A model generated the notes under the pieces. It was not told the DNA's origin and did no database searches. It saw only the letters and a program-made list of their open reading frames with translations. A stretch of 64,000 bases of DNA, taken from positions 24,293 through 88,292 of the forward strand of contig JAXLZT010000002.1 of assembly GCA_046350795.1 (NCBI GenBank), in the 5' to 3' direction. This document shows, piece by piece, positions 1-64,000 of the stretch. The first letter of the stretch is position 1; the number at the start of each line of letters is the position of its first letter. The position numbers and the translations under genes are program-made. This DNA is from Minisyncoccota bacterium. Its GTDB lineage: Bacteria > Patescibacteriota > Minisyncoccia > Phycocordibacterales > CALRHW01.

Positions 1-1404
1 TGTTGCTTATATACGTCTGCCAAAGAAGCTGCACGACGGACCACTTCATCTGCCAGGCGGTTTTTTCGACTGGATCGGCATAATCGATTGATGAGTAGAT
101 TTTTTCAACATGCTCCTTTCGTATCCTGTTTCTTTCCTCGCTTTGCTTTCGATATTTTTCTGGATTTTTCTTCATGTCCTCCATTTGCTCTTGCAGATCA
201 ACGAAGCGGGCATACTCGTTTGGATCGGCAATAGAAACTAAGAAAAGGTTGGCACGGTCCATATAATCATCTGGCAGCCAGAGGCGATACACATCGTACT
301 CATATTCCTCCTCGTATTTGGCTTCCGAGCCGTCGATAAAAATAAACGACTTTATTAAACCTTCTTTTTGAAACTTTCCGATCATGCGGTAAAGCTGGCT
401 TCGATCAACACCGCAATCGTCAAAATCAGAAGCCGCAATATCAACCATGCCATCGGAATACACACCGAGCTTGAACTCGGCGCTGATCTTTTCGAGAACG
501 CATAACTGTTTTTGTTCGGGAGTTTTGGCAGAAGAATTGCTAGACGTAATCGGCTTTCTTGTTTTTCCATCAATGTAATCCTTTAGATTTTTGAGAACGG
601 TAGGAGTGTCGAGGGTAGGTATTCTGACAATAAGCTGGCTGTCCAAATCATGCTCGGTGAGGGAGAGGGTTTCAAGATAATCCTTTTTCGTAGGTATATT
701 ATCCGCACGGACCGAGAACTCTTTACCACCGATTTTCTTTTTCAGCTCGTCGTTTGAAACAGTGATTATCCCGTTTTCTTCCACTCCGATTTTTCCGAGG
801 ATCTTTTTTACTTCATCGAGACTGAAACCTGCACGCTCGTATGCTCCAAACCCGATTTTATTATAGGTAAGACGGTTGATGCCGGTAATCTCTAATTCTT
901 CGAGTGTGATGGTGATTACCTTTTTGAAGCGTTCAAGGTTGCTATCTGACAGTGTGTCGAGCCAGATAAGTTTCGGTGTAATTTTTTGAGTATCAGCAGG
1001 CGCAGATTTTTCTTCAGTCTCAGTGGATACTCCTGCGCTCATAAACTCTGCCAACCCGAGAGTTGTTTTATCGTCTACTTTTCCTTGAGCGGACCACTCA
1101 AAAACTTCATATACTCTGTCGAAGGTTGGTTTTCGTAGTTCAAGCAAATGGCCCGATGGTTTTACCCCAGATACTCGGGCAGTCAGCGTGTCAAACGGAA
1201 AAGGATAGACGTCTTTAGCGACGTCTATTGATCTAGTTACGGTCAGCAATCGTATTGCACGGCGCTGGTCATCAACTGTGGGTTTATTTTCTCCGGTAGT
1301 GTACTCAAAATGGATATGCTCGCTTCGAGCGGTAGACATCTCATCTTTTTTCAGTTCTTGCAGTAGCCACCAGACGTCCTTTTTGAAACGCTCCTCTGTG
1401 TTCA
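1..1404 (-). CDS. hypothetical protein, partial. N-terminus MNTEERFKKDVWWLLQELKKDEM; the 3' end runs off the window, so it is absent from the ORF track.
   Basis: Hand translation of the minus strand from the ATG at 1402-1404 gives an open frame down to position 1 with no stop (over 460 aa). No recognisable motifs. Confidence 0.45.
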
Positions 1405-1508
1405 TCGTAATTGTAATTTAGGCTCACAATCGCATCCTAGCATTTTTTGACTAATAAATTAAGTGTGTTCATTAGGATTTTCAAGCTAATTTTGCTACAC
1501 TTGATCTC

Positions 1509-1640
1509 GTACCCCATAGTGTTTCAATAATCGTGCTACAAGTCCCCGAAAGGACTGTTTCTTCTTACCTGTTATAGGCAAAGAGGGGCAGTCCGAGTTC
1601 CATAACAGGAACCTTTCGGGGTAGCACCATTATGGGGTAC
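1509..1640. other. Long nested inverted repeat of 4 stacked helices with asymmetric internal loops. Candidate structured RNA or regulatory element between the divergent hypothetical gene and Type III mod.
   Basis: Perfect complementarity in four pairs: GTACCCCATA (1510-1519) with TATGGGGTAC (1631-1640); GTGCTAC (1533-1539) with GTAGCAC (1621-1627); CCCCGAAAGG (1544-1553) with CCTTTCGGGG (1611-1620); CCTGTTAT (1568-1575) with ATAACAGG (1602-1609). 14-nt bulges occur only on the left arm. Confidence 0.4.
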
Positions 1641-1704
1641 AAGCTCGGCTGTCCCTTTTTGCCGTTTCTATACAACTAGGCGACCGAGAACATAGCTGTA
1701 CCCT

Positions 1705-3441
1705 ATGTCTCAAACAGAAAAAGAGCTACACGCTCAAATCGCGGATTTACAATCCGAGATCAAAAAATTAAAGAACCGCAAAAAATACGGACTCGTTTGG
1801 GAAGACAAACCCGAGGATGTCGTTTTGCAGTGCCAAGAGAACATTCCAATTCTCAAAGAAGTTAAAACCAGAAAATTAGTTTCTGATAATTCGCTCCCGA
1901 CCAACATCTTGATCGAAGGAGACAATTACCACTCTCTTTCTGTTTTGAACTATACCCATCGCGGCGCAGTCGATGTTATTTACGCTGATCCGCCATACAA
2001 TACTGGATCGACTGACTGGCGATACAACAACGATTACGTCGATAAGACCGATAGCTTTCGGCACAGCAAGTGGATCTCTTTTATGGAAAAGAGATTGCGC
2101 CTTGCAAAAAATCTCCTGAAAGAAGACGGGATTATTTGCGTTACGATTGACGATTACGAAGTCTCAAGACTTATTCTTTTGATGGAAGAGATTTTCGGTG
2201 AGTTTAACCACCTTGGAACTGTACCAATCAGAAACAATCCAGCTGGACGTTCAACGACGAAAGGAATATCGATTACTCACGAATATGCAGTCTTTTTTGG
2301 AAAAACAGATAAGGCATTTGTATCACGTTTGGACCGTAATCAGTCGCAGCGAGATCGATATGATGAAGCCGACGACAAAGGCACTTTTGAGTGGGTCAAT
2401 TTTCGCAAGCCAGGCAGTATGCGAGAAGAGTCACCTAAAATGTATTACCCGATTTTTGTAACTTCTCATTCTATCCGGCTTCCAAAATTAGTTTGGAATG
2501 AGGATGAGAGCGATTACAAATTATTAGAAAAGCCCAAAAAAGGAGAGGAAATAATTTACCCGATTGATGAGGATGGAAAACAAAGACGATGGCGCTGGGG
2601 TATTGAAAGGTTTGTAAAAGAGCAAGAGGATTTAATGCCTCGAATATCTAAGGGTAAACTCCACGTCTATGTAAAAGGCCGAATGAATGACGAAGGAGTG
2701 CTCCCAATGACATGGTGGGATAAAAAAGAGTATTCATCTACCGCGTACGGAACGAACTTACTCAAAGACATTTTTGCCGAACTTCAAGTATTTTCTTATC
2801 CAAAATCTCTATATGCCGTGATGGATAGCATCCGAGTTATGAGTGATAAGCGAGACGCTGTTATTCTTGATTTTTTTGCTGGATCTGGAACAACCGGTCA
2901 TGCAGCTTTGGAATTGAACAAACTAGATGGGGGTAAAAGAAAGTTCATACTTTGTACCAATAATGAAAACAAGATTTGTGAAGAAGTAACTTACGAAAGA
3001 ATTAAACGAGTCGCCAAGGGATATAAAAACAGAAAGGGAGAAAAAGTCGAAGGACTCGGCGGTAATTTATCTTATTTCAAAACTGACCTCGTCAGTGTTG
3101 ATAGACTGCGCCGTATTTCAGATGAGTCCAAAATCAAAGTTACGTACCAAGCTGGTGAGATGATTGCTCTGCGCGAGGATACTCTAAGCGAAATTGAGAG
3201 GAATGAGTGGTGGCAGATTTTTGAGGGCAATGGAAAACTGACGGCCATTTACTTCACAGAAAATAAAACAAAACTTAAAGAACTTCTAAAATTATTAGAG
3301 AAGAAAGATAAACCAGCGACGCTCTACATATTCGGCTGGGGTAAAAACGAATACAAGAACGATTATTCGACTCACAAGATCCGTGTCGAGGATATTCCTG
3401 AGCCAATTCTTGAAGTTTATAAAGAAATTAACCGCATATAA
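1705..3441 (+). CDS. mod: Type III restriction-modification system methyltransferase (Mod), N6-adenine/N4-cytosine class
   Basis: Catalytic DPPY motif (VIYADPPYNTGS), an AdoMet-binding FxGxG-like motif (DFFAGSGTTGHAA), and length typical of Mod. Confidence 0.85.
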   Translation: MSQTEKELHAQIADLQSEIKKLKNRKKYGLVWEDKPEDVVLQCQENIPILKEVKTRKLVSDNSLPTNILIEGDNYHSLSVLNYTHRGAVDVIYADPPYNTGSTDWRYNNDYVDKTDSFRHSKWISFMEKRLRLAKNLLKEDGIICVTIDDYEVSRLILLMEEIFGEFNHLGTVPIRNNPAGRSTTKGISITHEYAVFFGKTDKAFVSRLDRNQSQRDRYDEADDKGTFEWVNFRKPGSMREESPKMYYPIFVTSHSIRLPKLVWNEDESDYKLLEKPKKGEEIIYPIDEDGKQRRWRWGIERFVKEQEDLMPRISKGKLHVYVKGRMNDEGVLPMTWWDKKEYSSTAYGTNLLKDIFAELQVFSYPKSLYAVMDSIRVMSDKRDAVILDFFAGSGTTGHAALELNKLDGGKRKFILCTNNENKICEEVTYERIKRVAKGYKNRKGEKVEGLGGNLSYFKTDLVSVDRLRRISDESKIKVTYQAGEMIALREDTLSEIERNEWWQIFEGNGKLTAIYFTENKTKLKELLKLLEKKDKPATLYIFGWGKNEYKNDYSTHKIRVEDIPEPILEVYKEINRI

Positions 3442-3443
3442 TT

Positions 3444-5747
3444 ATGTTCGCGCTCAAACCATTTCAAGAAAATGCCATCTCTCAGCTCAAGGAAAAGTTC
3501 CTAACGCTTTGGAAACTTGGCGATCACAATCTCAACCTGACATTCAAATCACCTACTGGTTCCGGTAAGACCATTATGATGGCGCAGTTCCTTCGAGACA
3601 TCGTATCGGACCCGCGATTTCAAAATGCGGATGTTGGATTTCTTTGGATTACAAACTCCGACTCGCTTGCCATGCAGTCAAAGGATAAACTTTTTTCATA
3701 CTATGGCGGCGCTAGTGAAAACCCTCTGCTCGATCTTAACGATTTGAGCGATGGCTGTATTCCAAAGAGCGGGGTATTTTTTATAAACTGGCAGAAGCTC
3801 GTATCTCGTGCTCAGACGAACCGTAAACTTCGTACCGAGGGAGAACTAAATGTAACATTCGATCAATACCTAAACGCAACTCACGAAAAAGGCCGCGAAG
3901 TTATTTTGATTATCGACGAGGAGCATATTGCTTCATCGACCGTGCTGGCGAGCGATCTGATACAAAATGTCATCAAGCCGCGAATAATTATTGGTGTTTC
4001 CGCTACGCCTCAAACGAAAGGAGTAACCGTGGAAGTAGCGCGTACAGATGTGGTTCGGGAGGGACTCATCAAAGAGAAAACTGTTTTTCAAACCGAGGAA
4101 GATCTGCAAAGAAAAGAGTTCGCGGGAATGGACCAAGACGACATCCTATTGACCCTGGCCTTCGATAAACGCACGGAGCTTGCAGGATACTATAAAGCTC
4201 TCGGTATCGACATCAATCCGCTTATCCTCATTCAGCTCCCAAATGACGATAAGGCAACGAAAGGATCGACTGGTACGACTAAACAAGAGTTGATTATATC
4301 CTTCTTGAAATCAAAAGGTGTATTTGAGCACGAAATTGCCGTATGGCTCTCAGAAGACAAGATCAACCTGGACGATGTCGAGAAGAACAATTCGCCGATC
4401 TCTTTTTTGCTTTTCAAACAAGCGGCTGCGACCGGATGGGACTGCCCGCGTGCGAGCGTTCTGGTTATGTTTCGTGAGATCAAAAATCCAACATTTGCTA
4501 TTCAAACCGTGGGACGTATTCTCCGTATGCCGCTCGGTACACACTTTCCAAGACCAGAACTAAACCTTGGCTACCTATATACCAATTACAAGCGAAATGA
4601 AGTTATTACTGGTTATGCTCGATCTGCGGAAAATCGTCCTGCTATCTACGGAAGCTACCGAAAACAATCCGTTGAACCAATTATGATCGACTCTGTGTTT
4701 ATGAGCCGTACTGACTACAACGATCTTGGCGACAGTTTTCAAGATGTTTTCAAAAAGGTTGCTGATAAGTATTTTTCTATCACAGAAAAAGACAGTGAAA
4801 AGGCAATCCAGAAAAGTTTTGTAACAACCGGTTTCGACACTGAGTCTTCAGTCACAAATGGTCTTATTACAGGAGTAGAAATTGATGACTACGATAATTT
4901 CAAGCAGGAGCTTTTGTCGGAAGGAGGAAGCCACGAGCAAGAAATATCCCAGTATGATCTTGAGCGGCTCTATAACTTGCTTTGTTTCAACATTGTCGCA
5001 AAGCAGACTGACGAGAATAAAAAGTTTGCCCCTGAGCGTTCATGGGGAAAGCTGAAAACGGCGCTCAATGTATGGCTCCTCGGTCATTTGAACGCGTCGC
5101 GCTCCAAGGTCTACTCTATGATCGTGGGTGATCTTATAAAGTCCACAAGCGTACTCGCGCCTCTTATTGGTAAGGCGCTGGAAGCGTATCGTCCAATCCG
5201 CGAGCAGGAAGTAAACCGCAAGTCTGAACGCGCCAAGCGTACTGAAAAAATTGAAATCCCTCGCCAGAGTATTTTTTATACCGATCAGTACGAAGAGATG
5301 GACGTTAAAAAGTCTGCAATGGCTCCATTCTATATTGAGAAGGACTACAAGGGAGAGGATAATGAAAAAGAGTTCATCAAGTTCATGGAGGAGAGCAAGA
5401 GTGTTATCTGGTGGTACAAGAACGGCGATGCTGGCAGCGAGTTTTTCTCCATCTCGTATTTCAATCCCGACGAGAACAAGGAAAAACTCTTTTATCCCGA
5501 TTGGATCGTAAAGACGAAGGATAAAACCTGGATCATTGATACCAAGAAAGGTGCAACCGCAGAACTCGCTGACACGGCCTATAAAGCCGAAGCGCTCCAA
5601 GAATGGCTCAAAGGAAAGAAGGGGCTGGCAGGTGGAATTGCAGTGCAGGACGGACCGAATGGATGGAAGACAAACTCAAATACCAAATACTCTTACTCGC
5701 CAACATTTAAGGGCTGGGTATCTCTCGCAGACGAGTTGAAAAGTTAG
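3444..5747 (+). CDS. res: Type III restriction enzyme Res subunit (SF2 helicase-nuclease)
   Basis: Walker A motif SPTGSGKT, a DEAH-like box (IIDEEH), a start immediately after mod (coupled), and size consistent with Res. Confidence 0.8.
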   Translation: MFALKPFQENAISQLKEKFLTLWKLGDHNLNLTFKSPTGSGKTIMMAQFLRDIVSDPRFQNADVGFLWITNSDSLAMQSKDKLFSYYGGASENPLLDLNDLSDGCIPKSGVFFINWQKLVSRAQTNRKLRTEGELNVTFDQYLNATHEKGREVILIIDEEHIASSTVLASDLIQNVIKPRIIIGVSATPQTKGVTVEVARTDVVREGLIKEKTVFQTEEDLQRKEFAGMDQDDILLTLAFDKRTELAGYYKALGIDINPLILIQLPNDDKATKGSTGTTKQELIISFLKSKGVFEHEIAVWLSEDKINLDDVEKNNSPISFLLFKQAAATGWDCPRASVLVMFREIKNPTFAIQTVGRILRMPLGTHFPRPELNLGYLYTNYKRNEVITGYARSAENRPAIYGSYRKQSVEPIMIDSVFMSRTDYNDLGDSFQDVFKKVADKYFSITEKDSEKAIQKSFVTTGFDTESSVTNGLITGVEIDDYDNFKQELLSEGGSHEQEISQYDLERLYNLLCFNIVAKQTDENKKFAPERSWGKLKTALNVWLLGHLNASRSKVYSMIVGDLIKSTSVLAPLIGKALEAYRPIREQEVNRKSERAKRTEKIEIPRQSIFYTDQYEEMDVKKSAMAPFYIEKDYKGEDNEKEFIKFMEESKSVIWWYKNGDAGSEFFSISYFNPDENKEKLFYPDWIVKTKDKTWIIDTKKGATAELADTAYKAEALQEWLKGKKGLAGGIAVQDGPNGWKTNSNTKYSYSPTFKGWVSLADELKS

Positions 5748-5802
5748 TTGCTATTAGTAGCTCGAAAGTAAACTAAAATCAAAGATAGTTTCTATCTGAT
5801 GT

Positions 5803-7038
5803 TTAGTGGTCGTGCATCGGTATTGTCTCATTGCCGACAGGAGAAAAGATGTCCGGATTTGGATCGCCGGTAACATCAAGCACAGCCCATGCGCCTTTGT
5901 TCATACGAGCAAGTGCGTGATCGACAAGAAGATACTTGCCTGGCACGTTGAGCGTAAACTCCACAATACTTGAACCGCCTGGAAGTACGGCCGTCGTCTG
6001 TACATTTTTTTCTATTGTTCCTCCGATGTTTCCTTCGGGATAGACGGTGTCAAAAACCTCGCCAATGACATGGAAGGAGGAAATGAGATTGACACCGCCG
6101 TTGCCAACATAGATGCGGATCTTATCGCCGACTTTGGCATGCATACGCGGAGCACTCTCAATCTTACCGTTGAACGTGACGTACGTCGGATTTCCGTCAA
6201 GCAACTTATCAGAGTCAAAAGCCACCAATCCTTTTTTGCCGAGCTGACCGACGGTGTAGAGTTCGCCTTGAACGATATAAAACTCTTTATCTACTTTTGG
6301 CAGTCCTCCTTTAGGCTCAACGAGAATGAGTCCATACTGGCCGTGCGAGTTGTGGGTTGATACATTCGGCATGGCGCAGTGATAGATATACAGGCCTGGG
6401 TTGAGCGCTTTCCATCGGAAAGTTTTTGTTTCGCCTGGCAGAACTTCAGTAAGCGATGCGCCGCCGCCTTGACCCGTTACTGCGTGGAGATCAATGTTGT
6501 GATGGTGGAGACTGGTCGGATCATTCGTGAGCGAAAGTTCTATCGTATCTCCCTCGCGTACGCGGAGCATCGGTCCTGGCGTCTGACCGTTATACGTCCA
6601 GTAGTTGTAGTAAATGCCAGGGGCGATTTGCGAGATTACTTCCTTCACATCGAGGTGTATTCGCACAATGCCGTCAGCATCTGGTTTCTGTGGTTCGGCT
6701 GGAACAGCATTCGGATCTGCGCCAATATCTGCTACGCGCTCAAACTTATTTTCATACAAAAAGAAATCGAGGATTTTATTGAAAGGAATTGATGCTGGTA
6801 CGCCGCCTGGCGCGTGTGAATGCATAAATGCAGGCATGGCAAATGTCGGGGGATAGGTGCGGTTAGCCAGGAGTCCAGAGAAAAATGCGATCACGAAAAG
6901 ACAGAGTGGGATAAGAACCGCTTTATGCTTAAAAAAACGCATGAAGTGCGTGCGTTTCTGGAGCTGATACAAAATAAAAATGACTGCGATTGCGCCGATC
7001 ACTGCTGATAGCAATTCGAGAAGCATGTATGTAAGCAT
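5803..7038 (-). CDS. Membrane-anchored two-domain multicopper oxidase, copper nitrite reductase (NirK)-like
   Basis: HHHNIDLHAVTG resembles the NirK HNxDFHAATG type1/type2 Cu ligand motif. YIYHCAMPNVSTHNSHGQYG resembles the NirK HC...H...M segment with Gln in place of the axial Met. Two N-terminal TM helices. Confidence 0.6.
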   Translation of the reverse strand: MLTYMLLELLSAVIGAIAVIFILYQLQKRTHFMRFFKHKAVLIPLCLFVIAFFSGLLANRTYPPTFAMPAFMHSHAPGGVPASIPFNKILDFFLYENKFERVADIGADPNAVPAEPQKPDADGIVRIHLDVKEVISQIAPGIYYNYWTYNGQTPGPMLRVREGDTIELSLTNDPTSLHHHNIDLHAVTGQGGGASLTEVLPGETKTFRWKALNPGLYIYHCAMPNVSTHNSHGQYGLILVEPKGGLPKVDKEFYIVQGELYTVGQLGKKGLVAFDSDKLLDGNPTYVTFNGKIESAPRMHAKVGDKIRIYVGNGGVNLISSFHVIGEVFDTVYPEGNIGGTIEKNVQTTAVLPGGSSIVEFTLNVPGKYLLVDHALARMNKGAWAVLDVTGDPNPDIFSPVGNETIPMHDH

Positions 7039-7191
7039 AATTTTATTTTATCACTAATAATTTTTTTCCACACTTGCTCTCCGCATCGCCGCGGGAGTAT
7101 ACTGATATTCCAACTAGTTGCAAAGTTTCGCAACTATGAAATTAGTATACTCCAGGCGTTTGTCGGACGCAATAGGGGGAGGAAATGATTT

Positions 7192-7737
7192 ATGAATAAT
7201 TATGTAAAAAATTGGTTCAAGTTTGTGCTCGGGTTTATTGTGTGTTTGCTTATACGCCTCATTCAATTTCGTCCCCCGAATATCGAGCCGATTATGGCGA
7301 CTGCTCTGCCTTTCGGACGCGCCTACGGTAAAGGAGCGGGGTTTCTCTTTCCCTTTGCAAGCATGGTCCTCTTTGATCTTGTAGTCGGCAAAGTAGGCGT
7401 ATGGACCCTTATCACTGCGCTTGCCTACGGCTTTGTGGGGCTTGGCGCAGCCATCTATCTCCAGAGCAAGAAGAATACTGCCTGGAACTATGCAAAGTTT
7501 GCCATCATTTCGACGCTCTTTTTTGACGCCGTTACTGGCCTGACAGTCGGACCGCTATTCTTCGGCCAGTCACTTACTGCCGCTTTCTTCGGCCAGATCC
7601 CGTTTACCACTCTGCATCTCCTCGGCAACGTATCGTTTGCCCTCGTCCTTTCTCCTGCCCTTTATGCTTTTGTTATTGAAAATAAGCGCCTCGAATTGCC
7701 GAACCTTTTTATCAACCTTAATCCAAAACACGCATGA
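7192..7737 (+). CDS. Small polytopic membrane protein, possibly an ECF-type substrate-capture (S) component (cobalamin-related by context)
   Basis: 181 aa, about 5-6 hydrophobic helices and a GGAGG SD. Lies directly upstream of and overlapping nrdJ. Function is inferred from context only. Confidence 0.35.
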   Translation: MNNYVKNWFKFVLGFIVCLLIRLIQFRPPNIEPIMATALPFGRAYGKGAGFLFPFASMVLFDLVVGKVGVWTLITALAYGFVGLGAAIYLQSKKNTAWNYAKFAIISTLFFDAVTGLTVGPLFFGQSLTAAFFGQIPFTTLHLLGNVSFALVLSPALYAFVIENKRLELPNLFINLNPKHA

Positions 7738-10010
7738 AAAAATTACAAGAAGAAAAAATCGTCAGCATACAAAAGCGCGACGGCTCAATCGTTCCCTTTG
7801 ATGCTTCGCACATTACTCGCGCTATCTTCCGAGCGCTTTCGGCAACCGGCGAAGGCGGAGAACCGGAGGCCGAGCGCGTTACGGCCGCAGTAATGAAATC
7901 GCTTTTTGCGCTCAAGAAAGAACGCAAGGCTAAATACTCGGTCCCGCATGTGGAGACGATTCAGGATGTCGTCGAGAACGAACTCATTGCTGCGCGTTTC
8001 GGACAGACGGCAAAGGCATACATTCTTTACCGCAAAGAGCGTGAGCGTTCACGTAAAGAGCACGGGGCGGTTTCGGAGAAGGTAAAGAAGCTCGTCGCCG
8101 AGAGCAAGAAGTATTTTCGTAATCCGCTTGCCGAGTTCGTGTACTACCGCACGTATGCGAAATGGATCAGCGAGGAAGGTCGCCGCGAAACATGGATTGA
8201 AACGGTAGACCGTTACGTCAATTTTATGAAAGAAAATCTCGGCTCGGGCTTTACAGAAAAAGAATACGAAGAAGTGCGCGAGGCCATTCTCAAACAGGAA
8301 GCTATGCCGTCTATGCGCCTCCTTCAGTTCGCAGGCAAAGCAGCCCGCAAGCAGAACGTCTGCGCATATAACTGCTCCTTTATCGCTCCTCGCTCATTCC
8401 AGGATTTTGCCGAGATTATGTACATCTCCATGTGCGGTACGGGAGTCGGTTTTTCCGTTGAGAGCGAAAACGTCCAGGCATTGCCGCAGATCCAAAAGCA
8501 GACAGGCAAAAAGCTACCTACTCACATCATTGCTGACAGTCGTGAAGGATGGGCAGATGCGCTCGCGCTCGGCATGAAGACATGGTACGAAGGCAGTGAT
8601 ATTGATTTTGATTTTTCTCAAATACGTCCTGCCGGTTCGCGTCTCAAAACAATGGGTGGTAAGAGTTCTGGTCCCGACCCGCTTCGCTCTTTGCTTGGCT
8701 TTGCTCGAGAACGCATCCTGCGACGACAAGGTAGACGGCTCTCAAACATCGACGCGCACGACATTATCTGCAAGATCGGCGAGTGTGTAGTCGCTGGCGG
8801 AGTCCGCCGTTCAGCTATGATCTCGCTTTCCGATCTCGACGATGAAGCGCTCCGCGATGCCAAGAAAGGCCAATTTTATTTCACCGAAGGCCAGCGTATG
8901 CTTGCCAACAATTCTGCCGTCTATCTCGCAAAGCCGGATACCCAGACGTTCCTCGACGAGTGGACCGCGCTCGTAAAATCCGGTTCCGGCGAACGAGGCA
9001 TTTTCAACCGAGGCGGACTCGCGCAAACACTTCCGAAGCGCCGTCTCGATCAGTGGGAGGATGGGGCGTATCCCTCTTTCGGAACCAATCCGTGCGGCGA
9101 GATTATTCTTCAGTCAAAGCAATTCTGTAACCTTTCGGAAGTTGTTGTACGTGCAGACGACACAGAAGAAACGTTGCTCAAAAAAGTACGAGTGGCAGCA
9201 ATGCTTGGTACATACCAGTCCTCCCTTACATACTTCCCATACCTCTCCCGCGAGTGGAAGAAAAACTGCGAAGGTGAACGTCTACTCGGCGTTTCTATTA
9301 CCGGCCAGTGGGATTGCCCGCTCGTGCGTGATCCAGAGATGCTTGAAAAAATGAAAGCAGTGGCAATCGAGACGAACAAAAAGTTTGCCAAGCGCCTCTC
9401 TGTGAGCCAGTCTACCTGCATCACGTGCGTAAAACCTTCCGGCACTGTCTCCCAGACTGTGGACTGTGCTTCCGGCATGCATCCGCGCCATGCGCCGTAT
9501 TACATCCGCCGCATCCGCATTTCCGCCACTGATGCGCTTTTCAAAATGCTCAAAGATCAGGGAGTGCCGTACTTTCCCGAAGTCGGCCAGACTCTTGAAA
9601 ATGCCACTACATTCGTACTTGAGTTTCCGGTCAAAGCGCCGGACGGTGCGCTCTGCAAGGACGACGTTTCTGCACTTGGCCAGCTCGAACATTGGAAGAT
9701 CGTAAAGAAACACTACACCGAGCACAATCCGTCCGTTACGATTTCTGTCGGCGATGATGAATGGATCGCCGTTGCAAATTGGATCTATGAAAACTGGGAT
9801 CTTGTCGGCGGCCTCTCGTTCCTTCCTCGATCTAATCACGTCTATCAGCTTGCGCCGTACGAAACTATCAACAAGGAGCGCTACGAAGAACTCTTGAAGC
9901 ATGTTGAGAACCTCGATTTCTCGAAAATTGTTACGTACGAAACGGTCGATGAGACAGAAGTTAAAAACGAACTCGCATGTGTGGCAGGTGTGTGCGAGAT
10001 AGCACTTTAA
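7734..10010 (+). CDS. nrdJ: Class II (adenosylcobalamin-dependent) ribonucleotide reductase with N-terminal ATP-cone
   Basis: ATP-cone-like N-terminus (VSIQKRDGSIVPFDASHITRAI), the NPCGEI active-site motif, and 758 aa. Confidence 0.8.
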   Translation: MKKLQEEKIVSIQKRDGSIVPFDASHITRAIFRALSATGEGGEPEAERVTAAVMKSLFALKKERKAKYSVPHVETIQDVVENELIAARFGQTAKAYILYRKERERSRKEHGAVSEKVKKLVAESKKYFRNPLAEFVYYRTYAKWISEEGRRETWIETVDRYVNFMKENLGSGFTEKEYEEVREAILKQEAMPSMRLLQFAGKAARKQNVCAYNCSFIAPRSFQDFAEIMYISMCGTGVGFSVESENVQALPQIQKQTGKKLPTHIIADSREGWADALALGMKTWYEGSDIDFDFSQIRPAGSRLKTMGGKSSGPDPLRSLLGFARERILRRQGRRLSNIDAHDIICKIGECVVAGGVRRSAMISLSDLDDEALRDAKKGQFYFTEGQRMLANNSAVYLAKPDTQTFLDEWTALVKSGSGERGIFNRGGLAQTLPKRRLDQWEDGAYPSFGTNPCGEIILQSKQFCNLSEVVVRADDTEETLLKKVRVAAMLGTYQSSLTYFPYLSREWKKNCEGERLLGVSITGQWDCPLVRDPEMLEKMKAVAIETNKKFAKRLSVSQSTCITCVKPSGTVSQTVDCASGMHPRHAPYYIRRIRISATDALFKMLKDQGVPYFPEVGQTLENATTFVLEFPVKAPDGALCKDDVSALGQLEHWKIVKKHYTEHNPSVTISVGDDEWIAVANWIYENWDLVGGLSFLPRSNHVYQLAPYETINKERYEELLKHVENLDFSKIVTYETVDETEVKNELACVAGVCEIAL

Positions 10011-10014
10011 TCAT

Positions 10015-10536
10015 ATGCACCTTGCATTTACAGGCAATGGAAAAGGAAAAACAACAGCAGCCATCGGCAACGCAATCAGAGTTATTGGAGCTGATAAACG
10101 CGCTCTCATGGTTCAGTTCATTAAGGGACCCTGGATATCTGGAGAGGATAAGTGTGCAGAGCGACTGGGACCGGATTTTAGAATTGTGAAAACAGGCAAA
10201 GGGTTCGTCGGTATTCTTGGAGACACGCTTCCGATCGAAGAACACCGAAATGCTGCCGAAGAAGGACTACGGATTGCAAAGAAAGAGATCGCCAGTGGCA
10301 AGTGGCATCTCTTAATTCTCGACGAAGTTCACAATGCCATCTCACTTGGCCTGCTTTCAGAGACGGTCGTCAGTACGTTTTTGGATTATGCAAAGAGTAA
10401 GGTTGAACACATCATCACGACTGGCCGCGATGCACCAAAACAAATCATCGAACATGCCGATCTGGTAACGGAGATGAAAGAAATCAAGCATCCGTATCAG
10501 ACGGGGCGGTTCGCAGAGAAAGGGTTAGATTTTTAA
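10015..10536 (+). CDS. cobO: ATP:cob(I)alamin adenosyltransferase (CobO/CobA/BtuR family)
   Basis: P-loop TGNGKGKTTAAIG followed by VQFIKG, both diagnostic of CobA/BtuR. About 173 aa. Confidence 0.8.
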   Translation: MHLAFTGNGKGKTTAAIGNAIRVIGADKRALMVQFIKGPWISGEDKCAERLGPDFRIVKTGKGFVGILGDTLPIEEHRNAAEEGLRIAKKEIASGKWHLLILDEVHNAISLGLLSETVVSTFLDYAKSKVEHIITTGRDAPKQIIEHADLVTEMKEIKHPYQTGRFAEKGLDF

Positions 10537-10547
10537 CAGCATATTGT

Positions 10548-10685
10548 CCCGATCGGGGAAGCAGGGTGTAATTCCCTCACAGTGCCGCTACGGTGAAAGT
10601 CCGAATGCCGATCAGGATATAATCCCGAGCAGGAAGACGCGCATATATGCGACGGCAATACTCCTCTCGGCAGAGGAGTATTTTT
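10548..10685 (+). promoter_or_regulatory. Probable cobalamin (B12) riboswitch with terminator-type expression platform
   Basis: GGGAAGCAGGGTGTAATTCCC...CACAGTGCCGCTACGGTGAAAG matches the cobalamin aptamer core consensus (GGGAAG..GGTG.AA.TCC...C.G.CCCGC.AC.GT.AA). The hairpin TACTCCTCTCGGCAGAGGAGTA plus TTTTT (10659-10685) abuts the ATG at 10686. Confidence 0.6.
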
Positions 10686-11159
10686 ATGACTAACAATAAA
10701 AAGATATATAGTGGGTTCATTGTTCTGGCGATACTTATTTTCGCCATTCTGTACTTTGGAGCACATAGAACAGAAGCCCCGTCGGTTTCAGTACCGGCAG
10801 TTTCAGAACAGGTACAAAGTCCTGTTCCCGAACAAGCGGTTCCTCCGGCCAAGAACGAACCTGTTTCTGCGCCGGAAGTTTCGAGCGCATTCAATGTTAC
10901 GGCTGGCACGGCAACACTTTCTCTTTCAACAACCGGCGGATCGTTTCTTTCTATTCTTTCTGCGGCAAAGGAGCGCGGAGAGTTGGCTTTTTCCGGCAAG
11001 GATTATCCTGGACTCGGATTTTTTGTAACGGAGATCGGCTCTTTGAAAGAAGGAAATGGCAAGCATCTCATGTACTACATTAACGGCACAGAGGCGTCAG
11101 TCGGCGTTTCTCTCTATGTTCCAAAAGCTGGCGATACCGTCGTCTGGGAACTCAAATAA
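10686..11159 (+). CDS. Membrane-anchored DUF4430-like protein (transcobalamin/intrinsic-factor C-terminal beta-domain-like); start corrected to MTNNKK
   Basis: N-terminal TM helix and a Pro/Val-rich linker. The C-terminal segment ...GKHLMYYINGTEASVGVSLYVPKAGDTVVWEL resembles the DUF4430 signature (GWMYxVNG....Y.LKDGD.I.W). The track start at 10647 would overlap the riboswitch terminator. Confidence 0.5.
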   Translation: MTNNKKIYSGFIVLAILIFAILYFGAHRTEAPSVSVPAVSEQVQSPVPEQAVPPAKNEPVSAPEVSSAFNVTAGTATLSLSTTGGSFLSILSAAKERGELAFSGKDYPGLGFFVTEIGSLKEGNGKHLMYYINGTEASVGVSLYVPKAGDTVVWELK

Positions 11160-11161
11160 GT

Positions 11162-13117
11162 ATGAAAAAACTTCTTGCAGTATTGTTTCTTTTTTGCGCC
11201 GTTAGCTTCGGAGTTCGTGCTTATGCCGACGATGTTCCTCTGGACACTCCAGTAGATCCTGCTCCTATTGTGGATGAGACACCGCCAGCCGAAGATCCTC
11301 TCCCGCTTCCGACTGCGACACTCATTATCCGCTCGGGAGACACGGTGCTCTACAGTGGCAGTGTTTCCATTCCTGAAGAGAGTTCCGTAGAGATTGCCGA
11401 TAGTACCGGCGCTCTGCATTCTGTTTCCGCGCGGAGCGTACTTGCACTTCTTACGGCGCTTGATGCTTCCAATGATGACTTTGCCATAACCAATCTCACA
11501 TACTATCCTTCGTTTTCTTCTTTCTATCTCAAATGTCTAACACCGAGCGGAGAAATTGAACAATGCGATAACTGGCAGTATGCTGTCGGCAGTACGACCC
11601 CGTCTAGCAGTATTGATACCACTATTCTTTCTGGCGGCGAAACGGTGGGACTATACTTCGGTTCTCCGCACCGAGTTTCTTTGAGTGCGACTTCTGTTAC
11701 AAAAGGCGATGCGTTTATCGCCACCGCGCAGTCCTACAATTATGCGGACAACACCTGGAATGCGCTCTCTGGCGTTACAATCGGAGCAACTGTGCCAAAT
11801 CCAGCCGATCCCTGGACTCCGATAGTGGTAACAACACAAGCAGTAGACGCAGATGGTAAAGCGACGATCACGCTTTCGGATGCCGGAAGTTACTCGGTCG
11901 GCATCGCGGAGGATTTCTACTTTCCTTCGTATGCGCTCTCGGTTACTGAACCGGCTCCTGTCGGCGGCGGTGGAGGTAGCATACCAATCCCAACATTCAG
12001 CGTTGATCGCGCACTTTCATATCTCTACTCGGTCCAGAATGCAGACGGATCTTTTGGAAGTGATCTCTATACTGATTGGGCAGGTATTGCGTATGCGGCA
12101 AGCGGCGCATCACAAAATGCAAAAACTTCACTCATTGGATACCTTTCTTCTCACTCGCAAATAAGCTCTTTGCTTACAGATAATGAACGTAGAGCGGTAG
12201 CACTGCTTTCACTGGAGCAAAATCCATACACGTTTAGCGGGACTAATTATATCTCTCCGATAGTTTCTTCTTTCGATGGGACACAGTTCGGCGATCCGTC
12301 GCTTGTAAACGACGACATCTTTGCACTCTTGCCACTCTCTGCTTCTGGCTATTCCGCGAGCGACGACATGATTGCAAAAGACATTCAGTTTCTGGTAAGC
12401 AAACAGCGACCAGACGGATCATGGGAAGGCAGTGTTGATCTTACTGCATCTGTCATACAAGCACTCCAAGCATTCAACGCCGCACCTGACTCTGTCGCAA
12501 AGGCGATCGCATATTTGCAAACAAATCAGCAGAATGACGGCGGGTTTGGATCAGTGTATTCGACGAGCTGGGCAATGCAGGCCGGAGCGACATGGAGCAA
12601 GAACGGAAAAGCGGGAGCTGATTATCTCGCCTCATCGCAAGCGCCAGACGGTGCGGCCATTCCTGGGAGCGAAAGTACGAACAATCGAGTATGGGCGACG
12701 AGCTATGCCATCCCCGCAGTGCTCGGAAAATCTTGGAGCACTATCATGCATCCAGTTCCAAAGCCACAGGTTGTGTCAACCGGATCTTCTTCTGCCACAC
12801 AGACCGAAACAGCAAAGACGCCGGAAGTAATTATCCAAAAGACAGAGGAATCTAAACCCGAGGAACTGCCCGTAGAAGTAGCGCCAAAGGTAGCGGAAAC
12901 TCAGATCACTCTTACTCATACTGAAAAACCTAAAATAACGCCTCAAGTTGAAAACAATATGGAAGAAATTAAGACCGAGAAACCAGTAGAGTCGACTTCT
13001 CTTGCAGCCGCCGCAGGAGAAAGCAAGACCGACATACCAACTCCGGTAGTTGCCGTATCGCTCGCCGGAATTGGGGTCCTGGCGCTTATTGCGCGGAAGA
13101 TCTTTTTGAAGTTCTAA
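11162..13117 (+). CDS. Cell-surface protein with alpha/alpha-toroid (prenyltransferase/squalene-cyclase-like) repeats; candidate cobalamin-binding (transcobalamin N-domain-like) protein
   Basis: Signal peptide. Repeated QW-like motifs (SVQNADGSFGS, SKQRPDGSWEG, TNQQNDGGFGS, SSQAPDGAAIPG). Pro/Glu-rich stalk and a C-terminal TM anchor (VAVSLAGIGVLALIARKIFLKF). Translationally coupled to the DUF4430-like gene. Confidence 0.5.
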   Translation: MKKLLAVLFLFCAVSFGVRAYADDVPLDTPVDPAPIVDETPPAEDPLPLPTATLIIRSGDTVLYSGSVSIPEESSVEIADSTGALHSVSARSVLALLTALDASNDDFAITNLTYYPSFSSFYLKCLTPSGEIEQCDNWQYAVGSTTPSSSIDTTILSGGETVGLYFGSPHRVSLSATSVTKGDAFIATAQSYNYADNTWNALSGVTIGATVPNPADPWTPIVVTTQAVDADGKATITLSDAGSYSVGIAEDFYFPSYALSVTEPAPVGGGGGSIPIPTFSVDRALSYLYSVQNADGSFGSDLYTDWAGIAYAASGASQNAKTSLIGYLSSHSQISSLLTDNERRAVALLSLEQNPYTFSGTNYISPIVSSFDGTQFGDPSLVNDDIFALLPLSASGYSASDDMIAKDIQFLVSKQRPDGSWEGSVDLTASVIQALQAFNAAPDSVAKAIAYLQTNQQNDGGFGSVYSTSWAMQAGATWSKNGKAGADYLASSQAPDGAAIPGSESTNNRVWATSYAIPAVLGKSWSTIMHPVPKPQVVSTGSSSATQTETAKTPEVIIQKTEESKPEELPVEVAPKVAETQITLTHTEKPKITPQVENNMEEIKTEKPVESTSLAAAAGESKTDIPTPVVAVSLAGIGVLALIARKIFLKF

Positions 13118-13144
13118 TCGGTAAAGATTGCTTTTTTTGCCGCA

Positions 13145-13492
13145 TTGTTGCATACTTTTGAAACTAGTATGCCTACGAAAAAATCATCAAAGAAAATAAA
13201 ACAGCCTCTCCCACGAACTGCGTACCGACGCAACGCCGAAACCTATAAGATCCTCGCTAATCCGAAGCGCCTTGAGATCCTGAACCTTCTCCGTGAGCAG
13301 GAAATGTCAGTAGAAGAACTGGTAAAAACCCTCGGCATATCAAAGGCCAATGTTTCCCAGCATTTGGCGCTCCTTCGCCATGCTGATCTCGTGACAGTCC
13401 GCCGCGAGGGACTCAACGGGTACTACAACATCATCGATCCTCGCATCGTAGAGCCATGCCGCATTCTCCATCAGCTTGCTTTGGCTCGATAA
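13145..13492 (+). CDS. ArsR/SmtB family transcriptional regulator
   Basis: HTH segment LEILNLLREQEMSVEELVKTLGISKANVSQHLALLRHADLV. Confidence 0.7.
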   Translation: MLHTFETSMPTKKSSKKIKQPLPRTAYRRNAETYKILANPKRLEILNLLREQEMSVEELVKTLGISKANVSQHLALLRHADLVTVRREGLNGYYNIIDPRIVEPCRILHQLALAR

Positions 13493-13695
13493 AGGCGAAA
13501 ACCCTTGTATTTATTAGCCAACTGCCTGCCAATTAGCCACAAACGCGAACCGATTTAGGTCCGAAATGATCATTAGTGCGGTTCTGACTTCATCTAAGCC
13601 CCGCAGCCAATTTGAGCTAGGACGAGATGCGTATGGATCTCATGCGCTCGAAGTGCATCGTTTAGCAAATTTTGTAGAAGCGATACAATACAACT

Positions 13696-14073
13696 ATGTT
13701 GCATCAGATGAAATTACAACCAAATCCGTTTGAGAAAATAAAGAATGGAAGCAAGACTTTAGAGCTTCGTCTCAACGACGAGAAGCGGCAACTCATTAAG
13801 GTTGGCGACGAGATTGAATTTTCTCTTGCGACGGAACCTGAACAGAAGATGCTTGCAGTCGTCGAAGACTTGTATCATTTCCCGACATTCAAGGATCTCT
13901 GTTATTCATTTGAGCCTGCTGAGTATGGCAGTCTTGATAAGGAAGAGTATGTAGAGATGTATAAGTATTACTCAAAGGAAGATGAGACAAAGTACGGAGT
14001 CTTGGGTATACGCGTAAGGCCTCACAACGGTCCAGTAATTAAGATTTCCCACTACCGAGTTCCAACAAAATAA
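13696..14073 (+). CDS. ASCH (PUA-like) domain protein
   Basis: MKLQPNPFEKIKNGSKTLELRLNDEKR matches the ASCH N-terminal pattern. 125 aa. Confidence 0.5.
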   Translation: MLHQMKLQPNPFEKIKNGSKTLELRLNDEKRQLIKVGDEIEFSLATEPEQKMLAVVEDLYHFPTFKDLCYSFEPAEYGSLDKEEYVEMYKYYSKEDETKYGVLGIRVRPHNGPVIKISHYRVPTK

Positions 14074-14171
14074 GGTTCTTGCTCTAAGCGGCCAGCCAGG
14101 TTGAGATAGATTCGGAGTCCGAGGGGTATCATATTTTTCTCTAATAATGAAGTTTCTGATATAATCTAAAA

Positions 14172-14807
14172 ATGACAATATTCCTCGCACAATTTCTAAC
14201 AGTGGCTCTGGTACACTTCCTCGCTGTTGTAAGTCCAGGTCCTGACTTTGCGATGGTCACTCGAAATAGCATCATCTACTCTCGAAAAACGGGAATCTAT
14301 ACCTCGATAGGAATTGCGGTAGGAATTCTCGTCCATGTTGCATACTCGCTTTTGGGAATTGGTTTCATAATTGCTAAATCAATTGTTCTCTTCAACATCA
14401 TTAAATTCATAGGAGCTGGATACCTTATTTATATCGGTTATAAATCTTTTCGTGCAAAACCTTTTGTCCAGACAGAAAAAGATGTAAATGTTAAAAACAA
14501 AGATATGCGTCCCTGGGCATCATTCAAGATTGGATTTCTTACCAATGCACTCAATCCTAAGGCGACTCTTTTCTTTCTAGCGTTGTTCACCCAAGTCATT
14601 GATCCTGCTACTCCCAAAACTATTCAGCTTGCCTATGGCATTGAGATGATGGTGATCACATTCGTCTGGTTCGCTCTAGTGTCACTCTTTTTCTCAAACT
14701 CACTTATTAGAAGTAGGATTGGCAAAGTGCAACATTATGTCGAAAGAGTTACGGGAGTAGTGCTTATTACGCTTGGTATTAAGGTGGCATTAGCTAGTCA
14801 TAAATAA
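14172..14807 (+). CDS. LysE/RhtB family amino-acid exporter
   Basis: 211 aa and 6 TM helices. FLTNALNPKATLFFLALF is typical of LysE translocators. Confidence 0.65.
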   Translation: MTIFLAQFLTVALVHFLAVVSPGPDFAMVTRNSIIYSRKTGIYTSIGIAVGILVHVAYSLLGIGFIIAKSIVLFNIIKFIGAGYLIYIGYKSFRAKPFVQTEKDVNVKNKDMRPWASFKIGFLTNALNPKATLFFLALFTQVIDPATPKTIQLAYGIEMMVITFVWFALVSLFFSNSLIRSRIGKVQHYVERVTGVVLITLGIKVALASHK

Positions 14808-14928
14808 CATGACATTTTGCGTGAATAAGTTCTAACGCCATTATGTGTGGCCGTTTAAAATAGTGGGGGAATTGGACGCTCGAACTTCTCTACTCATTTA
14901 CCTCACATTATTGTAGAGTAATAATAAT

Positions 14929-15507
14929 ATGAAAAAAGTATTTATTGTGCATGGTTGGGGTGGTATCCAGGAAGGAGGGTGGTTTCCGTGGTTAAAGAAA
15001 GAGCTTGAAGCAAAAGGTTTTGCTGTTTTCATTCCTCAACTTCCCGATGCTGAAAATCCAAGAATTGAAAAGTGGGTGCCAGTATTGGCTAGCGTTGTCG
15101 GTGACCCAGATGAAGAATGTTATTTTGTTGGACATAGCATGGGTTGTCAGACTATCGCTCGATACCTCGAATCATTAAAAGATGGTGTAAAGGTTGGTGG
15201 TGTGGTTTTTGTCGCTGGTTTTTTCAAACGCCTTACTAACCTTGAAGAAGACGATGCTGTAAAGGAAACGGCAAGATTGTGGCTTGAGGCACCAATTGAT
15301 TTACAAAAAGTGAAGAGTCACATACTTAACAGTGTGGCAATATTTTCAGACAATGACACATATGTTCCTTTGGACAATCAGGATGATTTCCGAGATAGAC
15401 TTGATTCAGAAATTGTTATCGAGCACGATCTCGGTCATTTTAGTGGCAGTAATGGCGTCGCAGAATTACCGATAGTGCTTACAAAAATTATTGAGTTTGC
15501 AAAGTAG
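14929..15507 (+). CDS. Alpha/beta hydrolase (YdeN/RBBP9-like serine hydrolase)
   Basis: VHGWGG near the N-terminus and the nucleophile elbow GHSMG. 192 aa. Confidence 0.6.
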   Translation: MKKVFIVHGWGGIQEGGWFPWLKKELEAKGFAVFIPQLPDAENPRIEKWVPVLASVVGDPDEECYFVGHSMGCQTIARYLESLKDGVKVGGVVFVAGFFKRLTNLEEDDAVKETARLWLEAPIDLQKVKSHILNSVAIFSDNDTYVPLDNQDDFRDRLDSEIVIEHDLGHFSGSNGVAELPIVLTKIIEFAK

Positions 15508-15592
15508 GTTCTAACGGCATTATCGCCCTGTCTTTTATTAGCGCCAAACCGTAAATGAAAGAGTTTCTTTTAAAGGGTATATAATATAAAAC

Positions 15593-16198
15593 ATGTCATT
15601 ATCAAAATCACAACTAGGCGTCCTTGCGTTTAGTCTACTTTATATACTCATCGGTGGTTTTTATTTTCTGCGAGATTTAAATTTCGAATTTGTCATATAC
15701 GTTGGAGTGATCATTGCTGTATTTGCTCTACTTTTTGGTACGCTGAGAAAGACACATTTTCCGACATACATTTTATGGCTCATTTCTATCTGGGGACTGC
15801 TTCACATTCTTGGTGGATCTGTGCAGACACCGGATGGAGTTTTATTTGCTTACCGTATTTTTCCTTTCATTGATCTTGGTGGTGATTTTTATATTCTAAA
15901 ATACGACCAGCTGGTACATATGTATTTGTACGGAGTGATGTCGCTTGTATTTTTGCATTTGATACGCTCAACATTGCGTGCTAGCGGACCCGCATGGATT
16001 ATTTTTCTCATCGCTATCATGGCTTCGATGGGAGTGAGCGCTCTCAATGAGATCATGGAGTTTTTTATCGCTGTTACTCTAGAGCGAAACGGTGTGGGTG
16101 GATATGAAAATGCTATGCTCGACCTCGTATTCAATTTTGCTGGCGCTATTATCGCGCCGATTGCGTTGTTTTTGAAGAGAGAGGTTAAGACACATTAA
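15593..16198 (+). CDS. Polytopic membrane protein, function unknown
   Basis: 201 aa with multiple hydrophobic helices. Confidence 0.5.
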   Translation: MSLSKSQLGVLAFSLLYILIGGFYFLRDLNFEFVIYVGVIIAVFALLFGTLRKTHFPTYILWLISIWGLLHILGGSVQTPDGVLFAYRIFPFIDLGGDFYILKYDQLVHMYLYGVMSLVFLHLIRSTLRASGPAWIIFLIAIMASMGVSALNEIMEFFIAVTLERNGVGGYENAMLDLVFNFAGAIIAPIALFLKREVKTH

Positions 16199-16208
16199 TT
16201 GGTATAAT

Positions 16209-17465
16209 GTGTACATGGAAATCTTAAAGCCCCAAACTCTAGAAGACCTAAACAAGATTTTATGCGGAAACAGGCTGTATGCTAATGGAAAAAATAAGAA
16301 GGTTGATCATTTTTATGAAACTGTTGCTAATTCAAAATGGAGCCTAGAAAATTTGTGGGGCATCTATTTGGCTAAACCAGAGTATGTCTGGATGGCGCTG
16401 TGGATGGCGGTAACTTCCAGAGAAAAGCTTAAGAAAAGACAAATAAGATATATTTTACCCAAAGAAGGTGATTGTATTGGTAGTGTGGAGATTTACAATC
16501 CAGATAAATTAAATCTGGATGATATTTTTTCCAAAGAAGCGTATTTATATCTTTTCGAATTGGATAAATACCAAGATGTTGAAATTGTAGATTTATATAA
16601 AGATCCCAATCTTATAGATGATTTCTTTAGTGTAGAAAAGGTAGAAAAAAGAGGTGTGGTGCAAGATTGTTTTGTGCCAAAATTTAAAAATAAGGCGGTG
16701 ATTGTTTTTGATAGCTGGCAAGTTGCTCTCACTAATTTTGAAAAAATAATTCCAGACAAGGAGATTGTTTTAACAGATAATCTTATAAAAGAATTGTCTA
16801 ACAGGGTAACTTTTGTAGACACAGAAATTGGAAAAAACTATATTAAACCATTCCAGATTAAAAGAGTTCTTTTTGATCTGGATGGCACACTATGGGATAC
16901 TCAGAAATTTCATGCTTCGGCAGAAATTGAACTTATGCGAGAGCATGGTGTATCAGTCTCCGATGAAGAAATAAGTGCCAAATATGCTGGAAGACCAACT
17001 GAAAAAGTATTTATGGAAGTACTTGGGTGCGATGAGGCCATGGCTTTATCTTTATCGAAACGCAAATGGGATAAGATTTTTCCTCTGGCTACTCACGCCA
17101 AAGAACTCTGTCAAATTCGCGATTTATTTTTAGCTCTTAAACAACGAGGCATCGCTATCTCTATAGGCACAGCATCGCCAGCACGGTGGGCTAAAGATCT
17201 CTTACAAACTCATATTTTAGAGGGGTTAATAGAAGAAACAGATATCATTGGTGGTGATATGGTGGAGAGTGGAAAACCTAGCCCAGACATATGGCTTCGG
17301 GCAGCAAAAAACACTCCTCTTGTTAATTGTTTGGTTGTTGAGGATGGTCTGGCAGGAATCGAAGCAGCTGTTACGGCGGGGATACCTTGTGCGCTTATAC
17401 TTCCTAAGAAGCACCCAAAAGCATTTCAGATTTTTTCAGCGAGTGATATTCTTGATTTTATTTAG
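16209..17465 (+). CDS. Two-domain protein: unknown N-terminal domain plus C-terminal HAD-superfamily hydrolase (beta-phosphoglucomutase-like)
   Basis: HAD motif I LFDLDGTLWDT and motif IV VVEDGLAGIEAAVTAGIPC in the C-terminal half. Confidence 0.6.
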   Translation: MYMEILKPQTLEDLNKILCGNRLYANGKNKKVDHFYETVANSKWSLENLWGIYLAKPEYVWMALWMAVTSREKLKKRQIRYILPKEGDCIGSVEIYNPDKLNLDDIFSKEAYLYLFELDKYQDVEIVDLYKDPNLIDDFFSVEKVEKRGVVQDCFVPKFKNKAVIVFDSWQVALTNFEKIIPDKEIVLTDNLIKELSNRVTFVDTEIGKNYIKPFQIKRVLFDLDGTLWDTQKFHASAEIELMREHGVSVSDEEISAKYAGRPTEKVFMEVLGCDEAMALSLSKRKWDKIFPLATHAKELCQIRDLFLALKQRGIAISIGTASPARWAKDLLQTHILEGLIEETDIIGGDMVESGKPSPDIWLRAAKNTPLVNCLVVEDGLAGIEAAVTAGIPCALILPKKHPKAFQIFSASDILDFI

Positions 17466-17589
17466 ATAAAAGACTTGCAGTGTTAATTTGTACAAGAAGC
17501 AAAAGGAGTAAATAGTCCATTAAGAGTGAGATCTACAGATTATATAATCTTTTCATCTCTTTTAAAAAACAAAGTAAAATAAGTACATA

Positions 17590-18141
17590 ATGAAATACTA
17601 TGTCGTTTTAATACGAGGCATCAATGTCGGAGGTAAGAACAAGATACCGATGTCGAAGTTGAAGATATGTCTGGAGGATATAGGTTTTTCAAATGTCACA
17701 ACATATATTGCGAGCGGTAATGTCATCGTCGGCTCAAACAAAAAAGCCGATCAGATAAAAAGATTGATTGAAAAATCACTACCTAAATATTTCAAACTAG
17801 ACAGCAATATTCTCAAGGTTTTGGTACTGACAAAAAGCCAGATACAAGCAGTCGTTTCTCATAAGCCAAAGGGTTTTGGAGATGAACCAAAGAAATATCA
17901 CAGCGATGTCATTTTTCTTATGGAAATTACAGCAACTAAAGCTATAAAAGTATTTACTCCTAAAGAAGGTGTCGATAAAATTTGGAAAGGCAGAGGTGTT
18001 GTCTATTCGCAAAGACTAAGCGCACTCCGTACCAAAAGTCGACTAAATCGGATTATGATGGCTCCGGAGTATAAAAGCATGACTATTCGTAACTGGAATA
18101 CGACCACTAAACTTGCTCAGTTGATGGGAGATAAGAGTTAA
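17590..18141 (+). CDS. DUF1697 family protein
   Basis: N-terminus MKYYVVLIRGINVGGKNKIPMSKLK is characteristic of DUF1697. Confidence 0.55.
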   Translation: MKYYVVLIRGINVGGKNKIPMSKLKICLEDIGFSNVTTYIASGNVIVGSNKKADQIKRLIEKSLPKYFKLDSNILKVLVLTKSQIQAVVSHKPKGFGDEPKKYHSDVIFLMEITATKAIKVFTPKEGVDKIWKGRGVVYSQRLSALRTKSRLNRIMMAPEYKSMTIRNWNTTTKLAQLMGDKS

Positions 18142-18226
18142 TAAATATTACTCCAATACTACGTGAGGGGTGATGATTTTGGTATGGGTTAGAATAAATA
18201 ATTTTGCTATAATCAACCCATAAACT

Positions 18227-21200
18227 ATGGGTGATTTTTCGACTAAAAAATTTTTTCTAAAAACAGTTTTCACACTGTTTGTCTTTTTATTTTTTACTTC
18301 ACAGGTGTATGCTGCCACTATTTATTCAAATAGTAGTACAGGAAATGATTCTACTGGTGATGGTACTAGTGGTTTACCATATCGTACATTTCACAAAGCA
18401 TATACCGTGGCGAGCGCTGGTGACACTATCAATCTCACCGGTACATTTACATGGACTGATGCATCTGAAACAGGTGACGCGTCTCCAGCTGGATATACAA
18501 TAGGAAAAAATCTTACTATTGTCGGACAGGGTGCAGATGAGACTATCGTGCAATCTGCCACAGCATCTACTACGGGTGATAGACGTGTGTTTACTGTGTC
18601 TGCCGGCATAGTTGCTAATTTTGATAAATTAAACATAAGACATGGTCGTGTGACGGGTTCTGTATATGGCGGTGGTATTTATAATAGCGGTACCACTACG
18701 GTGACAAATTCGGATATAAACAACAACTCTAGTCCATCATATGGTGGAGGCGGTGTTGCAAACTACGGCATTTTTACTATCGAAGATAGTTCTATACGAA
18801 ATAATACTGGATATTATGGTGGTGGAGGTATTAGAAATATGGATTTGCTGGCAGATCTTTTTATCACAAATACCACCATTACTGGAAATCAGCAGATGTC
18901 GAGCACTGGGTATACCGATGGAGGAGGTATAGATGCGAGATATGGAGATGTGACGCTCACAAACTCTGCGATTGTTTACAACTCAGCGTATGGCACGGGT
19001 GGACTTTGTATGTGTGATACCACCGGTACTTTGACGATAAAGAATACTATTATTGCCAACAACTTAAAAAAAGGCGGTGGCTCTGCATACGATTTTTATA
19101 AAAATAATGTAGGTAGTACTGTAACTGATAATGGAAAAAATATTGTTGGAAGTTCAAATGGTAGTTACACGTGGGTGGGCTCTGGTGATTGGACGGACAC
19201 TGATTTAAACGGAAGTTTTACACTATACAGTGTCGGTACTACTGGCTCCTTAAATATGGAATCTACATCAAGCACAAATGATGATCCAGATGGTACATAC
19301 AATCACGCTATTTTTGCAAGCTCTATTGCAATAGATAATGGAGCCACTGGTGCAAACGGTGCCACATCTACTGTACCCACACTAGATCAGCGTGGTGCTA
19401 CACGTAATAGCACTACAGATATTGGTCCTTTTGAATACAATGGGGGTGGTCTTTCTATATCAGCTCCCACCACCCAAGCATCTTCTGTAACTTTTAGTTC
19501 CGTTGAATACAACAGAATGACTGTGAGTTGGACAAATGGTAACGGCTCACGACGTGTAGCTTTTATGAAAGCAGCTAGTAGCGGTACGGCGTCACCAGTA
19601 GATGGTACATCATATGCCTCAAGCTCTGTGTTTGGAAGTGGTGATCAGATCGGCTCTTCAGGATGGTATGCGATATATGATGGACTTGGGTCTAGTGTGA
19701 CTGTTACAGGACTTACACAAGGTGTTACATATATAGTGCAAGTATTTGAATACAATGGAGTTTCTTCTGGTACAGCAGATTATCTTACTGATACAGCTAC
19801 AAACAATCCAAACACACAACAATCACATGCCGTTGTTACTTTGTATGTAAATAGTTCCACAGGAAATGATTCTACCGGCGATGGATCAAGTGGAAGTCCG
19901 TATCTCACTTTTCACAAAGGATATACTTCTGCTAGTGCAGGCGACACTATAAATCTTACAGGTACTTTTACATGGACTGATTCTGGAGAGACGGGTGACT
20001 CTGCCACTACGGGTTACACACTTTCAAAAGATTTAACTATTCAAGGCAATGGTGCAGATGACACTATACTTCAGTCTGCCACAGCATCTACTACTGGAGA
20101 CAGAAGAATATTTACTGTTTCATCTGGAGCTACCGTAACTATTGATGACATTATGTTGAGAAATGGTCGTGTGACAGGCTCTGTGTATGGAGGAGCTATT
20201 GATAACAGTGGAACACTTACTATTACTGATTCTGATATCAATAATAATTCCAGTCCTTCGTATGGCGGTGGAGGAATTGTAAATTACAGCACGCTTACTT
20301 TGGACAGAGTGTCTATGTGGAACAACACTGGATATTATGGTGGTGGTGCGATTAGAAATCTAGATGCCAACGGTGATATTTTTATTACAAACTCAACGCT
20401 TGCCTATAATCAACAAATGTCTAGTGGTGTATATACCAACGGTGGAGCTATAGACATGAGGTATGGTGATCTTACTTTGACAAATTCGGTAATAGCTTAC
20501 AACTCAGCGTATGGTGTCGGTGGACTTTGTATGTGTGATACCACAGGTACTTTGACGATAAAAAATAGCATAATAGCTAGCAATCTAAAAAAAGGCGGTG
20601 GCTCTGCATATGATTTTTATAAATCAAACGCAGGTAGCACTGTAACTGATAATGGAAAAAATATCGTCGGAAGTTCAAACAGTAGTTATACTTGGGTGGG
20701 CTCTGGTGATTGGACGGACACTGATTTAAATGGAACCTTTACACTATACAGTGTCGGTACCACAGGTTCTTTAAATCAGAGTAGTACGCTAGCTACAAAC
20801 AGTGCATTAAATAATACTTACACTCTTGCTATTACTTCGGCTAGTTCAATAGCAAAAGATAATGGAGCTACAGGAACAAACGGTACCATATCTGTACCTA
20901 CCACAGATCAGCGACAAGGCACTAGAAACGGTACTACCGATATAGGTGCATATGAGTATGGTGCAACTTTTGGAGATACTACTGTGCCCACCGTGTCTGT
21001 GACGGCTCCAAGCTCTGATGCAACAGTCTCTGGCGCTAGTGTTTCTTTTACAGCAGATGCTAGTGACGATGTGGCTGTGGCGGGAGTAAAATTTTATGTA
21101 AATGGAGTATTGCAGGGAAGCGAAGACACGACTTCTACATATGGTATTACATGGGACAGTACAGCGACTACTTCGGGTGCTTATACTCTAGTAGCCGTCG

Positions 21201-22453
21201 CTCGTGATAGTTCAAATAATTATGCTACTTCTACGAGTGTTTCTTTTAATGTGTTGAATACTGGACCAACACCCACATCTGTAGTAGCTACAGGATCTGA
21301 TAATGGAGCTACTATTACTTGGACTACTGCTGATGCAGCTTCATCACGTGTATATTTTGGTCCTACCACAAGCTATGGTTCTTCTACACCAGAGACAGAT
21401 ACATCACCACGTGTTACTAGTCACTCTGTTTCTGTTTCCGGTTTACCATCCTGTGCTTACTATCATTATTATGTTGAAAGTAAAAATACTGCTTTAGATA
21501 CTGCTACTAGTTCTGATTACACTTTTTCTACTACTGGTTGCACAAGTAGTGCGTCTATTACTGCCAGCGGAAATGGCACCATAGCTACGGCTTCTGGCGG
21601 TACTTTGACACAGGGGGATATTACACTTACTGTGCCTACTTCTTTTACCAATGCATCAAGCTCTGCTATTTTTCAAGCAAATCAACTCAACTCTACGACA
21701 TTCTTTTCTGGGATAACAAATCCAAGTGGTCTTAATGCTGTTGGAGATTCTGTTTTTCATCTTTCTGCTTTCATTGATGCTACCACTACCATCTCCTCTT
21801 TTTCTGCGCCTATTTCTGTAAGGCTTGCTTATACTTCTGCTGATGTTGAAGACATAGATGAAACAACTTTGTGGATATATAGATATGATGGTTCGTCTTG
21901 GTATGCACTTAATGATTGCTCTGTAGATACATCTGGCATGACCGTCACCTGTACTACTACAAATTTTTCTGATTTCGCACTCTTTGGTGAGGGGGTTGAT
22001 AGTAGTGGGGGATCCAATAGTGGTTTTTCTGCCAATAGCCAAGTTGTAAATCTGATCAATATGGGTAAGGTGCATGACGCGGTTTTAATTATTCAAAAAT
22101 ATCCATCTATATTAAACGATAAAAATGTTCTAGATTTTTTGAAAAAATATTTAGATAGTATTGCTCTAACACAAAATGTTGATTTATCTGGGCCGAATAT
22201 TTTGATAGAAAAAGATCTCTATCTTGGTTCAGAGGGTGAAGATGTAAAAAAATTGCAGACGTTTTTGATAGCACAAAATAAAGGTCCGATTTCAAAAGAA
22301 CTCGCTCGTGTGGGTGTTACTGGATATTTTGGTCAATACACAAAAAATGCTTTAGGTGAGTTTCAGAAAAGTGTTGGTATAGTGCCGTATTCTGGATATT
22401 TTGGTCCAAAGACCAGAGCTTTTGTCAGTGATTTAAAAAATACAAAAGAATAG
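18227..22453 (+). CDS. Giant secreted surface protein: two tandem ~500-aa right-handed beta-helix modules, FN3/Ig-like domains and a C-terminal peptidoglycan-binding domain
   Basis: Signal peptide. The 500-aa unit (YSNSSTGNDSTGDG...CMCDTTGTLTIKN...GSSNGSYTWVGSGDWTDTDLNG) appears twice. Gly-rich pectate-lyase/Pmp-like turns. The C-terminus (EDVKKLQTFLIAQNKG...GYFGQYTKNALGEFQKSVGIVPYSGYFGPKTRAFV) resembles PG_binding_1. Confidence 0.6.
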   Translation: MGDFSTKKFFLKTVFTLFVFLFFTSQVYAATIYSNSSTGNDSTGDGTSGLPYRTFHKAYTVASAGDTINLTGTFTWTDASETGDASPAGYTIGKNLTIVGQGADETIVQSATASTTGDRRVFTVSAGIVANFDKLNIRHGRVTGSVYGGGIYNSGTTTVTNSDINNNSSPSYGGGGVANYGIFTIEDSSIRNNTGYYGGGGIRNMDLLADLFITNTTITGNQQMSSTGYTDGGGIDARYGDVTLTNSAIVYNSAYGTGGLCMCDTTGTLTIKNTIIANNLKKGGGSAYDFYKNNVGSTVTDNGKNIVGSSNGSYTWVGSGDWTDTDLNGSFTLYSVGTTGSLNMESTSSTNDDPDGTYNHAIFASSIAIDNGATGANGATSTVPTLDQRGATRNSTTDIGPFEYNGGGLSISAPTTQASSVTFSSVEYNRMTVSWTNGNGSRRVAFMKAASSGTASPVDGTSYASSSVFGSGDQIGSSGWYAIYDGLGSSVTVTGLTQGVTYIVQVFEYNGVSSGTADYLTDTATNNPNTQQSHAVVTLYVNSSTGNDSTGDGSSGSPYLTFHKGYTSASAGDTINLTGTFTWTDSGETGDSATTGYTLSKDLTIQGNGADDTILQSATASTTGDRRIFTVSSGATVTIDDIMLRNGRVTGSVYGGAIDNSGTLTITDSDINNNSSPSYGGGGIVNYSTLTLDRVSMWNNTGYYGGGAIRNLDANGDIFITNSTLAYNQQMSSGVYTNGGAIDMRYGDLTLTNSVIAYNSAYGVGGLCMCDTTGTLTIKNSIIASNLKKGGGSAYDFYKSNAGSTVTDNGKNIVGSSNSSYTWVGSGDWTDTDLNGTFTLYSVGTTGSLNQSSTLATNSALNNTYTLAITSASSIAKDNGATGTNGTISVPTTDQRQGTRNGTTDIGAYEYGATFGDTTVPTVSVTAPSSDATVSGASVSFTADASDDVAVAGVKFYVNGVLQGSEDTTSTYGITWDSTATTSGAYTLVAVARDSSNNYATSTSVSFNVLNTGPTPTSVVATGSDNGATITWTTADAASSRVYFGPTTSYGSSTPETDTSPRVTSHSVSVSGLPSCAYYHYYVESKNTALDTATSSDYTFSTTGCTSSASITASGNGTIATASGGTLTQGDITLTVPTSFTNASSSAIFQANQLNSTTFFSGITNPSGLNAVGDSVFHLSAFIDATTTISSFSAPISVRLAYTSADVEDIDETTLWIYRYDGSSWYALNDCSVDTSGMTVTCTTTNFSDFALFGEGVDSSGGSNSGFSANSQVVNLINMGKVHDAVLIIQKYPSILNDKNVLDFLKKYLDSIALTQNVDLSGPNILIEKDLYLGSEGEDVKKLQTFLIAQNKGPISKELARVGVTGYFGQYTKNALGEFQKSVGIVPYSGYFGPKTRAFVSDLKNTKE

Positions 22454-22478
22454 TCTCGTCTCTTCATGTGATAATATA

Positions 22479-22934
22479 TTGTATATGACGATCACAATTA
22501 TTATAGGTATTATCGGTGCGATTATTAGTGCAATTATTGGAACACTTTGGTATAGCGACAAAAGTCCGATGGGTAGGTTGCATATGAAGTGTCTTGGTTT
22601 TGATAAGTTGTCTCAAGTTGAAAAAGATGCTTTGAAAAAAGAGGCAATGCCAAATATGTGGAAAGTATATAGCCTGCAAATGATACTTTCGTTGATCACT
22701 TCGCTCTTTATTGGTTTCGTAACTTCATACACAGTATTAAATGGTGGTCCTGCAAATGCAGTTTACTTTTATGTCGTGTTCATATGGGCTTCTTTTACTG
22801 TTCCGATAATTGGACAAAGTTTACTTTGGGGAAATGTAGATCGATCGCTAGTTTGGAAAAAGTTTTTCTCAGATATTTCTTATAATCTGCTAACTTTTAT
22901 CATTATCGCTTTTGTTGCAACAATTTTAATTTAA
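22479..22934 (+). CDS. Membrane protein, unknown function
   Basis: 151 aa with 4 predicted TM helices. Confidence 0.45.
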   Translation: MYMTITIIIGIIGAIISAIIGTLWYSDKSPMGRLHMKCLGFDKLSQVEKDALKKEAMPNMWKVYSLQMILSLITSLFIGFVTSYTVLNGGPANAVYFYVVFIWASFTVPIIGQSLLWGNVDRSLVWKKFFSDISYNLLTFIIIAFVATILI

Positions 22935-22938
22935 TCTT

Positions 22939-23520
22939 GTGAAAGAGCTCTTTGCTATTATCGCAGTTATCTTGGCTTTTGTAGGTAATATTTCCTACCT
23001 TAAAGATACTTTTAAGGGGAAAGTAAAACCGCATCCATATACTTGGTTTATTTGGTCTATTGTCTCAATGACCACTTTTTTTGGTGGTTTGGTAAAAGGG
23101 GCGGGAATAGGTGCACTGCCGACAGGTATAGCCGAAGCTTTCACTATCATCATTTTTCTTTTTTCTCTGAAATATTTGTTTCAAGGAAAAGCGGGTCACA
23201 TCAGAATGATAGATAATTATTTTCTTGCTATATGTCTTTTGGGTTTGATACCTTGGGCGCTGACAAAAGATCCGACAATATCGGTTGTGATTGTAGTGAT
23301 TATCGACATTATCGCTTTTGTGCCAACACTTAGAAAGACTTGGGCGCATCCAAATACCGAAAAACCTCTTTTATATGAAATGAATGTAACGCGCCATATT
23401 TTGACACTCTTTTCTATCCAAACATACAACGTTGCCACAACTTTTCACTCTATAGCAATGATTTGCACCAACATTTTGATGACTGTTTTTATATATAGAA
23501 AGAAAATTGGTAAAAAATAG
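22939..23520 (+). CDS. Membrane protein, unknown function
   Basis: 193 aa, polytopic, immediately downstream of the previous gene. Confidence 0.45.
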   Translation: MKELFAIIAVILAFVGNISYLKDTFKGKVKPHPYTWFIWSIVSMTTFFGGLVKGAGIGALPTGIAEAFTIIIFLFSLKYLFQGKAGHIRMIDNYFLAICLLGLIPWALTKDPTISVVIVVIIDIIAFVPTLRKTWAHPNTEKPLLYEMNVTRHILTLFSIQTYNVATTFHSIAMICTNILMTVFIYRKKIGKK

Positions 23521-23537
23521 CAAAACGACCGTGTATT

Positions 23538-24500
23538 TTGGTCAAGTATGAAGGGGGTGGTCTAAGTGTGGTAAAATGGTTGTATATGAAAAAATCAATA
23601 ATAGTATTGGTGATCTTATTATTAGCGGGCTTTGGAGTTTACTATTTTACAAAAGGTGGTGATGTTAAAAAACCTGTAGAAAATAATCCTGTTGTAGAAG
23701 AGACGCCTGTAGCGCCAGCTGAAACAGAAGTAAAAGATGATCAGAAAAATGCTCCAGAAGTTTCTATTGGTAAATCTGTAGATGGTAATGATATAAAAGC
23801 ATATCGTTTTGGAACTGGTGAAAAAGAGATTTTGTTTATAGCGGGTATTCATGGAGGATATGCTTGGAACACAGTTTTGTTGGCACAACAAATGATGGAT
23901 TATTTGAAAAAGAATGCGACAGCTGTGCCTTCAAATGTAAAAGTAACTATCATTCCTGTATTAAATCCTGATGGTCTAAAAAAGACAGTGGGTACTACTG
24001 GCACATTTACACAATCAAATGTACCAACAGATACAGCAAAGACAGTGGCTGGAAGATTTAATTCAAACGAAGTAGATCTAAATCGAAATTTTGATTGTGA
24101 TTGGCAAGATTCTGGTGTATGGCAAAACAAGAAAGTGAGCGGTGGTAGCAGTGCTTTTTCTGAGCCAGAAACTTTAGCTCTAAAAAATTATATTGATACG
24201 AATAATCCTACAGCCGTAGTCGCTTTCTATAGTGCTGCTGGTGGAGTGTTTGCATCAAGTTGTCACAACGGTGTATCTACAGAGACAAATTCTATTTTGA
24301 AAAAATATGCTGATGCTTCAGGATACAAAGCTTATGCTGATTTTGATTTCTATGAGATTACTGGAGATATGGTAAATTGGCTTGCTAAAAAGAATGTTCC
24401 GGCTATCAGTGTTCTCCTTACAAATCACACAGATACTGATTGGACAAAAAATCTCGCTGGTCTAAAGGCTTTGATTGATTATTACAGCAAATCAGAATAA
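23538..24500 (+). CDS. Membrane-anchored M14/AstE-AspA-superfamily zinc carboxypeptidase-like protein (paralog 1, possibly catalytically altered)
   Basis: TM anchor. GIHGGYAWN has Ala where paralog 2 has Glu. Also has IPVLNPDG and DLNRNFDCDW (an M14 NRN motif). Confidence 0.5.
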   Translation: MVKYEGGGLSVVKWLYMKKSIIVLVILLLAGFGVYYFTKGGDVKKPVENNPVVEETPVAPAETEVKDDQKNAPEVSIGKSVDGNDIKAYRFGTGEKEILFIAGIHGGYAWNTVLLAQQMMDYLKKNATAVPSNVKVTIIPVLNPDGLKKTVGTTGTFTQSNVPTDTAKTVAGRFNSNEVDLNRNFDCDWQDSGVWQNKKVSGGSSAFSEPETLALKNYIDTNNPTAVVAFYSAAGGVFASSCHNGVSTETNSILKKYADASGYKAYADFDFYEITGDMVNWLAKKNVPAISVLLTNHTDTDWTKNLAGLKALIDYYSKSE

Positions 24501-24503
24501 ATA

Positions 24504-25391
24504 ATGATCTCTAATTTTAAAAAAACCACAACCCTTATTTTTCTTGTAGTTGTGGTTTTTGGTCTTGCTGTCGCTACTTTTTTCTTTTTAAATAAAAAAG
24601 AGGCGGTGGCTCCTGTAAAAGTAGAAGAAAGTAAAAAAGAAGAAATAAGGAGAGAGGTGATAGGAAAGTCAGTACAAGGTAGGGATATAGAAAGTTTTAC
24701 ATATGGTTCCGGTCAGAAAAAGTTGGTCCTTGTGGGCGGTATCCACGGTGGATATGAGTGGAACAGTGTTTTGCTCGCATATCAGGTAATGGATTATTTA
24801 GAAAAAAATCCCGCAGTGATTCCATCCAGTCTCAGTATTTCTGTAATACCTTCTGCCAATCCTGACGCTGTTTATAAGGTCGTGGGCAAGGAAGGTAGAT
24901 TTGAGGTAGGGGATGTTTCAAAAGATGAAAATATTCTAGTGTCTGCACGTTTCAATGCAAATCAGGTTGATTTAAACAGAAACTTTGATTGCGATTGGAA
25001 ACCAGAAGCTACATGGCGTTCAAAAAAAGTAAGTGCTGGTACTGAGCCTTTTTCCGAACCAGAATCAAAAACTCTACAACAGTTTTTTGTAAAAAATAAT
25101 CCAGTCGGTGCTGTTTTTTGGCATAGTCAGGCAAATGCTGTGTATGCCGGAGATTGTAAGGGTGTTATTTTACCTAAGACGCTCGAGATAATGGATCTGT
25201 ACGCCAACGCTTCTGGGTATGTAGCTCAAAAGACTTTTGATAGCTATGAAGTAAACGGTGCTTCTGATGGTTGGCTTACTACTATTGGCATCCCCACACT
25301 TACTGTAGAATTAAAAACTCATGAGTCGGTTGAGTTTGATCAAAATTTACTGGGAGTAAAAGCTCTCATAGAATACTATGGCAAAAACTAA
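24504..25391 (+). CDS. Membrane-anchored M14/AstE-AspA-superfamily zinc carboxypeptidase-like protein (paralog 2)
   Basis: GGIHGGYEWNS (His/Glu metal ligands), IPSANPDA and DLNRNFDCDW. A tandem paralog of the upstream gene. Confidence 0.5.
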   Translation: MISNFKKTTTLIFLVVVVFGLAVATFFFLNKKEAVAPVKVEESKKEEIRREVIGKSVQGRDIESFTYGSGQKKLVLVGGIHGGYEWNSVLLAYQVMDYLEKNPAVIPSSLSISVIPSANPDAVYKVVGKEGRFEVGDVSKDENILVSARFNANQVDLNRNFDCDWKPEATWRSKKVSAGTEPFSEPESKTLQQFFVKNNPVGAVFWHSQANAVYAGDCKGVILPKTLEIMDLYANASGYVAQKTFDSYEVNGASDGWLTTIGIPTLTVELKTHESVEFDQNLLGVKALIEYYGKN

Positions 25392-25818
25392 ATTACTTCA
25401 GTTTGATACGTATTTGGCTATGATTGAAAATTCTGTTGGTTCTTATATGTTTAAGAATCTTTTTATCGAGGTGGACGGAGTGAAAAAAGATGCAACAGAA
25501 GACGGTGATTTATCATGCGCTTTTTTTGTATCGTCTGTTTTGTTTTTATGTAAATATATAGATTCTCCTCATGCCACAGTGGAATCTACTGTGAAAAAAT
25601 TAAAAGACAGTGGCTGGCAGACTATAGATGAGCCTGTGGTGGGTAGTGTGGTTGTTTGGAAAAAGAAAGATGGCCATTCGCACATTGGTTTTTATGTGGG
25701 TGATAATAAGGTAATAAGTAACAGCGACAAAGACAGGTGTCCAAAAAAGACAGATTGGAAGTTTGATGGAAATAGGGAAATAGATATGATTCTTTGGAGA
25801 TCAGATATAATACAGTAG
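25378..25818 (+). CDS. CHAP/NlpC-P60-like cysteine peptidase domain protein
   Basis: A candidate Cys (DLSCAFFVSSV) and a downstream His (GHSHIGFYVGDNKVISN), in the order expected for CHAP. 146 aa. Confidence 0.4.
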   Translation: MAKTKLLQFDTYLAMIENSVGSYMFKNLFIEVDGVKKDATEDGDLSCAFFVSSVLFLCKYIDSPHATVESTVKKLKDSGWQTIDEPVVGSVVVWKKKDGHSHIGFYVGDNKVISNSDKDRCPKKTDWKFDGNREIDMILWRSDIIQ

Positions 25819-25831
25819 AACCATTATAATC

Positions 25832-26434
25832 ATGGAGACTCTGCAAAATATTATTATTGCTTCAGGATATCTCGGCATTTTTGTCACCATCTTTGCTGAG
25901 TCTGGATTTTTGCTAGGAATATTTTTGCCGGGGGATTCTCTACTCTTCACTTTAGGACTTTTTGCATCAAAGGGTTCCTTCTCTATATTAATTCTTTGGA
26001 TTTTATCTGTGTCTGCGGCGATTTTGGGAGATAGTTTTGGTTATTTTTCTGGTAGAAAGTTTGGTCCAGCTATTTTTAGCAAAGAAAATTCTTTATTTTT
26101 TAGAAAAAGTTATTTGGACAAGACTCAGGCTTTTTATGACAAATATGGAAAGAAAACAATAATACTTGCTAGATTTGTGCCTATCGTGCGCACACTAGCT
26201 CCTATTTTTGCCGGTGTTGCAAATATGAATTACAGGACTTTTGTCTCTTACAATATTATTGGAGGAATACTTTGGCCTTCAATTATGCTTTTCTCAGGAT
26301 TTTTCTTGGGAAATATTTTTCCGGGTATAAAAAATTATTTATCGGAAGTGATACTGATAATCATTTTCCTATCTTTCTTGCCGGTTATATTTGAGCTGGT
26401 GAAAACATATAAAAGTAGAAGAATTAAATCTTAG
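25832..26434 (+). CDS. DedA/SNARE-associated family membrane protein
   Basis: ESGFLLGIFLPGDSLLFTLG motif and 200 aa. Confidence 0.7.
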   Translation: METLQNIIIASGYLGIFVTIFAESGFLLGIFLPGDSLLFTLGLFASKGSFSILILWILSVSAAILGDSFGYFSGRKFGPAIFSKENSLFFRKSYLDKTQAFYDKYGKKTIILARFVPIVRTLAPIFAGVANMNYRTFVSYNIIGGILWPSIMLFSGFFLGNIFPGIKNYLSEVILIIIFLSFLPVIFELVKTYKSRRIKS

Positions 26435-27777
26435 TTTATCGGTAGCTTTATTGTAAATGTTGACCCCTCGTCTATTTTTGATTCTAACTCTATTTCTCCG
26501 TTCATTGAGTTGACCATCTTTTTTGTAAGATAAAGGCCTATACCAGTACCAACTTGTTTGGATTCAGTTGCTTTTTCTGTTCTAAAATAACCTTCAAAAA
26601 CCTTTTTTATATTTTCTTCGGCTATTCCTTGTCCTTGATCTTTTATTTTAAAAATATGCCACTTTTCATTTTTTGAATAAAAGATATCTATATTTGTATT
26701 TGGTTTTGAATATTTGATTGCATTGCCTAGTAAATTGGTAAAAATCTGGCGTAGATTTTTTTTATCTGTAAAAATACTGTATTCGTCTGCTATCTTATTT
26801 TTTATATTTACAGATACTTTGTGTTCAAGCGCACTTAGGGTTAGACTCTCTTTTAGTTCTTCAAAGAATTTTTTTATATTTACGTCTTCTTTTTTCAGAC
26901 TTCTCTTTATTGCTTCGTTTGGTGTGTTTATACTGAGTAGGTCGTTGGTATCTCTGATTAGATTTATGCAGTTTATGTATATTAAATCTAATGTTGATCG
27001 TGTATTTGTGTCCATTGAAGAATCTTTTTGTTGTATGTCTTCAAGTGCCCATTTTATGCCTACTAGAGGTGTGCGTATTTCATGGGACGCTATGGAAACA
27101 AACTCTTCTTTCATCCTTAGGTATTTTTCTTCTTTGTTTTGCGCGTATCTCAAAAAATAGATAGTCAAAAGAATAATAAGTGAAATTAAAATAGGGATAG
27201 AGGCGAATGCTATGTTGTTTAGTAAATATTCTACTGCCGGTATATCCATTCCGACCATAGCTATCACTTTTCCGTCATAGTTTTTTATTGGTGCGTAGCC
27301 AGAAAACCATATACCCCACCTATCCCTAGAAGGACCCTCTGATCTACTTTTACCGTCTTGAAATATGAGGTACATATAATCTGAGGCCTCTTGATAACTT
27401 TGTCCTGGTGGGGAATAGTCTACAGAATTCGGATCTTCTGAGTCGGCATAGAAAAAAAGTTTTTTTGATTCATCTTGACCAATGAGATATATAAATCTTA
27501 TATCTGTATTTACTTTCCTAATATTTATTAAAATCTTTTTAAGATTATTGTACGAGTCTTTTTTTAAGTCTTCTTGGCTAGCTGAAAGGTCAAGTATGTC
27601 TTCTTTTGATAAGATTTCAGCAATGGTATTTACTCTCTCCATCAAATGATTACTCTGAGATGAGTCTGTTCTGTTGTAGAGTAAAAAAGAGGATAAGATT
27701 CCTGAGATTAAGAAAAAAGATCCTATAGTCATATACAACAATCTATAGGGTCTTTTTTCTTTTTGTTTTGGAAGCAT
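26431..27777 (-). CDS. Sensor histidine kinase (2 TM helices, periplasmic sensor domain, HisKA + HATPase_c)
   Basis: H-box SIASHEIRTPL, N-box NLLGNAIKYS and G-box GTGIGLYLTKKMV. Confidence 0.8.
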   Translation of the reverse strand: MLPKQKEKRPYRLLYMTIGSFFLISGILSSFLLYNRTDSSQSNHLMERVNTIAEILSKEDILDLSASQEDLKKDSYNNLKKILINIRKVNTDIRFIYLIGQDESKKLFFYADSEDPNSVDYSPPGQSYQEASDYMYLIFQDGKSRSEGPSRDRWGIWFSGYAPIKNYDGKVIAMVGMDIPAVEYLLNNIAFASIPILISLIILLTIYFLRYAQNKEEKYLRMKEEFVSIASHEIRTPLVGIKWALEDIQQKDSSMDTNTRSTLDLIYINCINLIRDTNDLLSINTPNEAIKRSLKKEDVNIKKFFEELKESLTLSALEHKVSVNIKNKIADEYSIFTDKKNLRQIFTNLLGNAIKYSKPNTNIDIFYSKNEKWHIFKIKDQGQGIAEENIKKVFEGYFRTEKATESKQVGTGIGLYLTKKMVNSMNGEIELESKIDEGSTFTIKLPIN

Positions 27778-27791
27778 ATAATAATTTTAAA

Positions 27792-29915
27792 CTAATCCCA
27801 ATCTTGTATCATCAAAAGATCTGTCTTTTCACATGGCATGTGTGACCAAATCTCTTCTGTAATAAATGGCATGAAAGGGTGGAGGGTTATCAAAGATTTT
27901 CTAAGTATTTCAAGAAGGGTATTTTGTCTAGAAAGTTTTGATTCTAAGTCTGAGCCAGATAATATCGGTTTACTTTCTTCTAGTATGACGTCTGCAAAAC
28001 GGTTCCATATATAGTGGTAGATTTTTTCTGATGCTAAATGAAAGCGGAATTCATCAAAATCACTTGTGATTTCTTTTAGAATATCTGAAAGTTCACGCAA
28101 CAATTCTTTGTCTTTTTCTGTCGTGATATTTTTTGTGTCTAAAGTAATACCTTCTGTATTTGAAAATACAAAGCGTGAAATATTCCAAACCTTGTTTGCA
28201 AAGTTTTTGTAGCCCTTTATTTTATTTTCATCGAGTGACGTATCTGAGCCCGGAGGGTTGGCTACCACAAGAGCCATGCGCAGTGCATCTGTGCCGTATT
28301 TTGCAGTCATATCGAGCGGATTGATGACGTTTCCTTTACTCTTACTCATCTTTTTGCCCTTTGAGTCGTTTACAAGCCCGTGCATGTAAACGTTTTTAAA
28401 AGGCACATCGCCGGCTAGATATAGGCCAAAGATAACCATACGAGGAATCCATTTAAAAATGAGATCGTAGCCAGACTCCATTACGTCAGTAGGGTAGAAG
28501 GCCTTGAAATCTTTTCCTTCTGGAAAATCGAGTGTCAAAAGTGGCCACTGACCAGAAGAAAACCAAGTATCAAAAGTGTCTGTGTCTTGCACAGCTTCAC
28601 CATCACACTTTGGACATTTGGATACGGTATTTTTAAGATCAGGAAAACCATGCCCGCATTTTGTGCAGATTTTTGCGGGTATTTGTATACCCCAAACTAT
28701 CTGACGGGAAATATTCCAGTCTATTGTGTTTTGCATCCAGTAGGTAAATATTTTTTTGTAGTTGTCAGAGTAAAAAGTAATACGACCATCTTCTACTGCT
28801 TGTAGGGCTTTGTCTGCAAGAGGTTTCATTTTTACATACCATTGTGGTAGCTGGCGGGGCTCTATGGTCGTGTTGCATTTATAGCAAGTCGGTACTGGAT
28901 GCACGTAGTCTTCTACTTTTTCTATGAGACCCATAGACTCGAGATCGGCTACGACTTGTTTGCGAGCCTCTGCTATTTTTATGCCAGCGTATTTACCAGT
29001 CTTTTCATTTAGCTTGCCCAGCTTGTCTATGACTTCTACAGATGGCAGACCATGTCGCTCCGCCAGCTCAAAATCATTTTTATCATGGGCTGGTGTGATT
29101 TTTAGCGCACCAGTACCAAAATCTTTTTCTACCATTTCATCGCCGACGACACGTAGGGTCATTTCACCGATAGGTGTCTCCACCACGATATCTGTGCCGA
29201 TGAGCTTTTTGTATCTTTTGTCTGTTGGATTGACCGCTACAGCCACGTCACCAAACATAGTCTCTGGACGCACAGTCGCTACGGTGAGCGGTCCGTACTT
29301 TATATAGTAAAGTTTGTCAGACATTTCTTTTGTTTCTGTCTCTACATCTGAAAGGGAAGTCTGATGCTTTGTACACCAGTTGACCATTCTATTGCCACGG
29401 TACACGAGACCGTCGTCGTACATTTTTTTAAATGTCTCGCCCACTTTTTTTATGACCTCTGGATCAAGAGTAAATTTTTCGCGAGACCAGTCACATGACG
29501 CACCCATAGATCGCACCTGATTTTCCATCGTCGCTTTGTTGGCAATAGTAAAGTCGTAGATCTCTTTGTATAGGTCCTGTGGGTCCATCTTGAAACGAGA
29601 GCGACCCTCTTTCTCTAGCTTTTTTTCATATACTATCTGTGTCTCAAAGCCTGCATGATCTGCGCCAGGTATCCAGAGAGCGCGATATCCTCGCATTCTT
29701 TTGTAGCGGGTCATGATGTCCTCTAGGGTAATGAAAAGAGAATGGCCTACGTGCAGGTCGCCGTTGGCATTTGGTGGAGGCATGATGATGGTAAAAGGAT
29801 CTTTGTGTCGAGCGGGTAAATTGTCGGGATTGAAAAAACCAGAGCTTTCCCACTCTTTATATATCCGTCCTTCTGTCGACTGCGGGTCGTAAGGTTTTGT
29901 AAATTTGTCGTCCAT
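27792..29915 (-). CDS. valS: Valyl-tRNA synthetase (short form; probable start at MDDKFTKPYDP)
   Basis: HIGH-region PPPNANGDLHVGH, a KMSKS motif (KMSKSKGN) and an editing-domain-like middle. The ORF extends to 30017, but the N-terminal extension looks non-native and would overlap dgkA. Confidence 0.75.
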   Translation of the reverse strand: MDDKFTKPYDPQSTEGRIYKEWESSGFFNPDNLPARHKDPFTIIMPPPNANGDLHVGHSLFITLEDIMTRYKRMRGYRALWIPGADHAGFETQIVYEKKLEKEGRSRFKMDPQDLYKEIYDFTIANKATMENQVRSMGASCDWSREKFTLDPEVIKKVGETFKKMYDDGLVYRGNRMVNWCTKHQTSLSDVETETKEMSDKLYYIKYGPLTVATVRPETMFGDVAVAVNPTDKRYKKLIGTDIVVETPIGEMTLRVVGDEMVEKDFGTGALKITPAHDKNDFELAERHGLPSVEVIDKLGKLNEKTGKYAGIKIAEARKQVVADLESMGLIEKVEDYVHPVPTCYKCNTTIEPRQLPQWYVKMKPLADKALQAVEDGRITFYSDNYKKIFTYWMQNTIDWNISRQIVWGIQIPAKICTKCGHGFPDLKNTVSKCPKCDGEAVQDTDTFDTWFSSGQWPLLTLDFPEGKDFKAFYPTDVMESGYDLIFKWIPRMVIFGLYLAGDVPFKNVYMHGLVNDSKGKKMSKSKGNVINPLDMTAKYGTDALRMALVVANPPGSDTSLDENKIKGYKNFANKVWNISRFVFSNTEGITLDTKNITTEKDKELLRELSDILKEITSDFDEFRFHLASEKIYHYIWNRFADVILEESKPILSGSDLESKLSRQNTLLEILRKSLITLHPFMPFITEEIWSHMPCEKTDLLMIQDWD

Positions 29916-29960
29916 TTTGGGTATTATAGCAAATAAATGGGGATTTAATATAATAGAGGT

Positions 29961-30335
29961 ATGAATAATGGAACAGAGAGATTTTCTATAGAAAAGAGGG
30001 TAAAAAGTGTGGGTCACGCTTGGCGTGGGCTGAGGCTATTTTTTAAAACGACACATAATGCTTGGGTGCATGTTTTTCTATGTCTGATTTCTTTTGGGGC
30101 TGGCTTTTATTTTCAAGTAACATCAGTAGAATGGCTGGCACTTGTGATTGTAGCAGGACTTTTGTTTACAGCCGAAGCTTTCAATACTGCCATCGAAATA
30201 GACATGGATCTGACTTCTCCTGATTTTCATCCCCATGCAAGAGATACAAAAGACGTTGCTGCTGGCGCCGTGCTCATATCCGGCATACTAATGATCCTCA
30301 TAAATATTCTTGTTTTTGCTACAAAAATACAGTAA
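29961..30335 (+). CDS. dgkA: Diacylglycerol kinase (prokaryotic DgkA family)
   Basis: 124 aa and 3 TM helices. EAFNTAIEIDMD matches the DgkA E..N.AIE motif. Confidence 0.7.
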   Translation: MNNGTERFSIEKRVKSVGHAWRGLRLFFKTTHNAWVHVFLCLISFGAGFYFQVTSVEWLALVIVAGLLFTAEAFNTAIEIDMDLTSPDFHPHARDTKDVAAGAVLISGILMILINILVFATKIQ

Positions 30336-30345
30336 TCTCAAGTCT

Positions 30346-31848
30346 ATGTCTAAACCCGGAAGCAAAGAAGATGTAGTTTTGCGCTTTGAGGAAGTGAGCT
30401 TTGATTATGGGCACAACAAGCCGATACTCGATGAAGTAGATTGTTCGGTTCGTCGTGGTAGCAAGATTACAATAATGGGACAAAATGGCGCTGGCAAAAG
30501 CACCATTTTTCAACTTATCACCAAAGAGCTCAAGCCTGCGAGCGGAAAAATAATCGTCTCAAATGGAATGACTATAGCTACAGCGCATCAGGTCATACCT
30601 CGCGATGAGTTAGAGCTATCTGTGCGAGATTTTTTTCTCAAAGCTTTTGAGGATGCCGTAAAGGCCGGTTTGCGAAAAGGTAGTGGAAAAATATATGATA
30701 TCGATCCTAAAATAGATGCGGTGCTAGAAGTGGTCAATCTGCATGCTCCACACGATAGGCTTATAAAATCTTTTTCTGGTGGTCAGCAGGCGCGTCTACT
30801 ACTTGCTGCAGCTTTGATACAAGATCCAGATATTTTACTCCTCGATGAGCCTACAAACAATCTAGATAAGGCCGGTATAGAACATTTGACTCAGTTTCTC
30901 ATTTCATATGATAAGACGGTGATAGTGATCTCCCATGATGCGGATTTCCTCAATGCTTTTACAGATGGTGTCCTTTACCTCAATGTGTTTACAAAAAAGA
31001 TAGAGCAGTATGTCGGCAACTATTTTGACGTAGTAGCTCAAATCACAGCACGTGTAGAAAAAGAAAACAGAAAAAACGCTCAGCTGGCAAAAGAGATTCA
31101 GGCCAACAAAGACAAAGCCAACTTTTTCTCAAATAAAGGAGGACAAATGCGACTCGTAGCTCGTAGAATGCGCGATAAAGCAGAAGAGCTGGAGGAGGAA
31201 ATGGTAGATATCAGACGCGAAGATAAAGTCATCCGCTCTTTTCGCATACCACATCAGCCAGAGCTTGTGGGTGATATTTTAAATATATCTTCTTTTGGCA
31301 CAATCAATCTAAAAACTCATAAGCCACTTCGTCGAAAGACAAAAATAACCTTGCGACGCAATAAGCATCTTTTGCTCAAGGGCCCAAATGGAATCGGTAA
31401 GAGTACTTTGCTCGAGGCCATAGCAAATGGCACAGAAGAGGGTACTACAATATCAGAGGGTGTGCGAGTGGGATATTATAGACAAGATTTTTCTACGCTT
31501 GATTTCAACCAAACTGTGTATGACTCATTACTTTCTGTGATGGATAAACACATAGAAGAGACAATGCGATCTGTAGCGGCTGGATTTTTGATTACAGCAG
31601 ATATGATTCATACAAAAATAGGGGATTTGTCCGAGGGGCAAAAAGGACTCGTGGCTTTTGCGCGACTGGTACTACAAAAGCCTGGGCTTTTGATTCTCGA
31701 TGAGCCGACCAATCATATAAACTTTCGACATTTGCCGGTGATAGCTGAGGCGCTAGATAAATACGAGGGCGCGATGGTGCTAGTGAGTCACGTGCCGGAT
31801 TTTGTAAAGAAGATAAGAATAGATGAAGTGTTGGATCTAGAAAAATAA
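30346..31848 (+). CDS. ABC-F family ATPase (tandem ABC domains, no TMD); start set at MSKPGSKED
   Basis: Two Walker A motifs (GQNGAGKST, GPNGIGKST), two signature motifs (LSGGQQARL, LSEGQKGLV) and an inter-domain linker. Confidence 0.8.
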   Translation: MSKPGSKEDVVLRFEEVSFDYGHNKPILDEVDCSVRRGSKITIMGQNGAGKSTIFQLITKELKPASGKIIVSNGMTIATAHQVIPRDELELSVRDFFLKAFEDAVKAGLRKGSGKIYDIDPKIDAVLEVVNLHAPHDRLIKSFSGGQQARLLLAAALIQDPDILLLDEPTNNLDKAGIEHLTQFLISYDKTVIVISHDADFLNAFTDGVLYLNVFTKKIEQYVGNYFDVVAQITARVEKENRKNAQLAKEIQANKDKANFFSNKGGQMRLVARRMRDKAEELEEEMVDIRREDKVIRSFRIPHQPELVGDILNISSFGTINLKTHKPLRRKTKITLRRNKHLLLKGPNGIGKSTLLEAIANGTEEGTTISEGVRVGYYRQDFSTLDFNQTVYDSLLSVMDKHIEETMRSVAAGFLITADMIHTKIGDLSEGQKGLVAFARLVLQKPGLLILDEPTNHINFRHLPVIAEALDKYEGAMVLVSHVPDFVKKIRIDEVLDLEK

Positions 31849-31854
31849 AATACA

Positions 31855-31955
31855 AAACAAAGTATCTAAAAAGGGTACGGACTTTTTGAAGCTTCAAAAA
31901 GTCCTGAAGCGTTCGCGCCGTCGCGCTCACGACCCCCTTTTTAGATACTTTGTTT
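31855..31955. repeat. Structured intergenic repeat element, copy A (family shared with 43505-43625), at a convergent-gene junction
   Basis: 21-bp perfect outer stem (AAACAAAGTATCTAAAAAGGG / CCCTTTTTAGATACTTTGTTT). Conserved core GGGTACGGACTTTTTGAAGCTTCAAAAAGTCCTGAAGCGTTCGCGCCGTCGCGCTCACGACCCCC. Confidence 0.6.
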
Positions 31956-31962
31956 ATCTGTC

Positions 31963-33261
31963 CTATTTTTCTAAAACCTTAGCAGCGTTCGAACCAGCCA
32001 CAAAACCAGTTGTCCAGCATAGTTGCAAGCTATATCCTCCAGAAGGTCTGTCTATATTTAAAACATCTCCTACAAGATAAAGATTTGAGAAAATGCGTGA
32101 TTGCATTGTTTTAAAATCAACTTCATCTAGTACGACTCCGCCGTTTGTAATAATTGCTTTGTCTGTTCCTAGGAGTGTATCTACGTTGAGTTTTAGGCCT
32201 TTTAAAAGGTTTATAAGACGCATTCTTTCTTCTCTCGTTATGCTGTTGCATTGTATATCTGGATCTATGCCGGAAAAATCTACAATTACTGAAGCTATGG
32301 CAGATGGCAGTAATTTATTTAAAGAGTTTTTGAACTTTTTGTTTGAATTTTCTTTAAAGATTTCTTGAAGTGTTGTGTTTAGTTGTCCGTGGTCTAGGCT
32401 TGGTATTAAATCTAGCGAAATCACAACTTCGCCGTATTTTAAGAGTTCACCAATCTCGCTACTCATGTTTAATATAGCCGGTCCACTTAGTCCGACGTGT
32501 GTGAAAAGTATCTTTCCTTTGTGAACAGCTTGTCTTTCTCCATTTTGGAAAGTCGTTATTTTTGCATTAGGCAAACTCACTCCAGCTATTCTAGAAATCC
32601 ATTTGTCTTTTACGGCTATTGGTACGAGAGACGGAGTTGGATTTATTATTGTATGTCCTATTTTTTTAAGCCATTTATATCCATCTCCGGTAGAACCAGT
32701 TTCTGGACGGGAAGTGCCTCCGGTCGCGATCACTATATTTTTGCCATATATCACATCTCCGCTCTTTGTTTTTACGCCGACAATTTTCTCTAAAGCGCCG
32801 GCGAGATTTTTCTTTACCGCCAGCACCTCTTTGTCCAGGACTATCTCTGTGACGGGGGAGTTGGAGAGCACTTTGACGTCGCCGGCGCGAACATAATCTA
32901 CCAGCACATCCCAGACAGATTGAGCACTATCACTTACAGGGAAAACACGCCCTTCATTTTCCACTTTTGTATCCATTTTTCTTATATGGAAAAAATCTAG
33001 AGTTTTTTCTACATCCCATTGTGAGAAAGCAGAAAACAAAAACTTTGCATTGTCTTTATATTTTTCTAAAAACTTTCTGACGTTTAGTTGTGCGTTTGTA
33101 ACATTACATCTGCCGCCTCCTGTAATCAGAAGTTTTTTGCCTAGAGAGTCATTTTTTTCAATCAACAATACCTTTGCACCAAGCTCTCCTGCACGCCCAG
33201 CTGTCATCATTCCAGCGGGTCCACCACCTACTACTATGACATCCCACTGTTTACTTTCCAT
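31963..33261 (-). CDS. HI0933-like (BaiN/aminoacetone-oxidase family) FAD-dependent flavoprotein
   Basis: N-terminal Rossmann DVIVVGGGPAGMMTA and the HI0933 motif LLITGGGRCNVTN. Confidence 0.75.
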   Translation of the reverse strand: MESKQWDVIVVGGGPAGMMTAGRAGELGAKVLLIEKNDSLGKKLLITGGGRCNVTNAQLNVRKFLEKYKDNAKFLFSAFSQWDVEKTLDFFHIRKMDTKVENEGRVFPVSDSAQSVWDVLVDYVRAGDVKVLSNSPVTEIVLDKEVLAVKKNLAGALEKIVGVKTKSGDVIYGKNIVIATGGTSRPETGSTGDGYKWLKKIGHTIINPTPSLVPIAVKDKWISRIAGVSLPNAKITTFQNGERQAVHKGKILFTHVGLSGPAILNMSSEIGELLKYGEVVISLDLIPSLDHGQLNTTLQEIFKENSNKKFKNSLNKLLPSAIASVIVDFSGIDPDIQCNSITREERMRLINLLKGLKLNVDTLLGTDKAIITNGGVVLDEVDFKTMQSRIFSNLYLVGDVLNIDRPSGGYSLQLCWTTGFVAGSNAAKVLEK

Positions 33262-33265
33262 ATTT

Positions 33266-34966
33266 TCAGCCTATATCTTTTATTTTCTTTGCTAAGTATC
33301 TTTCTCCGCCCTCCATTTCTTCTGAAAGTTCTACGAATATTTTGTATTCTTCCTCTGTAAGCTCTCTCTTTGAGCTAGCTTTTTCAAGCATCTTTAGGTA
33401 TCGTCTCAAGTCTTTTTTGAGTAATTCAAATACTGCATGCATCTCTTGTTCTGTTTCTGTCTTATCTTTTTCCATCTCACGCTTTAGGTTGTGTGATTTT
33501 CTGATGATGAATAGTATTAATAGGATAAATAGAAGTATCAATACCAGAACAGTTATACCTATTGAGATTATTTGTATTGTTTTTGTACCAAACCACACCG
33601 CCTTTGTTTCCCTTACATTTACAAAGACTTTCTCTGAAGGATCGCTTTTTACTTTGTCTGTTCTTATTGTTTCTGCCCACACTGATACATTACCGATGTT
33701 TCTTATTGGTTCTGTATTAAATGAGAATATGCCATCAGGATTGGATTTTACTGTGTAGCTTTTAGCTTCAAGTCCTTCTTCTTTTATCCATACGACTATA
33801 TCTGACTCTCCGTAGAATGATTTTCCTTGGACTTCAAATTTTGAGTCTACCTGTATGAATTCTGGGTAAGTAGTGATTTTTGGTATCTTTGTGACAGGTG
33901 AGTTTATAGAAACTGTTGATTCTGTGTTGTTGCCAGCCTTATCAAACACTTTTACAGTAATATCTTTTCTTCCTGAAGGTAGAGGAGATAAGATTATTTC
34001 TTGTTCAGAATCAGACTCAACATTTGCTTCTGCTATTTTTTCTTCTCCTAAATATACTTCGTATTTAGATACTCCAGATAGTGCATCTTTTGCAGATACT
34101 GAAAGAGAAATTGTGTCTTCTTCTGTAGTTTTTGAGTATATATTTAGATCTGTTGGTTTTGTAAGATCTATTTGTATTTTTCTACTTGCTATAGGTCCAA
34201 ATCCAGATGAGTTTCTAAATCTAGCGTTTATGAATAGTTTTCCTTCCGGTAGATTTTCAAGGGTCTTTGTCTTTATTGCTGGCTGATAATTTACGTACGG
34301 TACTGTGTCAGAGAATTTACTCAATACGAGCTGAACAGCTAATACTCCAGAAGGTATATCCCAAGTAAAGTTTCCAGATGTTGTGTTGTACCAAGAATCA
34401 GCGTTAGGCATATCTGGAGAGGTTATATTTGGAGCTTTCGGTAGTGAAACAGGGGTTGTTGGTGTCACAGGCACAGTCACGGGTGTTCCAGAGACTGTTA
34501 TAGAGCCACCTCTGGCTTGTGAAAATACATTTGTTCCTTTTCCATCATTTGCTCTAATTGCAGATGAGCCAAAAGATAAGCTAGCAACACCTGCTTTTTT
34601 TGCTCTAAAGTTTACTTTTAATATATTTCCAGTCTGTCCAGAATATCCAGGATTGGGTACGCCACCATTGAAAGATACTATTCCGCTTGTGTTGGAAAAT
34701 GTTGGTTGTTCAATCCACATTGTCATGACTGAGCCAGCTGTGGTGACAGAATCAACACTCAATGTATCAGCAGGGAAGAATAGACTTCCTTCTGCGTTGT
34801 TTACTTTTACTTCGTCAGTCGATATGTATACGGTTGCTGTAAAAGTACCATTTATTGATACTTGGGATTTGTCCAATACCAAGTACATATCTGCTGCACT
34901 CGCTATTGATGGAAGGATAAAAGATAGGCAGAGTATTATTGCATAGATAAATATTTTCCTTTTCAT
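33266..34966 (-). CDS. Membrane-anchored surface protein with N-terminal cohesin-like domain and Ig/FN3-like modules
   Basis: Signal peptide. Cohesin-like segment LVLDKSQVSINGTFTATVYISTDEVKVNNAEGSLFFPADTLSVDSV...GNILKVNFRAKKAGVASLSF. C-terminal TM helix followed by a charged coiled tail. Confidence 0.5.
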   Translation of the reverse strand: MKRKIFIYAIILCLSFILPSIASAADMYLVLDKSQVSINGTFTATVYISTDEVKVNNAEGSLFFPADTLSVDSVTTAGSVMTMWIEQPTFSNTSGIVSFNGGVPNPGYSGQTGNILKVNFRAKKAGVASLSFGSSAIRANDGKGTNVFSQARGGSITVSGTPVTVPVTPTTPVSLPKAPNITSPDMPNADSWYNTTSGNFTWDIPSGVLAVQLVLSKFSDTVPYVNYQPAIKTKTLENLPEGKLFINARFRNSSGFGPIASRKIQIDLTKPTDLNIYSKTTEEDTISLSVSAKDALSGVSKYEVYLGEEKIAEANVESDSEQEIILSPLPSGRKDITVKVFDKAGNNTESTVSINSPVTKIPKITTYPEFIQVDSKFEVQGKSFYGESDIVVWIKEEGLEAKSYTVKSNPDGIFSFNTEPIRNIGNVSVWAETIRTDKVKSDPSEKVFVNVRETKAVWFGTKTIQIISIGITVLVLILLFILLILFIIRKSHNLKREMEKDKTETEQEMHAVFELLKKDLRRYLKMLEKASSKRELTEEEYKIFVELSEEMEGGERYLAKKIKDIG

Positions 34967-35839
34967 TTATTTATTTTTGTAGAATTTCCAAAATCCAAAA
35001 AATACTATCAATATAAATATGATTATACTAATAATTTTCATCCAAGGCTTGCTGTTTTGTGGATTAAAGGTTGATGTCCTTTCGTTACCCGCATTATCTA
35101 TTGCTTTTACTGTAATAAGACTAGAGAGACTCTGGTCTTGTAAAACATAAGGACTTCCTGATCTCACTGGTGCGCGATTTCCTTCTGTTATTTCGTATCT
35201 GTTTATTCCAGAGTCGTTATCTGTAGTAAAGAAACTGATAAAATATTTACCATCAAATAGAGAATGGGTGCTTCCAAAATCTATATTAAATTTATTTGGT
35301 GGAGTTTTATCGTTATTTGTGAGCGACACGAGTTCATTTTCGTTTGTTCCTGATATTTGCACTGGTATTTGAATAGAGTCACCTGAAACTGCGGTTTTTG
35401 TACCTTTACCGTCATTTAGAAATGCTGTTGCATTTACTAGGTTTATTTTTATTGGCTCTGTGTTTGTTGGTTTTACTGCTATTGTGAAAAGTCTCAGAGA
35501 TTTTCCATATACTCCAGCTGTGGTACCACCAACGAAAGATATTTTGTCGCTATTAATATCTAGTGATGGTTTTCTTGGCCATAAGTCAAAGATTGATCCA
35601 CCTGTATTTATAGAAACCACATCTTTTGGTGTACTAAACTTTATTTCACCTTCTATTGCGTTTATTTCTTCGGCCGTATCAAGCATTACTTTTATGATAC
35701 TTGTGTTGCCAACGCTGATTGGTTTTTCTGGTAGGTCAACAAATATTTTTGCTGCATTTGCATAAGAGGGTATTGCAAATACGAAAAGTAATGTTATGGC
35801 TATGCGCGCGGTGATCTTTTGTAAAAGTTTTTTATTCAT
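34967..35839 (-). CDS. Membrane-anchored cohesin-like domain protein (start set at MNKKLLQKIT)
   Basis: Signal peptide. IKVMLDTAEEINAIEGEIKFSTPKDVVSINTGGSIFDLW...LRLFTIAVKPT parallels the cohesin-like segment of the neighbouring gene. C-terminal TM anchor. Confidence 0.5.
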   Translation of the reverse strand: MNKKLLQKITARIAITLLFVFAIPSYANAAKIFVDLPEKPISVGNTSIIKVMLDTAEEINAIEGEIKFSTPKDVVSINTGGSIFDLWPRKPSLDINSDKISFVGGTTAGVYGKSLRLFTIAVKPTNTEPIKINLVNATAFLNDGKGTKTAVSGDSIQIPVQISGTNENELVSLTNNDKTPPNKFNIDFGSTHSLFDGKYFISFFTTDNDSGINRYEITEGNRAPVRSGSPYVLQDQSLSSLITVKAIDNAGNERTSTFNPQNSKPWMKIISIIIFILIVFFGFWKFYKNK

Positions 35840-35849
35840 GATTTTCAAT

Positions 35850-38450
35850 TTATATAACACTTCCGGAAGTGCCCCATTGTGAAAGAAGTATTGAGAAATC
35901 AACAGAGTTGACTGTGCTGTCTTGATTTATATCTACACATTCGTTTTGAAATGGCGCTATATTTTTCCAAAAAGCAAGCAAGATAGAGAAATCTACAGAG
36001 TTTACTATGTTGTCGGAGTTGAAATCTGCACCTTTACATGAGCCGGTATTACCTGATGATGAACTTCCGCCACCACTACTTCCGCCGCCACCACCGCCAC
36101 CGCCGGAGCTACCACCCCCACTGACTGTGAATGTTCTAGATGATCCTGAAGAATCTGTACCGAAGTACACTATGAGTTTGAAATAATAATCTCCTGCAGA
36201 ATCAACTGTCGCTGTAAGGTTTGTATTCCAATCTTCTCCTGGGTTTATAAATTTAGCACCTGTTGCGTGATATTCATCGTCTCCACCGCCACAAGAGTTT
36301 GATGCGCTAGATACAACGCACCATTCGTATTGGTATTCATATCCAGCTAGACCTTCGTTTGTAATTGTTACGTTTGCGCTGATATCAGAGACTGAGTTTG
36401 CTGTAACACTATTTATAATTACCTGAGCAGGGGAGCCAGCTACTAGCCAGTAATCGTTGTTTGTAAGTGTTTTACCACTTTCAACTTGTGTACTTATAAC
36501 ACTTTCCCATACGCCCTGAGTCGCACCAGAGGCTACAGAATATGTGTATTCATATATACCGGTTCCTACAGATGACATCGCAACATTTGATACTGTTACA
36601 TTTCTGAGAGGATCGTAAAGTGTGATTGTTGGTGTAGCAAATGGGGAAGTAGGAACACTGTTGTTATTTCTGATTTCAATTCTAGCTCTGTATGTTTCGC
36701 CAGCTTGAACTTCGTTGAAGTCTGACATTACTGTTGTCCAGCCAGAGCTTCCGCCGATTGCGCTTATCGCTGAAGCAAGAGATGTACTAGCAGTTAAAAC
36801 GCTACTATTTGTATTACTATTCACAGCACTTGTACCAGCTGTGATCGCTGAAGCCAAACTACTTGTCGCTGTCTGTACGTCAGACAATGTTGCGAGACTT
36901 CCGCTTGTGAGTGCTCCGCTTGTTAGAGTACGTACAGAGTTTGACCAGACATCAGACGCAAGTGTGCCGAAAGAGGTGAGTGTTCTACCACTATATGACC
37001 AAATCACTGCAGGAATTGTTGCAAACAAGCTTGATGAAGCTGTTGCGATCTCTGCGTCAGTGTTTGCGTTTACATCAGTCACTATATTCGCTGTCGCACT
37101 ATTGGTATTTGCGTTGATTACAGCAGCCAAACTAGATGTAGCTGTTGTCACCACTGAGCTTGTGTTGCTGTTTACAGCACTTGTACCAGCTGTGATCGCT
37201 GAAGCCAAACTACTTGTCGCTGTCTGTACGTCAGAAAGTGTTGCGAGAGAGCCAGATGTGAGCGCTCCACTTGTTAGAGTACGTACAGAATTTGACCAGA
37301 CACTAGATGTCACATCAGCTACGAGCGTACCAAAAGATGTAAGTGTTCTTCCGCTATATGACCAGATTGTTGCGGGAAGTGTAGCGAATAGAGATGATGA
37401 GGCCGTTGCAATCTCAGCATCAGTGTTTGCATTTACGTCAGTTACTATGTTTGCAGTAGCGCTGTTTGTGTTCGCATTAATAACCGCGGCTAGACTAGAT
37501 GAAGCTGTTGCAACCCTTGAGTCAGTGTTTGAGTTTACGACAGCAGCCAAACTACTTGTCGCTGTCTGTACGTCAGACAATGTTGCGAGACTTCCGCTTG
37601 TGAGTGCTCCGCTTGTTAGAGTACGTACAGAGTTTGACCAGACATCAGACGCAAGTGTGCCGAAAGAGGTGAGTGTTCTACCACTATATGACCAAATCAC
37701 TGCAGGAATTGTTGCAAACAAGCTTGATGAAGCTGTTGCGATCTCTGCGTCAGTGTTTGCGTTTACATCAGTCACCATATTCGCTGTCGCACTATTGGTA
37801 TTTGCGTTGATTACAGCAGCCAAACTAGATGTAGCTGTTGTCACCACTGAGCTTGTGTTGCTGTTTACAGCACTTGTACCAGCTGTGATCGCTGAAGCCA
37901 AACTACTTGTCGCTGTCTGTACGTCAGAAAGTGTTGCGAGAGAGCCAGATGTGAGCGCTCCACTTGTTAGAGTACGTACAGAATTTGACCAGACATCAGA
38001 AACTAAGCTACCAAAGGAGCTAAGTGTACGAGTAGTACTGTTCCAAACAGCATTCGCTATGGTACTTGTAGCAGCTATTGTCGCTCCGACTGTAAAGGTT
38101 TTATTTACTTTCACTAAATCACCGTTAGAAATGTTCCCACACGTCATATAAGTAGGCCAATTGCCCTCACTTTCTCCAGCACCAATAGAAAAATTGTAGT
38201 ATGTCCAACCATTTGCATTGGCTGTCATTGCACCAGCGTTTAATTTTACGCTTCCAGAAGGATCGTAGATAGTCAGAGTACAGCCAGCAGTAGTTGTTGC
38301 TACAAAATCATCATCATAAACAAACTCACCTATAGTAATAGTGTCACCAAGAGAAGCTCTTTGATAGTCCGCTTTTGCTGTATTTGAAAAAGACAAAAAC
38401 AACCCAAAAAATAAAATGCAAAATGCAAAAAAGGGTAGTGTTTTTTTCAT
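35850..38450 (-). CDS. Large secreted dockerin-containing repeat protein (start set at MKKTLPFFAF)
   Basis: Signal peptide. Four or more ~110-aa tandem repeats (WSNSVRTLTSGALTSGSLATLSDVQTATSSLA...NANTDAEIATASSSLFAT). A Gly/Ser linker. A C-terminal type-I dockerin pair (DFNSDNIVNSVDFSILLAFW, DINQDSTVNSVDFSILLSQW) with canonical Ca-loop positions 1,3,5,9,12. Confidence 0.7.
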   Translation of the reverse strand: MKKTLPFFAFCILFFGLFLSFSNTAKADYQRASLGDTITIGEFVYDDDFVATTTAGCTLTIYDPSGSVKLNAGAMTANANGWTYYNFSIGAGESEGNWPTYMTCGNISNGDLVKVNKTFTVGATIAATSTIANAVWNSTTRTLSSFGSLVSDVWSNSVRTLTSGALTSGSLATLSDVQTATSSLASAITAGTSAVNSNTSSVVTTATSSLAAVINANTNSATANMVTDVNANTDAEIATASSSLFATIPAVIWSYSGRTLTSFGTLASDVWSNSVRTLTSGALTSGSLATLSDVQTATSSLAAVVNSNTDSRVATASSSLAAVINANTNSATANIVTDVNANTDAEIATASSSLFATLPATIWSYSGRTLTSFGTLVADVTSSVWSNSVRTLTSGALTSGSLATLSDVQTATSSLASAITAGTSAVNSNTSSVVTTATSSLAAVINANTNSATANIVTDVNANTDAEIATASSSLFATIPAVIWSYSGRTLTSFGTLASDVWSNSVRTLTSGALTSGSLATLSDVQTATSSLASAITAGTSAVNSNTNSSVLTASTSLASAISAIGGSSGWTTVMSDFNEVQAGETYRARIEIRNNNSVPTSPFATPTITLYDPLRNVTVSNVAMSSVGTGIYEYTYSVASGATQGVWESVISTQVESGKTLTNNDYWLVAGSPAQVIINSVTANSVSDISANVTITNEGLAGYEYQYEWCVVSSASNSCGGGDDEYHATGAKFINPGEDWNTNLTATVDSAGDYYFKLIVYFGTDSSGSSRTFTVSGGGSSGGGGGGGGSSGGGSSSSGNTGSCKGADFNSDNIVNSVDFSILLAFWKNIAPFQNECVDINQDSTVNSVDFSILLSQWGTSGSVI
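36830..38000. repeat. Near-identical tandem DNA repeats (about 690 bp x2, each containing about 330-bp sub-repeats) inside the dockerin protein gene
   Basis: Blocks such as TCAGACAATGTTGCGAGACTTCCGCTTGTGAGTGCTCCGCTTGTTAGAGTACGTACAGAGTTTGACCAGACATCAGACGCAAGTGTGCC recur verbatim near 36880 and 37570. The shadow ORF 36715..38151 repeats identical peptide blocks. Confidence 0.7.
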
Positions 38451-38541
38451 GAGAATATTTGATTCAATAATATTTGATTCAAACTGATTAGTAAAGAAAT
38501 ATATCCACAGATTTTTCATTTATTTGTTCAAATAACATGTT

Positions 38542-39153
38542 ATGATATTTATAGTTTTTATGTTTTCCTTTGCACCAAATAAATTTTCTTTTCGTTTAAT
38601 TAGGAAAGGAAAAATAAAAAAAGAAAACGGTGAAAGTGTACCGGCTATTGGCGATTTCGATAAGCGCCTTTTCTTGAAAGTACTTGGTACAGCTGGAGTA
38701 GGTGTGTTTGCTGCAACAATGTTTCCCAAGAAAGCAGACGCTCTCATCATGGGAAGCACTCCTTCTTCTAGTGTTGTTGGGTTAAAAGATGATTCAAATA
38801 CTCGTATAAATCCAGCCACAGAAGAAAGTTTGCAGAGTTTGCTAAGCGGTCAGGGGGTAAACAAAATCACAACAAGCCTGAGCTCGTCTGGCACGGTGGT
38901 TACACCATCTTCTGGTAAAAAGTTGCGTATATATAGTACACGTTTTTCTTTGAGTGCTGATGCCACTTATGTTTCTTTCCGTTTTACATCTGGTGGCACA
39001 GATAAAGAAAAATATATTTCACCAAAAACTGGTGGTTTGTATGGTTCCAACAACCATCCCAACTATATAGAAGGTGGTGTGAATGAAGTTTTTTATTGCG
39101 CTATCAGTGGTACGACTACTGTGCAGATAAATGTGGATTATTTAGAAGTATAA
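38542..39153 (+). CDS. Secreted protein with Tat-like signal (KRLFLK + hydrophobic core + ADA), unknown function
   Basis: DKRLFLKVLGTAGVGVFAATMFPKKADALI resembles a twin-arginine (here K-R) signal peptide with an AxA cleavage site. The start codon is uncertain (no in-frame ATG nearby). Confidence 0.4.
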   Translation: MIFIVFMFSFAPNKFSFRLIRKGKIKKENGESVPAIGDFDKRLFLKVLGTAGVGVFAATMFPKKADALIMGSTPSSSVVGLKDDSNTRINPATEESLQSLLSGQGVNKITTSLSSSGTVVTPSSGKKLRIYSTRFSLSADATYVSFRFTSGGTDKEKYISPKTGGLYGSNNHPNYIEGGVNEVFYCAISGTTTVQINVDYLEV

Positions 39154-39174
39154 TAGTGTATAATTAAAAAAATT

Positions 39175-41835
39175 ATGGCGAAAAGAGCGATAGAACATTT
39201 ATTTACCGGCACGACAACACCGTATTCCGTCTATGATTCTACAAAAACAGTTTTGGGTGACTTGATTCAGCAATACACAGGCGCGACTTCAACAGACAAA
39301 TTTGCCGGACCAACAAAAATCGGTGTCGCTAGACCCAACGAAACCGGTACAGCTATACCAGCTATTTATCCACACGTTATTTCTTGGGCTGATAAGAGAG
39401 GTTATTATAGCACTGGTACTGTATCTGCTTCAGGCACCTCTGTAACAGGTAGTGGTACATCATGGATTTCAAACGGTGTACCAATCGGTGCGCAAATTGG
39501 TTTTGGCAGTACAGATCCAGGGTCAATCACAACCTGGTATACCATAAGCACTGTTCCTTCAAATACTTCTATTACAATATCCTCTTCTGCTGGCACAATA
39601 GCTGGCGGAACATCTTACGTTATAAATAAAGAATTACAAAAAGATTGGGTATTTTTGGCTGACAACGCCACAGCGGCTGCCACTCGTCGTATTACTTGTT
39701 TTGAATACAATAGATCGACATCACTTTTTTCTTGGAGAGGTTTTATTACCATTACATATCCTTCTGGAGGAGGTAATCAAACCATCAGAGGTATGCGTGT
39801 GATATATGACACATACACCACAGGAACAGTCGGTGTTTCTGGTGCTACGGTGACAGGTAGCGGTACTACTTGGTCTGCTGATCGTATTGCCATTGGTTCA
39901 AGAATTGGTTTTGGTAGTACAGATCCCACTCAAATATCTACTTGGTATTATATAAATGCCGTCGGTGGCGATACTTCTATTACTATTCAAACAAACGTTA
40001 CTGCCAGTGGTACTGGAGGTACTGCTGCAAACATTTCCATAGCTTCAAGCACTGCTTATGTTATAGAAGATTTAAAGGTGCTGACAGCCACCACTGCTGT
40101 GGTGGTTGCTGCTGGAGGTTTGGCGGTGGTAAATGGTCTCTCTTATGATGATTTTGCTGTTGGAGGTACTACTATCGCTGCCGCGACTACAGTAGACAAA
40201 ACAAAAGCTGTATATTGTTTGGTTGATTTGGACTCTCTATATTCTACTGGTACCGTAACAGTGCCTTCTTCTACTACAGTTACAGGAAGCGGTACTTCTT
40301 GGGCAGCTGCAACACACTTGGGTTGTATGATTGGTTTTGGATCTACAAATCCAGCTTCTATTACTACTTGGTATACTATTACGGCGGTTGGTTCTACTAC
40401 ATCACTCACCATTTCTTCTGCAGCAACAGTTTCTGGAGGTACTGCGTATGTGATAGTGGGTGGAAACGGTATTTCTGGTGGTTTGGCTATTGATGATAGA
40501 GTGAGTTGGACTGAACAACATGCATATATTATTGAGGTCCAGGCTGGTACGACACCTCAGGTATATAAATACAATTTTCGTGCAAATTTAAACACATTAG
40601 GAAACGTGGCAGCAGGTAAGTCGGCTTGTGGCTGGATGCTTACTACTGGTACACAGACTGTTACAGGTACAGTTTCTCAGACAAACAACGGAAGAATAGG
40701 AACTTTGTCCCACGGTCCAGGATCTGGTGTTAAATGTTTATATTTTGCTGCCACAACTCGTATTCATAGGGCACCCCTTTCTGCTATTGTTCAGGGAAGC
40801 TCAACGTGGGTATCTGATTCTATGACCGAAATACCTACTGGAGGTACTGGTACATATACCGCTTCGAGTCTTATGACATCTGTAGAAATTGCTGATCAAA
40901 TAGACAGACTTATTATCACATCTACAGGTGCTGGAGGTACTACAGCTCACCATCGTGCTTATATTACAAAGTATGATTCTTCTGGTTCTTATGTTTTTGA
41001 TCACATATTTTTGACAGATAGTGCCCAGCAAGATCAATCTACAGCAGATTCTGATTCTACACCTCATCCAAATCCTCAGGGTGCTGCTTTGTCTGTATGG
41101 TCACAGGGAGGATTGGTATATATGGCACGTACTGGTACAGCTTCTACTACAAACATAATGTATTCAGTACCACTTGGTGCTGATTGGCAGTATGCTGACG
41201 GGACGGTAAAACAAAGACTTGTTACACCTGAGCTTTCTACCACAAACGCTACAAAACTTTCTCGTGTGTATATCAACGATGTCGGATATTTGGGATCAGG
41301 TGGTCTCACTATGCCTACAGAGCCGATTCGTATTTATTATAGAACTACTGGAATAGATGATGATTCTGGAACTTGGACACTAGTAGATCAGACGGGGGAT
41401 TTGGCAGAAGCAACACCAGCATCTACTGTACAATTTGCTATAGAGTTTAGATTAATTGGTGCCACATGTATACCAAATAGAGTTTTCAATTTGTGTTGTA
41501 CATACGAGGACAATACAACAGACAGTCATTATCAGCCGTCTGTTGCGCAATCTTCGATTACAAGCAAGCGTTTTGCATGGAGATTTTCAACAGCGTTTGG
41601 TGGTACTGTGCCGACTCTCAGAATACGACTATATAATGCAGAGACAGATGGTTTGATTTTGGATGATACAACCACAGCATCTGCTTCTGGAACATTTGAG
41701 AAGTCTACTGATGATGGTCAAAACTGGGGTTCATACAATACAACAGACAAGGGAAATGAAACTACTTACATTCGTTATACACCGACATCTTTGGCTGATG
41801 ATATAAAAGTAAGAGCCCTTTTAACTCAAAACTAA
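39175..41835 (+). CDS. 886-aa protein with three ~70-aa Trp-containing internal repeats; unknown function (surface/fibre-like)
   Basis: Repeats: GTSVTGSGTSWISNGVPIGAQIGFGSTDPGSITTWYTIS; GATVTGSGTTWSADRIAIGSRIGFGSTDPTQISTWYYIN; TTVTGSGTSWAAATHLGCMIGFGSTNPASITTWYTIT. Ser/Thr/Gly-rich with no recognisable catalytic motif. Confidence 0.45.
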   Translation: MAKRAIEHLFTGTTTPYSVYDSTKTVLGDLIQQYTGATSTDKFAGPTKIGVARPNETGTAIPAIYPHVISWADKRGYYSTGTVSASGTSVTGSGTSWISNGVPIGAQIGFGSTDPGSITTWYTISTVPSNTSITISSSAGTIAGGTSYVINKELQKDWVFLADNATAAATRRITCFEYNRSTSLFSWRGFITITYPSGGGNQTIRGMRVIYDTYTTGTVGVSGATVTGSGTTWSADRIAIGSRIGFGSTDPTQISTWYYINAVGGDTSITIQTNVTASGTGGTAANISIASSTAYVIEDLKVLTATTAVVVAAGGLAVVNGLSYDDFAVGGTTIAAATTVDKTKAVYCLVDLDSLYSTGTVTVPSSTTVTGSGTSWAAATHLGCMIGFGSTNPASITTWYTITAVGSTTSLTISSAATVSGGTAYVIVGGNGISGGLAIDDRVSWTEQHAYIIEVQAGTTPQVYKYNFRANLNTLGNVAAGKSACGWMLTTGTQTVTGTVSQTNNGRIGTLSHGPGSGVKCLYFAATTRIHRAPLSAIVQGSSTWVSDSMTEIPTGGTGTYTASSLMTSVEIADQIDRLIITSTGAGGTTAHHRAYITKYDSSGSYVFDHIFLTDSAQQDQSTADSDSTPHPNPQGAALSVWSQGGLVYMARTGTASTTNIMYSVPLGADWQYADGTVKQRLVTPELSTTNATKLSRVYINDVGYLGSGGLTMPTEPIRIYYRTTGIDDDSGTWTLVDQTGDLAEATPASTVQFAIEFRLIGATCIPNRVFNLCCTYEDNTTDSHYQPSVAQSSITSKRFAWRFSTAFGGTVPTLRIRLYNAETDGLILDDTTTASASGTFEKSTDDGQNWGSYNTTDKGNETTYIRYTPTSLADDIKVRALLTQN

Positions 41836-41836
41836 T

Positions 41837-42445
41837 ATGATTCACATAGAAAATAATTCAGAGATTATAGAGAATAAAAATTTAAGAGTCGCTTCTCCTA
41901 CAGGTGATTATGAAGACACTGCTCTTGTAGATTTCTTTGATATTAGTAAGCCGGGTATGGTAGCTGGTTCTTTTCAGGCTCAATATATAAAATATGGCGG
42001 TCTCGTTTATAAATTTAACGAGCCATCAGAGCTCGGTGAAGCTATTTTAAAAGTAGACCCAGAATCTACACATTCAGCGGCATCTTATGTGCGCATGAGC
42101 AAGGAGCTTTTGGCTCAGATGAATGGTGGCACCCTAGATTCTTCTTCTCTTGATCAAATTAGGGTTGAAGAAAAAAATATTGTAGAAGAATCAGAGCCTG
42201 TAATACAAGAGCCAGCAGTACAAGATCCTGTTGTAGAAAAACCAAAAAAGCCAGAAAGGACTCGCAAACCAACACTTTCTTCTATGGACGGCGCTTTGTC
42301 TACTACCACTCCAGTTACCACCACATCATCTGATAACATAATAGAAGATGTCCAGTCTGTGGTAGAAGATGTTACCGTAAAAGCAGAACAAATCTCTAGA
42401 ACAGCAGAAAAAATATCAGATGTTGTAGAACAAATCGTTAGATAA
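41837..42445 (+). CDS. Acidic hypothetical protein with Pro/Glu/Thr-rich low-complexity tail
   Basis: 202 aa. The start overlaps the preceding stop (translational coupling). No motifs recognised. Confidence 0.4.
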   Translation: MIHIENNSEIIENKNLRVASPTGDYEDTALVDFFDISKPGMVAGSFQAQYIKYGGLVYKFNEPSELGEAILKVDPESTHSAASYVRMSKELLAQMNGGTLDSSSLDQIRVEEKNIVEESEPVIQEPAVQDPVVEKPKKPERTRKPTLSSMDGALSTTTPVTTTSSDNIIEDVQSVVEDVTVKAEQISRTAEKISDVVEQIVR

Positions 42446-42449
42446 AAGC

Positions 42450-42629
42450 TATGGCTCTTACAGATGTAAATTTTAATGAGGGTGAGGTGCAAGATTTTTT
42501 ACTGGAAATACCAACCGCTGTTTACTCTGGATCTTTAGAGGATGTCTTGGTGGAAGAGTCAGGTAGTCAAACATTGATGTCTGAGATACCAGAAGCCTCT
42601 GGCGGAAATATCTTCATAATGTCAGAATA
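42450..42629 (+). CDS. Small acidic hypothetical protein (59 aa)
   Basis: An ATG 5 nt after the previous stop and an uninterrupted frame (MALTDVNFNEGEVQDFLLEIPTAVYSGSLEDVLVEESGSQTLMSEIPEASGGNIFIMSE). Confidence 0.3.
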
Positions 42630-42634
42630 GTGGG

Positions 42635-43366
42635 GTGGATGGATTAAAAGAAAATTTTAAAAAGTTTCTACCTTATTTAGAGGATTTACGTAGGAAGCTC
42701 TATTTTTCTACAATATTCTTTCTTGCTGTTTTTATAATAGGTTTTTTCTCTTCTGCTTTTATTATTAAAAGTGTAGTAGATATCTTTAGAATGAGTGGTG
42801 TGGTTATTGCCACTACTTCTCCATTTCAATTTGCAGATGTTGCAATGGATATCGGCTTTTTTTCAGCCATTATTTCAACTCTACCAATAGTGGTTTTTCA
42901 GATTTTCTCTTTTGCTTCTCCGGCACTTACCAATAGAGAGAAAAAATGGTTTTTTCTAGCTGTACCTATTAGTATTATATTTTTTCTGTCAGGATTTTCT
43001 TATGGTTTCTTGATTCTTTATTATTCTTTTGGTCTTTTAGCAAAAATAAATAGCGGTCTTGGTGTGCAAAATATATGGGACGTAAGCTCTTTTTTGTCAC
43101 AGATTTTTATTACGTCATCACTTCTTGGTGTGGTATTTCAATTTCCAATTATACTAACGGCTCTAATAAAAATCGGTATTATTAGTCGAGACTTTTTAAG
43201 TCAAAAGAGGCGCTTTGCTTACTTCTTGGTGTTCGTTCTGGTGTCTTTACTTCCACCTACTGATGGGCTATCATTATTAGCAATGGGATTGCCATTGGTT
43301 TTTTTGTACGAATTTACAATTTTAATTAATATTAAAAAACAACAACATGTTTGGATTAGGAACTAG
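42635..43366 (+). CDS. tatC: Twin-arginine translocase subunit TatC
   Basis: 243 aa and 6 TM helices. The N-terminus LEDLRRKLYFSTIFFLAVFIIGFF is typical of TatC. Confidence 0.7.
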   Translation: MDGLKENFKKFLPYLEDLRRKLYFSTIFFLAVFIIGFFSSAFIIKSVVDIFRMSGVVIATTSPFQFADVAMDIGFFSAIISTLPIVVFQIFSFASPALTNREKKWFFLAVPISIIFFLSGFSYGFLILYYSFGLLAKINSGLGVQNIWDVSSFLSQIFITSSLLGVVFQFPIILTALIKIGIISRDFLSQKRRFAYFLVFVLVSLLPPTDGLSLLAMGLPLVFLYEFTILINIKKQQHVWIRN

Positions 43367-43505
43367 AGAGCTCATAATACTTGCGATAATCTTCATTCTA
43401 CTTTTTGGTGCAAAGAAGATTCCAGAACTTTCAAAGAGTATAGTAGAGGCTATCAGACACATGAGAGGTGCTTTCAAGGATATTGATGAGCCGAAGAAGA
43501 AGTAG
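43347..43505 (+). CDS. tatA: Twin-arginine translocase subunit TatA/E (52 aa; below the ORF-track length cutoff)
   Basis: MFGLGTRELIILAIIFILLFGAKKIPELSKSIVEAIRHMRGAF matches the TatA consensus (MFG.G..ELIII..I.LLFGAKKLPELG...G..IR.F). Overlaps the tatC 3' end. Confidence 0.65.
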   Translation: MFGLGTRELIILAIIFILLFGAKKIPELSKSIVEAIRHMRGAFKDIDEPKKK

Positions 43506-43625
43506 GTAACAACAAAACAAAAGACCTTCTCAGGGTACGGATTTTTTGAAGCTTAAAAAATCCTGAAACGCTCGGCTCGACAGCCTCGCGACCCCCTTCG
43601 AAGGTCTTTTGTTTTGTTTGTTACC
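43505..43625. repeat. Structured intergenic repeat element, copy B (same family as 31855-31955), spanning the whole convergent tatA / pseudouridine-synthase junction
   Basis: 25-bp outer stem (GGTAACAACAAAACAAAAGACCTTC / GAAGGTCTTTTGTTTTGTTTGTTACC). Core GGGTACGGATTTTTTGAAGCTTAAAAAATCCTGAAACGCTCGGCTCGACAGCCTCGCGACCCCC. Internal hairpins change in a compensatory way relative to copy A. Confidence 0.6.
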
Positions 43626-44419
43626 TAAAATCCCAAACCTTTCATAAACACATTGAGTTCTTCTCCTTTTAGCTCGCGGTAGCTACCTTTTGGTAATTTG
43701 CCAAGCTCTAGATTCATGATGCGCACTCGCTCTAGATCTACCACGTCGTTGAAAAGTGCAACGCACATGCGGCGGATCTGATGTTTTTTTCCTTCTGTAA
43801 GTATGATTCTAAACAAGTGATCGTTTATTACTTTTACTTTACAAGGCTTCGTCGTGTAGCTTTCTGTACCTTCTATGCGTACACCAGATTCCATTTTTTC
43901 TTTAAAATTTGCACGCAATTTTTCGCGAGTTTTTACAATGTATTCTTTTTCGTGAATATAGTCAGGGTTTAAAAGTTTGTCTGTGATACGGCCGTCATTG
44001 GTAAGTATTAAAAGTCCGTGTGAGTCCTTGTCGAGTCGGCCGACAGGGAAGACGCCATTTAGTTTTGTAGCACTGAGGACATCTTGCTCACCACGCTGAG
44101 GGGAGTGGGTGATCACTCCAACCGGCTTGTTGTATATGTAGTAGACATATTTTTTTGTTAGACTTCCTCCGCGCACTTCTACTAGATCATTTTCTTGTAC
44201 TTTGTCGCCAAGCACTGCAAGTCGGCCGTTGATATAAACTTTCTTTTTTTCCACGAGTTCATCGCCACCTTTTCGGGTAGCGTATTTTTTCAAAGCTAGA
44301 TATTTATTTATTCTCATTGGAAATTCTGGCTTTAATGGTTCGTTTATTTTGTTTGTTTTAGATGTTTTCATGTTGGCACTATAGCATATAAATAGCACAT
44401 AAATGTTTAAGGACCCCAA
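43625..44419 (-). CDS. rRNA pseudouridine synthase (RsuA/RluB family) with N-terminal S4 domain
   Basis: INKYLALKKYATRKGGDELVEKKKVYINGR (S4-like) and the catalytic-region motif GRLDKDSHGLLILTNDG. Confidence 0.75.
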   Translation of the reverse strand: MGSLNIYVLFICYSANMKTSKTNKINEPLKPEFPMRINKYLALKKYATRKGGDELVEKKKVYINGRLAVLGDKVQENDLVEVRGGSLTKKYVYYIYNKPVGVITHSPQRGEQDVLSATKLNGVFPVGRLDKDSHGLLILTNDGRITDKLLNPDYIHEKEYIVKTREKLRANFKEKMESGVRIEGTESYTTKPCKVKVINDHLFRIILTEGKKHQIRRMCVALFNDVVDLERVRIMNLELGKLPKGSYRELKGEELNVFMKGLGF

Positions 44420-44492
44420 AAATCTCGGGGTCCTGGTGTTGTGATGAGTGTCGACGCACGATCATGATTGAGTGGGTGAGGTGATTGAGTCT

Positions 44493-44852
44493 TCAGTTGT
44501 TGCTCACATCATGGCGTGACGCATTCTGTCGTTTCACCTCTCGTACGATTTCCTCGGAAGCCTCATCAATTAGAGCTTCCACCTCATCCAGGATCTCTCC
44601 GGCGGTCTTCTCGAAGTCGATGACGCCGTTGCTGGTGGTCGTCTTCCGTGGGAGATGAGACATCACTGATTCCATGAGATGACGCACCTCCTCAATCACA
44701 ACCTTGCCGTCATCCCTTGCCTTCTTCAGGATTGGAATGGCGTCTTCTTGGTATCGGAACCGGACACTTTCAGTCTCGTCGGAATACTGGAAGTGTCCCT
44801 CAACGATGCACATGCTTCGCACATATTGTGCTGGCCTGATGATCTTGCTCAA
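44493..44852 (-). CDS. GC-rich acidic hypothetical protein (about 120 aa) with TTG start and strong SD
   Basis: AAGGAGG lies 5 nt upstream of a TTG start (rc of 44850-44852). Coding-like composition (MSKIIRPAQYVRSMCIVEGHFQYSDETESVRF...EILDEVEALIDEASEEIVREVKRQ). The local GC content is much higher than in flanking genes. The track gives a longer ORF ending at 44936. Confidence 0.45.
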   Translation of the reverse strand: MSKIIRPAQYVRSMCIVEGHFQYSDETESVRFRYQEDAIPILKKARDDGKVVIEEVRHLMESVMSHLPRKTTTSNGVIDFEKTAGEILDEVEALIDEASEEIVREVKRQNASRHDVSNN

Positions 44853-45137
44853 GTGAGCCTCCTTGCAAAAGTGTAGGTGTGGTGTCGGGGAATGACGATG
44901 ATGAAGAACAAGCTTGGTACGCTCAATAACATACACTATATTTCAATATTGTCAAGCGGATGTAGAGTCTATGCATGTATACTTATAGCTTATTTCCTCG
45001 CTAGACTTGACATTTTTCCCATAATCGTCTATGCTTGGGCGCGTAAGAGTTATCTACTAGAAGAACGTAAGACTTGTTTCTTTGTTCGATATAGGGGATT
45101 CGAATCTTACGTTTTATTCATAAGCCCATAATTTATA

Positions 45138-45413
45138 ATGGCAAAGAAGTTATATGTTGGTGGTATTTCATACAATACTACTGACCAAGGATTATCAGAT
45201 GCGTTCGCAAAAGCAGGAACAGTTGTTTCAGCAACTATCATCACTGACAAAATGACAGGCCGATCAAAAGGCTTTGGTTTCGTAGAGATGAGTTCAGATG
45301 CAGAAGCAGATGCTGCTATCGAGATGTACAACGGAAAAGAACTCGATGGACGAAATTTGACAGTTAACGAAGCTCGACCAAAAGAAGATCGACCTCGTAA
45401 CAACTTCCGATAA
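45138..45413 (+). CDS. RRM-domain RNA-binding protein
   Basis: RNP2-like KLYVGGISYNTT and RNP1-like KGFGFVEM. 91 aa. Confidence 0.8.
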   Translation: MAKKLYVGGISYNTTDQGLSDAFAKAGTVVSATIITDKMTGRSKGFGFVEMSSDAEADAAIEMYNGKELDGRNLTVNEARPKEDRPRNNFR

Positions 45414-45436
45414 TTTATTATCAGGAGTTATCTACA

Positions 45437-45468
45437 AAAGACCGCCTTCACTGGCGGTTTTTTGTTTT
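45437..45468 (+). terminator. Rho-independent terminator after the RRM gene
   Basis: AAAGACCGCC TTCACT GGCGGTTTTTTGTTTTG gives a GC stem followed by a U-run. Confidence 0.6.
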
Positions 45469-45566
45469 GTATTCTCATTTGCTTTTATATTTTTGTTAGG
45501 TATTGTTTTTAAGGCGTAAGACTTGTTCTATCCGATTTACTGGTCTACCCACTGAGGAGCCATACT

Positions 45567-45806
45567 ATGACGAGCGAAGAGCTGAGAGTCGAGACCGTCA
45601 AACCGACCAGGCTGGTGTGCAGTGTCTGTGGCACTGAGTTTGCTGCGGGGTCGCCACAGATTTGTTCGATGTGTGATCCGCCGGAATCACTGCGTGTGGG
45701 TGCATCCGGAGATATCCAATCGATCACACCGCCGATCTGTAGTGAGTCGTGTTTCAAGAGGCATTGCAAGCAACACCACTCTCGGTCCACGCGTAGTGGC
45801 GGATGA
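45567..45806 (+). CDS. GC-rich small Cys-rich (zinc-ribbon-like) protein, 79 aa
   Basis: A GAGGAG SD 6 nt upstream of the ATG. CSVCGT...CSMCDP...CSESCFKRHC Cys pairs. Followed by a strong terminator. GC-rich relative to its neighbours. Confidence 0.45.
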   Translation: MTSEELRVETVKPTRLVCSVCGTEFAAGSPQICSMCDPPESLRVGASGDIQSITPPICSESCFKRHCKQHHSRSTRSGG

Positions 45807-45824
45807 AATGGGGGGGATCGACAT

Positions 45825-45860
45825 CTGAGCCCGAGCGTCAAAGACGCTCGGGCTCTTTCA
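45825..45860 (+). terminator. Rho-independent terminator (13-bp perfect GC-rich stem + T-run)
   Basis: GAGCCCGAGCGTC AAA GACGCTCGGGCTC TTTC. Confidence 0.7.
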
Positions 45861-45905
45861 ATATACATTGACAATATAACAGTTTTATTATATTCTTACG
45901 TCTAT

Positions 45906-47270
45906 ATGCATCCAAAAGGATCTACAAATAAAGGCCCATTTAAAGGGCGGACATCGAGCTCGGCCCGCCCACATGGTGGTCATAGCCGTTTTGGTGTACC
46001 TAGTCGTCCGGGAGGTACTAGCTCTATAGCACCGGGAACAGGAGCGTCTTCTAGTCGTTTTTCTAGAAGTCGTGGCAATTTTAGCAACCGAGGTGCTGGC
46101 CGTGGTAGCTTTGGTGGCGGTGGATATCGTGGCGGAGGAAGGGGTCGCGGTCGCGCTGGCATGGGAGAGCGTATTGACGTCTCAAAATTTATAAACAAAA
46201 CAGTTATCTCTGAAGAAGTAGAAGTTTTTATTCCCGACCATCAGTTTGCTGATTTTCATATTAATGACACGCTAAAAAAAGCTGTTATCGCAAAAGGTTA
46301 CACTACTCCTACACCTATTCAAGACAGATCTATTCCACATATTCTAAAAGGCGCTGATCTAGTCGGTATCGCAAATACTGGTACAGGAAAAACTGCCGCT
46401 TTTCTTATTCCTCTTATAAATAAAGTTATTTTAAATCCACGTGAGCAAGTGATGGTAATAGTGCCTACACGAGAACTCGCTATACAGATAGACCAAGAGC
46501 TTAAAGGTTTTACAAAAGGAATGAAAATCTTTTCTGTGGTGGCTGTGGGCGGTGCTCCTATTGGTCCTCAGATTCGTGAGCTTAAATATCACAATCAATT
46601 TATCATCGGAACTCCGGGAAGACTAAAAGATTTGATTGATAGAAAAATGATTCGTCTTTCATTATTTAAGTCTATTGTTTTAGATGAAGCTGATCGAATG
46701 CTAGACATGGGATTTATAAATGATATGCGTCTCATAATGTCTGGTATGCCAAAAGAAAGACAAACTCTTTTCTTTTCTGCGACACTTTCTCCTGAAATTG
46801 AAAAATTGATTGGTGAGTTTTTGCGTGAGCCTGTGCGTATATCTGTAAAGACTCGTGACACTTCAAAAAACGTAGAACAAGATATAGTGCGAATACAGCG
46901 CGGAATAAACAAGCTTGATGTGCTTCACGATCTTTTAAATCAAGAGGGTTTTAGTAAAGTGCTTATCTTTGGGCGCACAAAACATGGTGTAGAAAAGCTT
47001 TCTACAGCACTTGTAGCTAAAGGTTTTAAATCAGAATCAATACACGGTGACAAAAATCATTCAAAAAGACAAAAAGCCCTAAAGCTTTTCAAAGATAACC
47101 AAGTAAAAATACTCGTAGCTACAGACGTGGCTGCTAGAGGTTTGGATATTTCAGATATTACTCATGTGATCAACTATGATTTGCCTGCAACATACGAAGA
47201 CTATGTTCATCGTATAGGCAGAACTGGTCGTGGAAGTAAAAAAGGTAAAGCTCTGACTTTTATTGAATAA
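45906..47270 (+). CDS. DEAD-box ATP-dependent RNA helicase with N-terminal Arg/Gly-rich low-complexity extension
   Basis: Q-motif region, Walker A ANTGTGKTAAF, DEAD (VLDEADRMLDMGF), SAT, and motif VI HRIGRTGRG. N-terminal RGG repeats (GRGSFGGGGYRGGGRGRGRAG). Confidence 0.85.
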   Translation: MHPKGSTNKGPFKGRTSSSARPHGGHSRFGVPSRPGGTSSIAPGTGASSSRFSRSRGNFSNRGAGRGSFGGGGYRGGGRGRGRAGMGERIDVSKFINKTVISEEVEVFIPDHQFADFHINDTLKKAVIAKGYTTPTPIQDRSIPHILKGADLVGIANTGTGKTAAFLIPLINKVILNPREQVMVIVPTRELAIQIDQELKGFTKGMKIFSVVAVGGAPIGPQIRELKYHNQFIIGTPGRLKDLIDRKMIRLSLFKSIVLDEADRMLDMGFINDMRLIMSGMPKERQTLFFSATLSPEIEKLIGEFLREPVRISVKTRDTSKNVEQDIVRIQRGINKLDVLHDLLNQEGFSKVLIFGRTKHGVEKLSTALVAKGFKSESIHGDKNHSKRQKALKLFKDNQVKILVATDVAARGLDISDITHVINYDLPATYEDYVHRIGRTGRGSKKGKALTFIE

Positions 47271-47274
47271 AAAT

Positions 47275-47460
47275 ATGGCAACTCCTGTTTTAAAAAATAA
47301 TAAAAAGCACGATATGAAGACTCTTTCAAAAAAGACTTTTCAAAGTGCTGGAAAATGGATAGAAAAGCCAAGAGTTTCAGAGATATTGGTTTGTGCTTGT
47401 GGCAATAAATATATAAAGACTCGTAAAAATCAGACTGTTTGTGTGAGATGTATGAGATAA
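47275..47460 (+). CDS. Small basic Cys-containing protein (possible zinc ribbon), 61 aa
   Basis: An ATG 5 nt after the helicase stop. CACGNKYIKTRKNQTVCVRCMR. Low certainty that it is expressed. Confidence 0.3.
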   Translation: MATPVLKNNKKHDMKTLSKKTFQSAGKWIEKPRVSEILVCACGNKYIKTRKNQTVCVRCMR

Positions 47461-47516
47461 GTGTTTTTTTCTACTTTTGATATAATGTATCTATTAGTAG
47501 TTTAGATTAAAAAAAT

Positions 47517-47870
47517 ATGGGAGTTGTTTATCTTGTAGGACACATTGTTTTTGGAGGATATTTCCTAATGAATGCATATAATCATTTGATAAAAAATAAA
47601 GGAACTATCGGATATGCGCAGTTTAAGGGGGTGAAACATGCAAAGATGAAGGTGATTGTTTCTGGCCTGCTACTACTTGTTGGAGGAGTGTGCTTTGTGG
47701 GTGGATTTAGTTATTTCTGGGGAAGTCTCGCACTACTCGTTTTCATGATCCCGGTAACTTTCAAAATGCACGCTTTTTGGAAAGAGACAGATCCTCAAGC
47801 AAAGATGAATGAGCGTGTTAGTTTCTATAAAAACATGGCTATAGTGGGTGCACTCTTGATGATGCTCTAG
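47517..47870 (+). CDS. DoxX family membrane protein
   Basis: 117 aa and 3-4 TM helices. N-terminal pattern typical of DoxX (YFLMNAYNHLIKNK...). Confidence 0.6.
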   Translation: MGVVYLVGHIVFGGYFLMNAYNHLIKNKGTIGYAQFKGVKHAKMKVIVSGLLLLVGGVCFVGGFSYFWGSLALLVFMIPVTFKMHAFWKETDPQAKMNERVSFYKNMAIVGALLMML

Positions 47871-47971
47871 TCTATTGACTGAATAATTTTTAAATCGTAT
47901 TCTGTGGAAAGAAATGTGGCTACGTATGCCACGTTCTTTCGTTTAATGCCAACACGCCGAGGAGGTGATAA

Positions 47972-48487
47972 GTGTCTGAAGAATTTATCCGTATCAAAAC
48001 ACTCGGTCGCTTGGCACGCCTTGCCGACCAGATCATGGAACCCGTCATGCGCTTTGGTGCTGGTAAGGATGCTCAGGATGAAGCTCCGCAAGAGACTCAT
48101 CGCTGGAACAACCATCACCTGGATCGTAGTCTGATTAGGCTTTTGGACATACATCCCAAAAAGCTTGTGTCGGTCTGCGGTGATCCAGACGCCTGTCGGA
48201 GAGGAGCCTTTCGTTTCCACATGCCGAGATTTGGTGGATGGAGGAGGTATGTGGTGATCTCACCTGTGCCTGATTCGTCACTGAAGCCTTGGTACATCGG
48301 CTGGATTTCGGACGAAGTCTTTGGAGTCTCTCGACTGCCACTGTACGGTCCTGTGCGTGTACTGAGGGGGCCTCAAACCACCCACTTTTTCGGTATCTCC
48401 TCTGCTGGATCACAGATTAGGGTCCAGTGGTTTGGTGAAGGAGAGATCGGGAAGGGGGGTCCTTTTTCGAGAGTCAGACTGCGCTGA
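47972..48487 (+). CDS. GC-rich hypothetical protein (171 aa), GTG start with strong SD; coding status uncertain
   Basis: GGAGGTG SD (47961-47967) 4 nt before the GTG at 47972. A GC-rich island with overlapping ORFs in several frames. The translated product is Arg/Trp/Gly-rich, and nothing in it is recognisable. Confidence 0.35.
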   Translation: MSEEFIRIKTLGRLARLADQIMEPVMRFGAGKDAQDEAPQETHRWNNHHLDRSLIRLLDIHPKKLVSVCGDPDACRRGAFRFHMPRFGGWRRYVVISPVPDSSLKPWYIGWISDEVFGVSRLPLYGPVRVLRGPQTTHFFGISSAGSQIRVQWFGEGEIGKGGPFSRVRLR

Positions 48488-48562
48488 GCGAGGTGGTGGG
48501 ACTACAGCTCAAGCAACGAGTGAGAGTGACCGGTGAGATAAAGGGCAAACATGAGTAAAAAT

Positions 48563-48598
48563 GAGCGCCGCGACCAAAAGTCGCGGCGCTTTATCTTT
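48563..48598. terminator. Strong bidirectional intrinsic terminator
   Basis: AGCGCCGCGAC CAAAA GTCGCGGCGCT followed by TTATCTTTT on the + strand. The complementary strand also carries a T-run. Confidence 0.65.
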
Positions 48599-48822
48599 TA
48601 TCCTTTTGTAAAAGAAAATAGATACTCAAAGTTGGTATCTATTTTCGTAATGCACAAAGTTTATGAGTCTCTTGTGATAATATCGCATGAAGTGACTGTA
48701 CTACTTCATAGCTTTTAATATTATTAATCATAGACTTTGGCATCTGGGCCGAGTCGACCTCTCTGGCTCTGTGTAGATTGTTACAAATGATTAATAAAAT
48801 ATTTATAAAGAAGCGATAAAGA

Positions 48823-49515
48823 TTATGCTAAGATTTTGTATCCTCTTCCAGGTACACTAACTATTAGATTTTTATTCATATCACGTATCTTTTTTCTAAT
48901 GTTCATTATGTGTGTTTCAATGGTATTTGAAAAAGGATTTATCTCTAGATTCCAGACGTGTTCCAATATCATTCCACGAGAAAGAACGTGCCCCTTATTT
49001 CGCATCAAGTATTCCAAAAGCGCAAACTCTTTTTTTGTAAGATAAATTTCCTTATCTTTGTAAGTTACTACTTGTTTTGTTGTCTCTAATTTTATGTTTT
49101 CTACTTGCAAAACATGACCATGTATATGTCGCGCTCTTTTCATAATGACTCTTATGCGTGCCAGTAGCTCATCAAAGGAAAATGGTTTAAGTATATAGTC
49201 ATCGGCTCCGGCATTAAAACAATCTATTTTGTCATCAAGCTCTCTGCTTTCTGAAAGAACAATGATTGGTGTATTTCTACCTATGGCTCTGATTTCTTTA
49301 CATATTTCTATTGCGTTTTTTTCTGGAAGGAAAAATTCGGATATGATCAAATCATAGTCATTGGTGCGAGCAATAAATGAAGCGTTTTTGCCATCTTCAG
49401 AGGTGTCGACAGCAAAGCAGGTGGAAAGTAAACTTATTTCCAAAAATTCTCTCATTCTTTTATCATCTTCTATTATCAATACTCTCATATAGGCCTTGTA
49501 CCAAAAATTGGCCAA
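48823..49515 (-). CDS. OmpR-family response regulator (REC + winged-helix); likely start MRVLIIEDD at 49488
   Basis: REC-domain Asp pocket (LIISEF...), K-box, and a C-terminal winged-helix (GHVLSRGMILEHVWN). Confidence 0.8.
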   Translation of the reverse strand: MANFWYKAYMRVLIIEDDKRMREFLEISLLSTCFAVDTSEDGKNASFIARTNDYDLIISEFFLPEKNAIEICKEIRAIGRNTPIIVLSESRELDDKIDCFNAGADDYILKPFSFDELLARIRVIMKRARHIHGHVLQVENIKLETTKQVVTYKDKEIYLTKKEFALLEYLMRNKGHVLSRGMILEHVWNLEINPFSNTIETHIMNIRKKIRDMNKNLIVSVPGRGYKILA

Positions 49516-49617
49516 GATATTAGAGTAGCTTTTTGAAAAATAATGGTCAAGGTAAAATGTGGATAATTTCTTTATAATTTTTTTATATAGTTTTTAATCG
49601 TTTATTATTATGTTATT

Positions 49618-52600
49618 GTGGTATTAATAATTTATGAAAAAACCACAAATTTTATGAAAAATCTCTTATTTATTGGGGCAAGAGGGCAAAAACACAGTCT
49701 TTTATCAAGGTTTTTTATTAAATCGACAGCAGGGCTGTTGATTTTTTTATTTGCTTTTCCGGTGGGGGTAGTTTGGGGAGAAGATCACAGTATCGATAAA
49801 AACCACAACAGATCAGCTGAAAAAACAGATACAATAAAACCATCAGACCCAGAAAAACACGATGTTGGTGTTGTACCAACTATATCTGAAGTAGCTCCAT
49901 CTCATAGATCAAAAAAGGATTCTAGAGATGAATCTGATAAGGAGGTGGTTCCACAGTTATTGCTTGATGAAGATGCAAATAATATAGTAGAAAATCCTAG
50001 TTCAATAAAAAGTTTATTGCCTGACGTTGATACTTTTTCTGGATCTCTTGTTTATAAATATCCAATAGTTTTGCCAGCTGGTCGCAACGGTCTTACCCCA
50101 AGTCTTGATCTTACATACAATAGTGGTTTGTCATTAAATAATAGTATTTCTGGATACAACTGGTCTCTTTCTATTCCTTTTATAGAACGTATAAACAGAA
50201 AAGGTGCTGACAAGCTTTACTCAAGGAATGATTTTGTATCGTCTCTTTCAGGTGAGCTTGTAGCAGAAAATGGTACCACTAAATATACAGCAAAAGTTGA
50301 TGAAGGTTCTTTTCTAGATTATACATTCACAAATGATACTTGGACTGCTGTAGATAAACAGGGAACAAAATATACTTTCGGCTCTACTACTCAGTCACGT
50401 TTAAACAATGCTTCTAACGCATCAGAAACTTATCGTTGGATGGTGGAAGAGATTCGTGATAAAAATGACAATTTCATTAGATTTGAGTATGAAAAAGACA
50501 GTAATCAAATCTATCCTTCAAATATTTTTTATACAGGATATGGAAGTACGGACGGTATTTTTGAAGTAAATTTTAATTATGAAAATAGAGAAGATGAAAC
50601 CAATAGTTTTGCATCAAGATTTGAGATGGTTACTTCAAGGCGTCTTGAGAACATAGAAATAAATATAAACGGTGTTTTATCAAAGAAATATTCTTTAGCA
50701 TACATCGCTGGTCACAACACCGTCAGATCTTTATTAAAATCAATCACTGTGTCGGCTGGAACCACCACATTGCCTGCAACGGAATTTGAATATCAGACTA
50801 TACCAAAAAAATTAGAATTTAAACCTGATGTTTTTCAGTCACCATCATTTTACAGGCCATCTACATCAGATTATGCTTTTATTGAATTAAAAGAGAGTCC
50901 TGAATCTACAAATAGACTTGTTGATGTCAACGGCGATGGTCTTTTGGATTTTATACGTACTTCTAATAGCGAAAACAGTGATGGTATTGTTCATGACATA
51001 AATAATGATTTGCCTCGCGTTTTCCTAAACACAGGTCATAGTTGGGAATTTAATCCAGATAAATACCAGTTACCTTCTTATTACCGACCTAGTACAAATG
51101 ATTATAAGTATATGGTTCTAAATGATGTCAATAAACTCATTGATGTTAACGGGGACAATTTACCAGATTTTATTCATACTTCAGATGTAGCTGATGCTGA
51201 TGGTGTGATCACTAACAACAATGATGGTTTCCCGAGAGTCTATTTAAATACTGGTAATGGTTGGGAATTTAATCCAGATAAATATCAATTACCTTCTTAT
51301 TACCGACCTAGTACAAATGATTATTTTTTCTTTCAGACAAAAGAAGAGGAGCACGATGTTACGCAGATAATAGATGTCAACGGTGATGGGCTACCAGATT
51401 TTGTGCGTACATCCGACGATGAGGATGCTGATGGTGTTGTTCTTAACAATAACAACTCTGCTCCTCGTGTATATCTAAATACTGGTAACGGTTGGGAATT
51501 TAATCCAAATAAATATCAACTTCCTGTTTATTACAGACCTAGTACAAATGATTATTATTTTATGGCACTTAAATCTGTCCCAGGATCTACAAACAGACTT
51601 ATTGATGTCAATGGTGATGGGTTAGTAGATTTTTTGAGAACAAATGACACTGAGGATGCTGATGGAGTTGTTTTAAATAACAACGGTGATGCACCACGTG
51701 TTTATCTAAATACTGGCAACGGCTGGGAATTTAATCCAGATCACTATCAGCTTCCTGTGTATTACAGACCGCCTACAAATGATTATCATTTTATGGCACT
51801 TAAGGAGTTTACACAGCTTGCTGATGTAAATGGCGACGGTTTGCCAGATTTTGTCCGTACAGACGATGGTGAGCATGCGACGGGTGTTATAACAAATCTA
51901 AATGGTGATGGTCCACGTGTTTATCTAAACACAGGAAATGGTTGGAAGTTTGATCCCGATTTGTATCAGTGGCCGGCATTTTACAAGCCAGCTACAAACA
52001 ATTATGAGTGGAGAGCTTTGAAGACTAGTAATCAGCTCATAGATATAAACGGTGATAATCTATTGGATTTTGTGCGCACATCTGCTGGTGAGGATGCTGA
52101 TGGACTAATACTTAATAATAATGGTGATGGATCTCGTGTATATATAAATACAGGAAAAGGTTGGGAATTTAACCCTGATTTATATCAATTACCTTCGTAT
52201 TATAGACCGTCTACATCAGACTATTATTTTATGCAACTTTCATATTACTCTAAATTTGCTGATATAAACAACGATGGATTGCAAGATTTTATTAAGACTA
52301 CAAGCGAATTTGATTCTGATGGTCTTATTCTGAATAATCTAAACGATGGTGCAAGAGTATACCAGAATGTTGGGGAAACCGCTGATTATTTAGCAGCTGT
52401 TATTTTTCCAGAGGGTGGAGAGGCACATTTCGATTATCAACTTGAAATAATAAACGGCAGAAATCCAAGTAGTCCATATTATTCTCAAAATGTTTCTGTG
52501 CTTAAAGATATTGTCATAGATGATGGTCTGGGGAATCTAGCAACAAGTACATATAAGTACAAAGATGGAGAGTATTTTTATCATAACGATCCATTTAAAC

Positions 52601-55600
52601 AATTTACAGGATTCAGTAAGGTAGAAAAAACAGACGCTCTAGGGAATTTAACAAAATCATATTTCCATCAAGGTAACGCTTCAGCTACAAGTACCGGTGA
52701 ATACGATGATCACATTTCAAAAATGGGAAAGATGTATCGCACAGAGCAGTACGATGCAAACGGCAATCTTTTTTCAAAGACCATAAATAAGTGGGATCAC
52801 TTTGATACTTTGACTGCTGCGGGTGCGACTTCTACTTTTGTAAAACTCGTAGATACTGTGGAGTTTGCATATGACGGAGATTCTGATCATAGAGAGAAAG
52901 CAGAAAGTTATGCGTATGATAATACCAATGGTAATTTGTCACAAAAAATATCTTGGGGTGAGGTAAATGGTAATAATGATGGCACTTTTTCAGATACTGG
53001 AAGCGACAAAACTACGACTAGTATGACATATGCCACAAGCTCAACTACCAGTGTTTTACCATCAAGCTTCTTACCGTCTCGTGAACTCGTTGTCGATCAA
53101 TATGGCGCTGTAGTACGTGATACAAAATCATATTATGACAATCTCTCTTTTGGATTAATAGATAAAGGTAATCTAACAAAGCAGGAAATGCTAAAAAGTG
53201 GTTCGTCATATATCGATGTAGAAAAGATCTACAATAGCTACGGTCTTGTGACACAGGAAAAAGATCCACGCGATAAAGCAACGAGTTACTCATACGATCC
53301 TTTCAACTTATATCCAGCAACTACTACAAATCCTATAGGACAAACGACGAATGCTTTGTATGATTATTCGTCAGGCAAGCCAAAGCAGATTACAGATGCA
53401 AATGGGTGGGTGTTTCAGATAATATACGACGGTCTAGGAAGAATAATAGAAGAAAAACAGCCAGATACAGTATCGCCCGCAACTCTTGTTACAAAATCCT
53501 CCTATGTTTATGAGGACGACACTTTCCCTACGAGTGTAATGAAAACGGATTATTTAAATGGCCTATCTACTTCTTCGTCTACCGTTGATTCGTATAAATA
53601 TTTTGATGGTTTGGGTCGCGTAATACAAGAGCGCCGACGTGCAGAAGATAGTAATACATATAGTGTAAAAGACACACAGTATGGTCTGACAGGACAAAAA
53701 TCTCGTGAGTCACTGCCATACTTTAGCACCGGATCTGCACGTACTAGTGCGACTGGTACAAATTCACTTTGGAACAATTTCACTTACGATGCACTTGGAA
53801 GGATAAAGACTATTGCAAACTCGGTTGGTACAATAACAAATACGTATGATGATTGGAAACTCACTGTTACCGACGCAAATGGTAAATCAAAAGATTTATA
53901 CAAAGACGCGCGGGGTAATCTGGTGCAAGTAGACGAACACAATTCTGGTGATACATATAGTACATACTATGAATGGAATCCACTTGGTAACCTGACAAAA
54001 ATAACAGATGCACTCGGTAATATTCGCAACTTCACATATGACAAATTGGGTCGTCGTTTGACAGCAGAAGATTTACACTATTCTGGCGATGGTAATTTTT
54101 CTACTTGGACCTATACATATGATGATGCTGGTAACACAACTTCTGTAGTTGATGGAAAAGGGCAAACCGTAAACCATACATATGATGATATCAACCGCGC
54201 ACTTACAGAAGACTTTACTGGTGAAAAGGGAACAGAGATTACATATGGATACGATATTTGTAGCAACGGAAAGGGAAAAATTTGTTTTGCTACTAGTACT
54301 GATGCTCTGGCTGGTAGGACGGTAGTATCATATACATATGACGCACTCGGTCGCACATCTAGTGAGGCAAAAAATATTGCTGGTACAACATACCAGACAA
54401 ATAATGAATATGATCGCTTGGGCAACCAGACACTTGTTACTACCCCAGACGGAGCGCAAATAAAATACGAATACAACTCTGGTGGAATGGTAGAAAAAAT
54501 AGCTCGTAAGGGAGCGGGAGCGGGTTCATTTGTAAATGTGGTTGAGGATTTTGACTACTCTCCAGAAGGAAAAATAGTATATCAAAACAATCACAATGAA
54601 ACTGCGACAACAAATACATATGATGCTAGTCACCTGTATCGTCTAACTGATAAATTTACCGATGGACCAGCATGGGGCATCACAAATGTCCTTCAGGATT
54701 TGCACTATACATATGACAATGTAGGCAATATCACACAGTTGTCTGATACTTCAGAAACAAACAACAGTAAAACTATAGTTTACACTTATGACGATCTTTC
54801 ACGGCTCACTATGGCTTCTAGTACTGCTGTGGGTGACGGTCCAGCATACAAAGAGACTTACACATATAACGCCATCGGCAACATTCTTACAAAAAGTGAC
54901 TTAGGTACATATCTATATTCCGGTGCCACATCTACTACTCTCTTTACCAATCCTCACGCTGTCACGTCTGTAAACGGTACAGCGTACACCTACGACCGCA
55001 ATGGCAATACCACACAGGCAGGTACGGCCACAAGTAGCTGGAACTATAGAAACCAAATGATAAGTATGAAAGTGGGAGCGACTACCACCACCTACGTCTA
55101 CGACCATACGGGTGATCGTGTAAAATACACTAACAAACTTTCTACTATCGTATATCCCAACAAGCTATACAACATAGAGATACCAGTTGGTACTTCTACT
55201 ATGGCTACTACCACCGCAAGTCATATTTTCCTAGGTGACACCATGATAGCTACAGTAGAAAAGGTGGGTACTACCACAGAAGCTATACACTACATACACA
55301 CAGATCATCTCTCGGGTGCCAACATATCTACAGACAAAGACGGCCTTGTCACTGAAATCACCGATTTCTACCCATATGGAGACCAGAGACTAAACAAGAG
55401 CTACAATGGTAACTTTAAAGAACAAAGGAAGTTTACAGGGCACGAGTATGATGAGGATACGGGGTTGAATTATATGGGGGCGAGGTATCAGAATGGGAAT
55501 ATCGGGAGGTTTATGAGTGAGGATCCGGCCTTTCTCAAATTTGACCCAAATACTTCAGAAGGAAAGATGATGTTAATGGATCCACAACATCAAAACTCCT

Positions 55601-56316
55601 ACTCGTACGCTAGAAACAATCCGCTTGTATACACAGATCCAGATGGAGAGTTTGCACAGATTATCGCGGGTGTAGCAATTGGTGCCGCAGTGGGAGGTGT
55701 TATTGGAGGAACTGTATCAGCAATATCAGGAAATAGTTTCTGGTCGGGTGCAAAGTATGGAGCTATATCTGGAGCTACCGCAGGTCTCGTTATCTCTACT
55801 GCTGGTATGGGAGCGGCCGCTCTAGGTCTTACTTCATCAGAGGCCATAATCGGAGGATCTGCCGTTGGAAATGCATTAGGAAACGTGGCTGCTCGTGCCG
55901 CTGATGGACAATCTACTACTCCTGGCGATGTGGGAATGGATCTTGTAACTGGTGGAGCGGCTGGCATATTGAATGTGGGATATCTTAAAACACAAGGAGT
56001 TATTGGTAAAAATGGAAATTATATACCGACCATGTCAGCAAAAGATCTGCCGGCAGAGGCAAAAGCATTACTGGGTGAATACAACTCAAATGGTTGGTCT
56101 AAGGCACAAAGTGGACCAACTGGTGATCCACACACCTGGCAAAATCACGCTGGCGAACTTCCTTCTAGGGCAACAATATTTGACGCACAGTACAGTACGG
56201 GGCGGAGTCGAGGTTTAGAAAGGTTTGCGAATACTGGAAATAATGTTTATTATTCAAATACGCATTATGGTCAAGTCCCTAGAGGATCAAATCCATTCTT
56301 TAAATTAAAAAAATAG
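49618..56316 (+). CDS. Giant TcB/TcC-like polymorphic toxin: SpvB-like N-domain, 8x FG-GAP-like propeller repeats, RHS/YD-repeat shell with RHS core, variable C-terminal toxin domain
   Basis: SpvB-like region PDVDTFSGSLVYKYPIVLPAGRNGLTPSLDLTYNSGLSLNNSISGYNWSLSIPFIERINRKG. Repeats DVNGDGLPDF...PRVYLNTGNGWEF occur 8 times. Many YD motifs (YTYDALGR, YDKLGRR). RHS core end GHEYDEDTGLNYMGARYQNGNIGRFMSEDP, followed by a Gly-zipper and a unique 200-aa tail. Confidence 0.8.
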   Translation: MVLIIYEKTTNFMKNLLFIGARGQKHSLLSRFFIKSTAGLLIFLFAFPVGVVWGEDHSIDKNHNRSAEKTDTIKPSDPEKHDVGVVPTISEVAPSHRSKKDSRDESDKEVVPQLLLDEDANNIVENPSSIKSLLPDVDTFSGSLVYKYPIVLPAGRNGLTPSLDLTYNSGLSLNNSISGYNWSLSIPFIERINRKGADKLYSRNDFVSSLSGELVAENGTTKYTAKVDEGSFLDYTFTNDTWTAVDKQGTKYTFGSTTQSRLNNASNASETYRWMVEEIRDKNDNFIRFEYEKDSNQIYPSNIFYTGYGSTDGIFEVNFNYENREDETNSFASRFEMVTSRRLENIEININGVLSKKYSLAYIAGHNTVRSLLKSITVSAGTTTLPATEFEYQTIPKKLEFKPDVFQSPSFYRPSTSDYAFIELKESPESTNRLVDVNGDGLLDFIRTSNSENSDGIVHDINNDLPRVFLNTGHSWEFNPDKYQLPSYYRPSTNDYKYMVLNDVNKLIDVNGDNLPDFIHTSDVADADGVITNNNDGFPRVYLNTGNGWEFNPDKYQLPSYYRPSTNDYFFFQTKEEEHDVTQIIDVNGDGLPDFVRTSDDEDADGVVLNNNNSAPRVYLNTGNGWEFNPNKYQLPVYYRPSTNDYYFMALKSVPGSTNRLIDVNGDGLVDFLRTNDTEDADGVVLNNNGDAPRVYLNTGNGWEFNPDHYQLPVYYRPPTNDYHFMALKEFTQLADVNGDGLPDFVRTDDGEHATGVITNLNGDGPRVYLNTGNGWKFDPDLYQWPAFYKPATNNYEWRALKTSNQLIDINGDNLLDFVRTSAGEDADGLILNNNGDGSRVYINTGKGWEFNPDLYQLPSYYRPSTSDYYFMQLSYYSKFADINNDGLQDFIKTTSEFDSDGLILNNLNDGARVYQNVGETADYLAAVIFPEGGEAHFDYQLEIINGRNPSSPYYSQNVSVLKDIVIDDGLGNLATSTYKYKDGEYFYHNDPFKQFTGFSKVEKTDALGNLTKSYFHQGNASATSTGEYDDHISKMGKMYRTEQYDANGNLFSKTINKWDHFDTLTAAGATSTFVKLVDTVEFAYDGDSDHREKAESYAYDNTNGNLSQKISWGEVNGNNDGTFSDTGSDKTTTSMTYATSSTTSVLPSSFLPSRELVVDQYGAVVRDTKSYYDNLSFGLIDKGNLTKQEMLKSGSSYIDVEKIYNSYGLVTQEKDPRDKATSYSYDPFNLYPATTTNPIGQTTNALYDYSSGKPKQITDANGWVFQIIYDGLGRIIEEKQPDTVSPATLVTKSSYVYEDDTFPTSVMKTDYLNGLSTSSSTVDSYKYFDGLGRVIQERRRAEDSNTYSVKDTQYGLTGQKSRESLPYFSTGSARTSATGTNSLWNNFTYDALGRIKTIANSVGTITNTYDDWKLTVTDANGKSKDLYKDARGNLVQVDEHNSGDTYSTYYEWNPLGNLTKITDALGNIRNFTYDKLGRRLTAEDLHYSGDGNFSTWTYTYDDAGNTTSVVDGKGQTVNHTYDDINRALTEDFTGEKGTEITYGYDICSNGKGKICFATSTDALAGRTVVSYTYDALGRTSSEAKNIAGTTYQTNNEYDRLGNQTLVTTPDGAQIKYEYNSGGMVEKIARKGAGAGSFVNVVEDFDYSPEGKIVYQNNHNETATTNTYDASHLYRLTDKFTDGPAWGITNVLQDLHYTYDNVGNITQLSDTSETNNSKTIVYTYDDLSRLTMASSTAVGDGPAYKETYTYNAIGNILTKSDLGTYLYSGATSTTLFTNPHAVTSVNGTAYTYDRNGNTTQAGTATSSWNYRNQMISMKVGATTTTYVYDHTGDRVKYTNKLSTIVYPNKLYNIEIPVGTSTMATTTASHIFLGDTMIATVEKVGTTTEAIHYIHTDHLSGANISTDKDGLVTEITDFYPYGDQRLNKSYNGNFKEQRKFTGHEYDEDTGLNYMGARYQNGNIGRFMSEDPAFLKFDPNTSEGKMMLMDPQHQNSYSYARNNPLVYTDPDGEFAQIIAGVAIGAAVGGVIGGTVSAISGNSFWSGAKYGAISGATAGLVISTAGMGAAALGLTSSEAIIGGSAVGNALGNVAARAADGQSTTPGDVGMDLVTGGAAGILNVGYLKTQGVIGKNGNYIPTMSAKDLPAEAKALLGEYNSNGWSKAQSGPTGDPHTWQNHAGELPSRATIFDAQYSTGRSRGLERFANTGNNVYYSNTHYGQVPRGSNPFFKLKK

Positions 56317-56334
56317 TCAGGTAATATAAAAAAT

Positions 56335-56691
56335 ATGAAAGAATTCAAATTTGATTTCGTCGGTAAAAAAACAGAAAATGATTTTGCTGAACATTTCTAT
56401 AGATCTTTGAACGAATTAACAGGTCTGCCTCTTCTTGTTTTGCCCAGCATTCATCCCGATGGTCTATATGACGATTTGTTCGGATTTCTATCCAGTAAAG
56501 AATTTATAGGTAAGTTTGGAAAAGATATTTACTTTGTTCTTCAAAATACAAATGAGCTAAAACAAGAAGAACCAAAAGTATTAGAAAATACACTGTTGGC
56601 TCTTGAGGAAACAAAAAAAGAATTGAAAGAAAACCAATATCTAAAAAAAGATGAGAAAACTATAAATTTCAACTATTCTATAGAGAACTAA
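56335..56691 (+). CDS. Candidate cognate immunity protein for the RHS C-terminal toxin
   Basis: 118 aa, cytoplasmic and acidic, starting 19 nt after the toxin stop. This is the position typical of RHS/CDI immunity genes. No recognised domain. Confidence 0.4.
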   Translation: MKEFKFDFVGKKTENDFAEHFYRSLNELTGLPLLVLPSIHPDGLYDDLFGFLSSKEFIGKFGKDIYFVLQNTNELKQEEPKVLENTLLALEETKKELKENQYLKKDEKTINFNYSIEN

Positions 56692-56723
56692 TAATCAAAG
56701 ACATCTAAGACAACCAAAAACAG

Positions 56724-56752
56724 CACTTGAGTGCTGTTTTTGGTTGGACGCT
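56724..56752 (+). terminator. Intrinsic terminator hairpin (member of a 2-copy direct repeat)
   Basis: CCAAAAACAGCACTTGAGTGCTGTTTTTGG. Confidence 0.6.
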
Positions 56753-56835
56753 TATTTGGTCGAGCCTATTAGAGATAATTGCAAAAGATGTTAAAATTGA
56801 AGCAATAAATTAAAGAGCTTTAACGTAATTTCTTT

Positions 56836-57048
56836 ATGAAAAAACTTCCCTTAGCATTGATTCCATTTGCATTGATTGTGATAGTAATGCTTGTGTTTGC
56901 ACTAATTATTCCTCAAGGAGGGGATCTAATTTCTGCTTCCGGAGACGGTGTGCTTGGTGGTATCTTGAGTATGGCATTTATCGCTTGTGCAGTTATCGAT
57001 ATTAAAAGATATAGAGAAAGAAAAAGGAACTCAATCAGTAACAGCTAA
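56836..57048 (+). CDS. Small hydrophobic protein (70 aa, 2 TM)
   Basis: MKKLPLALIPFALIVIVMLVFALII...LGGILSMAFIACAVI. Flanked by near-identical terminator hairpins. Confidence 0.4.
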   Translation: MKKLPLALIPFALIVIVMLVFALIIPQGGDLISASGDGVLGGILSMAFIACAVIDIKRYRERKRNSISNS

Positions 57049-57061
57049 ATGCTTCAAATCA

Positions 57062-57088
57062 AAAACAGCACCAAGTGCTGTTTTTGAT
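57062..57088 (+). terminator. Intrinsic terminator hairpin, second copy of the 56724 repeat
   Basis: AAAAACAGCACCAAGTGCTGTTTTTGATTTG. Confidence 0.6.
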
Positions 57089-57162
57089 TTGTCATTATAG
57101 TGGTTTAAGTCCGCCTGTATGGGACAGTCGCCCACGTCTAACCAACGCGGGCTTCTTTTTTA

Positions 57163-57636
57163 ATGTATAATGTCAAACAAGTTATTGTTTTAATCATAAA
57201 AATGACCAACCACACACAACAATCAAACATAAATACTATTTTAGAAATTCTCAAAAATGAGATTGAGGGGGACGTGAATGCTGCGCTTGAAAAAATGACC
57301 GATGATTACTCGATGACGTGGGTATACAAACGGCGTGATGGTGTATTGTTCCCATCTGTTTTGGCACAGGATGTGCGCGCCGCTATGAAGGATGTGTATG
57401 TGATAAAAGGTCGTCAATACGATATCAAGCACATTGTCTCCGGCGGAGATGTGGTCATGGCGGAACTTGTTGAAAGTTATCCCGATGAGAAAGATGCTTC
57501 TGTTGTGTATCGAACCCCAATGGTTATTGTGTGGGAATTTAAGGATCAGAAAATCCGTGCTGGACGTCACTATTGTGATCCACAGCTTTCTTATGAAAAC
57601 CTGACAGAGGAGCAGGTGAGGGGGTTGTTTAAGTAG
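57163..57636 (+). CDS. NTF2-like/SnoaL-like fold protein (unknown function)
   Basis: About 145-157 aa. The alpha+beta cone pattern (hydrophobic core with conserved Asp/His) is weak, and the assignment rests on size and composition only. Confidence 0.3.
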   Translation: MYNVKQVIVLIIKMTNHTQQSNINTILEILKNEIEGDVNAALEKMTDDYSMTWVYKRRDGVLFPSVLAQDVRAAMKDVYVIKGRQYDIKHIVSGGDVVMAELVESYPDEKDASVVYRTPMVIVWEFKDQKIRAGRHYCDPQLSYENLTEEQVRGLFK

Positions 57637-57777
57637 GTTATTGATTTTCCCTGAGTGAGTAGGGGGTGCAAGCAGATTAGAGATGATAAGGTTTTTTTAA
57701 TTTGTCTTTCCGGATTTTTATCTGTTTACAAGTCGGGTAGATAATAAAATATTTTTTTAATATAATCTAACTTATAT

Positions 57778-58170
57778 ATGTCAAATCATTTCGGTGAACA
57801 CCTCACTTTAGATGGATATGGTGGCGAAGAAAGACTCTTGGACAGTCAAGAAACAGTTTTACGTGCTCTAAACGAACTTGTTGATCTTTTGGGTATGAAG
57901 ATACTTGCTGAGCCACAGGTTTATTTTGCCGAATCAAATGAAATAAAAGACCCTGGAGGATGGACTGGAGTCGTGGTGATTATGGAAAGTCACATTAGTA
58001 TACACACCTTTCCAAAGAGAGGATTTGTAAGTGCTGACGTTTATACTTGTCAAAATGGTTTAAACACGGATTTGATAATTTCCTATTTTAAAAAAGCTTT
58101 CAATCTGAAAGATGTCGAAACGAATTTTATAAAAAGAGGGATAAAGTATCCAGGTCAGAACATTTACTGA
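57778..58170 (+). CDS. speH: S-adenosylmethionine decarboxylase proenzyme (SpeH, class 1b)
   Basis: Self-processing site motif VVIMESHISIHTFPKRGFVSADVYTC (ES cleavage, Ser to pyruvoyl). 130 aa. Confidence 0.8.
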   Translation: MSNHFGEHLTLDGYGGEERLLDSQETVLRALNELVDLLGMKILAEPQVYFAESNEIKDPGGWTGVVVIMESHISIHTFPKRGFVSADVYTCQNGLNTDLIISYFKKAFNLKDVETNFIKRGIKYPGQNIY

Positions 58171-58184
58171 TATAATTTATAAGT

Positions 58185-58406
58185 ATGATAAACACAGAAA
58201 ATAAATCTATTATTTTAAATTGGGTCGTCATCTTGATTGTATTGTTGAGTCTTATCTTTACTTACTATCGTAGTTTTATATCGAAAGACTATGAAATTAT
58301 ACCAATTGAAGATAATGAAGATTCTGTTTTAGAAGAGGGAGTGCAGACAGGAGATGTAGAAGAAACTGTTGGAGATGATTTAAGCGTTGACCAAGTCTTT
58401 GAGTAA
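58185..58406 (+). CDS. Small membrane-anchored acidic protein (73 aa)
   Basis: One TM helix followed by an Asp/Glu-rich tail. Overlaps the 3' end of the convergent DHS-like gene. Confidence 0.3.
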   Translation: MINTENKSIILNWVVILIVLLSLIFTYYRSFISKDYEIIPIEDNEDSVLEEGVQTGDVEETVGDDLSVDQVFE

Positions 58407-59510
58407 GTACCCTTTCTTTTTTGTAAAAATTTTACTCCAGCCCCAACTCTTTCTCTTTTTCCAGTTTTTATTGTGATAAAGATAACTTGCCATAAGCGGA
58501 AGGGCAGCAGTAGCTTCGGCAAAAACCATTTGTTCGTATTCATGGTGTACCTTACCCCATGAACCAGCTTCTTTCAGTGTTGAGCTAGAGCAAGCCCCAT
58601 CTCGCACATCGGCTACGCTTATTTGAATAGCGTACTTATGCATTGGGACATCATGTCCCAGTATTTCTGCACACACCACCGTATCTTGTGCGAAATTTTT
58701 TGGAGTGCCTCCTCCGATAATGACAACACCACTAGTTTTTGCTTCTATTTTGATTTGTGTTAGTTCATGGAAATCTTTTACAGAATCTATTGAAAGGTGT
58801 TTTTCTGGATTCTTTACTTGATGTAGTACGAGACCAAATCCAGCACTACTGTCAGAAAAGGCTGGGCAGAATATTGGAACATTGTGTTCGTATGCTGCTT
58901 GAACAAGAGAATTTTTCTTTACAGATTTTTTTGATAGATATTTTCCCATTTCCCATATGAACTCTCTTGATGAGTATGGTCGTCTTTCTAGAGAGTCAGC
59001 AATTTCAGCTATGGCAGCGTCACATTTTTGTAGATCGTCTTCGTCTATGTATGTATCATAGATACGATCTATATAATGACCTCGTAGAAGTCGGTCATCG
59101 ATATGAGGAGTACCTTGGTAGTGTTTAAAACCAAGTGCTTCGAAAAAATCCATATCGACAATGCTTGCGCCAGTGGCAACTATCACATCAACCATGTTAT
59201 TTTTTACTAAATCAGTATATATATCCATGCAACCACCAGCACTTGTACTTCCAGCCAAGGTTAGAATAATAGTACAATCCTTATCTTTCAGCATGTTGTC
59301 ATAGATTTTTGTTGCATTTGCTAGATCTCGAGAGGTGAAAGACATTTTTGACATGGCTTCTATTAGATCTCGAGTATCAATCTTTTTAATATCTATATGT
59401 TCAACAGTCTTGGAAAGCAGCTGTTTTTTTGTTGGTTTTTGTGGCATAGTTATATTTGTAGGTATTAAATTGGTCTTTTTGATAATACCACTTAAGTTTG
59501 TTTTTAGCAA
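58380..59510 (-). CDS. Deoxyhypusine synthase-like (DHS/homospermidine synthase family) NAD-dependent aminobutyl transferase
   Basis: DHS-family patterns: TLAGSTSAGGCMD, VDVIVATGASIVDMDFFEALG, VIIGGGTPKNFAQ. About 355-376 aa. Confidence 0.6.
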   Translation of the reverse strand: MLKTNLSGIIKKTNLIPTNITMPQKPTKKQLLSKTVEHIDIKKIDTRDLIEAMSKMSFTSRDLANATKIYDNMLKDKDCTIILTLAGSTSAGGCMDIYTDLVKNNMVDVIVATGASIVDMDFFEALGFKHYQGTPHIDDRLLRGHYIDRIYDTYIDEDDLQKCDAAIAEIADSLERRPYSSREFIWEMGKYLSKKSVKKNSLVQAAYEHNVPIFCPAFSDSSAGFGLVLHQVKNPEKHLSIDSVKDFHELTQIKIEAKTSGVVIIGGGTPKNFAQDTVVCAEILGHDVPMHKYAIQISVADVRDGACSSSTLKEAGSWGKVHHEYEQMVFAEATAALPLMASYLYHNKNWKKRKSWGWSKIFTKKKGYLLKDLVNA

Positions 59511-59519
59511 GGATTTGTA

Positions 59520-60023
59520 ATGAATATTAAATCTATTTTGGGACGGGTTTTAAATTGGGTAACTGGTGGAACAGCTTACTATGTTTTTGTTTGGCTTTAT
59601 GATTATTTTGTCTTCTCGTATGTTATTTGGAGGTTCGGTGCTATTTGGGGTGGTTTGACTATGATTTTTGTAACTTTTCTTGTGGATGTGTTGACCATGA
59701 AGTTTTATGACTGGTCTAAGAGAGACTGGCTTGCTATTGAGACGATAAAAGACTTAGGGGAAACTAATAACTGGTTTGGAAGGTTGTTTAGGTGGTTAAA
59801 TGATAGAGGTTTTTTGCTTATTGTGGTTTTTTTGTCTTTAAAATTTAATCCATTCATTGTTACTGCCTATTTAAGAAGGGGATCCCATAAGTATAATGGT
59901 TTAAGCAAGAGGGATTGGTTTATTTTTTGCGGTAGTTCGATGCTAGGTGGAATTTATTGGATTATTGTTATTGCTACTGGAGTCTCTTTAGTGCAATATA
60001 TAAGAGATATTCTTGTGTTATAA
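59520..60023 (+). CDS. Membrane protein, unknown function
   Basis: 167 aa with 4 TM helices. Confidence 0.4.
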   Translation: MNIKSILGRVLNWVTGGTAYYVFVWLYDYFVFSYVIWRFGAIWGGLTMIFVTFLVDVLTMKFYDWSKRDWLAIETIKDLGETNNWFGRLFRWLNDRGFLLIVVFLSLKFNPFIVTAYLRRGSHKYNGLSKRDWFIFCGSSMLGGIYWIIVIATGVSLVQYIRDILVL

Positions 60024-60037
60024 AATCATTTATAAAT

Positions 60038-60874
60038 ATGCCAGAAGAAGCCTTTAGTTCAGTAGATTTAGTCGCTCAATGTTTAATTGATGAACCACGT
60101 TCATTAGCTTTTGAGGCTGCAATAAAAGAAGTAGTTAAACCGAATCATAAAGTAATTGATTTAGGCACTGGCTCTGGCCTTATGGCTATGTTTGCTGCCC
60201 GCGCTGGCGCATTAGATGTTAAGGCTTTAGAATTCGATCCTTTTATTGCTAAAGTAGCTAATCAAAACATTTCCACAAATGGTTTTTCTGAAAAAATTGA
60301 GCTGTGGCTTGGGGACGCTCGAAGTTTTGATTTTCCTGAAGGAGTTAATTTTGATGTGGTGATAATGGAGATGCTTACCACTGCTATGGTAGACGAGTTT
60401 CAGGTTCAAGCTGCAAACAACCTGCAAGATAGAAAGGTTGTGTCAGAAAAGACAGTGTTTATTCCCAAATCACAGCAGACTTTTGTAGAATTGGTAAATA
60501 AAAATTTTGAAATATATGGCTTTGTTTTTAAAATGGTTAAGCATTTGTGGAATAATCTTTCAGAAAATCAAAAATATGAAGTTTTAAGTGAAAAGTCCTT
60601 ACTCAATGACATACACTTCAACAGAAAGAATGATGAATATTTCGATAAAGTCATAGAGGTTAAATCAGTAAAAGCGGGAGAAGTGAATGCCGTCAGACTT
60701 TCCAGTCGAGCGTTTTTAACAGATAAAATAATACTTGATGATACTGAGACGTTTAATGCGCCAGTTATTATTCCTATAAAAGAGACAAAAATAGAAGCTG
60801 ATGCTGTAATTAAACTCAGAGTTCGGTATCGTTTTGGTTTTGGGTATCAACACCTTTCTGCTGAAATTTTGTAA
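60038..60874 (+). CDS. Class I SAM-dependent methyltransferase (PRMT-like fold); start set at MPEEAFSS
   Basis: Motif I VIDLGTGSGLMAMFAARAGA and an acidic post-I residue (ALEFD). The upstream part of the ORF overlaps the previous gene. Confidence 0.6.
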   Translation: MPEEAFSSVDLVAQCLIDEPRSLAFEAAIKEVVKPNHKVIDLGTGSGLMAMFAARAGALDVKALEFDPFIAKVANQNISTNGFSEKIELWLGDARSFDFPEGVNFDVVIMEMLTTAMVDEFQVQAANNLQDRKVVSEKTVFIPKSQQTFVELVNKNFEIYGFVFKMVKHLWNNLSENQKYEVLSEKSLLNDIHFNRKNDEYFDKVIEVKSVKAGEVNAVRLSSRAFLTDKIILDDTETFNAPVIIPIKETKIEADAVIKLRVRYRFGFGYQHLSAEIL

Positions 60875-60897
60875 TTATCTGTAGTATAATTTAATTT

Positions 60898-62577
60898 ATG
60901 TCAGAGTTTTTATGCCCATGGGAGGCAGCCCAATATTTTATATATTCAAGTAATGTACCTACACTTTTGTATTATTCTCACATTCCGTCGATAATTGCTG
61001 CACTCGCTATTGTTCTTCTTGTACTTCCCAAAACAAAAAGAACACTTGTAACCAAGTTGTTATCTATAATGTTTTTTGTGTTTATCGCTTGGTCTATAAG
61101 TGATTTAATTTTGTGGGCAACGAATCGTGCTGATGTTACCGTGTTCTTTTGGTCGACTCAGATATTGTTGGAGGTTTTGGTATATGCACTGGCATTTTAT
61201 GTTAGCTACGTGTTTATTTTTAATGAGGACCTGAGTTTCCGTAATAAATTTTTGTTAACCATGCCTATCGCAGTGTTTTCATTATTAATTCCAACAAATT
61301 TTACCATTACGGGCGTTGAGCTTGGAACATGTTATGCAATTGAAAATCCAGTAATAATTTTTTTGAGTTATATTTTTGAGGCTTTTTTCATTATAGCAAT
61401 TGCTATAATGTCCCTAAGAGGTTATCGCACGGTTGCTCAGAATAAGAAGAAACAGATAATCGGTTATTCTTTGGGAATAATAGTTTTTCTTCTGGCACTA
61501 ACCTACGGTAATATGATCGGTAGTTTTTCAGATGATTGGGTTGTAGCACAGTATGGTTTGTTCGGTATGCCTGTATTCATTGCTTTTCTTACTTACACAA
61601 TTGTCAAATTTAGACTTTTTGCTGTAAAGCTTCTTGGAGCACAGGCATTAGTCGTTACTCTTTGGGTTCTGATTGGATCCATGTTGTTGGTTGTCCAGAG
61701 TACTGCTTCTAGATCCATTGTTGTTTTTACTCTCGTTCTGTCTTTTATGTTTGGTATCTTTTTAATCCGCAGTGTCAAAAAAGAAGTCACACAACGCGAA
61801 CAAATCGAAAAACTAGCCGTAGATCTGCGACACACCAATAGCAACCTCGAGCACGCCAACGATCGGCTAAAAGAACTCGATAAACAAAAAACAGAATTCG
61901 TGTCTTTTGCTACGCATCAGCTACGCAGTCCTCTCACCGCAATGAAGGGTTATTCTTCGCTAATTTTGGAGGGTGACTACGGTGAAATAAGTCCAGACCT
62001 GCGTGACGCTGTGCAAAAAATTCATGAGTCTACCAACACACTTACAAACGTTGTTAATGACTACCTAAACATTTCTCGCATAGAGCTTGGTACAATGAAA
62101 TATGATTTTAAGTCACTTGATCTAAAAGATGTTGTGAGAGAGGTGGTGGGTGAGTTACAGCCAAATATGGACAAAGCGGGAATAAAGTTTTCATTTGAAG
62201 TGGATGCGCGTGCAAAATATCTAGTAAAAATTGATATTGATAAGTTCAAGCAGGTCCTTGCAAATATTATAGACAACTCTATAAAGTACACACCATCTGG
62301 ATCTATTGTTGTTTCTGTAAAAAAAGATACATCAAAAAATACCATTACTTTTGCAGTAAAAGATACTGGTATCGGTATGGCAGAAGGTGTGATACCAAAA
62401 CTTTTTGCAAAGTTTAGCCGAGCTGAGAATGCAAACAAAGTAAATATCCGTGGCACAGGACTCGGTCTCTTTGTTGCAAAGGAAATAGTAAAAGCTCACG
62501 GCGGAAAAGTCTGGGCGGAGTCAGAAGGCGAGGGTAAAGGCTCACAGTTTTACGTAGAGTTGCCAGCAGAGAAGTAG
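60898..62577 (+). CDS. Sensor histidine kinase with N-terminal 7TM (HisKA_7TM-type) sensor, HisKA and HATPase_c
   Basis: Seven hydrophobic helices, a coiled-coil, H-box FATHQLRSPLTAM, N-box NIIDNSIKYT and G-box GTGLGLFVAKEIV. Confidence 0.8.
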   Translation: MSEFLCPWEAAQYFIYSSNVPTLLYYSHIPSIIAALAIVLLVLPKTKRTLVTKLLSIMFFVFIAWSISDLILWATNRADVTVFFWSTQILLEVLVYALAFYVSYVFIFNEDLSFRNKFLLTMPIAVFSLLIPTNFTITGVELGTCYAIENPVIIFLSYIFEAFFIIAIAIMSLRGYRTVAQNKKKQIIGYSLGIIVFLLALTYGNMIGSFSDDWVVAQYGLFGMPVFIAFLTYTIVKFRLFAVKLLGAQALVVTLWVLIGSMLLVVQSTASRSIVVFTLVLSFMFGIFLIRSVKKEVTQREQIEKLAVDLRHTNSNLEHANDRLKELDKQKTEFVSFATHQLRSPLTAMKGYSSLILEGDYGEISPDLRDAVQKIHESTNTLTNVVNDYLNISRIELGTMKYDFKSLDLKDVVREVVGELQPNMDKAGIKFSFEVDARAKYLVKIDIDKFKQVLANIIDNSIKYTPSGSIVVSVKKDTSKNTITFAVKDTGIGMAEGVIPKLFAKFSRAENANKVNIRGTGLGLFVAKEIVKAHGGKVWAESEGEGKGSQFYVELPAEK

Positions 62578-62600
62578 TGCGTGTATAATGTTAGTCTTAT

Positions 62601-64000
62601 ATGAAAGAAGAAAGAAATTTTACTTTTTCTGATGCTCTTTTTGGTTTACGTAAAATAATATCTTATGTAGCAGGATTTCGTAGGGAGTTTATAATTCTTT
62701 GTTCTCTAGCTTTTATCTCTGCTGTTGTAGATCCTCTTACTAGCTACTTTTTTTCAAGAATAATTTACGGCGTTACAAATCCGGGCTTGTTTTTCGGTAG
62801 TATTCCATATGCAATAGGTTTCTTTGTAATATGGTTCATATTTGCACTTGCGGCCATCTTGATTGAAAGAAAGGCTCAACTCCGAGGGAGAATAGTAGAT
62901 GAAAAAGCCAGAATAGAGTTTTTCTCCAAGACAAATGATTTTATATTACATTTGCCCATTTCTTTTCATAAGACTAAAAAATCAGGAGAAATTTGGGACA
63001 AAGTATTTCGCGCTGGTAATGCAATAAATGATCTTTTTTCTCAAGCCATAGTGCCTATAGCGCCTCAGCTTTTGTCTATTGTGATAATGCTCACTATATC
63101 TTTCTTTGTAAATTGGATTTTTGGTTTGATTTTTCTTGTTGGTGTTACGGTTTTTCTTATTGCCTTTAAAAGTTTTGCAATACCAAACGCTCATTTACAG
63201 AGAAAAATGCAAGAAACGTATTCTGTTGCTAGGGGTCATGCTACTGATGCCATATCAAACATCCGCGCTGTAAAAGACTTTACTGCTGAGGATTATGAGC
63301 ATGCAAAAAATGTTGACCTGTATAGAGAAAAGGGTCTTGCTGGCTGGATCAACTATATCACTCACGTTATAAGAACAAGTCTGGTGCAAAGAATGATTGT
63401 CTTTACTACTCGAGGTGTAACACTTTTGTTTTCTCTAATCCTGATTTTGAAAAATCAGATGAATCTAGCTGACATGGTTCTCCTCAATGCCTATGTTGGT
63501 AGTATTTTTAGTCCACTTCAACAGCTTGCTGGTAGTTGGCGGATGATTCAGAATGGCGTGATCGCTGTAGAAGATGTAGATGAAATCTTGGAGGAAAAAC
63601 CAGAAAACTATGCACCAAATAAAGATTTTAATAAGACTGAAATCGTAGGTGAGGTTGTTTTTGAAAATGTTTCTTTTGGATATCAAGAGGGACAAAATAC
63701 CTTAGAAGATGTGAGTTTTGTTGTAAAACCAGGAGAGGTGGTGGCTTTGGTGGGTGAATCTGGTGTGGGCAAGAGCACTCTGATGGACCTTATCTCTGCT
63801 TTTTATTTTCCAACATCTGGCTCTGTAAAAATAGATGGTTTGGATACTAGGATGTTTCCTCTTTCTTTTTTGCGTAGTCATATAGCGGTGGTGCCACAAG
63901 AGACGGTACTTTTTAACGATACGATATTTAATAATCTTCGTTACGGTAATTTTGAAGCCACAGAACATGAGGTGAAGGATGCTGCTCGCAAAGCCCATTG
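62601..64000 (+). CDS. ABC exporter, fused permease-ATPase (partial, continues past window end)
   Basis: Hand translation from the ATG at 62601 gives 6 TM-like segments, then Walker A GESGVGKSTLMDL. No stop before 64000. Absent from the ORF track because it is 3'-truncated. Confidence 0.65.
   Translation, partial: MKEERNFTFSDALFGLRKIISYVAGFRREFIILCSLAFISAVVDPLTSYFFSRIIYGVTNPGLFFGSIPYAIGFFVIWFIFALAAILIERKAQLRGRIVDEKARIEFFSKTNDFILHLPISFHKTKKSGEIWDKVFRAGNAINDLFSQAIVPIAPQLLSIVIMLTISFFVNWIFGLIFLVGVTVFLIAFKSFAIPNAHLQRKMQETYSVARGHATDAISNIRAVKDFTAEDYEHAKNVDLYREKGLAGWINYITHVIRTSLVQRMIVFTTRGVTLLFSLILILKNQMNLADMVLLNAYVGSIFSPLQQLAGSWRMIQNGVIAVEDVDEILEEKPENYAPNKDFNKTEIVGEVVFENVSFGYQEGQNTLEDVSFVVKPGEVVALVGESGVGKSTLMDLISAFYFPTSGSVKIDGLDTRMFPLSFLRSHIAVVPQETVLFNDTIFNNLRYGNFEATEHEVKDAARKAH

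What the first reader, a model, noticed from the sequence alone, without database searches (positions are those of the whole stretch)
1509..1640. 132-nt perfectly nested four-helix inverted repeat between the Type III RM operon and a divergent unknown gene
Four stacked, perfectly complementary helices of 10, 7, 10 and 8 bp are separated by large strictly one-sided bulges of 14 nt each. A 26-nt apical loop closes the structure. This asymmetry is what a folded RNA looks like, not a DNA cruciform or operator. The element lies 65 nt upstream of the mod start codon and about 105 nt upstream of the divergent gene start, so it sits in a 5' leader whichever way it is transcribed. I cannot match it to SRP, 6S, retron msr/msd (no RT nearby), riboswitch classes or tRNA. 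It may be an undescribed cis-regulatory RNA controlling a restriction system, or a small RNA gene.
Basis: seen in the sequence. Interest (0 to 1): 0.6.

Follow-up and report, generated by a model that had tools for sequence, protein, structure and literature searches.

The report
Structured RNA leader of restriction operon
The 132-base nested hairpin is real. It is most likely the folded start of the messenger RNA of a type III restriction-modification operon, a conserved control element that can be swapped for the orphan "LOOT" RNA motif at the same place in related bacteria.

Summary
The nested inverted repeat at 1509-1640 is confirmed. It folds at -62 kcal/mol, z = -8, and is single-copy in the window.

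It is not a transposon end, DNA operator or known Rfam family. It is the 5' domain of a ~196-nt leader of the mod-res operon (type III RM) of a Candidatus Paceibacterota MAG.

- **Homologs.** Twenty-two distinct homologs in Patescibacteria MAGs, metagenomes and one viral contig begin homology exactly at G1509. This lies 6-7 nt after an extended -10 box.
- **Conservation.** The leader is 94% identical on average, against 74-81% for mod coding DNA.
- **Covariation.** Related leader classes with different sequence keep the same layout. Seven of 13 pairs in the outer helix show compensatory changes.
- **Competing pairings.** The apical loop is complementary to the 20 nt that follow the hairpin. 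A copy of the 5' arm sits at the mod start codon and covaries three ways with both arms.
- **LOOT.** In a syntenic locus (Mod 93% identical) the hairpin is replaced by the Rfam orphan LOOT RNA (RF03000). All four LOOT hits found lie in mod leaders.

Best reading: a cis-acting leader RNA that controls mod-res translation by competing pairings. The signal is unknown and transcripts are not verified.

The parts
1493..1501 (+). Predicted extended -10 promoter box TGCTACACT (hexamer 1496-1501); predicted transcription start at G1509 (+/-1).
   Evidence: TGnTAnnnT preceded by a T-run lies 6-7 nt before the first G of the element in all 16 window-class flanks, although the flanks are otherwise unrelated. 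The same holds in L044, L042 and L140. The motif sits 6-8 nt before the ATG of six other genes of this window, which are leaderless mRNAs. Inferred; no transcript data.
1509..1521 (+). A: 5' arm of outer helix P1 (GUACCCCAUAGUG), the predicted 5' end of the mRNA.
   Evidence: Pairs with 1628-1640. Across 16 distinct sequences, 7 of 13 pairs have compensatory changes on both sides and 97% of cells are paired. 0 of 500 shuffles reach the observed values.
1522..1532 (+). 5'-side bulge 1; variable in sequence and length among homologs.
   Evidence: Alignment A3: the substitutions and indels of the hairpin are concentrated here and in 1540-1543 and 1554-1567.
1533..1538 (+). P2, 5' strand (pairs with 1622-1627).
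   Evidence: Five pairs are invariant in all 18 sequences. The sixth pair exists only in the window and L033.
1544..1553 (+). P3, 5' strand CCCCGAAAGG (pairs with 1612-1621).
   Evidence: 100% paired. One pair shows A-U->G-C compensatory change (L017, L020). One pair shows A-U->G.U in 4 sequences.
1568..1575 (+). P4, 5' strand (pairs with 1602-1609); closes the 26-nt apical loop.
   Evidence: invariant. The equivalent apical helix in L044/L140 shows one U-A->C-G compensation (sequences).
1577..1597 (+). L: apical-loop sequence GGCAAAGAGGGGCAG-U-CCGAG, complementary to L' (1644-1663).
   Evidence: 20 bp including 2 G.U and one bulged U; duplex -35.1 kcal/mol. Invariant in 18 sequences apart from one G.U->G-C change on the L' side. 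An equivalent loop-to-downstream complementarity with different sequence occurs in L044, L140, L042, L051, L139, L057 and L059.
1602..1627 (+). 3' strands of P4 (1602-1609), P3 (1612-1621) and P2 (1622-1627).
1628..1640 (+). A': 3' arm of P1 (CAUUAUGGGGUAC). It is also complementary to A2 at the start codon.
   Evidence: Duplex A:A' is -20.1 kcal/mol and A':A2 is -13.1 kcal/mol. A':A2 is 98% paired, with one compensatory change in L140.
1644..1663 (+). L': CUCGGCUGUCCCUUUUUGCC, the partner of the apical loop. It contains the U-run 1656-1660; a U-run (UUUU or longer) occurs at or just after L' in most classes, but is interrupted in L139.
   Evidence: (I2).
1684..1688 (+). L'': CCGAG, able to pair with the 5' part of L' (CUCGG). 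It overlaps the 5' arm of the start hairpin.
   Evidence: helix 2: 97% paired, with only one-sided changes. Weak in the window itself (5 bp).
1686..1711 (+). Start-codon hairpin: GAGA(A)CAUAG (1686-1695) pairs with CUAUGUCUC (1703-1711). The loop carries A2.
   Evidence: Present in the MFE of the full leader; duplex -7.8 kcal/mol. In L044 both arms change together with the codons (GAGCAUAAG / CUUAUGCU, MSQ->MLN).
1698..1703 (+). A2: GUACCC, a copy of the mRNA 5' end, 1 nt before the AUG (GUACCCC in most homologs).
   Evidence: (D8, I15). Three-way covariation between L044 and L140: GUACCC/GGGUAC/GUACCC against GUAUCC/GGAUAC/GUAUCC. Longer copies in other classes: 8, 10, 9 and 8 nt in L042, L051, L057 and L059, and 9 nt in L139 by direct reading of the sequence.
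1705..3441 (+). mod: type III DNA methyltransferase, 578 aa.
   Evidence: PF01555, E = 1.6e-31. NCBI MFO0719006.1, MAG Candidatus Paceibacterota.
3444..5747 (+). res: type III restriction helicase-nuclease subunit, 767 aa. It starts 2 nt after the mod stop codon.
   Evidence: PF04851 ResIII, E = 2.5e-16.

Best explanation
The element is the 5'-terminal domain of a ~196-nt cis-acting leader RNA of the mod-res (type III restriction-modification) mRNA.

**Proposed mechanism.**
- Transcription starts at or next to G1509, from an extended -10 promoter.
- The first 132 nt fold into a long bulged hairpin closed by helix A:A'.
- Two sets of competing pairings link this hairpin to the translation start.
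  - The 3' arm A' is also complementary to A2. A2 is a copy of the 5' arm placed right at the mod AUG, which itself lies in a small hairpin.
  - The apical loop L is complementary to the 20 nt (L') that follow the hairpin.
- While A:A' is formed, A' cannot reach the start region.
- If the hairpin is opened, cut or prevented, A' (and the start hairpin) can occlude the AUG.

This organism has essentially no Shine-Dalgarno sequences and often uses leaderless mRNAs. Access to an unstructured start codon should therefore be the main determinant of translation.

The leader thus most likely sets or switches the amount of Mod and Res made from a mobile RM cassette. The fully paired 5' end probably also protects the mRNA.

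**Shown:**
- the structure;
- its conservation;
- the covariation;
- the layout shared with LOOT leaders.

**Inferred:**
- the transcription start;
- regulation of translation;
- the direction of the switch.

**Unknown:** the signal (protein, ribonuclease, metabolite or folding kinetics).
For: **Real, strand-specific fold.**
- z = -8.1 on the + strand.
- G.U pairs occur in P1 and in L:L' that would be C.A mismatches on the other strand.

**Homologs and the homology boundary.**
- 29 homologous loci, 22 distinct.
- They come from Saccharibacteria, Paceibacterota and Nomurabacteria MAGs, metagenomes and one viral contig.
- All lie upstream of mod-res.
- Homology starts at G1509 and continues to the ATG.

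**Predicted promoter.**
- An extended -10 box lies 6-7 nt upstream in unrelated flanks.
- The same motif and spacing precede the ATG of leaderless genes in this window.

**Conservation.**
- Leader: 94% mean nucleotide identity.
- First 180 nt of mod: 81%.
- Whole mod: 74%.
- Upstream flank: 67%.
- Mod is only 56% and Res 66% identical in amino acids between the window and L003.

**Covariation.**
- 99% of cells are paired within the class; variation is confined to the bulges.
- 7 of 13 P1 pairs show double changes once L044 and L140 are added; 0 of 500 shuffles reach this.

**Same order A < L < A' < L' < A2-AUG in 10 representatives of 5-6 sequence classes.**
- Three-way covariation of A, A' and A2 between L044 and L140.
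- The same between L057 and L059.

**Bistability of LOOT-type leaders.**
- The two states differ by only 2.6-3.6 kcal/mol.

**Interchangeability with LOOT.**
- L139 has a Mod 93% identical and the same divergent neighbour at 76%.
- Its leader is a LOOT RNA at 67.2 bits.
- All 4 LOOT hits lie in mod leaders.

**Absence where no leader is expected.**
- Structured leaders are absent where mod is fused into an upstream operon.

**Shine-Dalgarno use.**
- Only 1 of 31 genes has one.
Against: - There is no transcript, probing or expression data, so the start site and the regulation are inferred.
- In the window class the hairpin state is favoured by about 13-16 kcal/mol over both alternatives. A spontaneous switch is therefore unlikely without a factor.
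- A2 in the window itself is only 6 nt, not significant on its own by my shuffle test (235 of 2000).
- Within the window class there is almost no variation in the helices. Most covariation comes from two sister sequences (L044, L140) and from cross-class comparison by eye.
- The hairpin and a full 20-bp L:L' helix are probably sterically exclusive. Whether L:L' is a pseudoknot, a competitor or a terminator stem is open.
- No nucleotides are conserved across classes that would indicate a ligand pocket.
Confidence: 0.6

Rival explanations
1. Constitutive 5' stabiliser or insulator only. The hairpin simply protects the 5' end of the mod-res mRNA from 5'-end-dependent decay and damps translation, with no regulated switch. 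The A2 and L' complementarities would be by-products or folding aids.
For: - The hairpin starts at the predicted +1 with no unpaired 5' nucleotides.
- It is 13-16 kcal/mol more stable than the alternatives in the window class.
- The start hairpin forms in every predicted state.
Against: - A stabiliser needs no 94% sequence conservation, and no invariant 26-nt loop with a 20-nt complement.
- A, A' and A2 covary three ways in two independent class pairs.
- LOOT-type leaders at the same locus are predicted to be bistable.
Confidence: 0.2
2. Transcription attenuator. The loop-to-downstream helix L:L' followed by the U-run acts as a long-range intrinsic terminator, the hairpin state being the antiterminator. 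Control would then act on read-through into mod rather than on translation.
For: A GC-rich L:L' helix immediately followed by, or overlapping, a U-run (UUUU or longer) is present in most classes; the run is interrupted in L139. In the window L:L' is -35 kcal/mol.
Against: - The terminator stem would enclose 45-75 nt.
- The consensus scan does not call it.
- In L044, L051, L057 and L059 the U-run lies in the loop of a local hairpin.
- This model does not explain A2 at the start codon.
Confidence: 0.12
3. Independent small RNA gene acting in trans, as Rfam classifies LOOT. It would be transcribed from the same promoter and released by termination or processing near 1660.
For: - Rfam types LOOT as 'Gene; sRNA'.
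- The 5' domain is very stable, and a U-run follows it.
Against: - Every copy found (29 hairpin-type, 4 LOOT) is directly upstream of, and co-oriented with, a mod gene.
- Conservation continues to the AUG.
- The start region covaries with the hairpin arms.
- No copy was found elsewhere in the loci.
Confidence: 0.08
4. DNA-level element. Candidates:
- a transposon or MITE inverted repeat;
- a recombination site of the island;
- a cruciform;
- an operator for a dimeric regulator;
- the methylase's own target sites.
For: - It is an inverted repeat between divergent genes on a mobile island carrying serine and tyrosine recombinases.
- The 5' homology boundary is sharp.
- A and A2 look like flanking direct repeats.
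Against: - It is single-copy, and always at the same place relative to mod.
- There is no 3' boundary: homology runs on into mod.
- Asymmetric bulges, and G.U pairs tolerated on one strand only.
- Direct repeats left by an insertion would not covary with the arm between them.
- Mods with different central (target-recognition) regions share an identical leader, which argues against methylation target sites.
Confidence: 0.04

Closest known systems
LOOT RNA motif (Rfam RF03000; Weinberg et al. 2017, PMC5737381), an orphan motif typed as sRNA
   Same: - It occupies exactly the same slot. All four LOOT matches found here lie between an extended -10 box and a type III mod start codon (L051, L057, L059, L139).
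- L139 is syntenic with the window: Mod 93% identical and the divergent neighbour 76% identical, yet it carries LOOT where the window carries the hairpin.
- LOOT leaders share the layout: the closing helix A:A' (LOOT hairpin 2), loop complementarity to a downstream segment, and a copy of A at the start codon.
   Different: - There is no sequence or covariance-model similarity. LOOT does not appear even at E <= 10 on 231 nt.
- LOOT is four consecutive hairpins, two of them with GAAA loops. The window element is one long bulged hairpin.
- LOOT leaders are predicted to be bistable, whereas the window hairpin is strongly favoured.
- I could not read what the discoverers said about LOOT's gene context, because the supplement is not held.
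Translational riboswitch expression platforms, e.g. the add adenine riboswitch (from general knowledge)
   Same: The 3' strand of the helix that closes the structured domain is also complementary to the translation-initiation region. Formation of the domain and occlusion of the start are therefore mutually exclusive.
   Different: - No ligand is known.
- No unpaired nucleotides are conserved across classes; the bulges are the most variable part.
- No Shine-Dalgarno is involved.
hok mRNA fold-back (fbi/tac/ucb) elements and IS10 fold-back inhibition (from general knowledge)
   Same: - Long-range, mutually exclusive pairings involve the mRNA 5' end and the start region.
- They control translation of a potentially lethal, mobile, addiction-type gene set.
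   Different: - There is no antisense partner or 3'-end processing signal here.
- Sequence and topology are unrelated.
- The resemblance was not tested beyond the resemblance itself.
Controller (C) proteins and antisense RNAs of type II RM systems (e.g. PMC4824078, PMC2997769)
   Same: A dedicated element that limits or times expression of restriction-modification genes on mobile DNA.
   Different: Those act through a DNA-binding protein or a separate antisense transcript. Here no regulator gene is present and the element is part of the mRNA. My searches found no RNA leader control described for type III systems.
5'-terminal stabiliser stem-loops (ompA, aprE leaders; from general knowledge)
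   Same: The helix begins at the predicted first transcribed nucleotide.
   Different: It is much larger, sequence-conserved, and coupled to the start codon by covarying repeats.

Membership tests
LOOT RNA (RF03000) | Match to the Rfam covariance model at or above the gathering score (46.4 bits). | tested here: not met
   There is no LOOT match at E <= 10 in window 1000-2200 or 1490-1720. The model does find L051 (77.2 bits), L139 (67.2), L059 (56.3) and L057 (47.6).
LOOT RNA (RF03000) | Four consecutive hairpins H1-H4, with GAAA loops on H3 and H4 (consensus as printed by cmscan). | tested here: not met
   The window element is a single extended hairpin of four stacked helices. The LOOT consensus is shown.
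LOOT RNA (RF03000) | Position in the leader of a type III mod gene, with a copy of the closing-helix 5' arm at the start codon. This is a feature found here, not part of the Rfam definition. | tested here: met
   same order of elements, and a syntenic replacement in L139.
Riboswitch (ligand-sensing leader) | Alternative pairing between the closing helix and the initiation region. | tested here: met
   A' pairs with A or A2. Covariation is shown.
Riboswitch (ligand-sensing leader) | Highly conserved unpaired nucleotides forming a binding pocket, shared by all members. | tested here: not met
   The bulges are the most variable parts. No sequence is shared between classes (nhmmer negative). The only weak riboswitch hit is noise: SAM-III, 14 bits against a gathering score of 45.
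Riboswitch (ligand-sensing leader) | Binding of a defined ligand. | not testable with these tools
   Needs in-line probing or ITC.
MITE / transposon terminal inverted repeat | Several copies per genome, in unrelated contexts. | tested here: not met
   There is one copy in 64 kb. All 29 homologs lie upstream of mod.
MITE / transposon terminal inverted repeat | Sharp homology breaks at both ends, with a target-site duplication. | tested here: not met
   Only the 5' boundary is sharp; homology continues 3' into mod. The flanking direct repeat (A/A2) covaries with A'.
Intrinsic terminator / attenuator | GC-rich stem immediately followed by a U-run. | tested here: inconclusive
   L:L' plus UUUUUG fits only as a long-range stem. 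The scan calls only a 5-bp local hairpin at 1541-1556.
5'-terminal mRNA stabiliser hairpin | The stem starts within 0-2 nt of the transcript's 5' end. | tested here: inconclusive
   Met if the start is G1509, as predicted from the -10 spacing. There is no 5'-end mapping.
tRNA, SRP, 6S, retron and all other Rfam 15 families | Covariance-model match. | tested here: not met
   only chance-level hits (at most 16.5 bits, far below the gathering scores).

The most novel reading that the evidence does not exclude
The hairpin and LOOT are interchangeable sensor domains of one kind of riboregulator. It would gate translation of mobile type III restriction-modification cassettes in Patescibacteria, for example by delaying or limiting Res/Mod synthesis after the cassette enters a new, unmethylated cell. 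The trigger could be a ribonuclease, the Mod/Res proteins or a metabolite. This would be the first RNA-based establishment control for type III RM. It would also give a function to an orphan Rfam motif, in organisms that translate without Shine-Dalgarno sequences.
Probability: 0.3. Interest if true: 0.8.

Novelty: new variant of a known kind. Interest (0 to 1): 0.62.

Why it matters
**Regulation of type III restriction-modification.**
- How type III systems avoid killing a new host is poorly understood.
- My literature searches found no RNA leader mechanism described for them.
- Here a large leader, conserved more strongly than the genes it precedes, travels with mod-res cassettes across Patescibacteria.

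**The orphan motif LOOT.**
- The leader exists in at least two exchangeable structural versions, and one of them is LOOT.
- This gives LOOT a concrete gene context and a testable mechanism: competition for the start codon.

**A model for translation control.** It offers a case of translation control in bacteria that lack Shine-Dalgarno sequences.

**A practical point.** Patescibacterial RM systems are a barrier to genetic manipulation of these uncultivated symbionts.

Tried and rejected
1. **Leader peptide.**
   - An ORF starts at AUG 1633 inside A' (MGY(K/R)LGCPFLPFLY...), and substitutions in 1661-1673 look mostly synonymous.
   - Rejected because its end and frame are not conserved, there is no ribosome-binding signal, the AUG is buried in P1, and other classes have no AUG in A'.
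2. **MITE or transposon end.** Rejected; see the membership tests.
3. **A, A' and A2 as recognition sites of the methylase.** Rejected because Mods with different central regions share an identical leader.
4. **LOOT membership of the window element.** Tested twice and negative.
5. **The MFE pairing of the pyrimidine tract 1551-1568 with the loop.**
   - Not supported. The tract varies, and the L140 sequence has no equivalent.
6. **Sequence search of more distant Mod loci in viral contigs.**
   - Loci L004-L012 and L059-L138 were collected.
   - Only L003 carries the window-type leader.
   - Of the 20 loci scanned against Rfam, only L059 carries LOOT.
   - L012, L007 and L011 have unrelated leader hairpins that were not followed.
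7. **Chance matches.** Four of the 29 exact-pattern hits were chance (L023, L029, L031 and L041, the last from Chitinophaga).
8. **Literature.**
   - Nothing was found on RNA leaders of type III RM.
   - Nothing was found on LOOT function.
   - The Weinberg 2017 supplement is not held.

Full report
**1. The observation**

- 10 bp, 1509-1518 with 1631-1640, extendable to 13 bp with one G.U;
- 7 bp, 1533-1539 with 1621-1627;
- 10 bp, 1544-1553 with 1612-1621;
- 8 bp, 1568-1575 with 1602-1609, closing a 26-nt loop.

Two details need correcting. The second and third helices share G1621. The bulges are 14, 4 and 14 nt on the 5' side against 3, 0 and 2 nt on the 3' side, so they are strongly asymmetric but not strictly one-sided.

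As RNA, the + strand folds at -62.3 kcal/mol, against -33.1 +/- 3.6 for shuffles (z = -8.1). The - strand folds at -58.1 kcal/mol. The element occurs once in the window. No Rfam 15 family matches it, even at E <= 10.

**2. Context**

- Downstream lie mod (1705-3441, PF01555) and res (3444-5747, PF04851), a type III restriction-modification operon.
- Upstream, on the other strand, an ORF without Pfam match starts at 1405 and runs off the window. It is 649 aa in the longer contig L001.
- In L001 the cassette lies in an island with a serine recombinase, an excisionase-like gene and a tyrosine integrase, between dnaX and a copper oxidase gene.
- The exact proteins are on record as a MAG of Candidatus Paceibacterota.

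**3. Homologs**

An exact-pattern scan for the outer helix found one viral contig (L003). Twenty-base patterns from the loop and from the downstream segment found 16 metagenome and 8 genome loci, plus 4 chance hits. In total there are 29 homologous loci, 22 of them distinct. The named genomes are Saccharibacteria, Paceibacterota and Nomurabacteria MAGs.

Every copy is upstream of, and co-oriented with, a mod-res pair. In all of them homology begins exactly at GTACCCCATAG and continues to the mod ATG. The upstream flanks fall into at least four unrelated groups.

Those flanks nevertheless all carry a T-run and TGnTAnnnT ending 6-7 nt before the first G. In this window the same motif is enriched upstream of genes: 10 of 31 against 2.4 expected. 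In six genes it ends 6-8 nt before the ATG, which indicates leaderless mRNAs. I therefore place the transcription start at G1509 +/- 1. This is an inference.

**4. Conservation**

Mean nucleotide identity over 13 loci (78 pairs) is given below.

| Region | Mean identity |
|---|---|
| Leader | 94% (minimum 87%) |
| First 180 nt of mod | 81% |
| Last 450 nt of mod | 78% |
| Whole mod | 74% |
| 100 nt upstream | 67% |

Between the window and L003, Mod is 56% and Res 66% identical in amino acids. The non-coding leader is thus the most conserved part of the cassette.

**5. Structure support**

Within the class (18 distinct sequences) 99.1% of cells pair. Variation falls in the 5' bulges. The few changes in helices keep pairing:
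- G.U<->G-C and U-A<->U.G in P1;
- A-U->G.U and one compensatory A-U->G-C in P3;
- G.U->G-C in the loop-to-downstream helix.

Adding the sister classes L044 and L140 (Mods 77% identical) gives compensatory changes on both sides in 7 of 13 P1 pairs. 97% of cells are paired, and 0 of 500 shuffles reach the observed values. The G.U pairs and the promoter assign the RNA to the mod-sense strand.

**6. The unit is larger than 132 nt**

The apical loop (L, 1577-1597) is complementary to the 20 nt that start 3 nt after the hairpin (L', 1644-1663). This makes 20 bp with two G.U and one bulge, at -35.1 kcal/mol. L' contains a U-run.

The mod AUG lies in the 3' arm of a small hairpin (1686-1695 with 1703-1711). 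In L044 both arms of this hairpin change together with the first codons.

In its loop, 1 nt before the AUG, sits GUACCC (A2). This is a copy of the first nucleotides of the transcript and is therefore complementary to the 3' arm A'.

Alone, the 6-nt copy in the window is not significant: 235 of 2000 shuffles reach it. The feature recurs in every class:
- GUACCCC in most window-class members (19 of 2000);
- 8 nt in L042 (1 of 2000);
- 10 nt in L051 and 9 nt in L057 (0 of 2000 each);
- 8 nt in L059 (22 of 2000).

It also covaries three ways:
- L044 GUACCC / GGGUAC / GUACCC against L140 GUAUCC / GGAUAC / GUAUCC;
- L057 CCAACGAC / GUCGUUGG / CCAACGAC against L059 CCGACAAA / UUUGUCGG / CCGACAAA.

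The order A < L < A' < L' < A2-AUG holds in all ten representatives examined.

**7. Link to a known motif**

Scanning the more distant leaders against Rfam gave LOOT RNA (RF03000, typed as sRNA, function unknown) in four loci.

| Locus | LOOT score (bits) |
|---|---|
| L051 | 77.2 |
| L139 | 67.2 |
| L059 | 56.3 |
| L057 | 47.6 |

The gathering score is 46.4 bits. All four hits lie in mod leaders. The A:A' helix of those leaders is LOOT hairpin 2.

L139 is the key case:
- its Mod is 93% identical to the window's;
- its divergent neighbour is 76% identical;
- the DNA aligns on both sides;
- between the neighbour's upstream region and the mod coding sequence, the window has the hairpin and L139 has LOOT.

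The two structures are therefore interchangeable modules at one locus. The window element itself fails the LOOT model and has a different topology, so I do not file it as a LOOT member.

Mod relatives that abut or overlap an upstream gene have no such leader (L048, L054, L055). L050, preceded by a tRNA gene, has only a short unstructured one.

**8. Energetics**

| Leader | A:A' (hairpin) state | A':A2 state | L:L' forced |
|---|---|---|---|
| Window | -85.5 | -72.3 | -69.9 |
| L051 (LOOT-type) | -87.6 | -91.2 | not computed |
| L057 (LOOT-type) | -80.9 | -77.7 | not computed |
| L059 (LOOT-type) | -76.6 | -74.0 | not computed |

Values are in kcal/mol. LOOT-type leaders are nearly iso-energetic between the two states. 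The LOOT versions look like true two-state switches. The window version is biased to the hairpin and would need a factor, a cut or kinetics to change state.

L' begins 3 nt after a ~35-bp composite stem whose far end carries L. A straight hairpin and a complete L:L' helix therefore cannot coexist. This is a geometric inference.

**9. Why start-codon structure should matter here**

Only 1 of 31 long ORFs in the window has a Shine-Dalgarno-like motif, and several are leaderless. A 196-nt structured leader is exceptional in this genome. Sequestering the AUG is a plausible means of control.

**10. Verdict**

The element is the 5' domain of a conserved cis-acting leader of a mobile type III RM operon.
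- It most likely governs translation, and probably mRNA stability, through competing pairings.
- It is a structural alternative to the orphan LOOT motif.
- The signal and the direction of regulation are unknown.

Rival readings are weighed in the report sections:
- a pure stabiliser;
- an attenuator;
- a trans-acting sRNA;
- a DNA-level element.

My literature searches found no description of RNA leader control of type III RM or of LOOT function. The original LOOT supplement could not be read.

Noticed in passing
window, whole (e.g. gene starts 14172, 16215, 23586, 7038-, 29915-, 44371-): The genome almost never uses Shine-Dalgarno sequences (1 of 31 long ORFs). Many genes have an extended -10 box (TGnTAnnnT) ending 6-8 nt before the ATG, which indicates leaderless mRNAs.
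   Followed up: partly
L001 3475-9701 (left of the window) and window 1-1405: The RM cassette lies in an integrated island between dnaX and a copper oxidase gene. The island carries a serine recombinase, an HTH_17 gene, a tyrosine integrase, DUF5659 and a 649-aa protein without Pfam match. Serine recombinases also flank the cassettes in L044, L057 and L140.
   Followed up: no
window 50920-52241 and 36809-38027: Tandem repeats with periods of 219-231 nt (6 copies) and ~345 nt (4 copies), presumably inside large repetitive proteins.
   Followed up: no
window 18317-19369 and 19838-20893: A duplicated block at a spacing of 1521 nt, 71-81% identical; likely tandem paralogous domains or genes.
   Followed up: no
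window 43511-43618 and 31852-31900: A hairpin with 25-nt arms (92% complementary). One arm is 82% identical to a sequence 11.7 kb away, so this may be a second repeated intergenic element.
   Followed up: no
L051 1-1212, L052 862-1212: A reverse transcriptase (RVT_1, seen in L051 only) and a bAvd-like gene (in both loci), the makings of a diversity-generating retroelement, lie next to a LOOT-mod-res cassette.
   Followed up: no
L012 about 2700-2930; L007 and L011 about 2800-2900: More distant Mod relatives in viral contigs also have long leader hairpins of unrelated sequence. L012 has a nested CACGCTCGG...CCGAGCGTG hairpin followed by a terminator-like stem. Structured mod leaders may therefore be wider than the classes studied here.
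   Followed up: no
L050 about 2735-2811: A tRNA gene and a terminator directly precede a mod gene that has only a short unstructured leader, showing that the structured leader is not universal in this Mod family.
   Followed up: no

Follow-up and report, generated by a model that had tools for sequence, protein, structure and literature searches.

In this study, we analysed a 64-kb stretch of DNA, referred to here as the window, and describe a run of plus-strand genes (positions 7192-13117) that appears to bring in vitamin B12, activate it and spend it on DNA building blocks. We interpret the locus as a corrinoid salvage-and-use cluster of a Candidatus Paceibacterota (CPR) bacterium, and put the probability of this whole explanation, the riboswitch mechanism included, at roughly 0.75. 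The identities of the parts, the conservation of the module across related genomes and the capacity of the expression platform to fold into an antiterminator or a terminator, each of which excludes the other, were computed directly. The original prediction held that these consecutive same-strand genes are all tied to adenosylcobalamin (AdoCbl); an ORF map recovered all five open reading frames (ORFs) where they were expected, with Pfam families that agree with that claim. The features of the locus are as follows.

7039-7191, no strand assigned: divergent intergenic region between nirK (minus strand) and the S-component gene (plus strand), the presumed promoter region of the cluster
7192-7737, plus strand: CbrT-like ECF S-component (DUF6580 family), 181 aa, 6 predicted transmembrane (TM) helices (Pfam, family profile, AF2/Foldseek)
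7734-10010, plus strand: class II (AdoCbl-dependent) ribonucleotide reductase (RNR), 758 aa, with an N-terminal ATP-cone (Pfam, PDB search)
10015-10536, plus strand: CobA/CobO/BtuR-type ATP:cob(I)alamin adenosyltransferase, 173 aa, with P-loop GNGKGKTT (Pfam PF02572)
10541-10618, plus strand: cobalamin riboswitch aptamer, minimal class-II form without the P6 extension (Rfam RF01689)
10623-10634, plus strand: P13/L13 element UCCCGAGCAGGA, with loop CGAGCA (10626-10631) able to kiss L5
10639-10653, plus strand: spacer hairpin capping the antiterminator helix (fold prediction)
10658-10685, plus strand: intrinsic terminator, a 10-bp stem (10658-10667 with 10672-10681) and loop CGGC, then a U run (sequence, folds)
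10686-11159, plus strand: small membrane-anchored DUF4430/SLBB protein, 157 aa from the revised start (Pfam, hydropathy, synteny)
11162-13117, plus strand: large surface protein, 651 aa
Large protein, residues 1-22: signal peptide
Large protein, residues 51-166 (11312-11659): divergent SLBB/DUF4430-like domain
Large protein, residues 170-262 (11669-11947): Ig-like domain
Large protein, residues 281-528 (12002-12745): alpha/alpha toroid
Large protein, residues 541-624 (12782-13033): disordered E/T/K-rich stalk
Large protein, residues 627-650 (13040-13111): C-terminal TM anchor

The first gene had been predicted to encode an S-component-like membrane protein, and we propose that its product is the inner-membrane corrinoid translocator. 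The protein scores 38.5 bits against Pfam DUF6580 (cut-off 27) and 26.2 bits against ECF-ribofla_trS, and a 100% identical database protein is titled 'DUF6580 family putative transport protein [Ca. Paceibacterota]'; a literature search on DUF6580 returned nothing relevant. Its AF2 model (pLDDT 86, pTM 0.80) has six long helices, consistent with the six-helix S-component fold, and the top Foldseek matches are the S-components FolT and RibU (TM 0.6-0.7), with FolT, RibU and ThiT together spanning TM 0.55-0.72. The single sequence has no match in the PDB. A family profile (alignment A3) matches 6FNP_A, which was taken as CbrT on the basis of chain length, label and PMC5997447, with E = 4.3e-13 over positions 4-156, whereas other S-components give E values of at least 0.05 (the next ones 0.05-1.2), which suggests a closer relationship to CbrT than to the rest of the S-components. 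Genes for EcfA or EcfT were found neither among the 42 window ORFs scanned nor in the ~1.4 Mb of related loci (80 loci). The ABC ATPases there lie in FtsEX-like, LivGF-like, MacB-like or two-domain ABC contexts, as judged by the size of the genes, the number of predicted TM helices and the N-terminal sequences, with Pfam applied only to the window's two-domain ABC protein.

The stop codon of the S-component gene overlaps the start of nrdJ by 4 nt. Identification of the second gene as an AdoCbl-dependent RNR (NrdJ) was upheld by its best PDB match, 1L1L, the AdoCbl-dependent ribonucleoside triphosphate reductase (RTPR) of L. leichmannii (E = 4.9e-51), and by its Pfam content of ATP-cone, RNR_Alpha, RNR-II_ins_dom and Ribonuc_red_lgC, the RNR barrel. 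The B12 insertion domain (PF21995, 30.5 bits, cut-off 27) and the barrel (PF02867, 26.5 bits, cut-off 23.9) are both present and the nearest solved structure is class II. Since the score against NCBIfam RTPR TIGR02505 (312.4 bits) lies below the equivalog cut-off of 340.05, we assign the enzyme to the class II RNRs without calling it an RTPR equivalog. The third gene was likewise correctly called as a CobO adenosyltransferase: its product matches PF02572 (CobA_CobO_BtuR) with 173.6 bits against a cut-off of 25.7, across profile positions 7-172, and carries the GNGKGKTT P-loop at residues 7-14; the score against NCBIfam cobA TIGR00708, 148.3 bits, is below the equivalog cut-off of 167.75. Most related loci have a PduO-type enzyme (PF01923, about 1e-41) in this slot. 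The exchange of CobA for PduO represents non-orthologous displacement, and we count it as support for functional linkage of the genes.

As had been expected of an organism that scavenges B12, corrin-biosynthesis genes are absent from the 42 window ORFs scanned, and we infer B12 auxotrophy from the 64-kb window alone. An Rfam search of positions 6900-7400 at E <= 1 gave zero matches, so that no riboswitch precedes the S-component gene, and promoter-like matches in the divergent intergenic region (7039-7191) are weak and lie on the minus strand only.

Instead, the sole Rfam match in the 64 kb begins 4 nt past the stop codon of the adenosyltransferase gene. A B12 riboswitch of family RF00174 had been predicted between 10500 and 10700, and the Infernal check found the element, at 10541-10618, but in another family: it is best matched by RF01689 (AdoCbl-II; 57.2 bits, gathering score 36.5, E = 2.3e-11), over the full length of the model (positions 1-81 of 81) and with a score that satisfies membership of clan CL00101. 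We therefore dropped the RF00174 label, although the sub-family name is uninformative here because orthologous leaders divide among RF01689, RF01482 and RF00174. Orthologous aptamers could be aligned with it, and orthologous leaders carry a P6 extension that the window aptamer lacks. Its core precedes the two orthologous surface genes in 46 of the 73 testable loci and is absent elsewhere in the 1.4 Mb, and Rfam matches of the cobalamin clan precede the surface-gene pair in 8 of 15 loci. The closest relatives (L001-L003 and L030) lack the riboswitch, which must therefore be dispensable. Binding of corrinoid by the element and a resulting change in expression are predicted from these sequence matches.

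The region downstream of the aptamer fits the published kissing-loop OFF mechanism. Loop L5 of the aptamer (UGCCG, 10583-10587) can pair with L13 (CGAGCA) if a single A is bulged out. Of 46 leaders, 44 carry CCCGAGCAGGA unchanged, and the two leaders in which L5 is CCCCG (L059, L072) carry CGAAGGGG or CGAGGG as L13; this covariation, in 2 of 46 leaders, lends the predicted L5-L13 interaction modest support. The P13/L13 bases also form the 5' strand of the antiterminator, in which P13 is base-paired to the terminator's 5' arm and loop (UCCUCUCGG). In predicted folds the isolated P13 hairpin is weak (-1.4 kcal/mol), the terminator reaches -14.5 kcal/mol and the antiterminator -17.1 kcal/mol, and an antiterminator was predicted in all eight leaders folded. 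CUCGG is kept in the terminator loop, where the terminator alone would not demand it. [quoted passage not shown] Of the 46 leaders, 41 have a hairpin and U run ahead of the start codon; in the other five the scan missed or mis-cut it. In the window, the 3' arm of the terminator holds the Shine-Dalgarno sequence of the next gene (GAGGAG, 10673-10678). The start of that gene is most likely the ATG at 10686, 7-12 nt after GAGGAG; a start at 10647 was rejected, as it falls inside the expression platform, whereas the ATG at 10686 follows both the Shine-Dalgarno sequence and the terminator.

The surface location of the two proteins encoded downstream is predicted from a signal peptide, TM anchors and a disordered stalk. 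The small protein comprises an N-terminal TM anchor (hydropathy peak at residues 4-30), a Pro/Ser/Val-rich linker and a C-terminal beta-grasp domain. The DUF4430 domain anticipated in this ORF (10647-11159) was found at 42.9 bits, above the Pfam cut-off of 23.8, and the best PDB sequence match is the beta domain of rat transcobalamin-2 (E = 0.08). Prenyltrans or alpha-toroid similarity had been expected of the large protein; the toroid was recovered through Pfam SQHop_cyclase_C (48.1 bits), while Prenyltrans (18.4 bits) fell under its cut-off. Thus a riboswitch, DUF4430 similarity and a toroid, the absence of which would have spoken against the original prediction, are all present. The large protein contains an alpha6/alpha6 toroid, as do members of the transcobalamin family, yet its score against Cobalamin_bind (PF01122), 20.4 bits, is below the gathering score of 25 and we therefore do not count the protein as a member of that family, but only as one that would work like a member. 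Among 61 orthologues of the large protein, 18 match PF01122 at E <= 0.01, the best at 5.7e-6.

Assignment of the N-terminal domain of the large protein to SLBB is based on the Pfam matches of orthologous N-domains, 13 of 21 of which match DUF4430 (P0093 with 29.2 bits, above the cut-off), because an hhalign comparison with the small DUF4430 proteins was weak (P = 0.026 over 70 in-register columns); the window protein's own N-domain has no DUF4430 match at E <= 1. A search of the PDB with the N-domain profile returned designed Kelch repeat proteins, a spurious result whose score was summed from six weak repeats. The two surface proteins had been thought to resemble together the two domains of transcobalamin. 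Both domain types are indeed present, but the large protein alone holds both, and in the order SLBB, Ig-like, toroid instead of alpha followed by beta in a single chain. Since it possesses its own SLBB, Ig-like and toroid domains, we regard the large protein by itself as a domain-permuted transcobalamin-like protein, with the small protein supplying a second SLBB domain; the model of the large protein has a pTM of 0.50, and its inter-domain geometry is uncertain. The toroid fold is generic and not specific to B12 carriers: terpene cyclases score slightly above cobalamin carriers, and the Foldseek list is headed by complement TED domains. An invariant NDD at residues 383-385 aligns by phmmer to residues 312-320 of SHC, which are not the catalytic DxDD motif of class II terpene cyclases, and the protein has a single toroid and is predicted to be secreted and anchored.

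The module is widespread in Paceibacterota. In 76 of 80 Paceibacterota loci a DUF4430 gene immediately precedes the toroid gene, CbrT-like and NrdJ genes are found upstream in 38 of 61 testable loci, and homologues of ~900 aa are natural fusions of the small SLBB protein with SLBB and toroid. The synteny over 80 related loci, the fusions of the surface proteins and the replacement of CobO by PduO in the same slot bear out the functional linkage that had been suggested for these genes.

In the model that we propose, transcription from upstream of 7192 would always yield the S-component, the class II RNR and the CobA-type adenosyltransferase. The S-component would serve as a membrane translocator for cobalamin or cobinamide, the adenosyltransferase would turn imported cob(I)alamin into AdoCbl, and the RNR would use AdoCbl to produce dNTPs. 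The riboswitch would act as a conditional attenuator within the operon. With corrinoid bound, L5 would kiss L13 and hold the weak P13 hairpin, allowing the terminator to form, burying the Shine-Dalgarno sequence and turning off the two surface genes. When corrinoid is scarce, P13 would open and anneal to the terminator's 5' arm and loop, and this antiterminator (-17 kcal/mol) would permit read-through. As a point against this scheme, transcription of the surface genes could also start from a promoter within the 3' end of cobO. The products of read-through would be the large stalked SLBB-Ig-toroid protein, anchored at its C terminus and sandwiching corrinoid between toroid and beta-grasp domain, and the small N-terminally anchored SLBB protein near the membrane; both would catch scarce external corrinoid and pass it to the S-component. 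A bolder extension, which we judge unlikely, is that the CbrT-like S-component works without an ECF ATPase, the stalked permuted binder reaching outward, possibly to a host surface in episymbiosis, and the membrane-proximal SLBB protein acting as a relay. This would amount to a minimal, ATP-independent form of B12 piracy in a lineage close to the ancestor of animal B12 carriers.

Other readings of the locus were weighed against this model. It is improbable, in our estimate, that the surface proteins capture another tetrapyrrole (haem or a corrinoid precursor) or some other ligand and that the S-component imports that compound, a view that draws on the link between an L. sakei ECF operon, whose transcobalamin beta-like and alpha-like subunits are separate, and haem uptake (bioRxiv 864751), on the transport of cobinamide as well by CbrT (PMC5997447) and on the generic nature of the toroid fold. 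We give the same low weight to the idea that an unrelated vitamin is the substrate of the S-component-like protein, whose gene would be no more than a neighbour of nrdJ. Such a role would be compatible with a single sequence lacking a PDB match, with the riboflavin-type Pfam match and with FolT and RibU as structural neighbours; however, the family profile picks CbrT (4.3e-13 versus at least 0.05), the gene shares 4 nt with nrdJ and remains beside it in 38 loci, in either order, and the arrangement parallels the Lactobacillus nrdJ-cbrS-cbrT-pduO cluster (PMC5997447).

Slightly less probable again is an ON switch, or a riboswitch in decay, with surface genes that escape repression by B12. An activating corrinoid riboswitch is known (PMC10653944), the nearest relatives lack the element, and in the unconstrained minimum free energy (MFE) fold the P13 region pairs with the aptamer core and the terminator forms without ligand. 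On the other side, the full-length match is well over threshold and 44 of 46 leaders keep the platform elements unchanged. The published activating design needs P13 to overlap the terminator, which it does not do here; it pairs instead with the terminator 5' arm, as in a repressing design, and we judged the ON reading of the MFE fold less likely when set against mutationally proven design rules (PMC10653944). Least probable, and remote, is that the toroid protein is an extracellular enzyme or an envelope or adhesion protein (terpene-cyclase-, prenyltransferase- or TED-like) whose gene B12 represses indirectly, as for B12-independent isozymes. There is one toroid and not the beta-gamma didomain of a cyclase, the sequence lacks the CGEQ thioester motif, scans of the window ORFs revealed no isoprenoid genes near the toroid gene, the protein is apparently secreted and tethered to the membrane on a stalk, and the toroid is always paired or fused with DUF4430/SLBB domains.

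The genomes of CPR bacteria (Patescibacteria) are very small, and these organisms are believed to rely on other cells. Under the salvage model, the locus suggests that many Paceibacterota devote about 6 kb to stealing B12 solely for ribonucleotide reductase; a literature search on CPR and cobalamin found nothing relevant. The loci also supply many diverse bacterial transcobalamin-like proteins marked by riboswitches, a set that bears on corrinoid binding, on split and permuted alpha/beta architecture and on S-component action without an ECF module; the literature searched holds no binding experiment on this bacterial family, despite the scavenging prediction of 2007. In addition, orthologous leaders with and without the P6 extension provide a natural series for the ligand selectivity of cobalamin riboswitches.

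Every part of the locus is of a kind predicted or characterised between 2007 and 2023, and the locus, while of moderate interest, overturns nothing current. The L. delbrueckii nrdJ-cbrS-cbrT-pduO/ECF-CbrT system was reportedly predicted by Rodionov and colleagues in 2009. B12 transport by ECF-CbrT (PDB 6FNP) has been shown experimentally (Santos et al. 2018, PMC5997447). As in the window, a cobalamin-type S-component, a class II RNR and an adenosyltransferase are clustered in a B12 auxotroph; in the CPR locus, by contrast, the gene order differs, an ECF module is not seen nearby, the adenosyltransferase is CobA-type instead of the PduO-type of Lactobacillus and most Paceibacterota relatives, and riboswitch-gated surface proteins are attached. 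Secreted SLBB and toroid proteins, often with a second SLBB gene beside ECF genes, were predicted in 2007 to scavenge B12 for organisms without its biosynthesis (Burroughs, Balaji, Iyer and Aravind, PMC1796856), and we make the same proposal here. Shared features are a secreted or anchored SLBB domain fused to a C-terminal toroid, as in the Bacillus example, and a paralogous SLBB gene in the operon. Those proteins were described mainly for Firmicutes, beside CbiO/CbiQ genes, whereas the Paceibacterota protein has an Ig-like domain between SLBB and toroid, is anchored by a C-terminal TM helix and not through a sortase motif, and is under direct riboswitch control.

Separate genes for beta-like (Lsa1839) and alpha-like (Lsa1840) extracellular subunits beside an S-component also occur in L. 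sakei lsa1836-1840, which has been linked experimentally to haem and not B12 (bioRxiv 864751); unlike the window locus, that operon has its own ECF ATPase and T components and no reported B12 riboswitch. Riboswitch-regulated surface capture of B12 ahead of a membrane transporter is likewise a property of the Bacteroides lipoproteins BtuG and BtuH (Wexler et al. 2018, PMC6143338). Their fold is unrelated to that of the window proteins, and they feed a TonB-dependent outer-membrane transporter. BtuG is a beta-propeller. The predicted switch itself resembles the repressing corrinoid riboswitch of P. megaterium metE (Kennedy et al. 2023, PMC10653944), in which an L5-L13 kissing loop stabilises P13 and the antiterminator arises by pairing between the 3' part of P13 and the 5' arm of the terminator, with a structured spacer between, and its L13 bulge recalls the class-II riboswitch env8HyCbl. 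It differs from both in its minimal 78-nt aptamer without the P6 extension, in a terminator that also hides the Shine-Dalgarno sequence and in its intra-operon position 4 nt past a stop codon. Finally, compared with transcobalamin, intrinsic factor and haptocorrin (PDB 2BB6, 2PMV and 4KKJ), to which its identity is about 15-17% with PF01122 below cut-off, the large protein has the order beta-Ig-alpha in place of alpha-beta, is predicted to be membrane-tethered and is accompanied by a separate protein with an extra beta domain.

We find that the + strand at 7192-13117 is filled by five consecutive ORFs, and the ORF map, together with Pfam, NCBIfam and Rfam matches, shows that the single-strand run of cobalamin-related genes put forward in the original prediction is real. 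The genes are:

7192-7737 (+), S-component, Pfam DUF6580 at 38.5 bits (cut-off 27)
7734-10010 (+), class II ribonucleotide reductase (RNR) gene nrdJ, with ATP-cone, RNR_Alpha, class II insertion and RNR barrel domains (Pfam)
10015-10536 (+), adenosyltransferase gene cobO, full-length CobA/CobO/BtuR domain at 173.6 bits (Pfam)
10647-11159 (+), ORF of the small surface protein, Pfam DUF4430 at 42.9 bits (cut-off 23.8)
11162-13117 (+), large toroid protein, Pfam SQHop_cyclase_C at 48 bits

The junctions between the first three genes are tight; the last 4 nt of the S-component gene, stop codon included, are shared with the start of nrdJ, and a 4-nt gap separates nrdJ from cobO (ORF map). The window comes from a CPR/Patescibacteria MAG, given that a deposited protein identical to its S-component is titled 'DUF6580 family putative transport protein [Candidatus Paceibacterota bacterium]'.

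The S-component also has a near-threshold Pfam match to ECF riboflavin-type S-components. As a single sequence it matched nothing in the PDB, and a profile of its close homologues matched a sole chain, 6FNP_A (E = 0.004). With a broader profile, built from 50%-identity cluster representatives, the match to 6FNP_A was nearly full length at E = 4.3e-13, and the next S-components, 4HZU_S and FolT, followed at E 0.05-1.2. The 6FNP structure is that of ECF-CbrT, which has been shown by experiment to import vitamin B12 and cobinamide in L. delbrueckii; the gene for its S-component sits within an nrdJ-cbrS-cbrT-pduO cluster (PMC5997447). The AF2 model of the S-component is a confident one (pLDDT 86, pTM 0.80), and FolT, RibU and ThiT superpose with it at TM 0.55-0.72. 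For the reductase, the top NCBIfam match is RTPR (312 bits, slightly below the equivalog cut-off), and the nearest solved structure is the AdoCbl-dependent RTPR 1L1L (E = 4.9e-51).

To place the cluster among its relatives, 80 related loci (L-numbers) were fetched from species-representative genomes. The toroid gene is directly preceded by a small DUF4430 gene in 76 of the 80, and in the 61 loci whose upstream sequence extends for 5 kb or more, NrdJ lies upstream in 38 and an S-component in 38, in either order. A CobA/CobO-type enzyme occupies the slot after NrdJ just in the window and in L001, L002, L030 and L075; most other loci have an ORF of ~185-215 aa there, and L003 has no adenosyltransferase in this slot. 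Pfam places three of these ORFs, in L004 (8306-8878), L009 (8954-9523) and L015 (7327-7884), among the PduO-type adenosyltransferases (PF01923, about 1e-41 to 1e-44); ~25 further loci are assigned by equivalent ORF size and position. The exchange of CobA/CobO and PduO is a non-orthologous displacement at a fixed position, and is strong evidence that the cluster needs 'an adenosyltransferase' as a function. Two relatives additionally carry a His_Phos_1 gene, flanked by the PduO gene and the riboswitch (L007, 8151-8786; L020, 7503-8135). The histidine-phosphatase superfamily includes the CobC alpha-ribazole phosphatase, and these genes hint at corrinoid remodelling in some relatives.

A cobalamin riboswitch lies where one was predicted, at 10541-10618, but its family is RF01689 (AdoCbl-II; 57.2 bits against a threshold of 36.5, E = 2.3e-11) rather than the expected RF00174, a member of the same clan. 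It is the only Rfam family above threshold in the whole 64 kb, with no tRNA, rRNA or other family. The aptamer starts 4 nt past the cobO stop codon and is followed by:

10623-10634 (+), the UCCCGAGCAGGA element (hairpin P13)
10639-10653 (+), a small spacer hairpin
10658-10681 (+), a 10-bp terminator hairpin, then UUUUU, then an ATG at 10686

The 3' arm of the terminator hairpin holds the Shine-Dalgarno GAGGAG, and its 5' arm and loop are paired by CCGAG...AGGA in folding. An antiterminator was predicted in all eight leaders folded, with energies in the window of -17.1 kcal/mol for the antiterminator, -1.4 for the isolated P13 hairpin and -14.5 for the terminator. The P13 loop, CGAGCA, is complementary to loop L5, UGCCG (10583-10587), with one A bulged. 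L059 and L072, the two leaders in which L5 is CCCCG, have CGAAGGGG or CGAGGG in place of the usual L13, a change that appears compensatory.

This platform has the architecture of the repressing corrinoid riboswitch of P. megaterium metE, in which a ligand-dependent L5-L13 kissing loop stabilises P13 and, without the kissing loop, the terminator 5' arm pairs with the 3' part of P13, as proven by mutagenesis (PMC10653944). From the shared architecture, we read the window element as a putative OFF switch on transcription, one that would also hide the ribosome-binding site. No promoter was detected between the end of cobO and the start of the aptamer, where space for one is lacking, so the riboswitch probably acts as an attenuator within the operon. 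In that case the transporter, reductase and adenosyltransferase would always be made, and production of the surface proteins would be confined to corrinoid scarcity.

Across the related loci, a strict riboswitch core motif (CCG[CT]NACGGT ... AAGTCCG) is present in 46 of 73 testable loci, always on the coding strand and just 5' of the DUF4430 gene, with no occurrence elsewhere in 1.4 Mb of these loci. The CCCGAGCAGGA element is common to 44 of the 46 leaders. The leaders also share a spacer hairpin, which varies, and a terminator with CUCGG retained in its loop. Which Rfam label a leader receives (RF01689, RF01482 or RF00174) depends on the P6 extension hairpin; aptamers are minimal in the window, L005, L045 and L046, with P6 presence compared against L004, L021, L008, L051, L075 and L074. 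Of the 34 loci with a co-directional upstream gene, 30 have a gap of 8-120 nt to that gene. In 10 loci the neighbour upstream is transcribed in the opposite direction, so the module can also stand as a unit of its own. No riboswitch is present in the closest relatives, L001-L003 and L030, whose NrdJ is 89-94% identical: in L001 (9481-9640), L002, L003 and L030 the preceding stop codon is followed directly by the DUF4430 gene. These relatives indicate that the predicted B12 regulation is common but dispensable.

From the ATG at 10686, the small protein has 157 aa, in which a TM anchor at the N-terminus is joined by a linker to a DUF4430 domain at the C-terminus; its top PDB sequence match is the rat transcobalamin-2 beta domain, at a weak E = 0.08. 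The large protein has sub-threshold Pfam matches to Cobalamin_bind, TED and Prenyltrans. A model of its 651 aa, built from 61 homologues (pLDDT 82.7), comprises a signal peptide, a beta-rich domain (residues 51-166), an Ig-like domain (170-262), an alpha/alpha toroid (281-528), a disordered E/T/K-rich stalk of ~85 residues and a TM helix at the C-terminus. The N-terminal beta domain is best taken as a divergent DUF4430, a family with the beta-grasp SLBB fold: PF14478 is matched by 13 of 21 orthologous N-domains (best 5e-7), and P0093, a homologue of the same architecture, is above the DUF4430 cut-off at residues 89-163, although the window's own copy has no match to PF14478. The original prediction of DUF4430 similarity in the small ORF holds, and its casting of the two proteins as the two domains of transcobalamin holds in part. 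Both domain types are present, but the large protein by itself carries the two of them, in permuted order, and the small one adds a further SLBB. In homologues of ~900 aa (P0046, P0056, P0075, P0085, P0114 and P0115; e.g. L069 9331-12208), two DUF4430 stretches are followed by the toroid. These are the small and large genes naturally fused into one, which supports a joint function of the two proteins.

Because a cobalamin riboswitch is present, the locus argues for a corrinoid as ligand of the surface pair. In L. sakei, a related operon whose beta-like and alpha-like subunits are split has been tied to haem uptake (bioRxiv 864751). As had been proposed, corrin-biosynthesis genes are absent from the 42 window ORFs scanned, among which there was no cob/cbi, btuFCD, ecfA or ecfT. 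The ABC ATPases of the window and related loci lie in other contexts (FtsEX-like, LivGF-like, MacB-like or two-domain ABC), as judged by gene size, predicted TM count and N-terminal sequence, with Pfam applied to the window's own.

The region at ~5000-13500, spanning NirK, the B12 cluster and ArsR, has a GC content of 0.50, compared with 0.39 in the remaining 56 kb of the window. Given that cluster and flanks differ by an average of just ~2 points in 40 related loci, this compositional island may have been laterally acquired in this genome. NirK, a copper-containing nitrite reductase with an N-terminal TM extension (5803-7038, -; TIGR02376, 311 bits, cut-off 296), is divergent from the S-component gene, an arrangement shared by ~11 related loci. 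Bordering the island on its left is a Type III-like restriction-modification pair (1705-5747, +), consisting of an N6_N4 DNA methylase (1705-3441, +) and a ResIII helicase-like protein (3444-5747, +). Directly after the toroid gene is an ArsR/SmtB-family regulator (13145-13492, +; NF033788, 87 bits), found in this position in 17 of 70 loci and 77-95% identical across loci whose neighbouring toroid proteins are 40-70% identical; SLBB-ArsR fusions have been noted in archaea (PMC1796856). Elsewhere, two ORFs are very large (18227-22453, 1408 aa; 49618-56316, 2232 aa), several at 38542-42445 have no Pfam match, and ~1.5 kb at 44420-45905 holds just short implausible ORFs, with local GC peaking near 0.51 and nothing at the Rfam threshold (best, rimP-leader, 30.6 bits against 47, chance level).

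Each part of the locus has precedent. Clustering of CbrT with nrdJ and an adenosyltransferase was reportedly described in a 2009 study. The same clustering was described in 2018 (PMC5997447), and split alpha-like and beta-like subunits beside an ECF system in 2019 (bioRxiv 864751). The arrangement of the surface pair is that of Burroughs et al., who in 2007 described secreted SLBB + toroid surface proteins, the toroid being C-terminal in a Bacillus example, in operons that often carry a second paralogous SLBB gene; the proteins are found in organisms that do not synthesise B12, and a role in B12 scavenging was predicted for them (PMC1796856). A Firmicutes-to-animal transfer was also proposed in 2007. 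Beyond these precedents, and with no paper on them found in the literature searched, the new features are the host lineage, Paceibacterota, in which the module is widespread; a transcobalamin-like pair directly labelled by a riboswitch; the beta-Ig-alpha order with stalk and TM anchor; and the probable intra-operonic position of the riboswitch.

Follow-up and report, generated by a model that had tools for sequence, protein, structure and literature searches.

A riboswitch-controlled pair of SLBB and toroid surface proteins, probably a corrinoid-capture module, in a B12 salvage island of CPR bacteria

The locus described here lies in a 64-kb stretch of DNA (the window) from a bacterium of Candidatus Paceibacterota (CPR) and comprises two adjacent open reading frames, ORF A and ORF B, together with a riboswitch and several neighboring genes. 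An earlier note on this DNA had given the coordinates of the pair and a length of 651 aa for the second product; a check of the reading frames confirmed both and placed the two genes on the + strand. The features of the island are, in order along the window:

7192 to 7737, + strand: DUF6580/ECF S-component-like membrane protein of 181 aa (PF20221, PF07155)
7734 to 10010, + strand: NrdJ, adenosylcobalamin-dependent (class II) ribonucleotide reductase (TIGR02505 RTPR, domains)
10015 to 10536, + strand: CobO/BtuR-type ATP:corrinoid adenosyltransferase (PF02572, 173.6 bits; TIGR00708 cobA, E 1.8e-43)
10541 to 10618, + strand: AdoCbl-II (class II cobalamin) riboswitch aptamer (RF01689)
10657 to 10685, + strand: expression platform, hairpin and U-run (sequence, MFE/centroid fold)
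10686 to 11159, + strand: ORF A, 157 aa, with N-terminal membrane anchor, linker, and C-terminal SLBB/DUF4430 domain (PF14478, TM scan)
11162 to 13117, + strand: ORF B, 651 aa, with signal peptide, SLBB domain, Ig-like domain, toroid, stalk, and TM helix
11162 to 11230, + strand: ORF B residues 1 to 23, signal peptide (hydropathy scan, sequence)
11303 to 11680, + strand: ORF B residues 48 to 173, assigned as divergent N-terminal SLBB/DUF4430 domain (AF2 model, orthologues, hhalign)
11669 to 11947, + strand: ORF B residues 170 to 262 (approximate), Ig-like beta-sandwich spacer (AF2, PF16403 in homologues, Foldseek)
12002 to 12745, + strand: ORF B residues 281 to 528, alpha6/alpha6 toroid with 12 helices and four Q..DG motifs
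12746 to 13117, + strand: ORF B stalk (residues 529 to 622) and C-terminal TM anchor (624 to 650) with RK..K tail (composition, hydropathy)
13145 to 13492, + strand: ArsR/SmtB-type regulator (NF033788, E 4.2e-25)

The small ORF A protein consists of a hydrophobic helix at about residues 4 to 30 (hydropathy/TM scan), a linker rich in Pro, Ser, Val, and Glu, and an SLBB/DUF4430 domain at residues 63 to 157. It had been called DUF4430-like before, and PF14478 (DUF4430) indeed matches residues 87 to 156 (43.1 bits, gathering score 23.8, E 5.9e-11). Vertebrate transcobalamins end in a domain of the DUF4430 type (PMC4350170; Burroughs 2007, PMC1796856). The C-domain of transcobalamin-2 (8ixt 312-421) matches ORF A weakly as a single sequence (phmmer, E 0.08), and family profiles of ORF A, whether of the whole protein or of the domain alone, gave no significant match among PDB sequences and did not retrieve transcobalamin. 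Relatives of ORF A are numerous (1301 cluster representatives at E<=1e-3), and the best 150 of these are nearly all 95 to 220 aa long with the domain at the C-terminus; an anchor helix like that of ORF A is found in 27 of 28 homologues.

ORF B follows after a gap of 2 nt (TAA-GT-ATG), which makes translational coupling of the two genes plausible. Its signal peptide is likely cleaved between AYA and DD, and the hydrophobic segments of both proteins (residues 4 to 30 of ORF A, 1 to 23 and 624 to 650 of ORF B) agree with the earlier view that they are tethered to the membrane and face outward, as predicted from hydropathy. An AF2 model of ORF B built from a 119-sequence alignment reached a pLDDT of 93 (37.6 in a single-sequence run), with a pTM of only 0.60 that makes it a weak guide to how the domains are placed and thus to any clamp between them. 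In the numbering of this model, to which 23 is added for ORF B residues, the N-domain (pLDDT >90) is composed of strands, one helix (70-80), and then a hairpin (84-92/97-105) in beta-grasp topology, and the toroid spans 258-505.

The identity of this N-domain rests on its relatives. The domain of ORF B itself is without a Pfam match (search of the N-terminal fragment of 273 residues), and a BLASTP comparison of ORF A with the same 273 residues found nothing. PF14478 is, however, matched by 18 of 31 orthologous N-domains (best E 4.2e-6) with no other family recurring, by one homologue (P0093) above the gathering score (29.2 bits, residues 89-163), and by 900-aa homologues at 40 to 50 bits on this type of domain. 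Together with a weak hhalign match to the family of ORF A (71 columns, E 0.006-0.02), these orthologues identify the domain by sequence comparison as a divergent SLBB/DUF4430. A profile of the N-domain retrieved only designed Kelch-repeat proteins from the PDB, which we judged spurious. Conservation of the domain is very strong, with invariant R, H, K, C, C, W, and Q (the cysteines being C125 and C135) and a CDNWQY motif, and the cysteines of mature ORF B are confined to it. The region that follows is all-beta in the AF2 model, has PF16403 Ig-like matches in many homologues, and aligns in Foldseek with MG+TED proteins.

The earlier note had described a toroid with QW-type repeats, and this is borne out by 12 helices in the AF2 model and by four Q..DG(S/G)(W/F) motifs at residues 292, 415, 456, and 493. 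In the "Pro/Glu" stalk that it had proposed, four residues rather than two dominate the composition (E 16%, T 14%, P 11%, K 11%). A C-terminal TM helix is present in 100 of 120 ORF B homologues, in which the stalk has a median length of about 80 aa; the architecture is SLBB-toroid in 111 of these 120 and SLBB-SLBB-toroid, with a duplicated N-domain, in 8.

ORF B relatives are encoded in 326 species genomes, and the neighborhoods of the best 80 of these were compared. The 80 include no cultured or named organism from outside CPR; most are labeled Paceibacterota, Nomurabacteria, or "Saccharibacteria," several just "bacterium," and five "Gammaproteobacteria," and the few non-CPR labels look wrong. 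In 75 of the 77 loci that could be evaluated, a small SLBB gene lies directly upstream of the ORF B relative and on its strand. The nrdJ gene is upstream and on the same strand in 45 of the 80, and the order nrdJ-DUF6580-pair occurs in 13; in a close relative (L010), the pair starts 4 nt after the nrdJ stop codon.

The two genes had been interpreted as a split transcobalamin, and both domain types are present, but ORF B alone already holds both in the order beta-Ig-alpha, and with an SLBB domain at its own N-terminus the pair is not a clean split. Under a strict version of the idea, the SLBB domain of ORF A would clamp B12 on the toroid of ORF B in a heterodimer, and the N-domain of ORF B would be structural or serve some other role. 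Intrinsic factor that proteolysis has cut into alpha and beta fragments reassembles on cobalamin, which speaks for such an arrangement, as do the adjacency of the genes and the canonical DUF4430 domain of ORF A (43 bits) beside a divergent copy in ORF B. Separate alpha-like and beta-like proteins, Lsa1839/Lsa1840, have also been described from the ECF operon lsa1836-1840 of Lactobacillus sakei in a 2019 preprint (10.1101/864751), a likeness to ORF A/B by description and not by sequence comparison. However, the strong conservation of the ORF B N-domain and its duplication in 8 of the 120 homologues argue for a working ligand module rather than a relic, and no domain of the ORF A type is fused to a toroid among these 120. 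The 900-aa homologues with PF13243 and PF14478 were considered as Rosetta-stone fusions of ORF A and toroid, but domain mapping identified them as duplications of the ORF B-type N-domain, so they are no evidence for such a fusion. We therefore consider the strict split unlikely and describe ORF B as an SLBB-Ig-toroid protein and ORF A as an extra, paralogous SLBB protein.

ORF B matches PF13243 (SQHop_cyclase_C) above its cut-off with 48.1 bits, and the protein could in principle be a terpene-cyclase/prenyltransferase enzyme or a thioester (TED/alpha-2-macroglobulin-like) surface protein whose link to B12 is merely regulatory. QW-type repeats are a structural trait across this superfamily and not diagnostic of enzyme activity. 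A regular-expression search found no D.DD (DxDD) motif in ORF B, its single 250-aa toroid of 12 helices in the AF2 model differs from the cavity that two domains form in class II cyclases, and the full-length enzyme models TIGR01787 and TIGR01507 score far below their cut-offs (53.5 bits versus 322.7 and 43.3 versus 431, respectively). The reading as a terpene cyclase, which the earlier note had named as an example of an outcome contrary to its proposal, was rejected. The Foldseek ranking against the PDB is led by complement and alpha-2-macroglobulin chains, at 11-15% identity and for the Ig-plus-toroid fold only; there is no C[GL]EQ motif (CGEQ) and no cysteine in the toroid, and with the thioester motif absent this lead was rejected. 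As ORF B is moreover predicted to be extracytoplasmic and its conserved partners are all B12-related, an enzymatic or thioester function appears extremely improbable.

Directly 5' of the pair, just beyond the range 10686-13117 that the earlier note had covered, a covariance model detects an AdoCbl-II riboswitch with 57.2 bits against a gathering score of 36.5 (RF01689; E 2.3e-11 for the whole window), in agreement with the B12 riboswitch proposed there. The match spans positions 1-81 of the 81 in the model, a full-length aptamer as in other class II cobalamin riboswitches, and is followed here by a hairpin that bears the Shine-Dalgarno sequence. This hairpin has 11 bp and a CGGC loop (10668-10671); its 3' arm includes GAGGAG (10673-10678), after which come the U-run and the start codon of ORF A at 10686. 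The hairpin is missing from the output of a simple terminator scan, and we therefore name it a Shine-Dalgarno-sequestering hairpin and not a proven terminator. Since GGC in its loop is complementary to GCC in an aptamer loop, we infer that a kissing-loop interaction between aptamer and platform may mediate regulation. Distinct from class II cobalamin riboswitches in general, the copy described here is internal to an operon, preceded by cobO and followed by the capture genes, and for this reason controls only the downstream pair.

A riboswitch at this position is common among the relatives: 23 of 40 scanned loci have one of the B12 clan immediately 5' of the small gene at gathering score, drawn from three Rfam families, and 3 more fall just under that score. 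The other 14 of the 40 are without a recognizable one, and of 10 re-scanned at a permissive E-value, 7 again had none. All 4 loci of an earlier sample have a B12 riboswitch.

Upstream, the island begins with the DUF6580 protein (PF20221, 38.5 bits; PF07155, 26.2 bits), which is 100% identical to an NCBI entry named [quoted passage not shown] and whose stop codon overlaps the nrdJ start. As a single sequence it has neither a PDB nor an NCBIfam match, and a profile of 33 sequences retrieved only 6FNP_A from the PDB, the CbrT subunit of ECF-CbrT, with a weak E of 0.021 over 136 of 181 positions. This makes the protein a candidate for a CbrT-like corrinoid permease. NrdJ (TIGR02505 RTPR, E 5.8e-93) also matches ATP-cone, RNR_Alpha, and RNR-II_ins_dom and is probably the enzyme that uses the scavenged B12. 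The 64-kb window holds no ECF energizing module (no A or T component), its sole ABC ATPase being a soluble protein with two NBDs (30310-31848), and no cob/cbi gene besides cobO is found among its annotated ORFs. Downstream, an ArsR/SmtB-type gene, whose link to the capture system would be hypothetical, recurs in 18 of the 80 related loci at 79-96% amino-acid identity.

This context also bears on the nature of the ligand. The L. sakei preprint (10.1101/864751) reports a heme-uptake phenotype for the ECF operon and a heme docking model, and Burroughs et al. (PMC1796856) considered that some archaeal members of their family may scavenge another metabolite, so that ORF A and ORF B might bind heme, as proposed for Lsa1839/1840, or a different tetrapyrrole or cofactor. 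For the L. sakei protein pair itself, however, the evidence is docking only, and in the loci compared here B12 riboswitches of three families precede the pair in most scanned cases while NrdJ, CobO, and a CbrT-like S component dominate among the neighbors. We accordingly regard a ligand other than a corrinoid as highly improbable.

The surface design of SLBB plus toroid plus a second SLBB protein, and its function, were already predicted by Burroughs, Balaji, Iyer, and Aravind in 2007 (Biol Direct 2:4; PMC1796856), who described B12 scavengers in organisms without B12 synthesis. The corrinoid-capture function that the earlier note had put forward is therefore not a new idea. The 2007 proteins are secreted or anchored and have an SLBB (DUF4430) domain fused on either side to a toroid, with extra Ig-fold domains, which fits ORF B together with ORF A: the AF2 model of ORF B shows the beta-hairpin insert after the helix that marks these SLBB domains, followed by the toroid, and ORF A, 2 nt upstream, corresponds to the second paralogous extracellular SLBB protein predicted in the operon. 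There are differences as well. The clade was mainly Gram-positive in that survey, which preceded CPR genomes; its proteins have an LPXTG motif where ORF B is anchored by a C-terminal TM helix that follows an acidic stalk; and its operons include CbiO/CbiQ (ECF), which are absent from the window, where the pair has NrdJ, a solitary S-component-like gene, and CobO as neighbors. A link to B12 riboswitches is not reported in PMC1796856, whose text has 0 occurrences of "riboswitch."

Vertebrate transcobalamin, intrinsic factor, and haptocorrin combine PF01122 and PF14478 in alpha-beta order on one soluble chain (PDB 2bb6, 2pmv, 4kkj). In ORF B the order is beta-Ig-alpha, a further beta-type protein is encoded separately, and the two proteins are predicted to be membrane-tethered. 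Of the two families, PF14478 is found in ORF A, whereas the barrel family PF01122 (Cobalamin_bind) scores 20.4 bits on ORF B, below its cut-off of 25, and the toroids share 16-18% identity. The L. sakei operon contains a complete ECF module (A, A', T, S); heme was proposed for it, and no link to a riboswitch or NrdJ described. The nrdJ-cbrS-cbrT-pduO cluster of Lactobacillus delbrueckii, whose ECF-CbrT B12 transporter is experimentally proven (Santos et al. 2018, eLife; PMC5997447; 6FNP), follows a logic like that of the island. It too combines an AdoCbl-dependent reductase, an adenosyltransferase (CobO-type here, PduO-type in L. delbrueckii), and a small membrane protein (an S component there, a putative one here); unlike the ECF-CbrT system, the window has no EcfA/A'/T genes, and the similarity to CbrT is the weak one given above. 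The literature searched contained no test of corrinoid binding, or other biochemical test, for any bacterial member of the family.

The domain content, predicted topology, riboswitch, and conserved gene neighborhood of the pair make it probable that ORF A and ORF B serve a B12 (corrinoid) salvage island as its capture module outside the cytoplasm. ORF B would be secreted and kept above the membrane on an acidic stalk (about 95 aa) that leads to its C-terminal helix, and its SLBB domain and toroid would most likely enclose the corrinoid between them in the manner of transcobalamin. For ORF A, the most likely role is that of an additional corrinoid-binding module that either takes the ligand from ORF B or pairs with the ORF B toroid. 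We infer that the ligand would then pass to the S-component-like permease (DUF6580) whose gene opens the island and which is putatively related, at a distance, to CbrT, and that CobO would adenosylate imported cobalamin inside the cell to provide AdoCbl for NrdJ. When cobalamin is plentiful, the riboswitch would stabilize the hairpin that buries the ribosome-binding site of ORF A and expression of the capture genes would fall, while nrdJ and cobO, being upstream of the riboswitch, would stay on.

CPR bacteria live attached to other cells, and bound B12 might instead serve surface sequestration or storage, or competition with neighbor or host cells, and not be delivered to a transporter. The lack of an ATP-driven importer in the window and the weak permease assignment fit this reading, and a system with as many as three SLBB modules could work as a high-capacity sink. 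Repression of the genes by cobalamin through the riboswitch nevertheless fits uptake, and synteny with NrdJ, CobO, and an S component fits the supply of a cytoplasmic enzyme, which leaves sequestration very unlikely beside capture for import.

A more elaborate form of capture for import would be a multi-module extracellular relay in Patescibacteria that hands B12 stepwise to the membrane and ends at a solitary CbrT-like S component without an ECF ATPase. Up to three SLBB modules per system would take part, of which the stalked toroid protein carries one or two and the short-tethered ORF A one, and NEAT domains relay heme in a comparable way in the Gram-positive Isd system. The difference in tether length (about 80 aa for the ORF B stalk, about 50 aa for the ORF A linker) is too weak to support a relay ordered by distance, and we hold this scheme to be doubtful. 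If true, it would amount to a widespread, riboswitch-gated apparatus of cofactor piracy in episymbiotic CPR bacteria, and for the first time a mechanism would be defined for a transcobalamin homologue from bacteria.

The genomes of CPR/Patescibacteria are very small, and these bacteria are generally understood to be unable to make most cofactors; little has been documented on how they supply B12 to class II ribonucleotide reductase and hence to DNA synthesis. Along with hundreds of similar loci, the one described here points to a dedicated, conserved, riboswitch-gated surface capture that uses the same two folds as animal transcobalamin. The CPR proteins are relevant to the proposal that animal B12 carriers have a bacterial origin, and being compact, highly conserved, and confidently modeled, they are good candidates for a first biochemical test of the bacterial family. 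Finally, the proteins labeled "terpene cyclase/mutase family protein" or [quoted passage not shown] in the MAGs of these bacteria are almost certainly not terpene enzymes.

The two candidate capture genes, ORF A and ORF B, lie on the forward strand where the earlier note had placed them and encode what it had described, a small anchored DUF4430-type protein and a toroid-containing surface protein. They belong to the following compact gene run:

7192-7737, + strand: membrane protein of 181 aa matching DUF6580 and the ECF riboflavin S-component family
7734-10010, + strand: class II ribonucleotide reductase nrdJ, 758 aa, with ATP-cone, RNR_Alpha and RNR-II insertion domains (TIGR02505, E 5.8e-93)
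10015-10536, + strand: CobO/BtuR-type corrinoid adenosyltransferase (PF02572, 173.6 bits)
10541-10618, + strand: AdoCbl-II riboswitch RF01689, full-length match (57.2 bits versus a gathering score of 36.5)
10686-11159, + strand: ORF A, with DUF4430 (43.1 bits)
11162-13117, + strand: ORF B, with signal peptide, predicted SLBB domain, Ig-like domain, toroid, stalk and TM helix
13145-13492, + strand: ArsR-type (ArsR/SmtB) regulator, 3' of the toroid gene

The window has exact matches among Logan contigs. The riboswitch is the sole Rfam match at gathering score within the 64-kb window. The G+C content of this island (window 8001-14000) is 0.47-0.52, above that of the remaining window (mostly 0.32-0.45). 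Across species, its genes are unusually conserved, with 79-94% identity for NrdJ and 79-96% for ArsR where the toroid protein reaches only 45-78%, which may reflect strong constraint or lateral spread.

ORF B, for which AlphaFold with a 119-sequence alignment gave a model of pLDDT 93 and pTM 0.60, is built as follows:

residues 1-23: signal peptide
residues 48-173: beta-rich domain with one helix followed by a hairpin
about residues 170-262: Ig-like sandwich
residues 281-528: alpha6/alpha6 toroid of 12 helices
residues 529-622: stalk rich in Glu, Thr, Pro and Lys
residues 624-650: C-terminal TM helix

In the model, the N-terminal domain has its helix followed by the hairpin, as in the transcobalamin-like SLBB clade. 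ORF B's own domain has no Pfam match; among 31 orthologous N-domains, 18 match PF14478 (best E 4.2e-6), the only family that recurs, and the homologue P0093 (45% identical) exceeds the PF14478 gathering threshold at the equivalent position. Strong PF14478 matches in 900-aa homologues fall on this same domain, which is duplicated there, and hhalign aligns it with the ORF A family over 71 co-linear columns (E 0.006-0.02). We conclude that the N-terminal domain of ORF B is a divergent SLBB domain. The orthologue alignment further reveals an invariant cysteine pair (C125/C135), a CDNWQY motif and an invariant histidine (H86).

ORF A has a single hydrophobic helix near its N-terminus, a linker in which Pro, Ser, Val and Glu are abundant, and the DUF4430 domain at its C-terminus. 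Vertebrate transcobalamins end in a domain of the DUF4430 type (PMC4350170), which is equivalent to the "transcobalamin-like" clade within the SLBB beta-grasp superfamily (PMC1796856). By phmmer, ORF A directly but weakly matches the C-domain of transcobalamin-2 (8ixt, E 0.08), and searches of the PDB with profiles of the ORF A family did not recover transcobalamin. Conservation in the family peaks in a block that reads Y.GLGFFVTEIG and then YYINGKEASVGVS. This block has the LSGPYLTSVLG region of transcobalamin as its counterpart in the phmmer alignment, and it probably represents the hairpin after the helix, described by Burroughs et al. as the main ligand-contacting insert (PMC1796856). An exhaustive HMMER search returned 1301 cluster representatives at E<=1e-3; among the top 150, almost all have lengths of 95-220 aa and carry the domain C-terminally.

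These assignments modify the idea, put forward in the earlier note, of a transcobalamin split into two halves: ORF A is indeed a separate SLBB protein, but ORF B alone holds both domain types, in beta-Ig-alpha order. ORF A is an SLBB protein in addition to these. The architectures of 120 ORF B homologues are SLBB-toroid in 111 cases and SLBB-SLBB-toroid in 8 (P0046, P0056, P0075, P0081, P0085, P0114, P0115 and P0009, all of 800-1057 aa), and fusion of an ORF A-type domain with the toroid occurs in none of the 120. One related locus with the duplicated module, L004, retains the separate small SLBB gene besides, giving three SLBB modules per system.

At the sequence level, squalene-hopene-cyclase repeats are the nearest match of the toroid (PF13243, 48 bits; 2sqc, E 1e-8). 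Foldseek ranks complement and alpha-2-macroglobulin chains first, since these combine Ig-like domains with a TED toroid. Readings of ORF B as an enzyme or a thioester protein were both rejected: the DxDD motif of a terpene-cyclase-type enzyme is absent and scores fall far below the NCBIfam cyclase cut-offs, while CGEQ is likewise absent and the toroid contains no cysteine. The public names "terpene cyclase/mutase family protein" and [quoted passage not shown] are misleading for these proteins.

The strongest evidence for a corrinoid-related function comes from comparative genomics. Our scan of species-representative genomes found an ORF B relative in 326 of them, and neighbourhoods were counted in the best 80, mostly labelled Paceibacterota, Nomurabacteria or "Saccharibacteria". 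At 75 of 77 evaluable loci, the gene immediately 5' of the ORF B relative, in the same orientation, is a small one of the ORF A type. A rival, less likely reading takes the pair as a strict ORF A-ORF B heterodimer. With flanks of only 2.5 kb, the other neighbour counts are minima: nrdJ is upstream in at least 45 of the 80 loci, the order nrdJ-DUF6580-pair occurs in at least 13, cobO in at least 3, and an ArsR gene (79-96% identity) follows downstream in at least 18. SLBB-ArsR fusion proteins in Methanosarcina were mentioned by Burroughs et al. (PMC1796856).

A B12-clan riboswitch at gathering score sits immediately 5' of the small gene at 23 of 40 scanned loci, drawn from the families RF01689, RF01482 and RF00174; matches just under the threshold were found at 3 of 10 re-scanned loci, and each of 4 separately retrieved loci had one (two above and two below threshold). 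The independent recruitment of different riboswitch classes and the persistent linkage to an AdoCbl enzyme make a corrinoid-related function of the pair very likely. At L010, the locus of the closest other species (76% identity; Candidatus Paceibacterota DALYCO010000001.1, 1-2432), the pair begins 4 nt after the nrdJ stop codon, and riboswitch and cobO are absent. The segment comprising cobO and the riboswitch, which separates nrdJ from the pair in the window and not in L010, looks like a recent gain or loss. Many MAG records in the scan (L029, L031, L032, L036, L043 and many others) bear the titles "uncultured Gammaproteobacteria bacterium" or "Candidatus Saccharibacteria bacterium"; these loci are close relatives of the Paceibacterota and Nomurabacteria ones. 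Their organism labels are probably wrong, the "Gammaproteobacteria" label being implausible because the loci are almost the same as those of Paceibacterota MAGs.

The stretch from the aptamer to the start codon of ORF A contains, by sequence and predicted fold, an 11-bp hairpin (10657-10682) with the loop CGGC, whose 3' arm contains the Shine-Dalgarno sequence GAGGAG (10673-10678), followed by a short U-run and the AUG at 10686. In class II cobalamin riboswitches, regulation works through a kissing loop that forms with the Shine-Dalgarno hairpin and is stabilised by the ligand. Here the loop bases GGC of the platform hairpin are complementary to GCC in the loop of the second aptamer hairpin, as placed by the Rfam alignment, and by analogy we infer kissing-loop regulation at this platform. 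The hairpin is absent from the output of a simple terminator scan, and we therefore call it an SD-sequestering hairpin that is possibly an attenuator too. Its position after nrdJ and cobO means that the switch would control ORF A and ORF B alone.

A candidate permease is the DUF6580 protein (7192-7737). A Candidatus Paceibacterota MAG has an annotated protein with 100% identity to it, and its relatives often carry the annotation "ECF transporter S component". A 33-sequence DUF6580 profile has a single, weak PDB match (6FNP chain A, E 0.021, 136 of 181 positions), which is CbrT, the B12-specific S component of ECF-CbrT (PMC5997447). In Lactobacillus delbrueckii, CbrT lies within an nrdJ-cbrS-cbrT-pduO cluster (PMC5997447), a logic shared with the run of S component, nrdJ and cobO in the window. 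Given the weak similarity to CbrT and the lack of EcfA/EcfT genes within the window, where the sole ABC ATPase is a soluble two-NBD protein, the permease role is putative. A rival, unlikely reading makes the pair a surface sink.

Overall, we favour B12 (corrinoid) capture by the pair for salvage as the probable function, and hold its individual steps, in which binding, hand-off and transport are read from homology and gene context, less firmly. Under B12 limitation, the riboswitch would open and both proteins would be made. ORF B, held off the membrane by its stalk, would trap a corrinoid between an SLBB domain and the toroid, which may pair with its own SLBB, with ORF A, or with each in succession. 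ORF A, whose SLBB is the second and more shortly tethered one, may join in binding or hand-off. The S-component-like permease would import the ligand, CobO would adenosylate it and NrdJ would use the product; in replete cells, the riboswitch would close the SD hairpin.

The locus belongs to a kind of system already predicted computationally. In 2007, Burroughs, Balaji, Iyer and Aravind reported surface proteins that join a transcobalamin-like SLBB domain to an alpha/alpha toroid in either order. They noted additional Ig domains, an operon that also encodes a second SLBB paralogue, and hosts without B12 synthesis, and predicted B12 scavenging as well as a bacterial origin of animal transcobalamin (PMC1796856). 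In L. sakei, a 2019 preprint described an ECF operon in which the alpha-like and beta-like proteins are encoded separately, and argued for haem (bioRxiv 10.1101/864751). Haem or another ligand is an unlikely rival to a corrinoid, given the riboswitches and nrdJ linkage of the present family. The literature searched contained no report of corrinoid binding by a bacterial family member or of the system in Patescibacteria. Features particular to this lineage are anchoring through a stalk and C-terminal TM helix, association with NrdJ and a lone S component, and a class II riboswitch placed within the operon.

Immediately 5' of the island, 1705-5747 (+) encodes a DNA methylase (N6_N4_Mtase) and a ResIII-type helicase/nuclease that look like a type III restriction-modification pair; in the related loci L001 and L005, the capture genes adjoin defence genes of the restriction-modification, TIR and CD-NTase types. 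A multicopper-oxidase-like protein (Cu-oxidase_3, Cu-oxidase_2; 5803-7038, -) is encoded in divergent orientation to the island. Other large predicted surface proteins (1408 aa with Big_7 and a peptidoglycan-binding domain; 889 aa with an MG2 macroglobulin domain and dockerin) and two tandem M14 carboxypeptidase genes are located at 18227-22453 (+), 35850-38519 (-) and 23538-25391 (+). No tRNA or tmRNA genes were found within the 64-kb window (1-64000). A 2232-aa ORF with SpvB and RHS-repeat domains (49618-56316, +) looks like a polymorphic-toxin or Tc-toxin-like giant protein, and 58380-59510 (-) encodes a deoxyhypusine synthase homologue (PF01916, 326.9 bits) in this bacterial genome.
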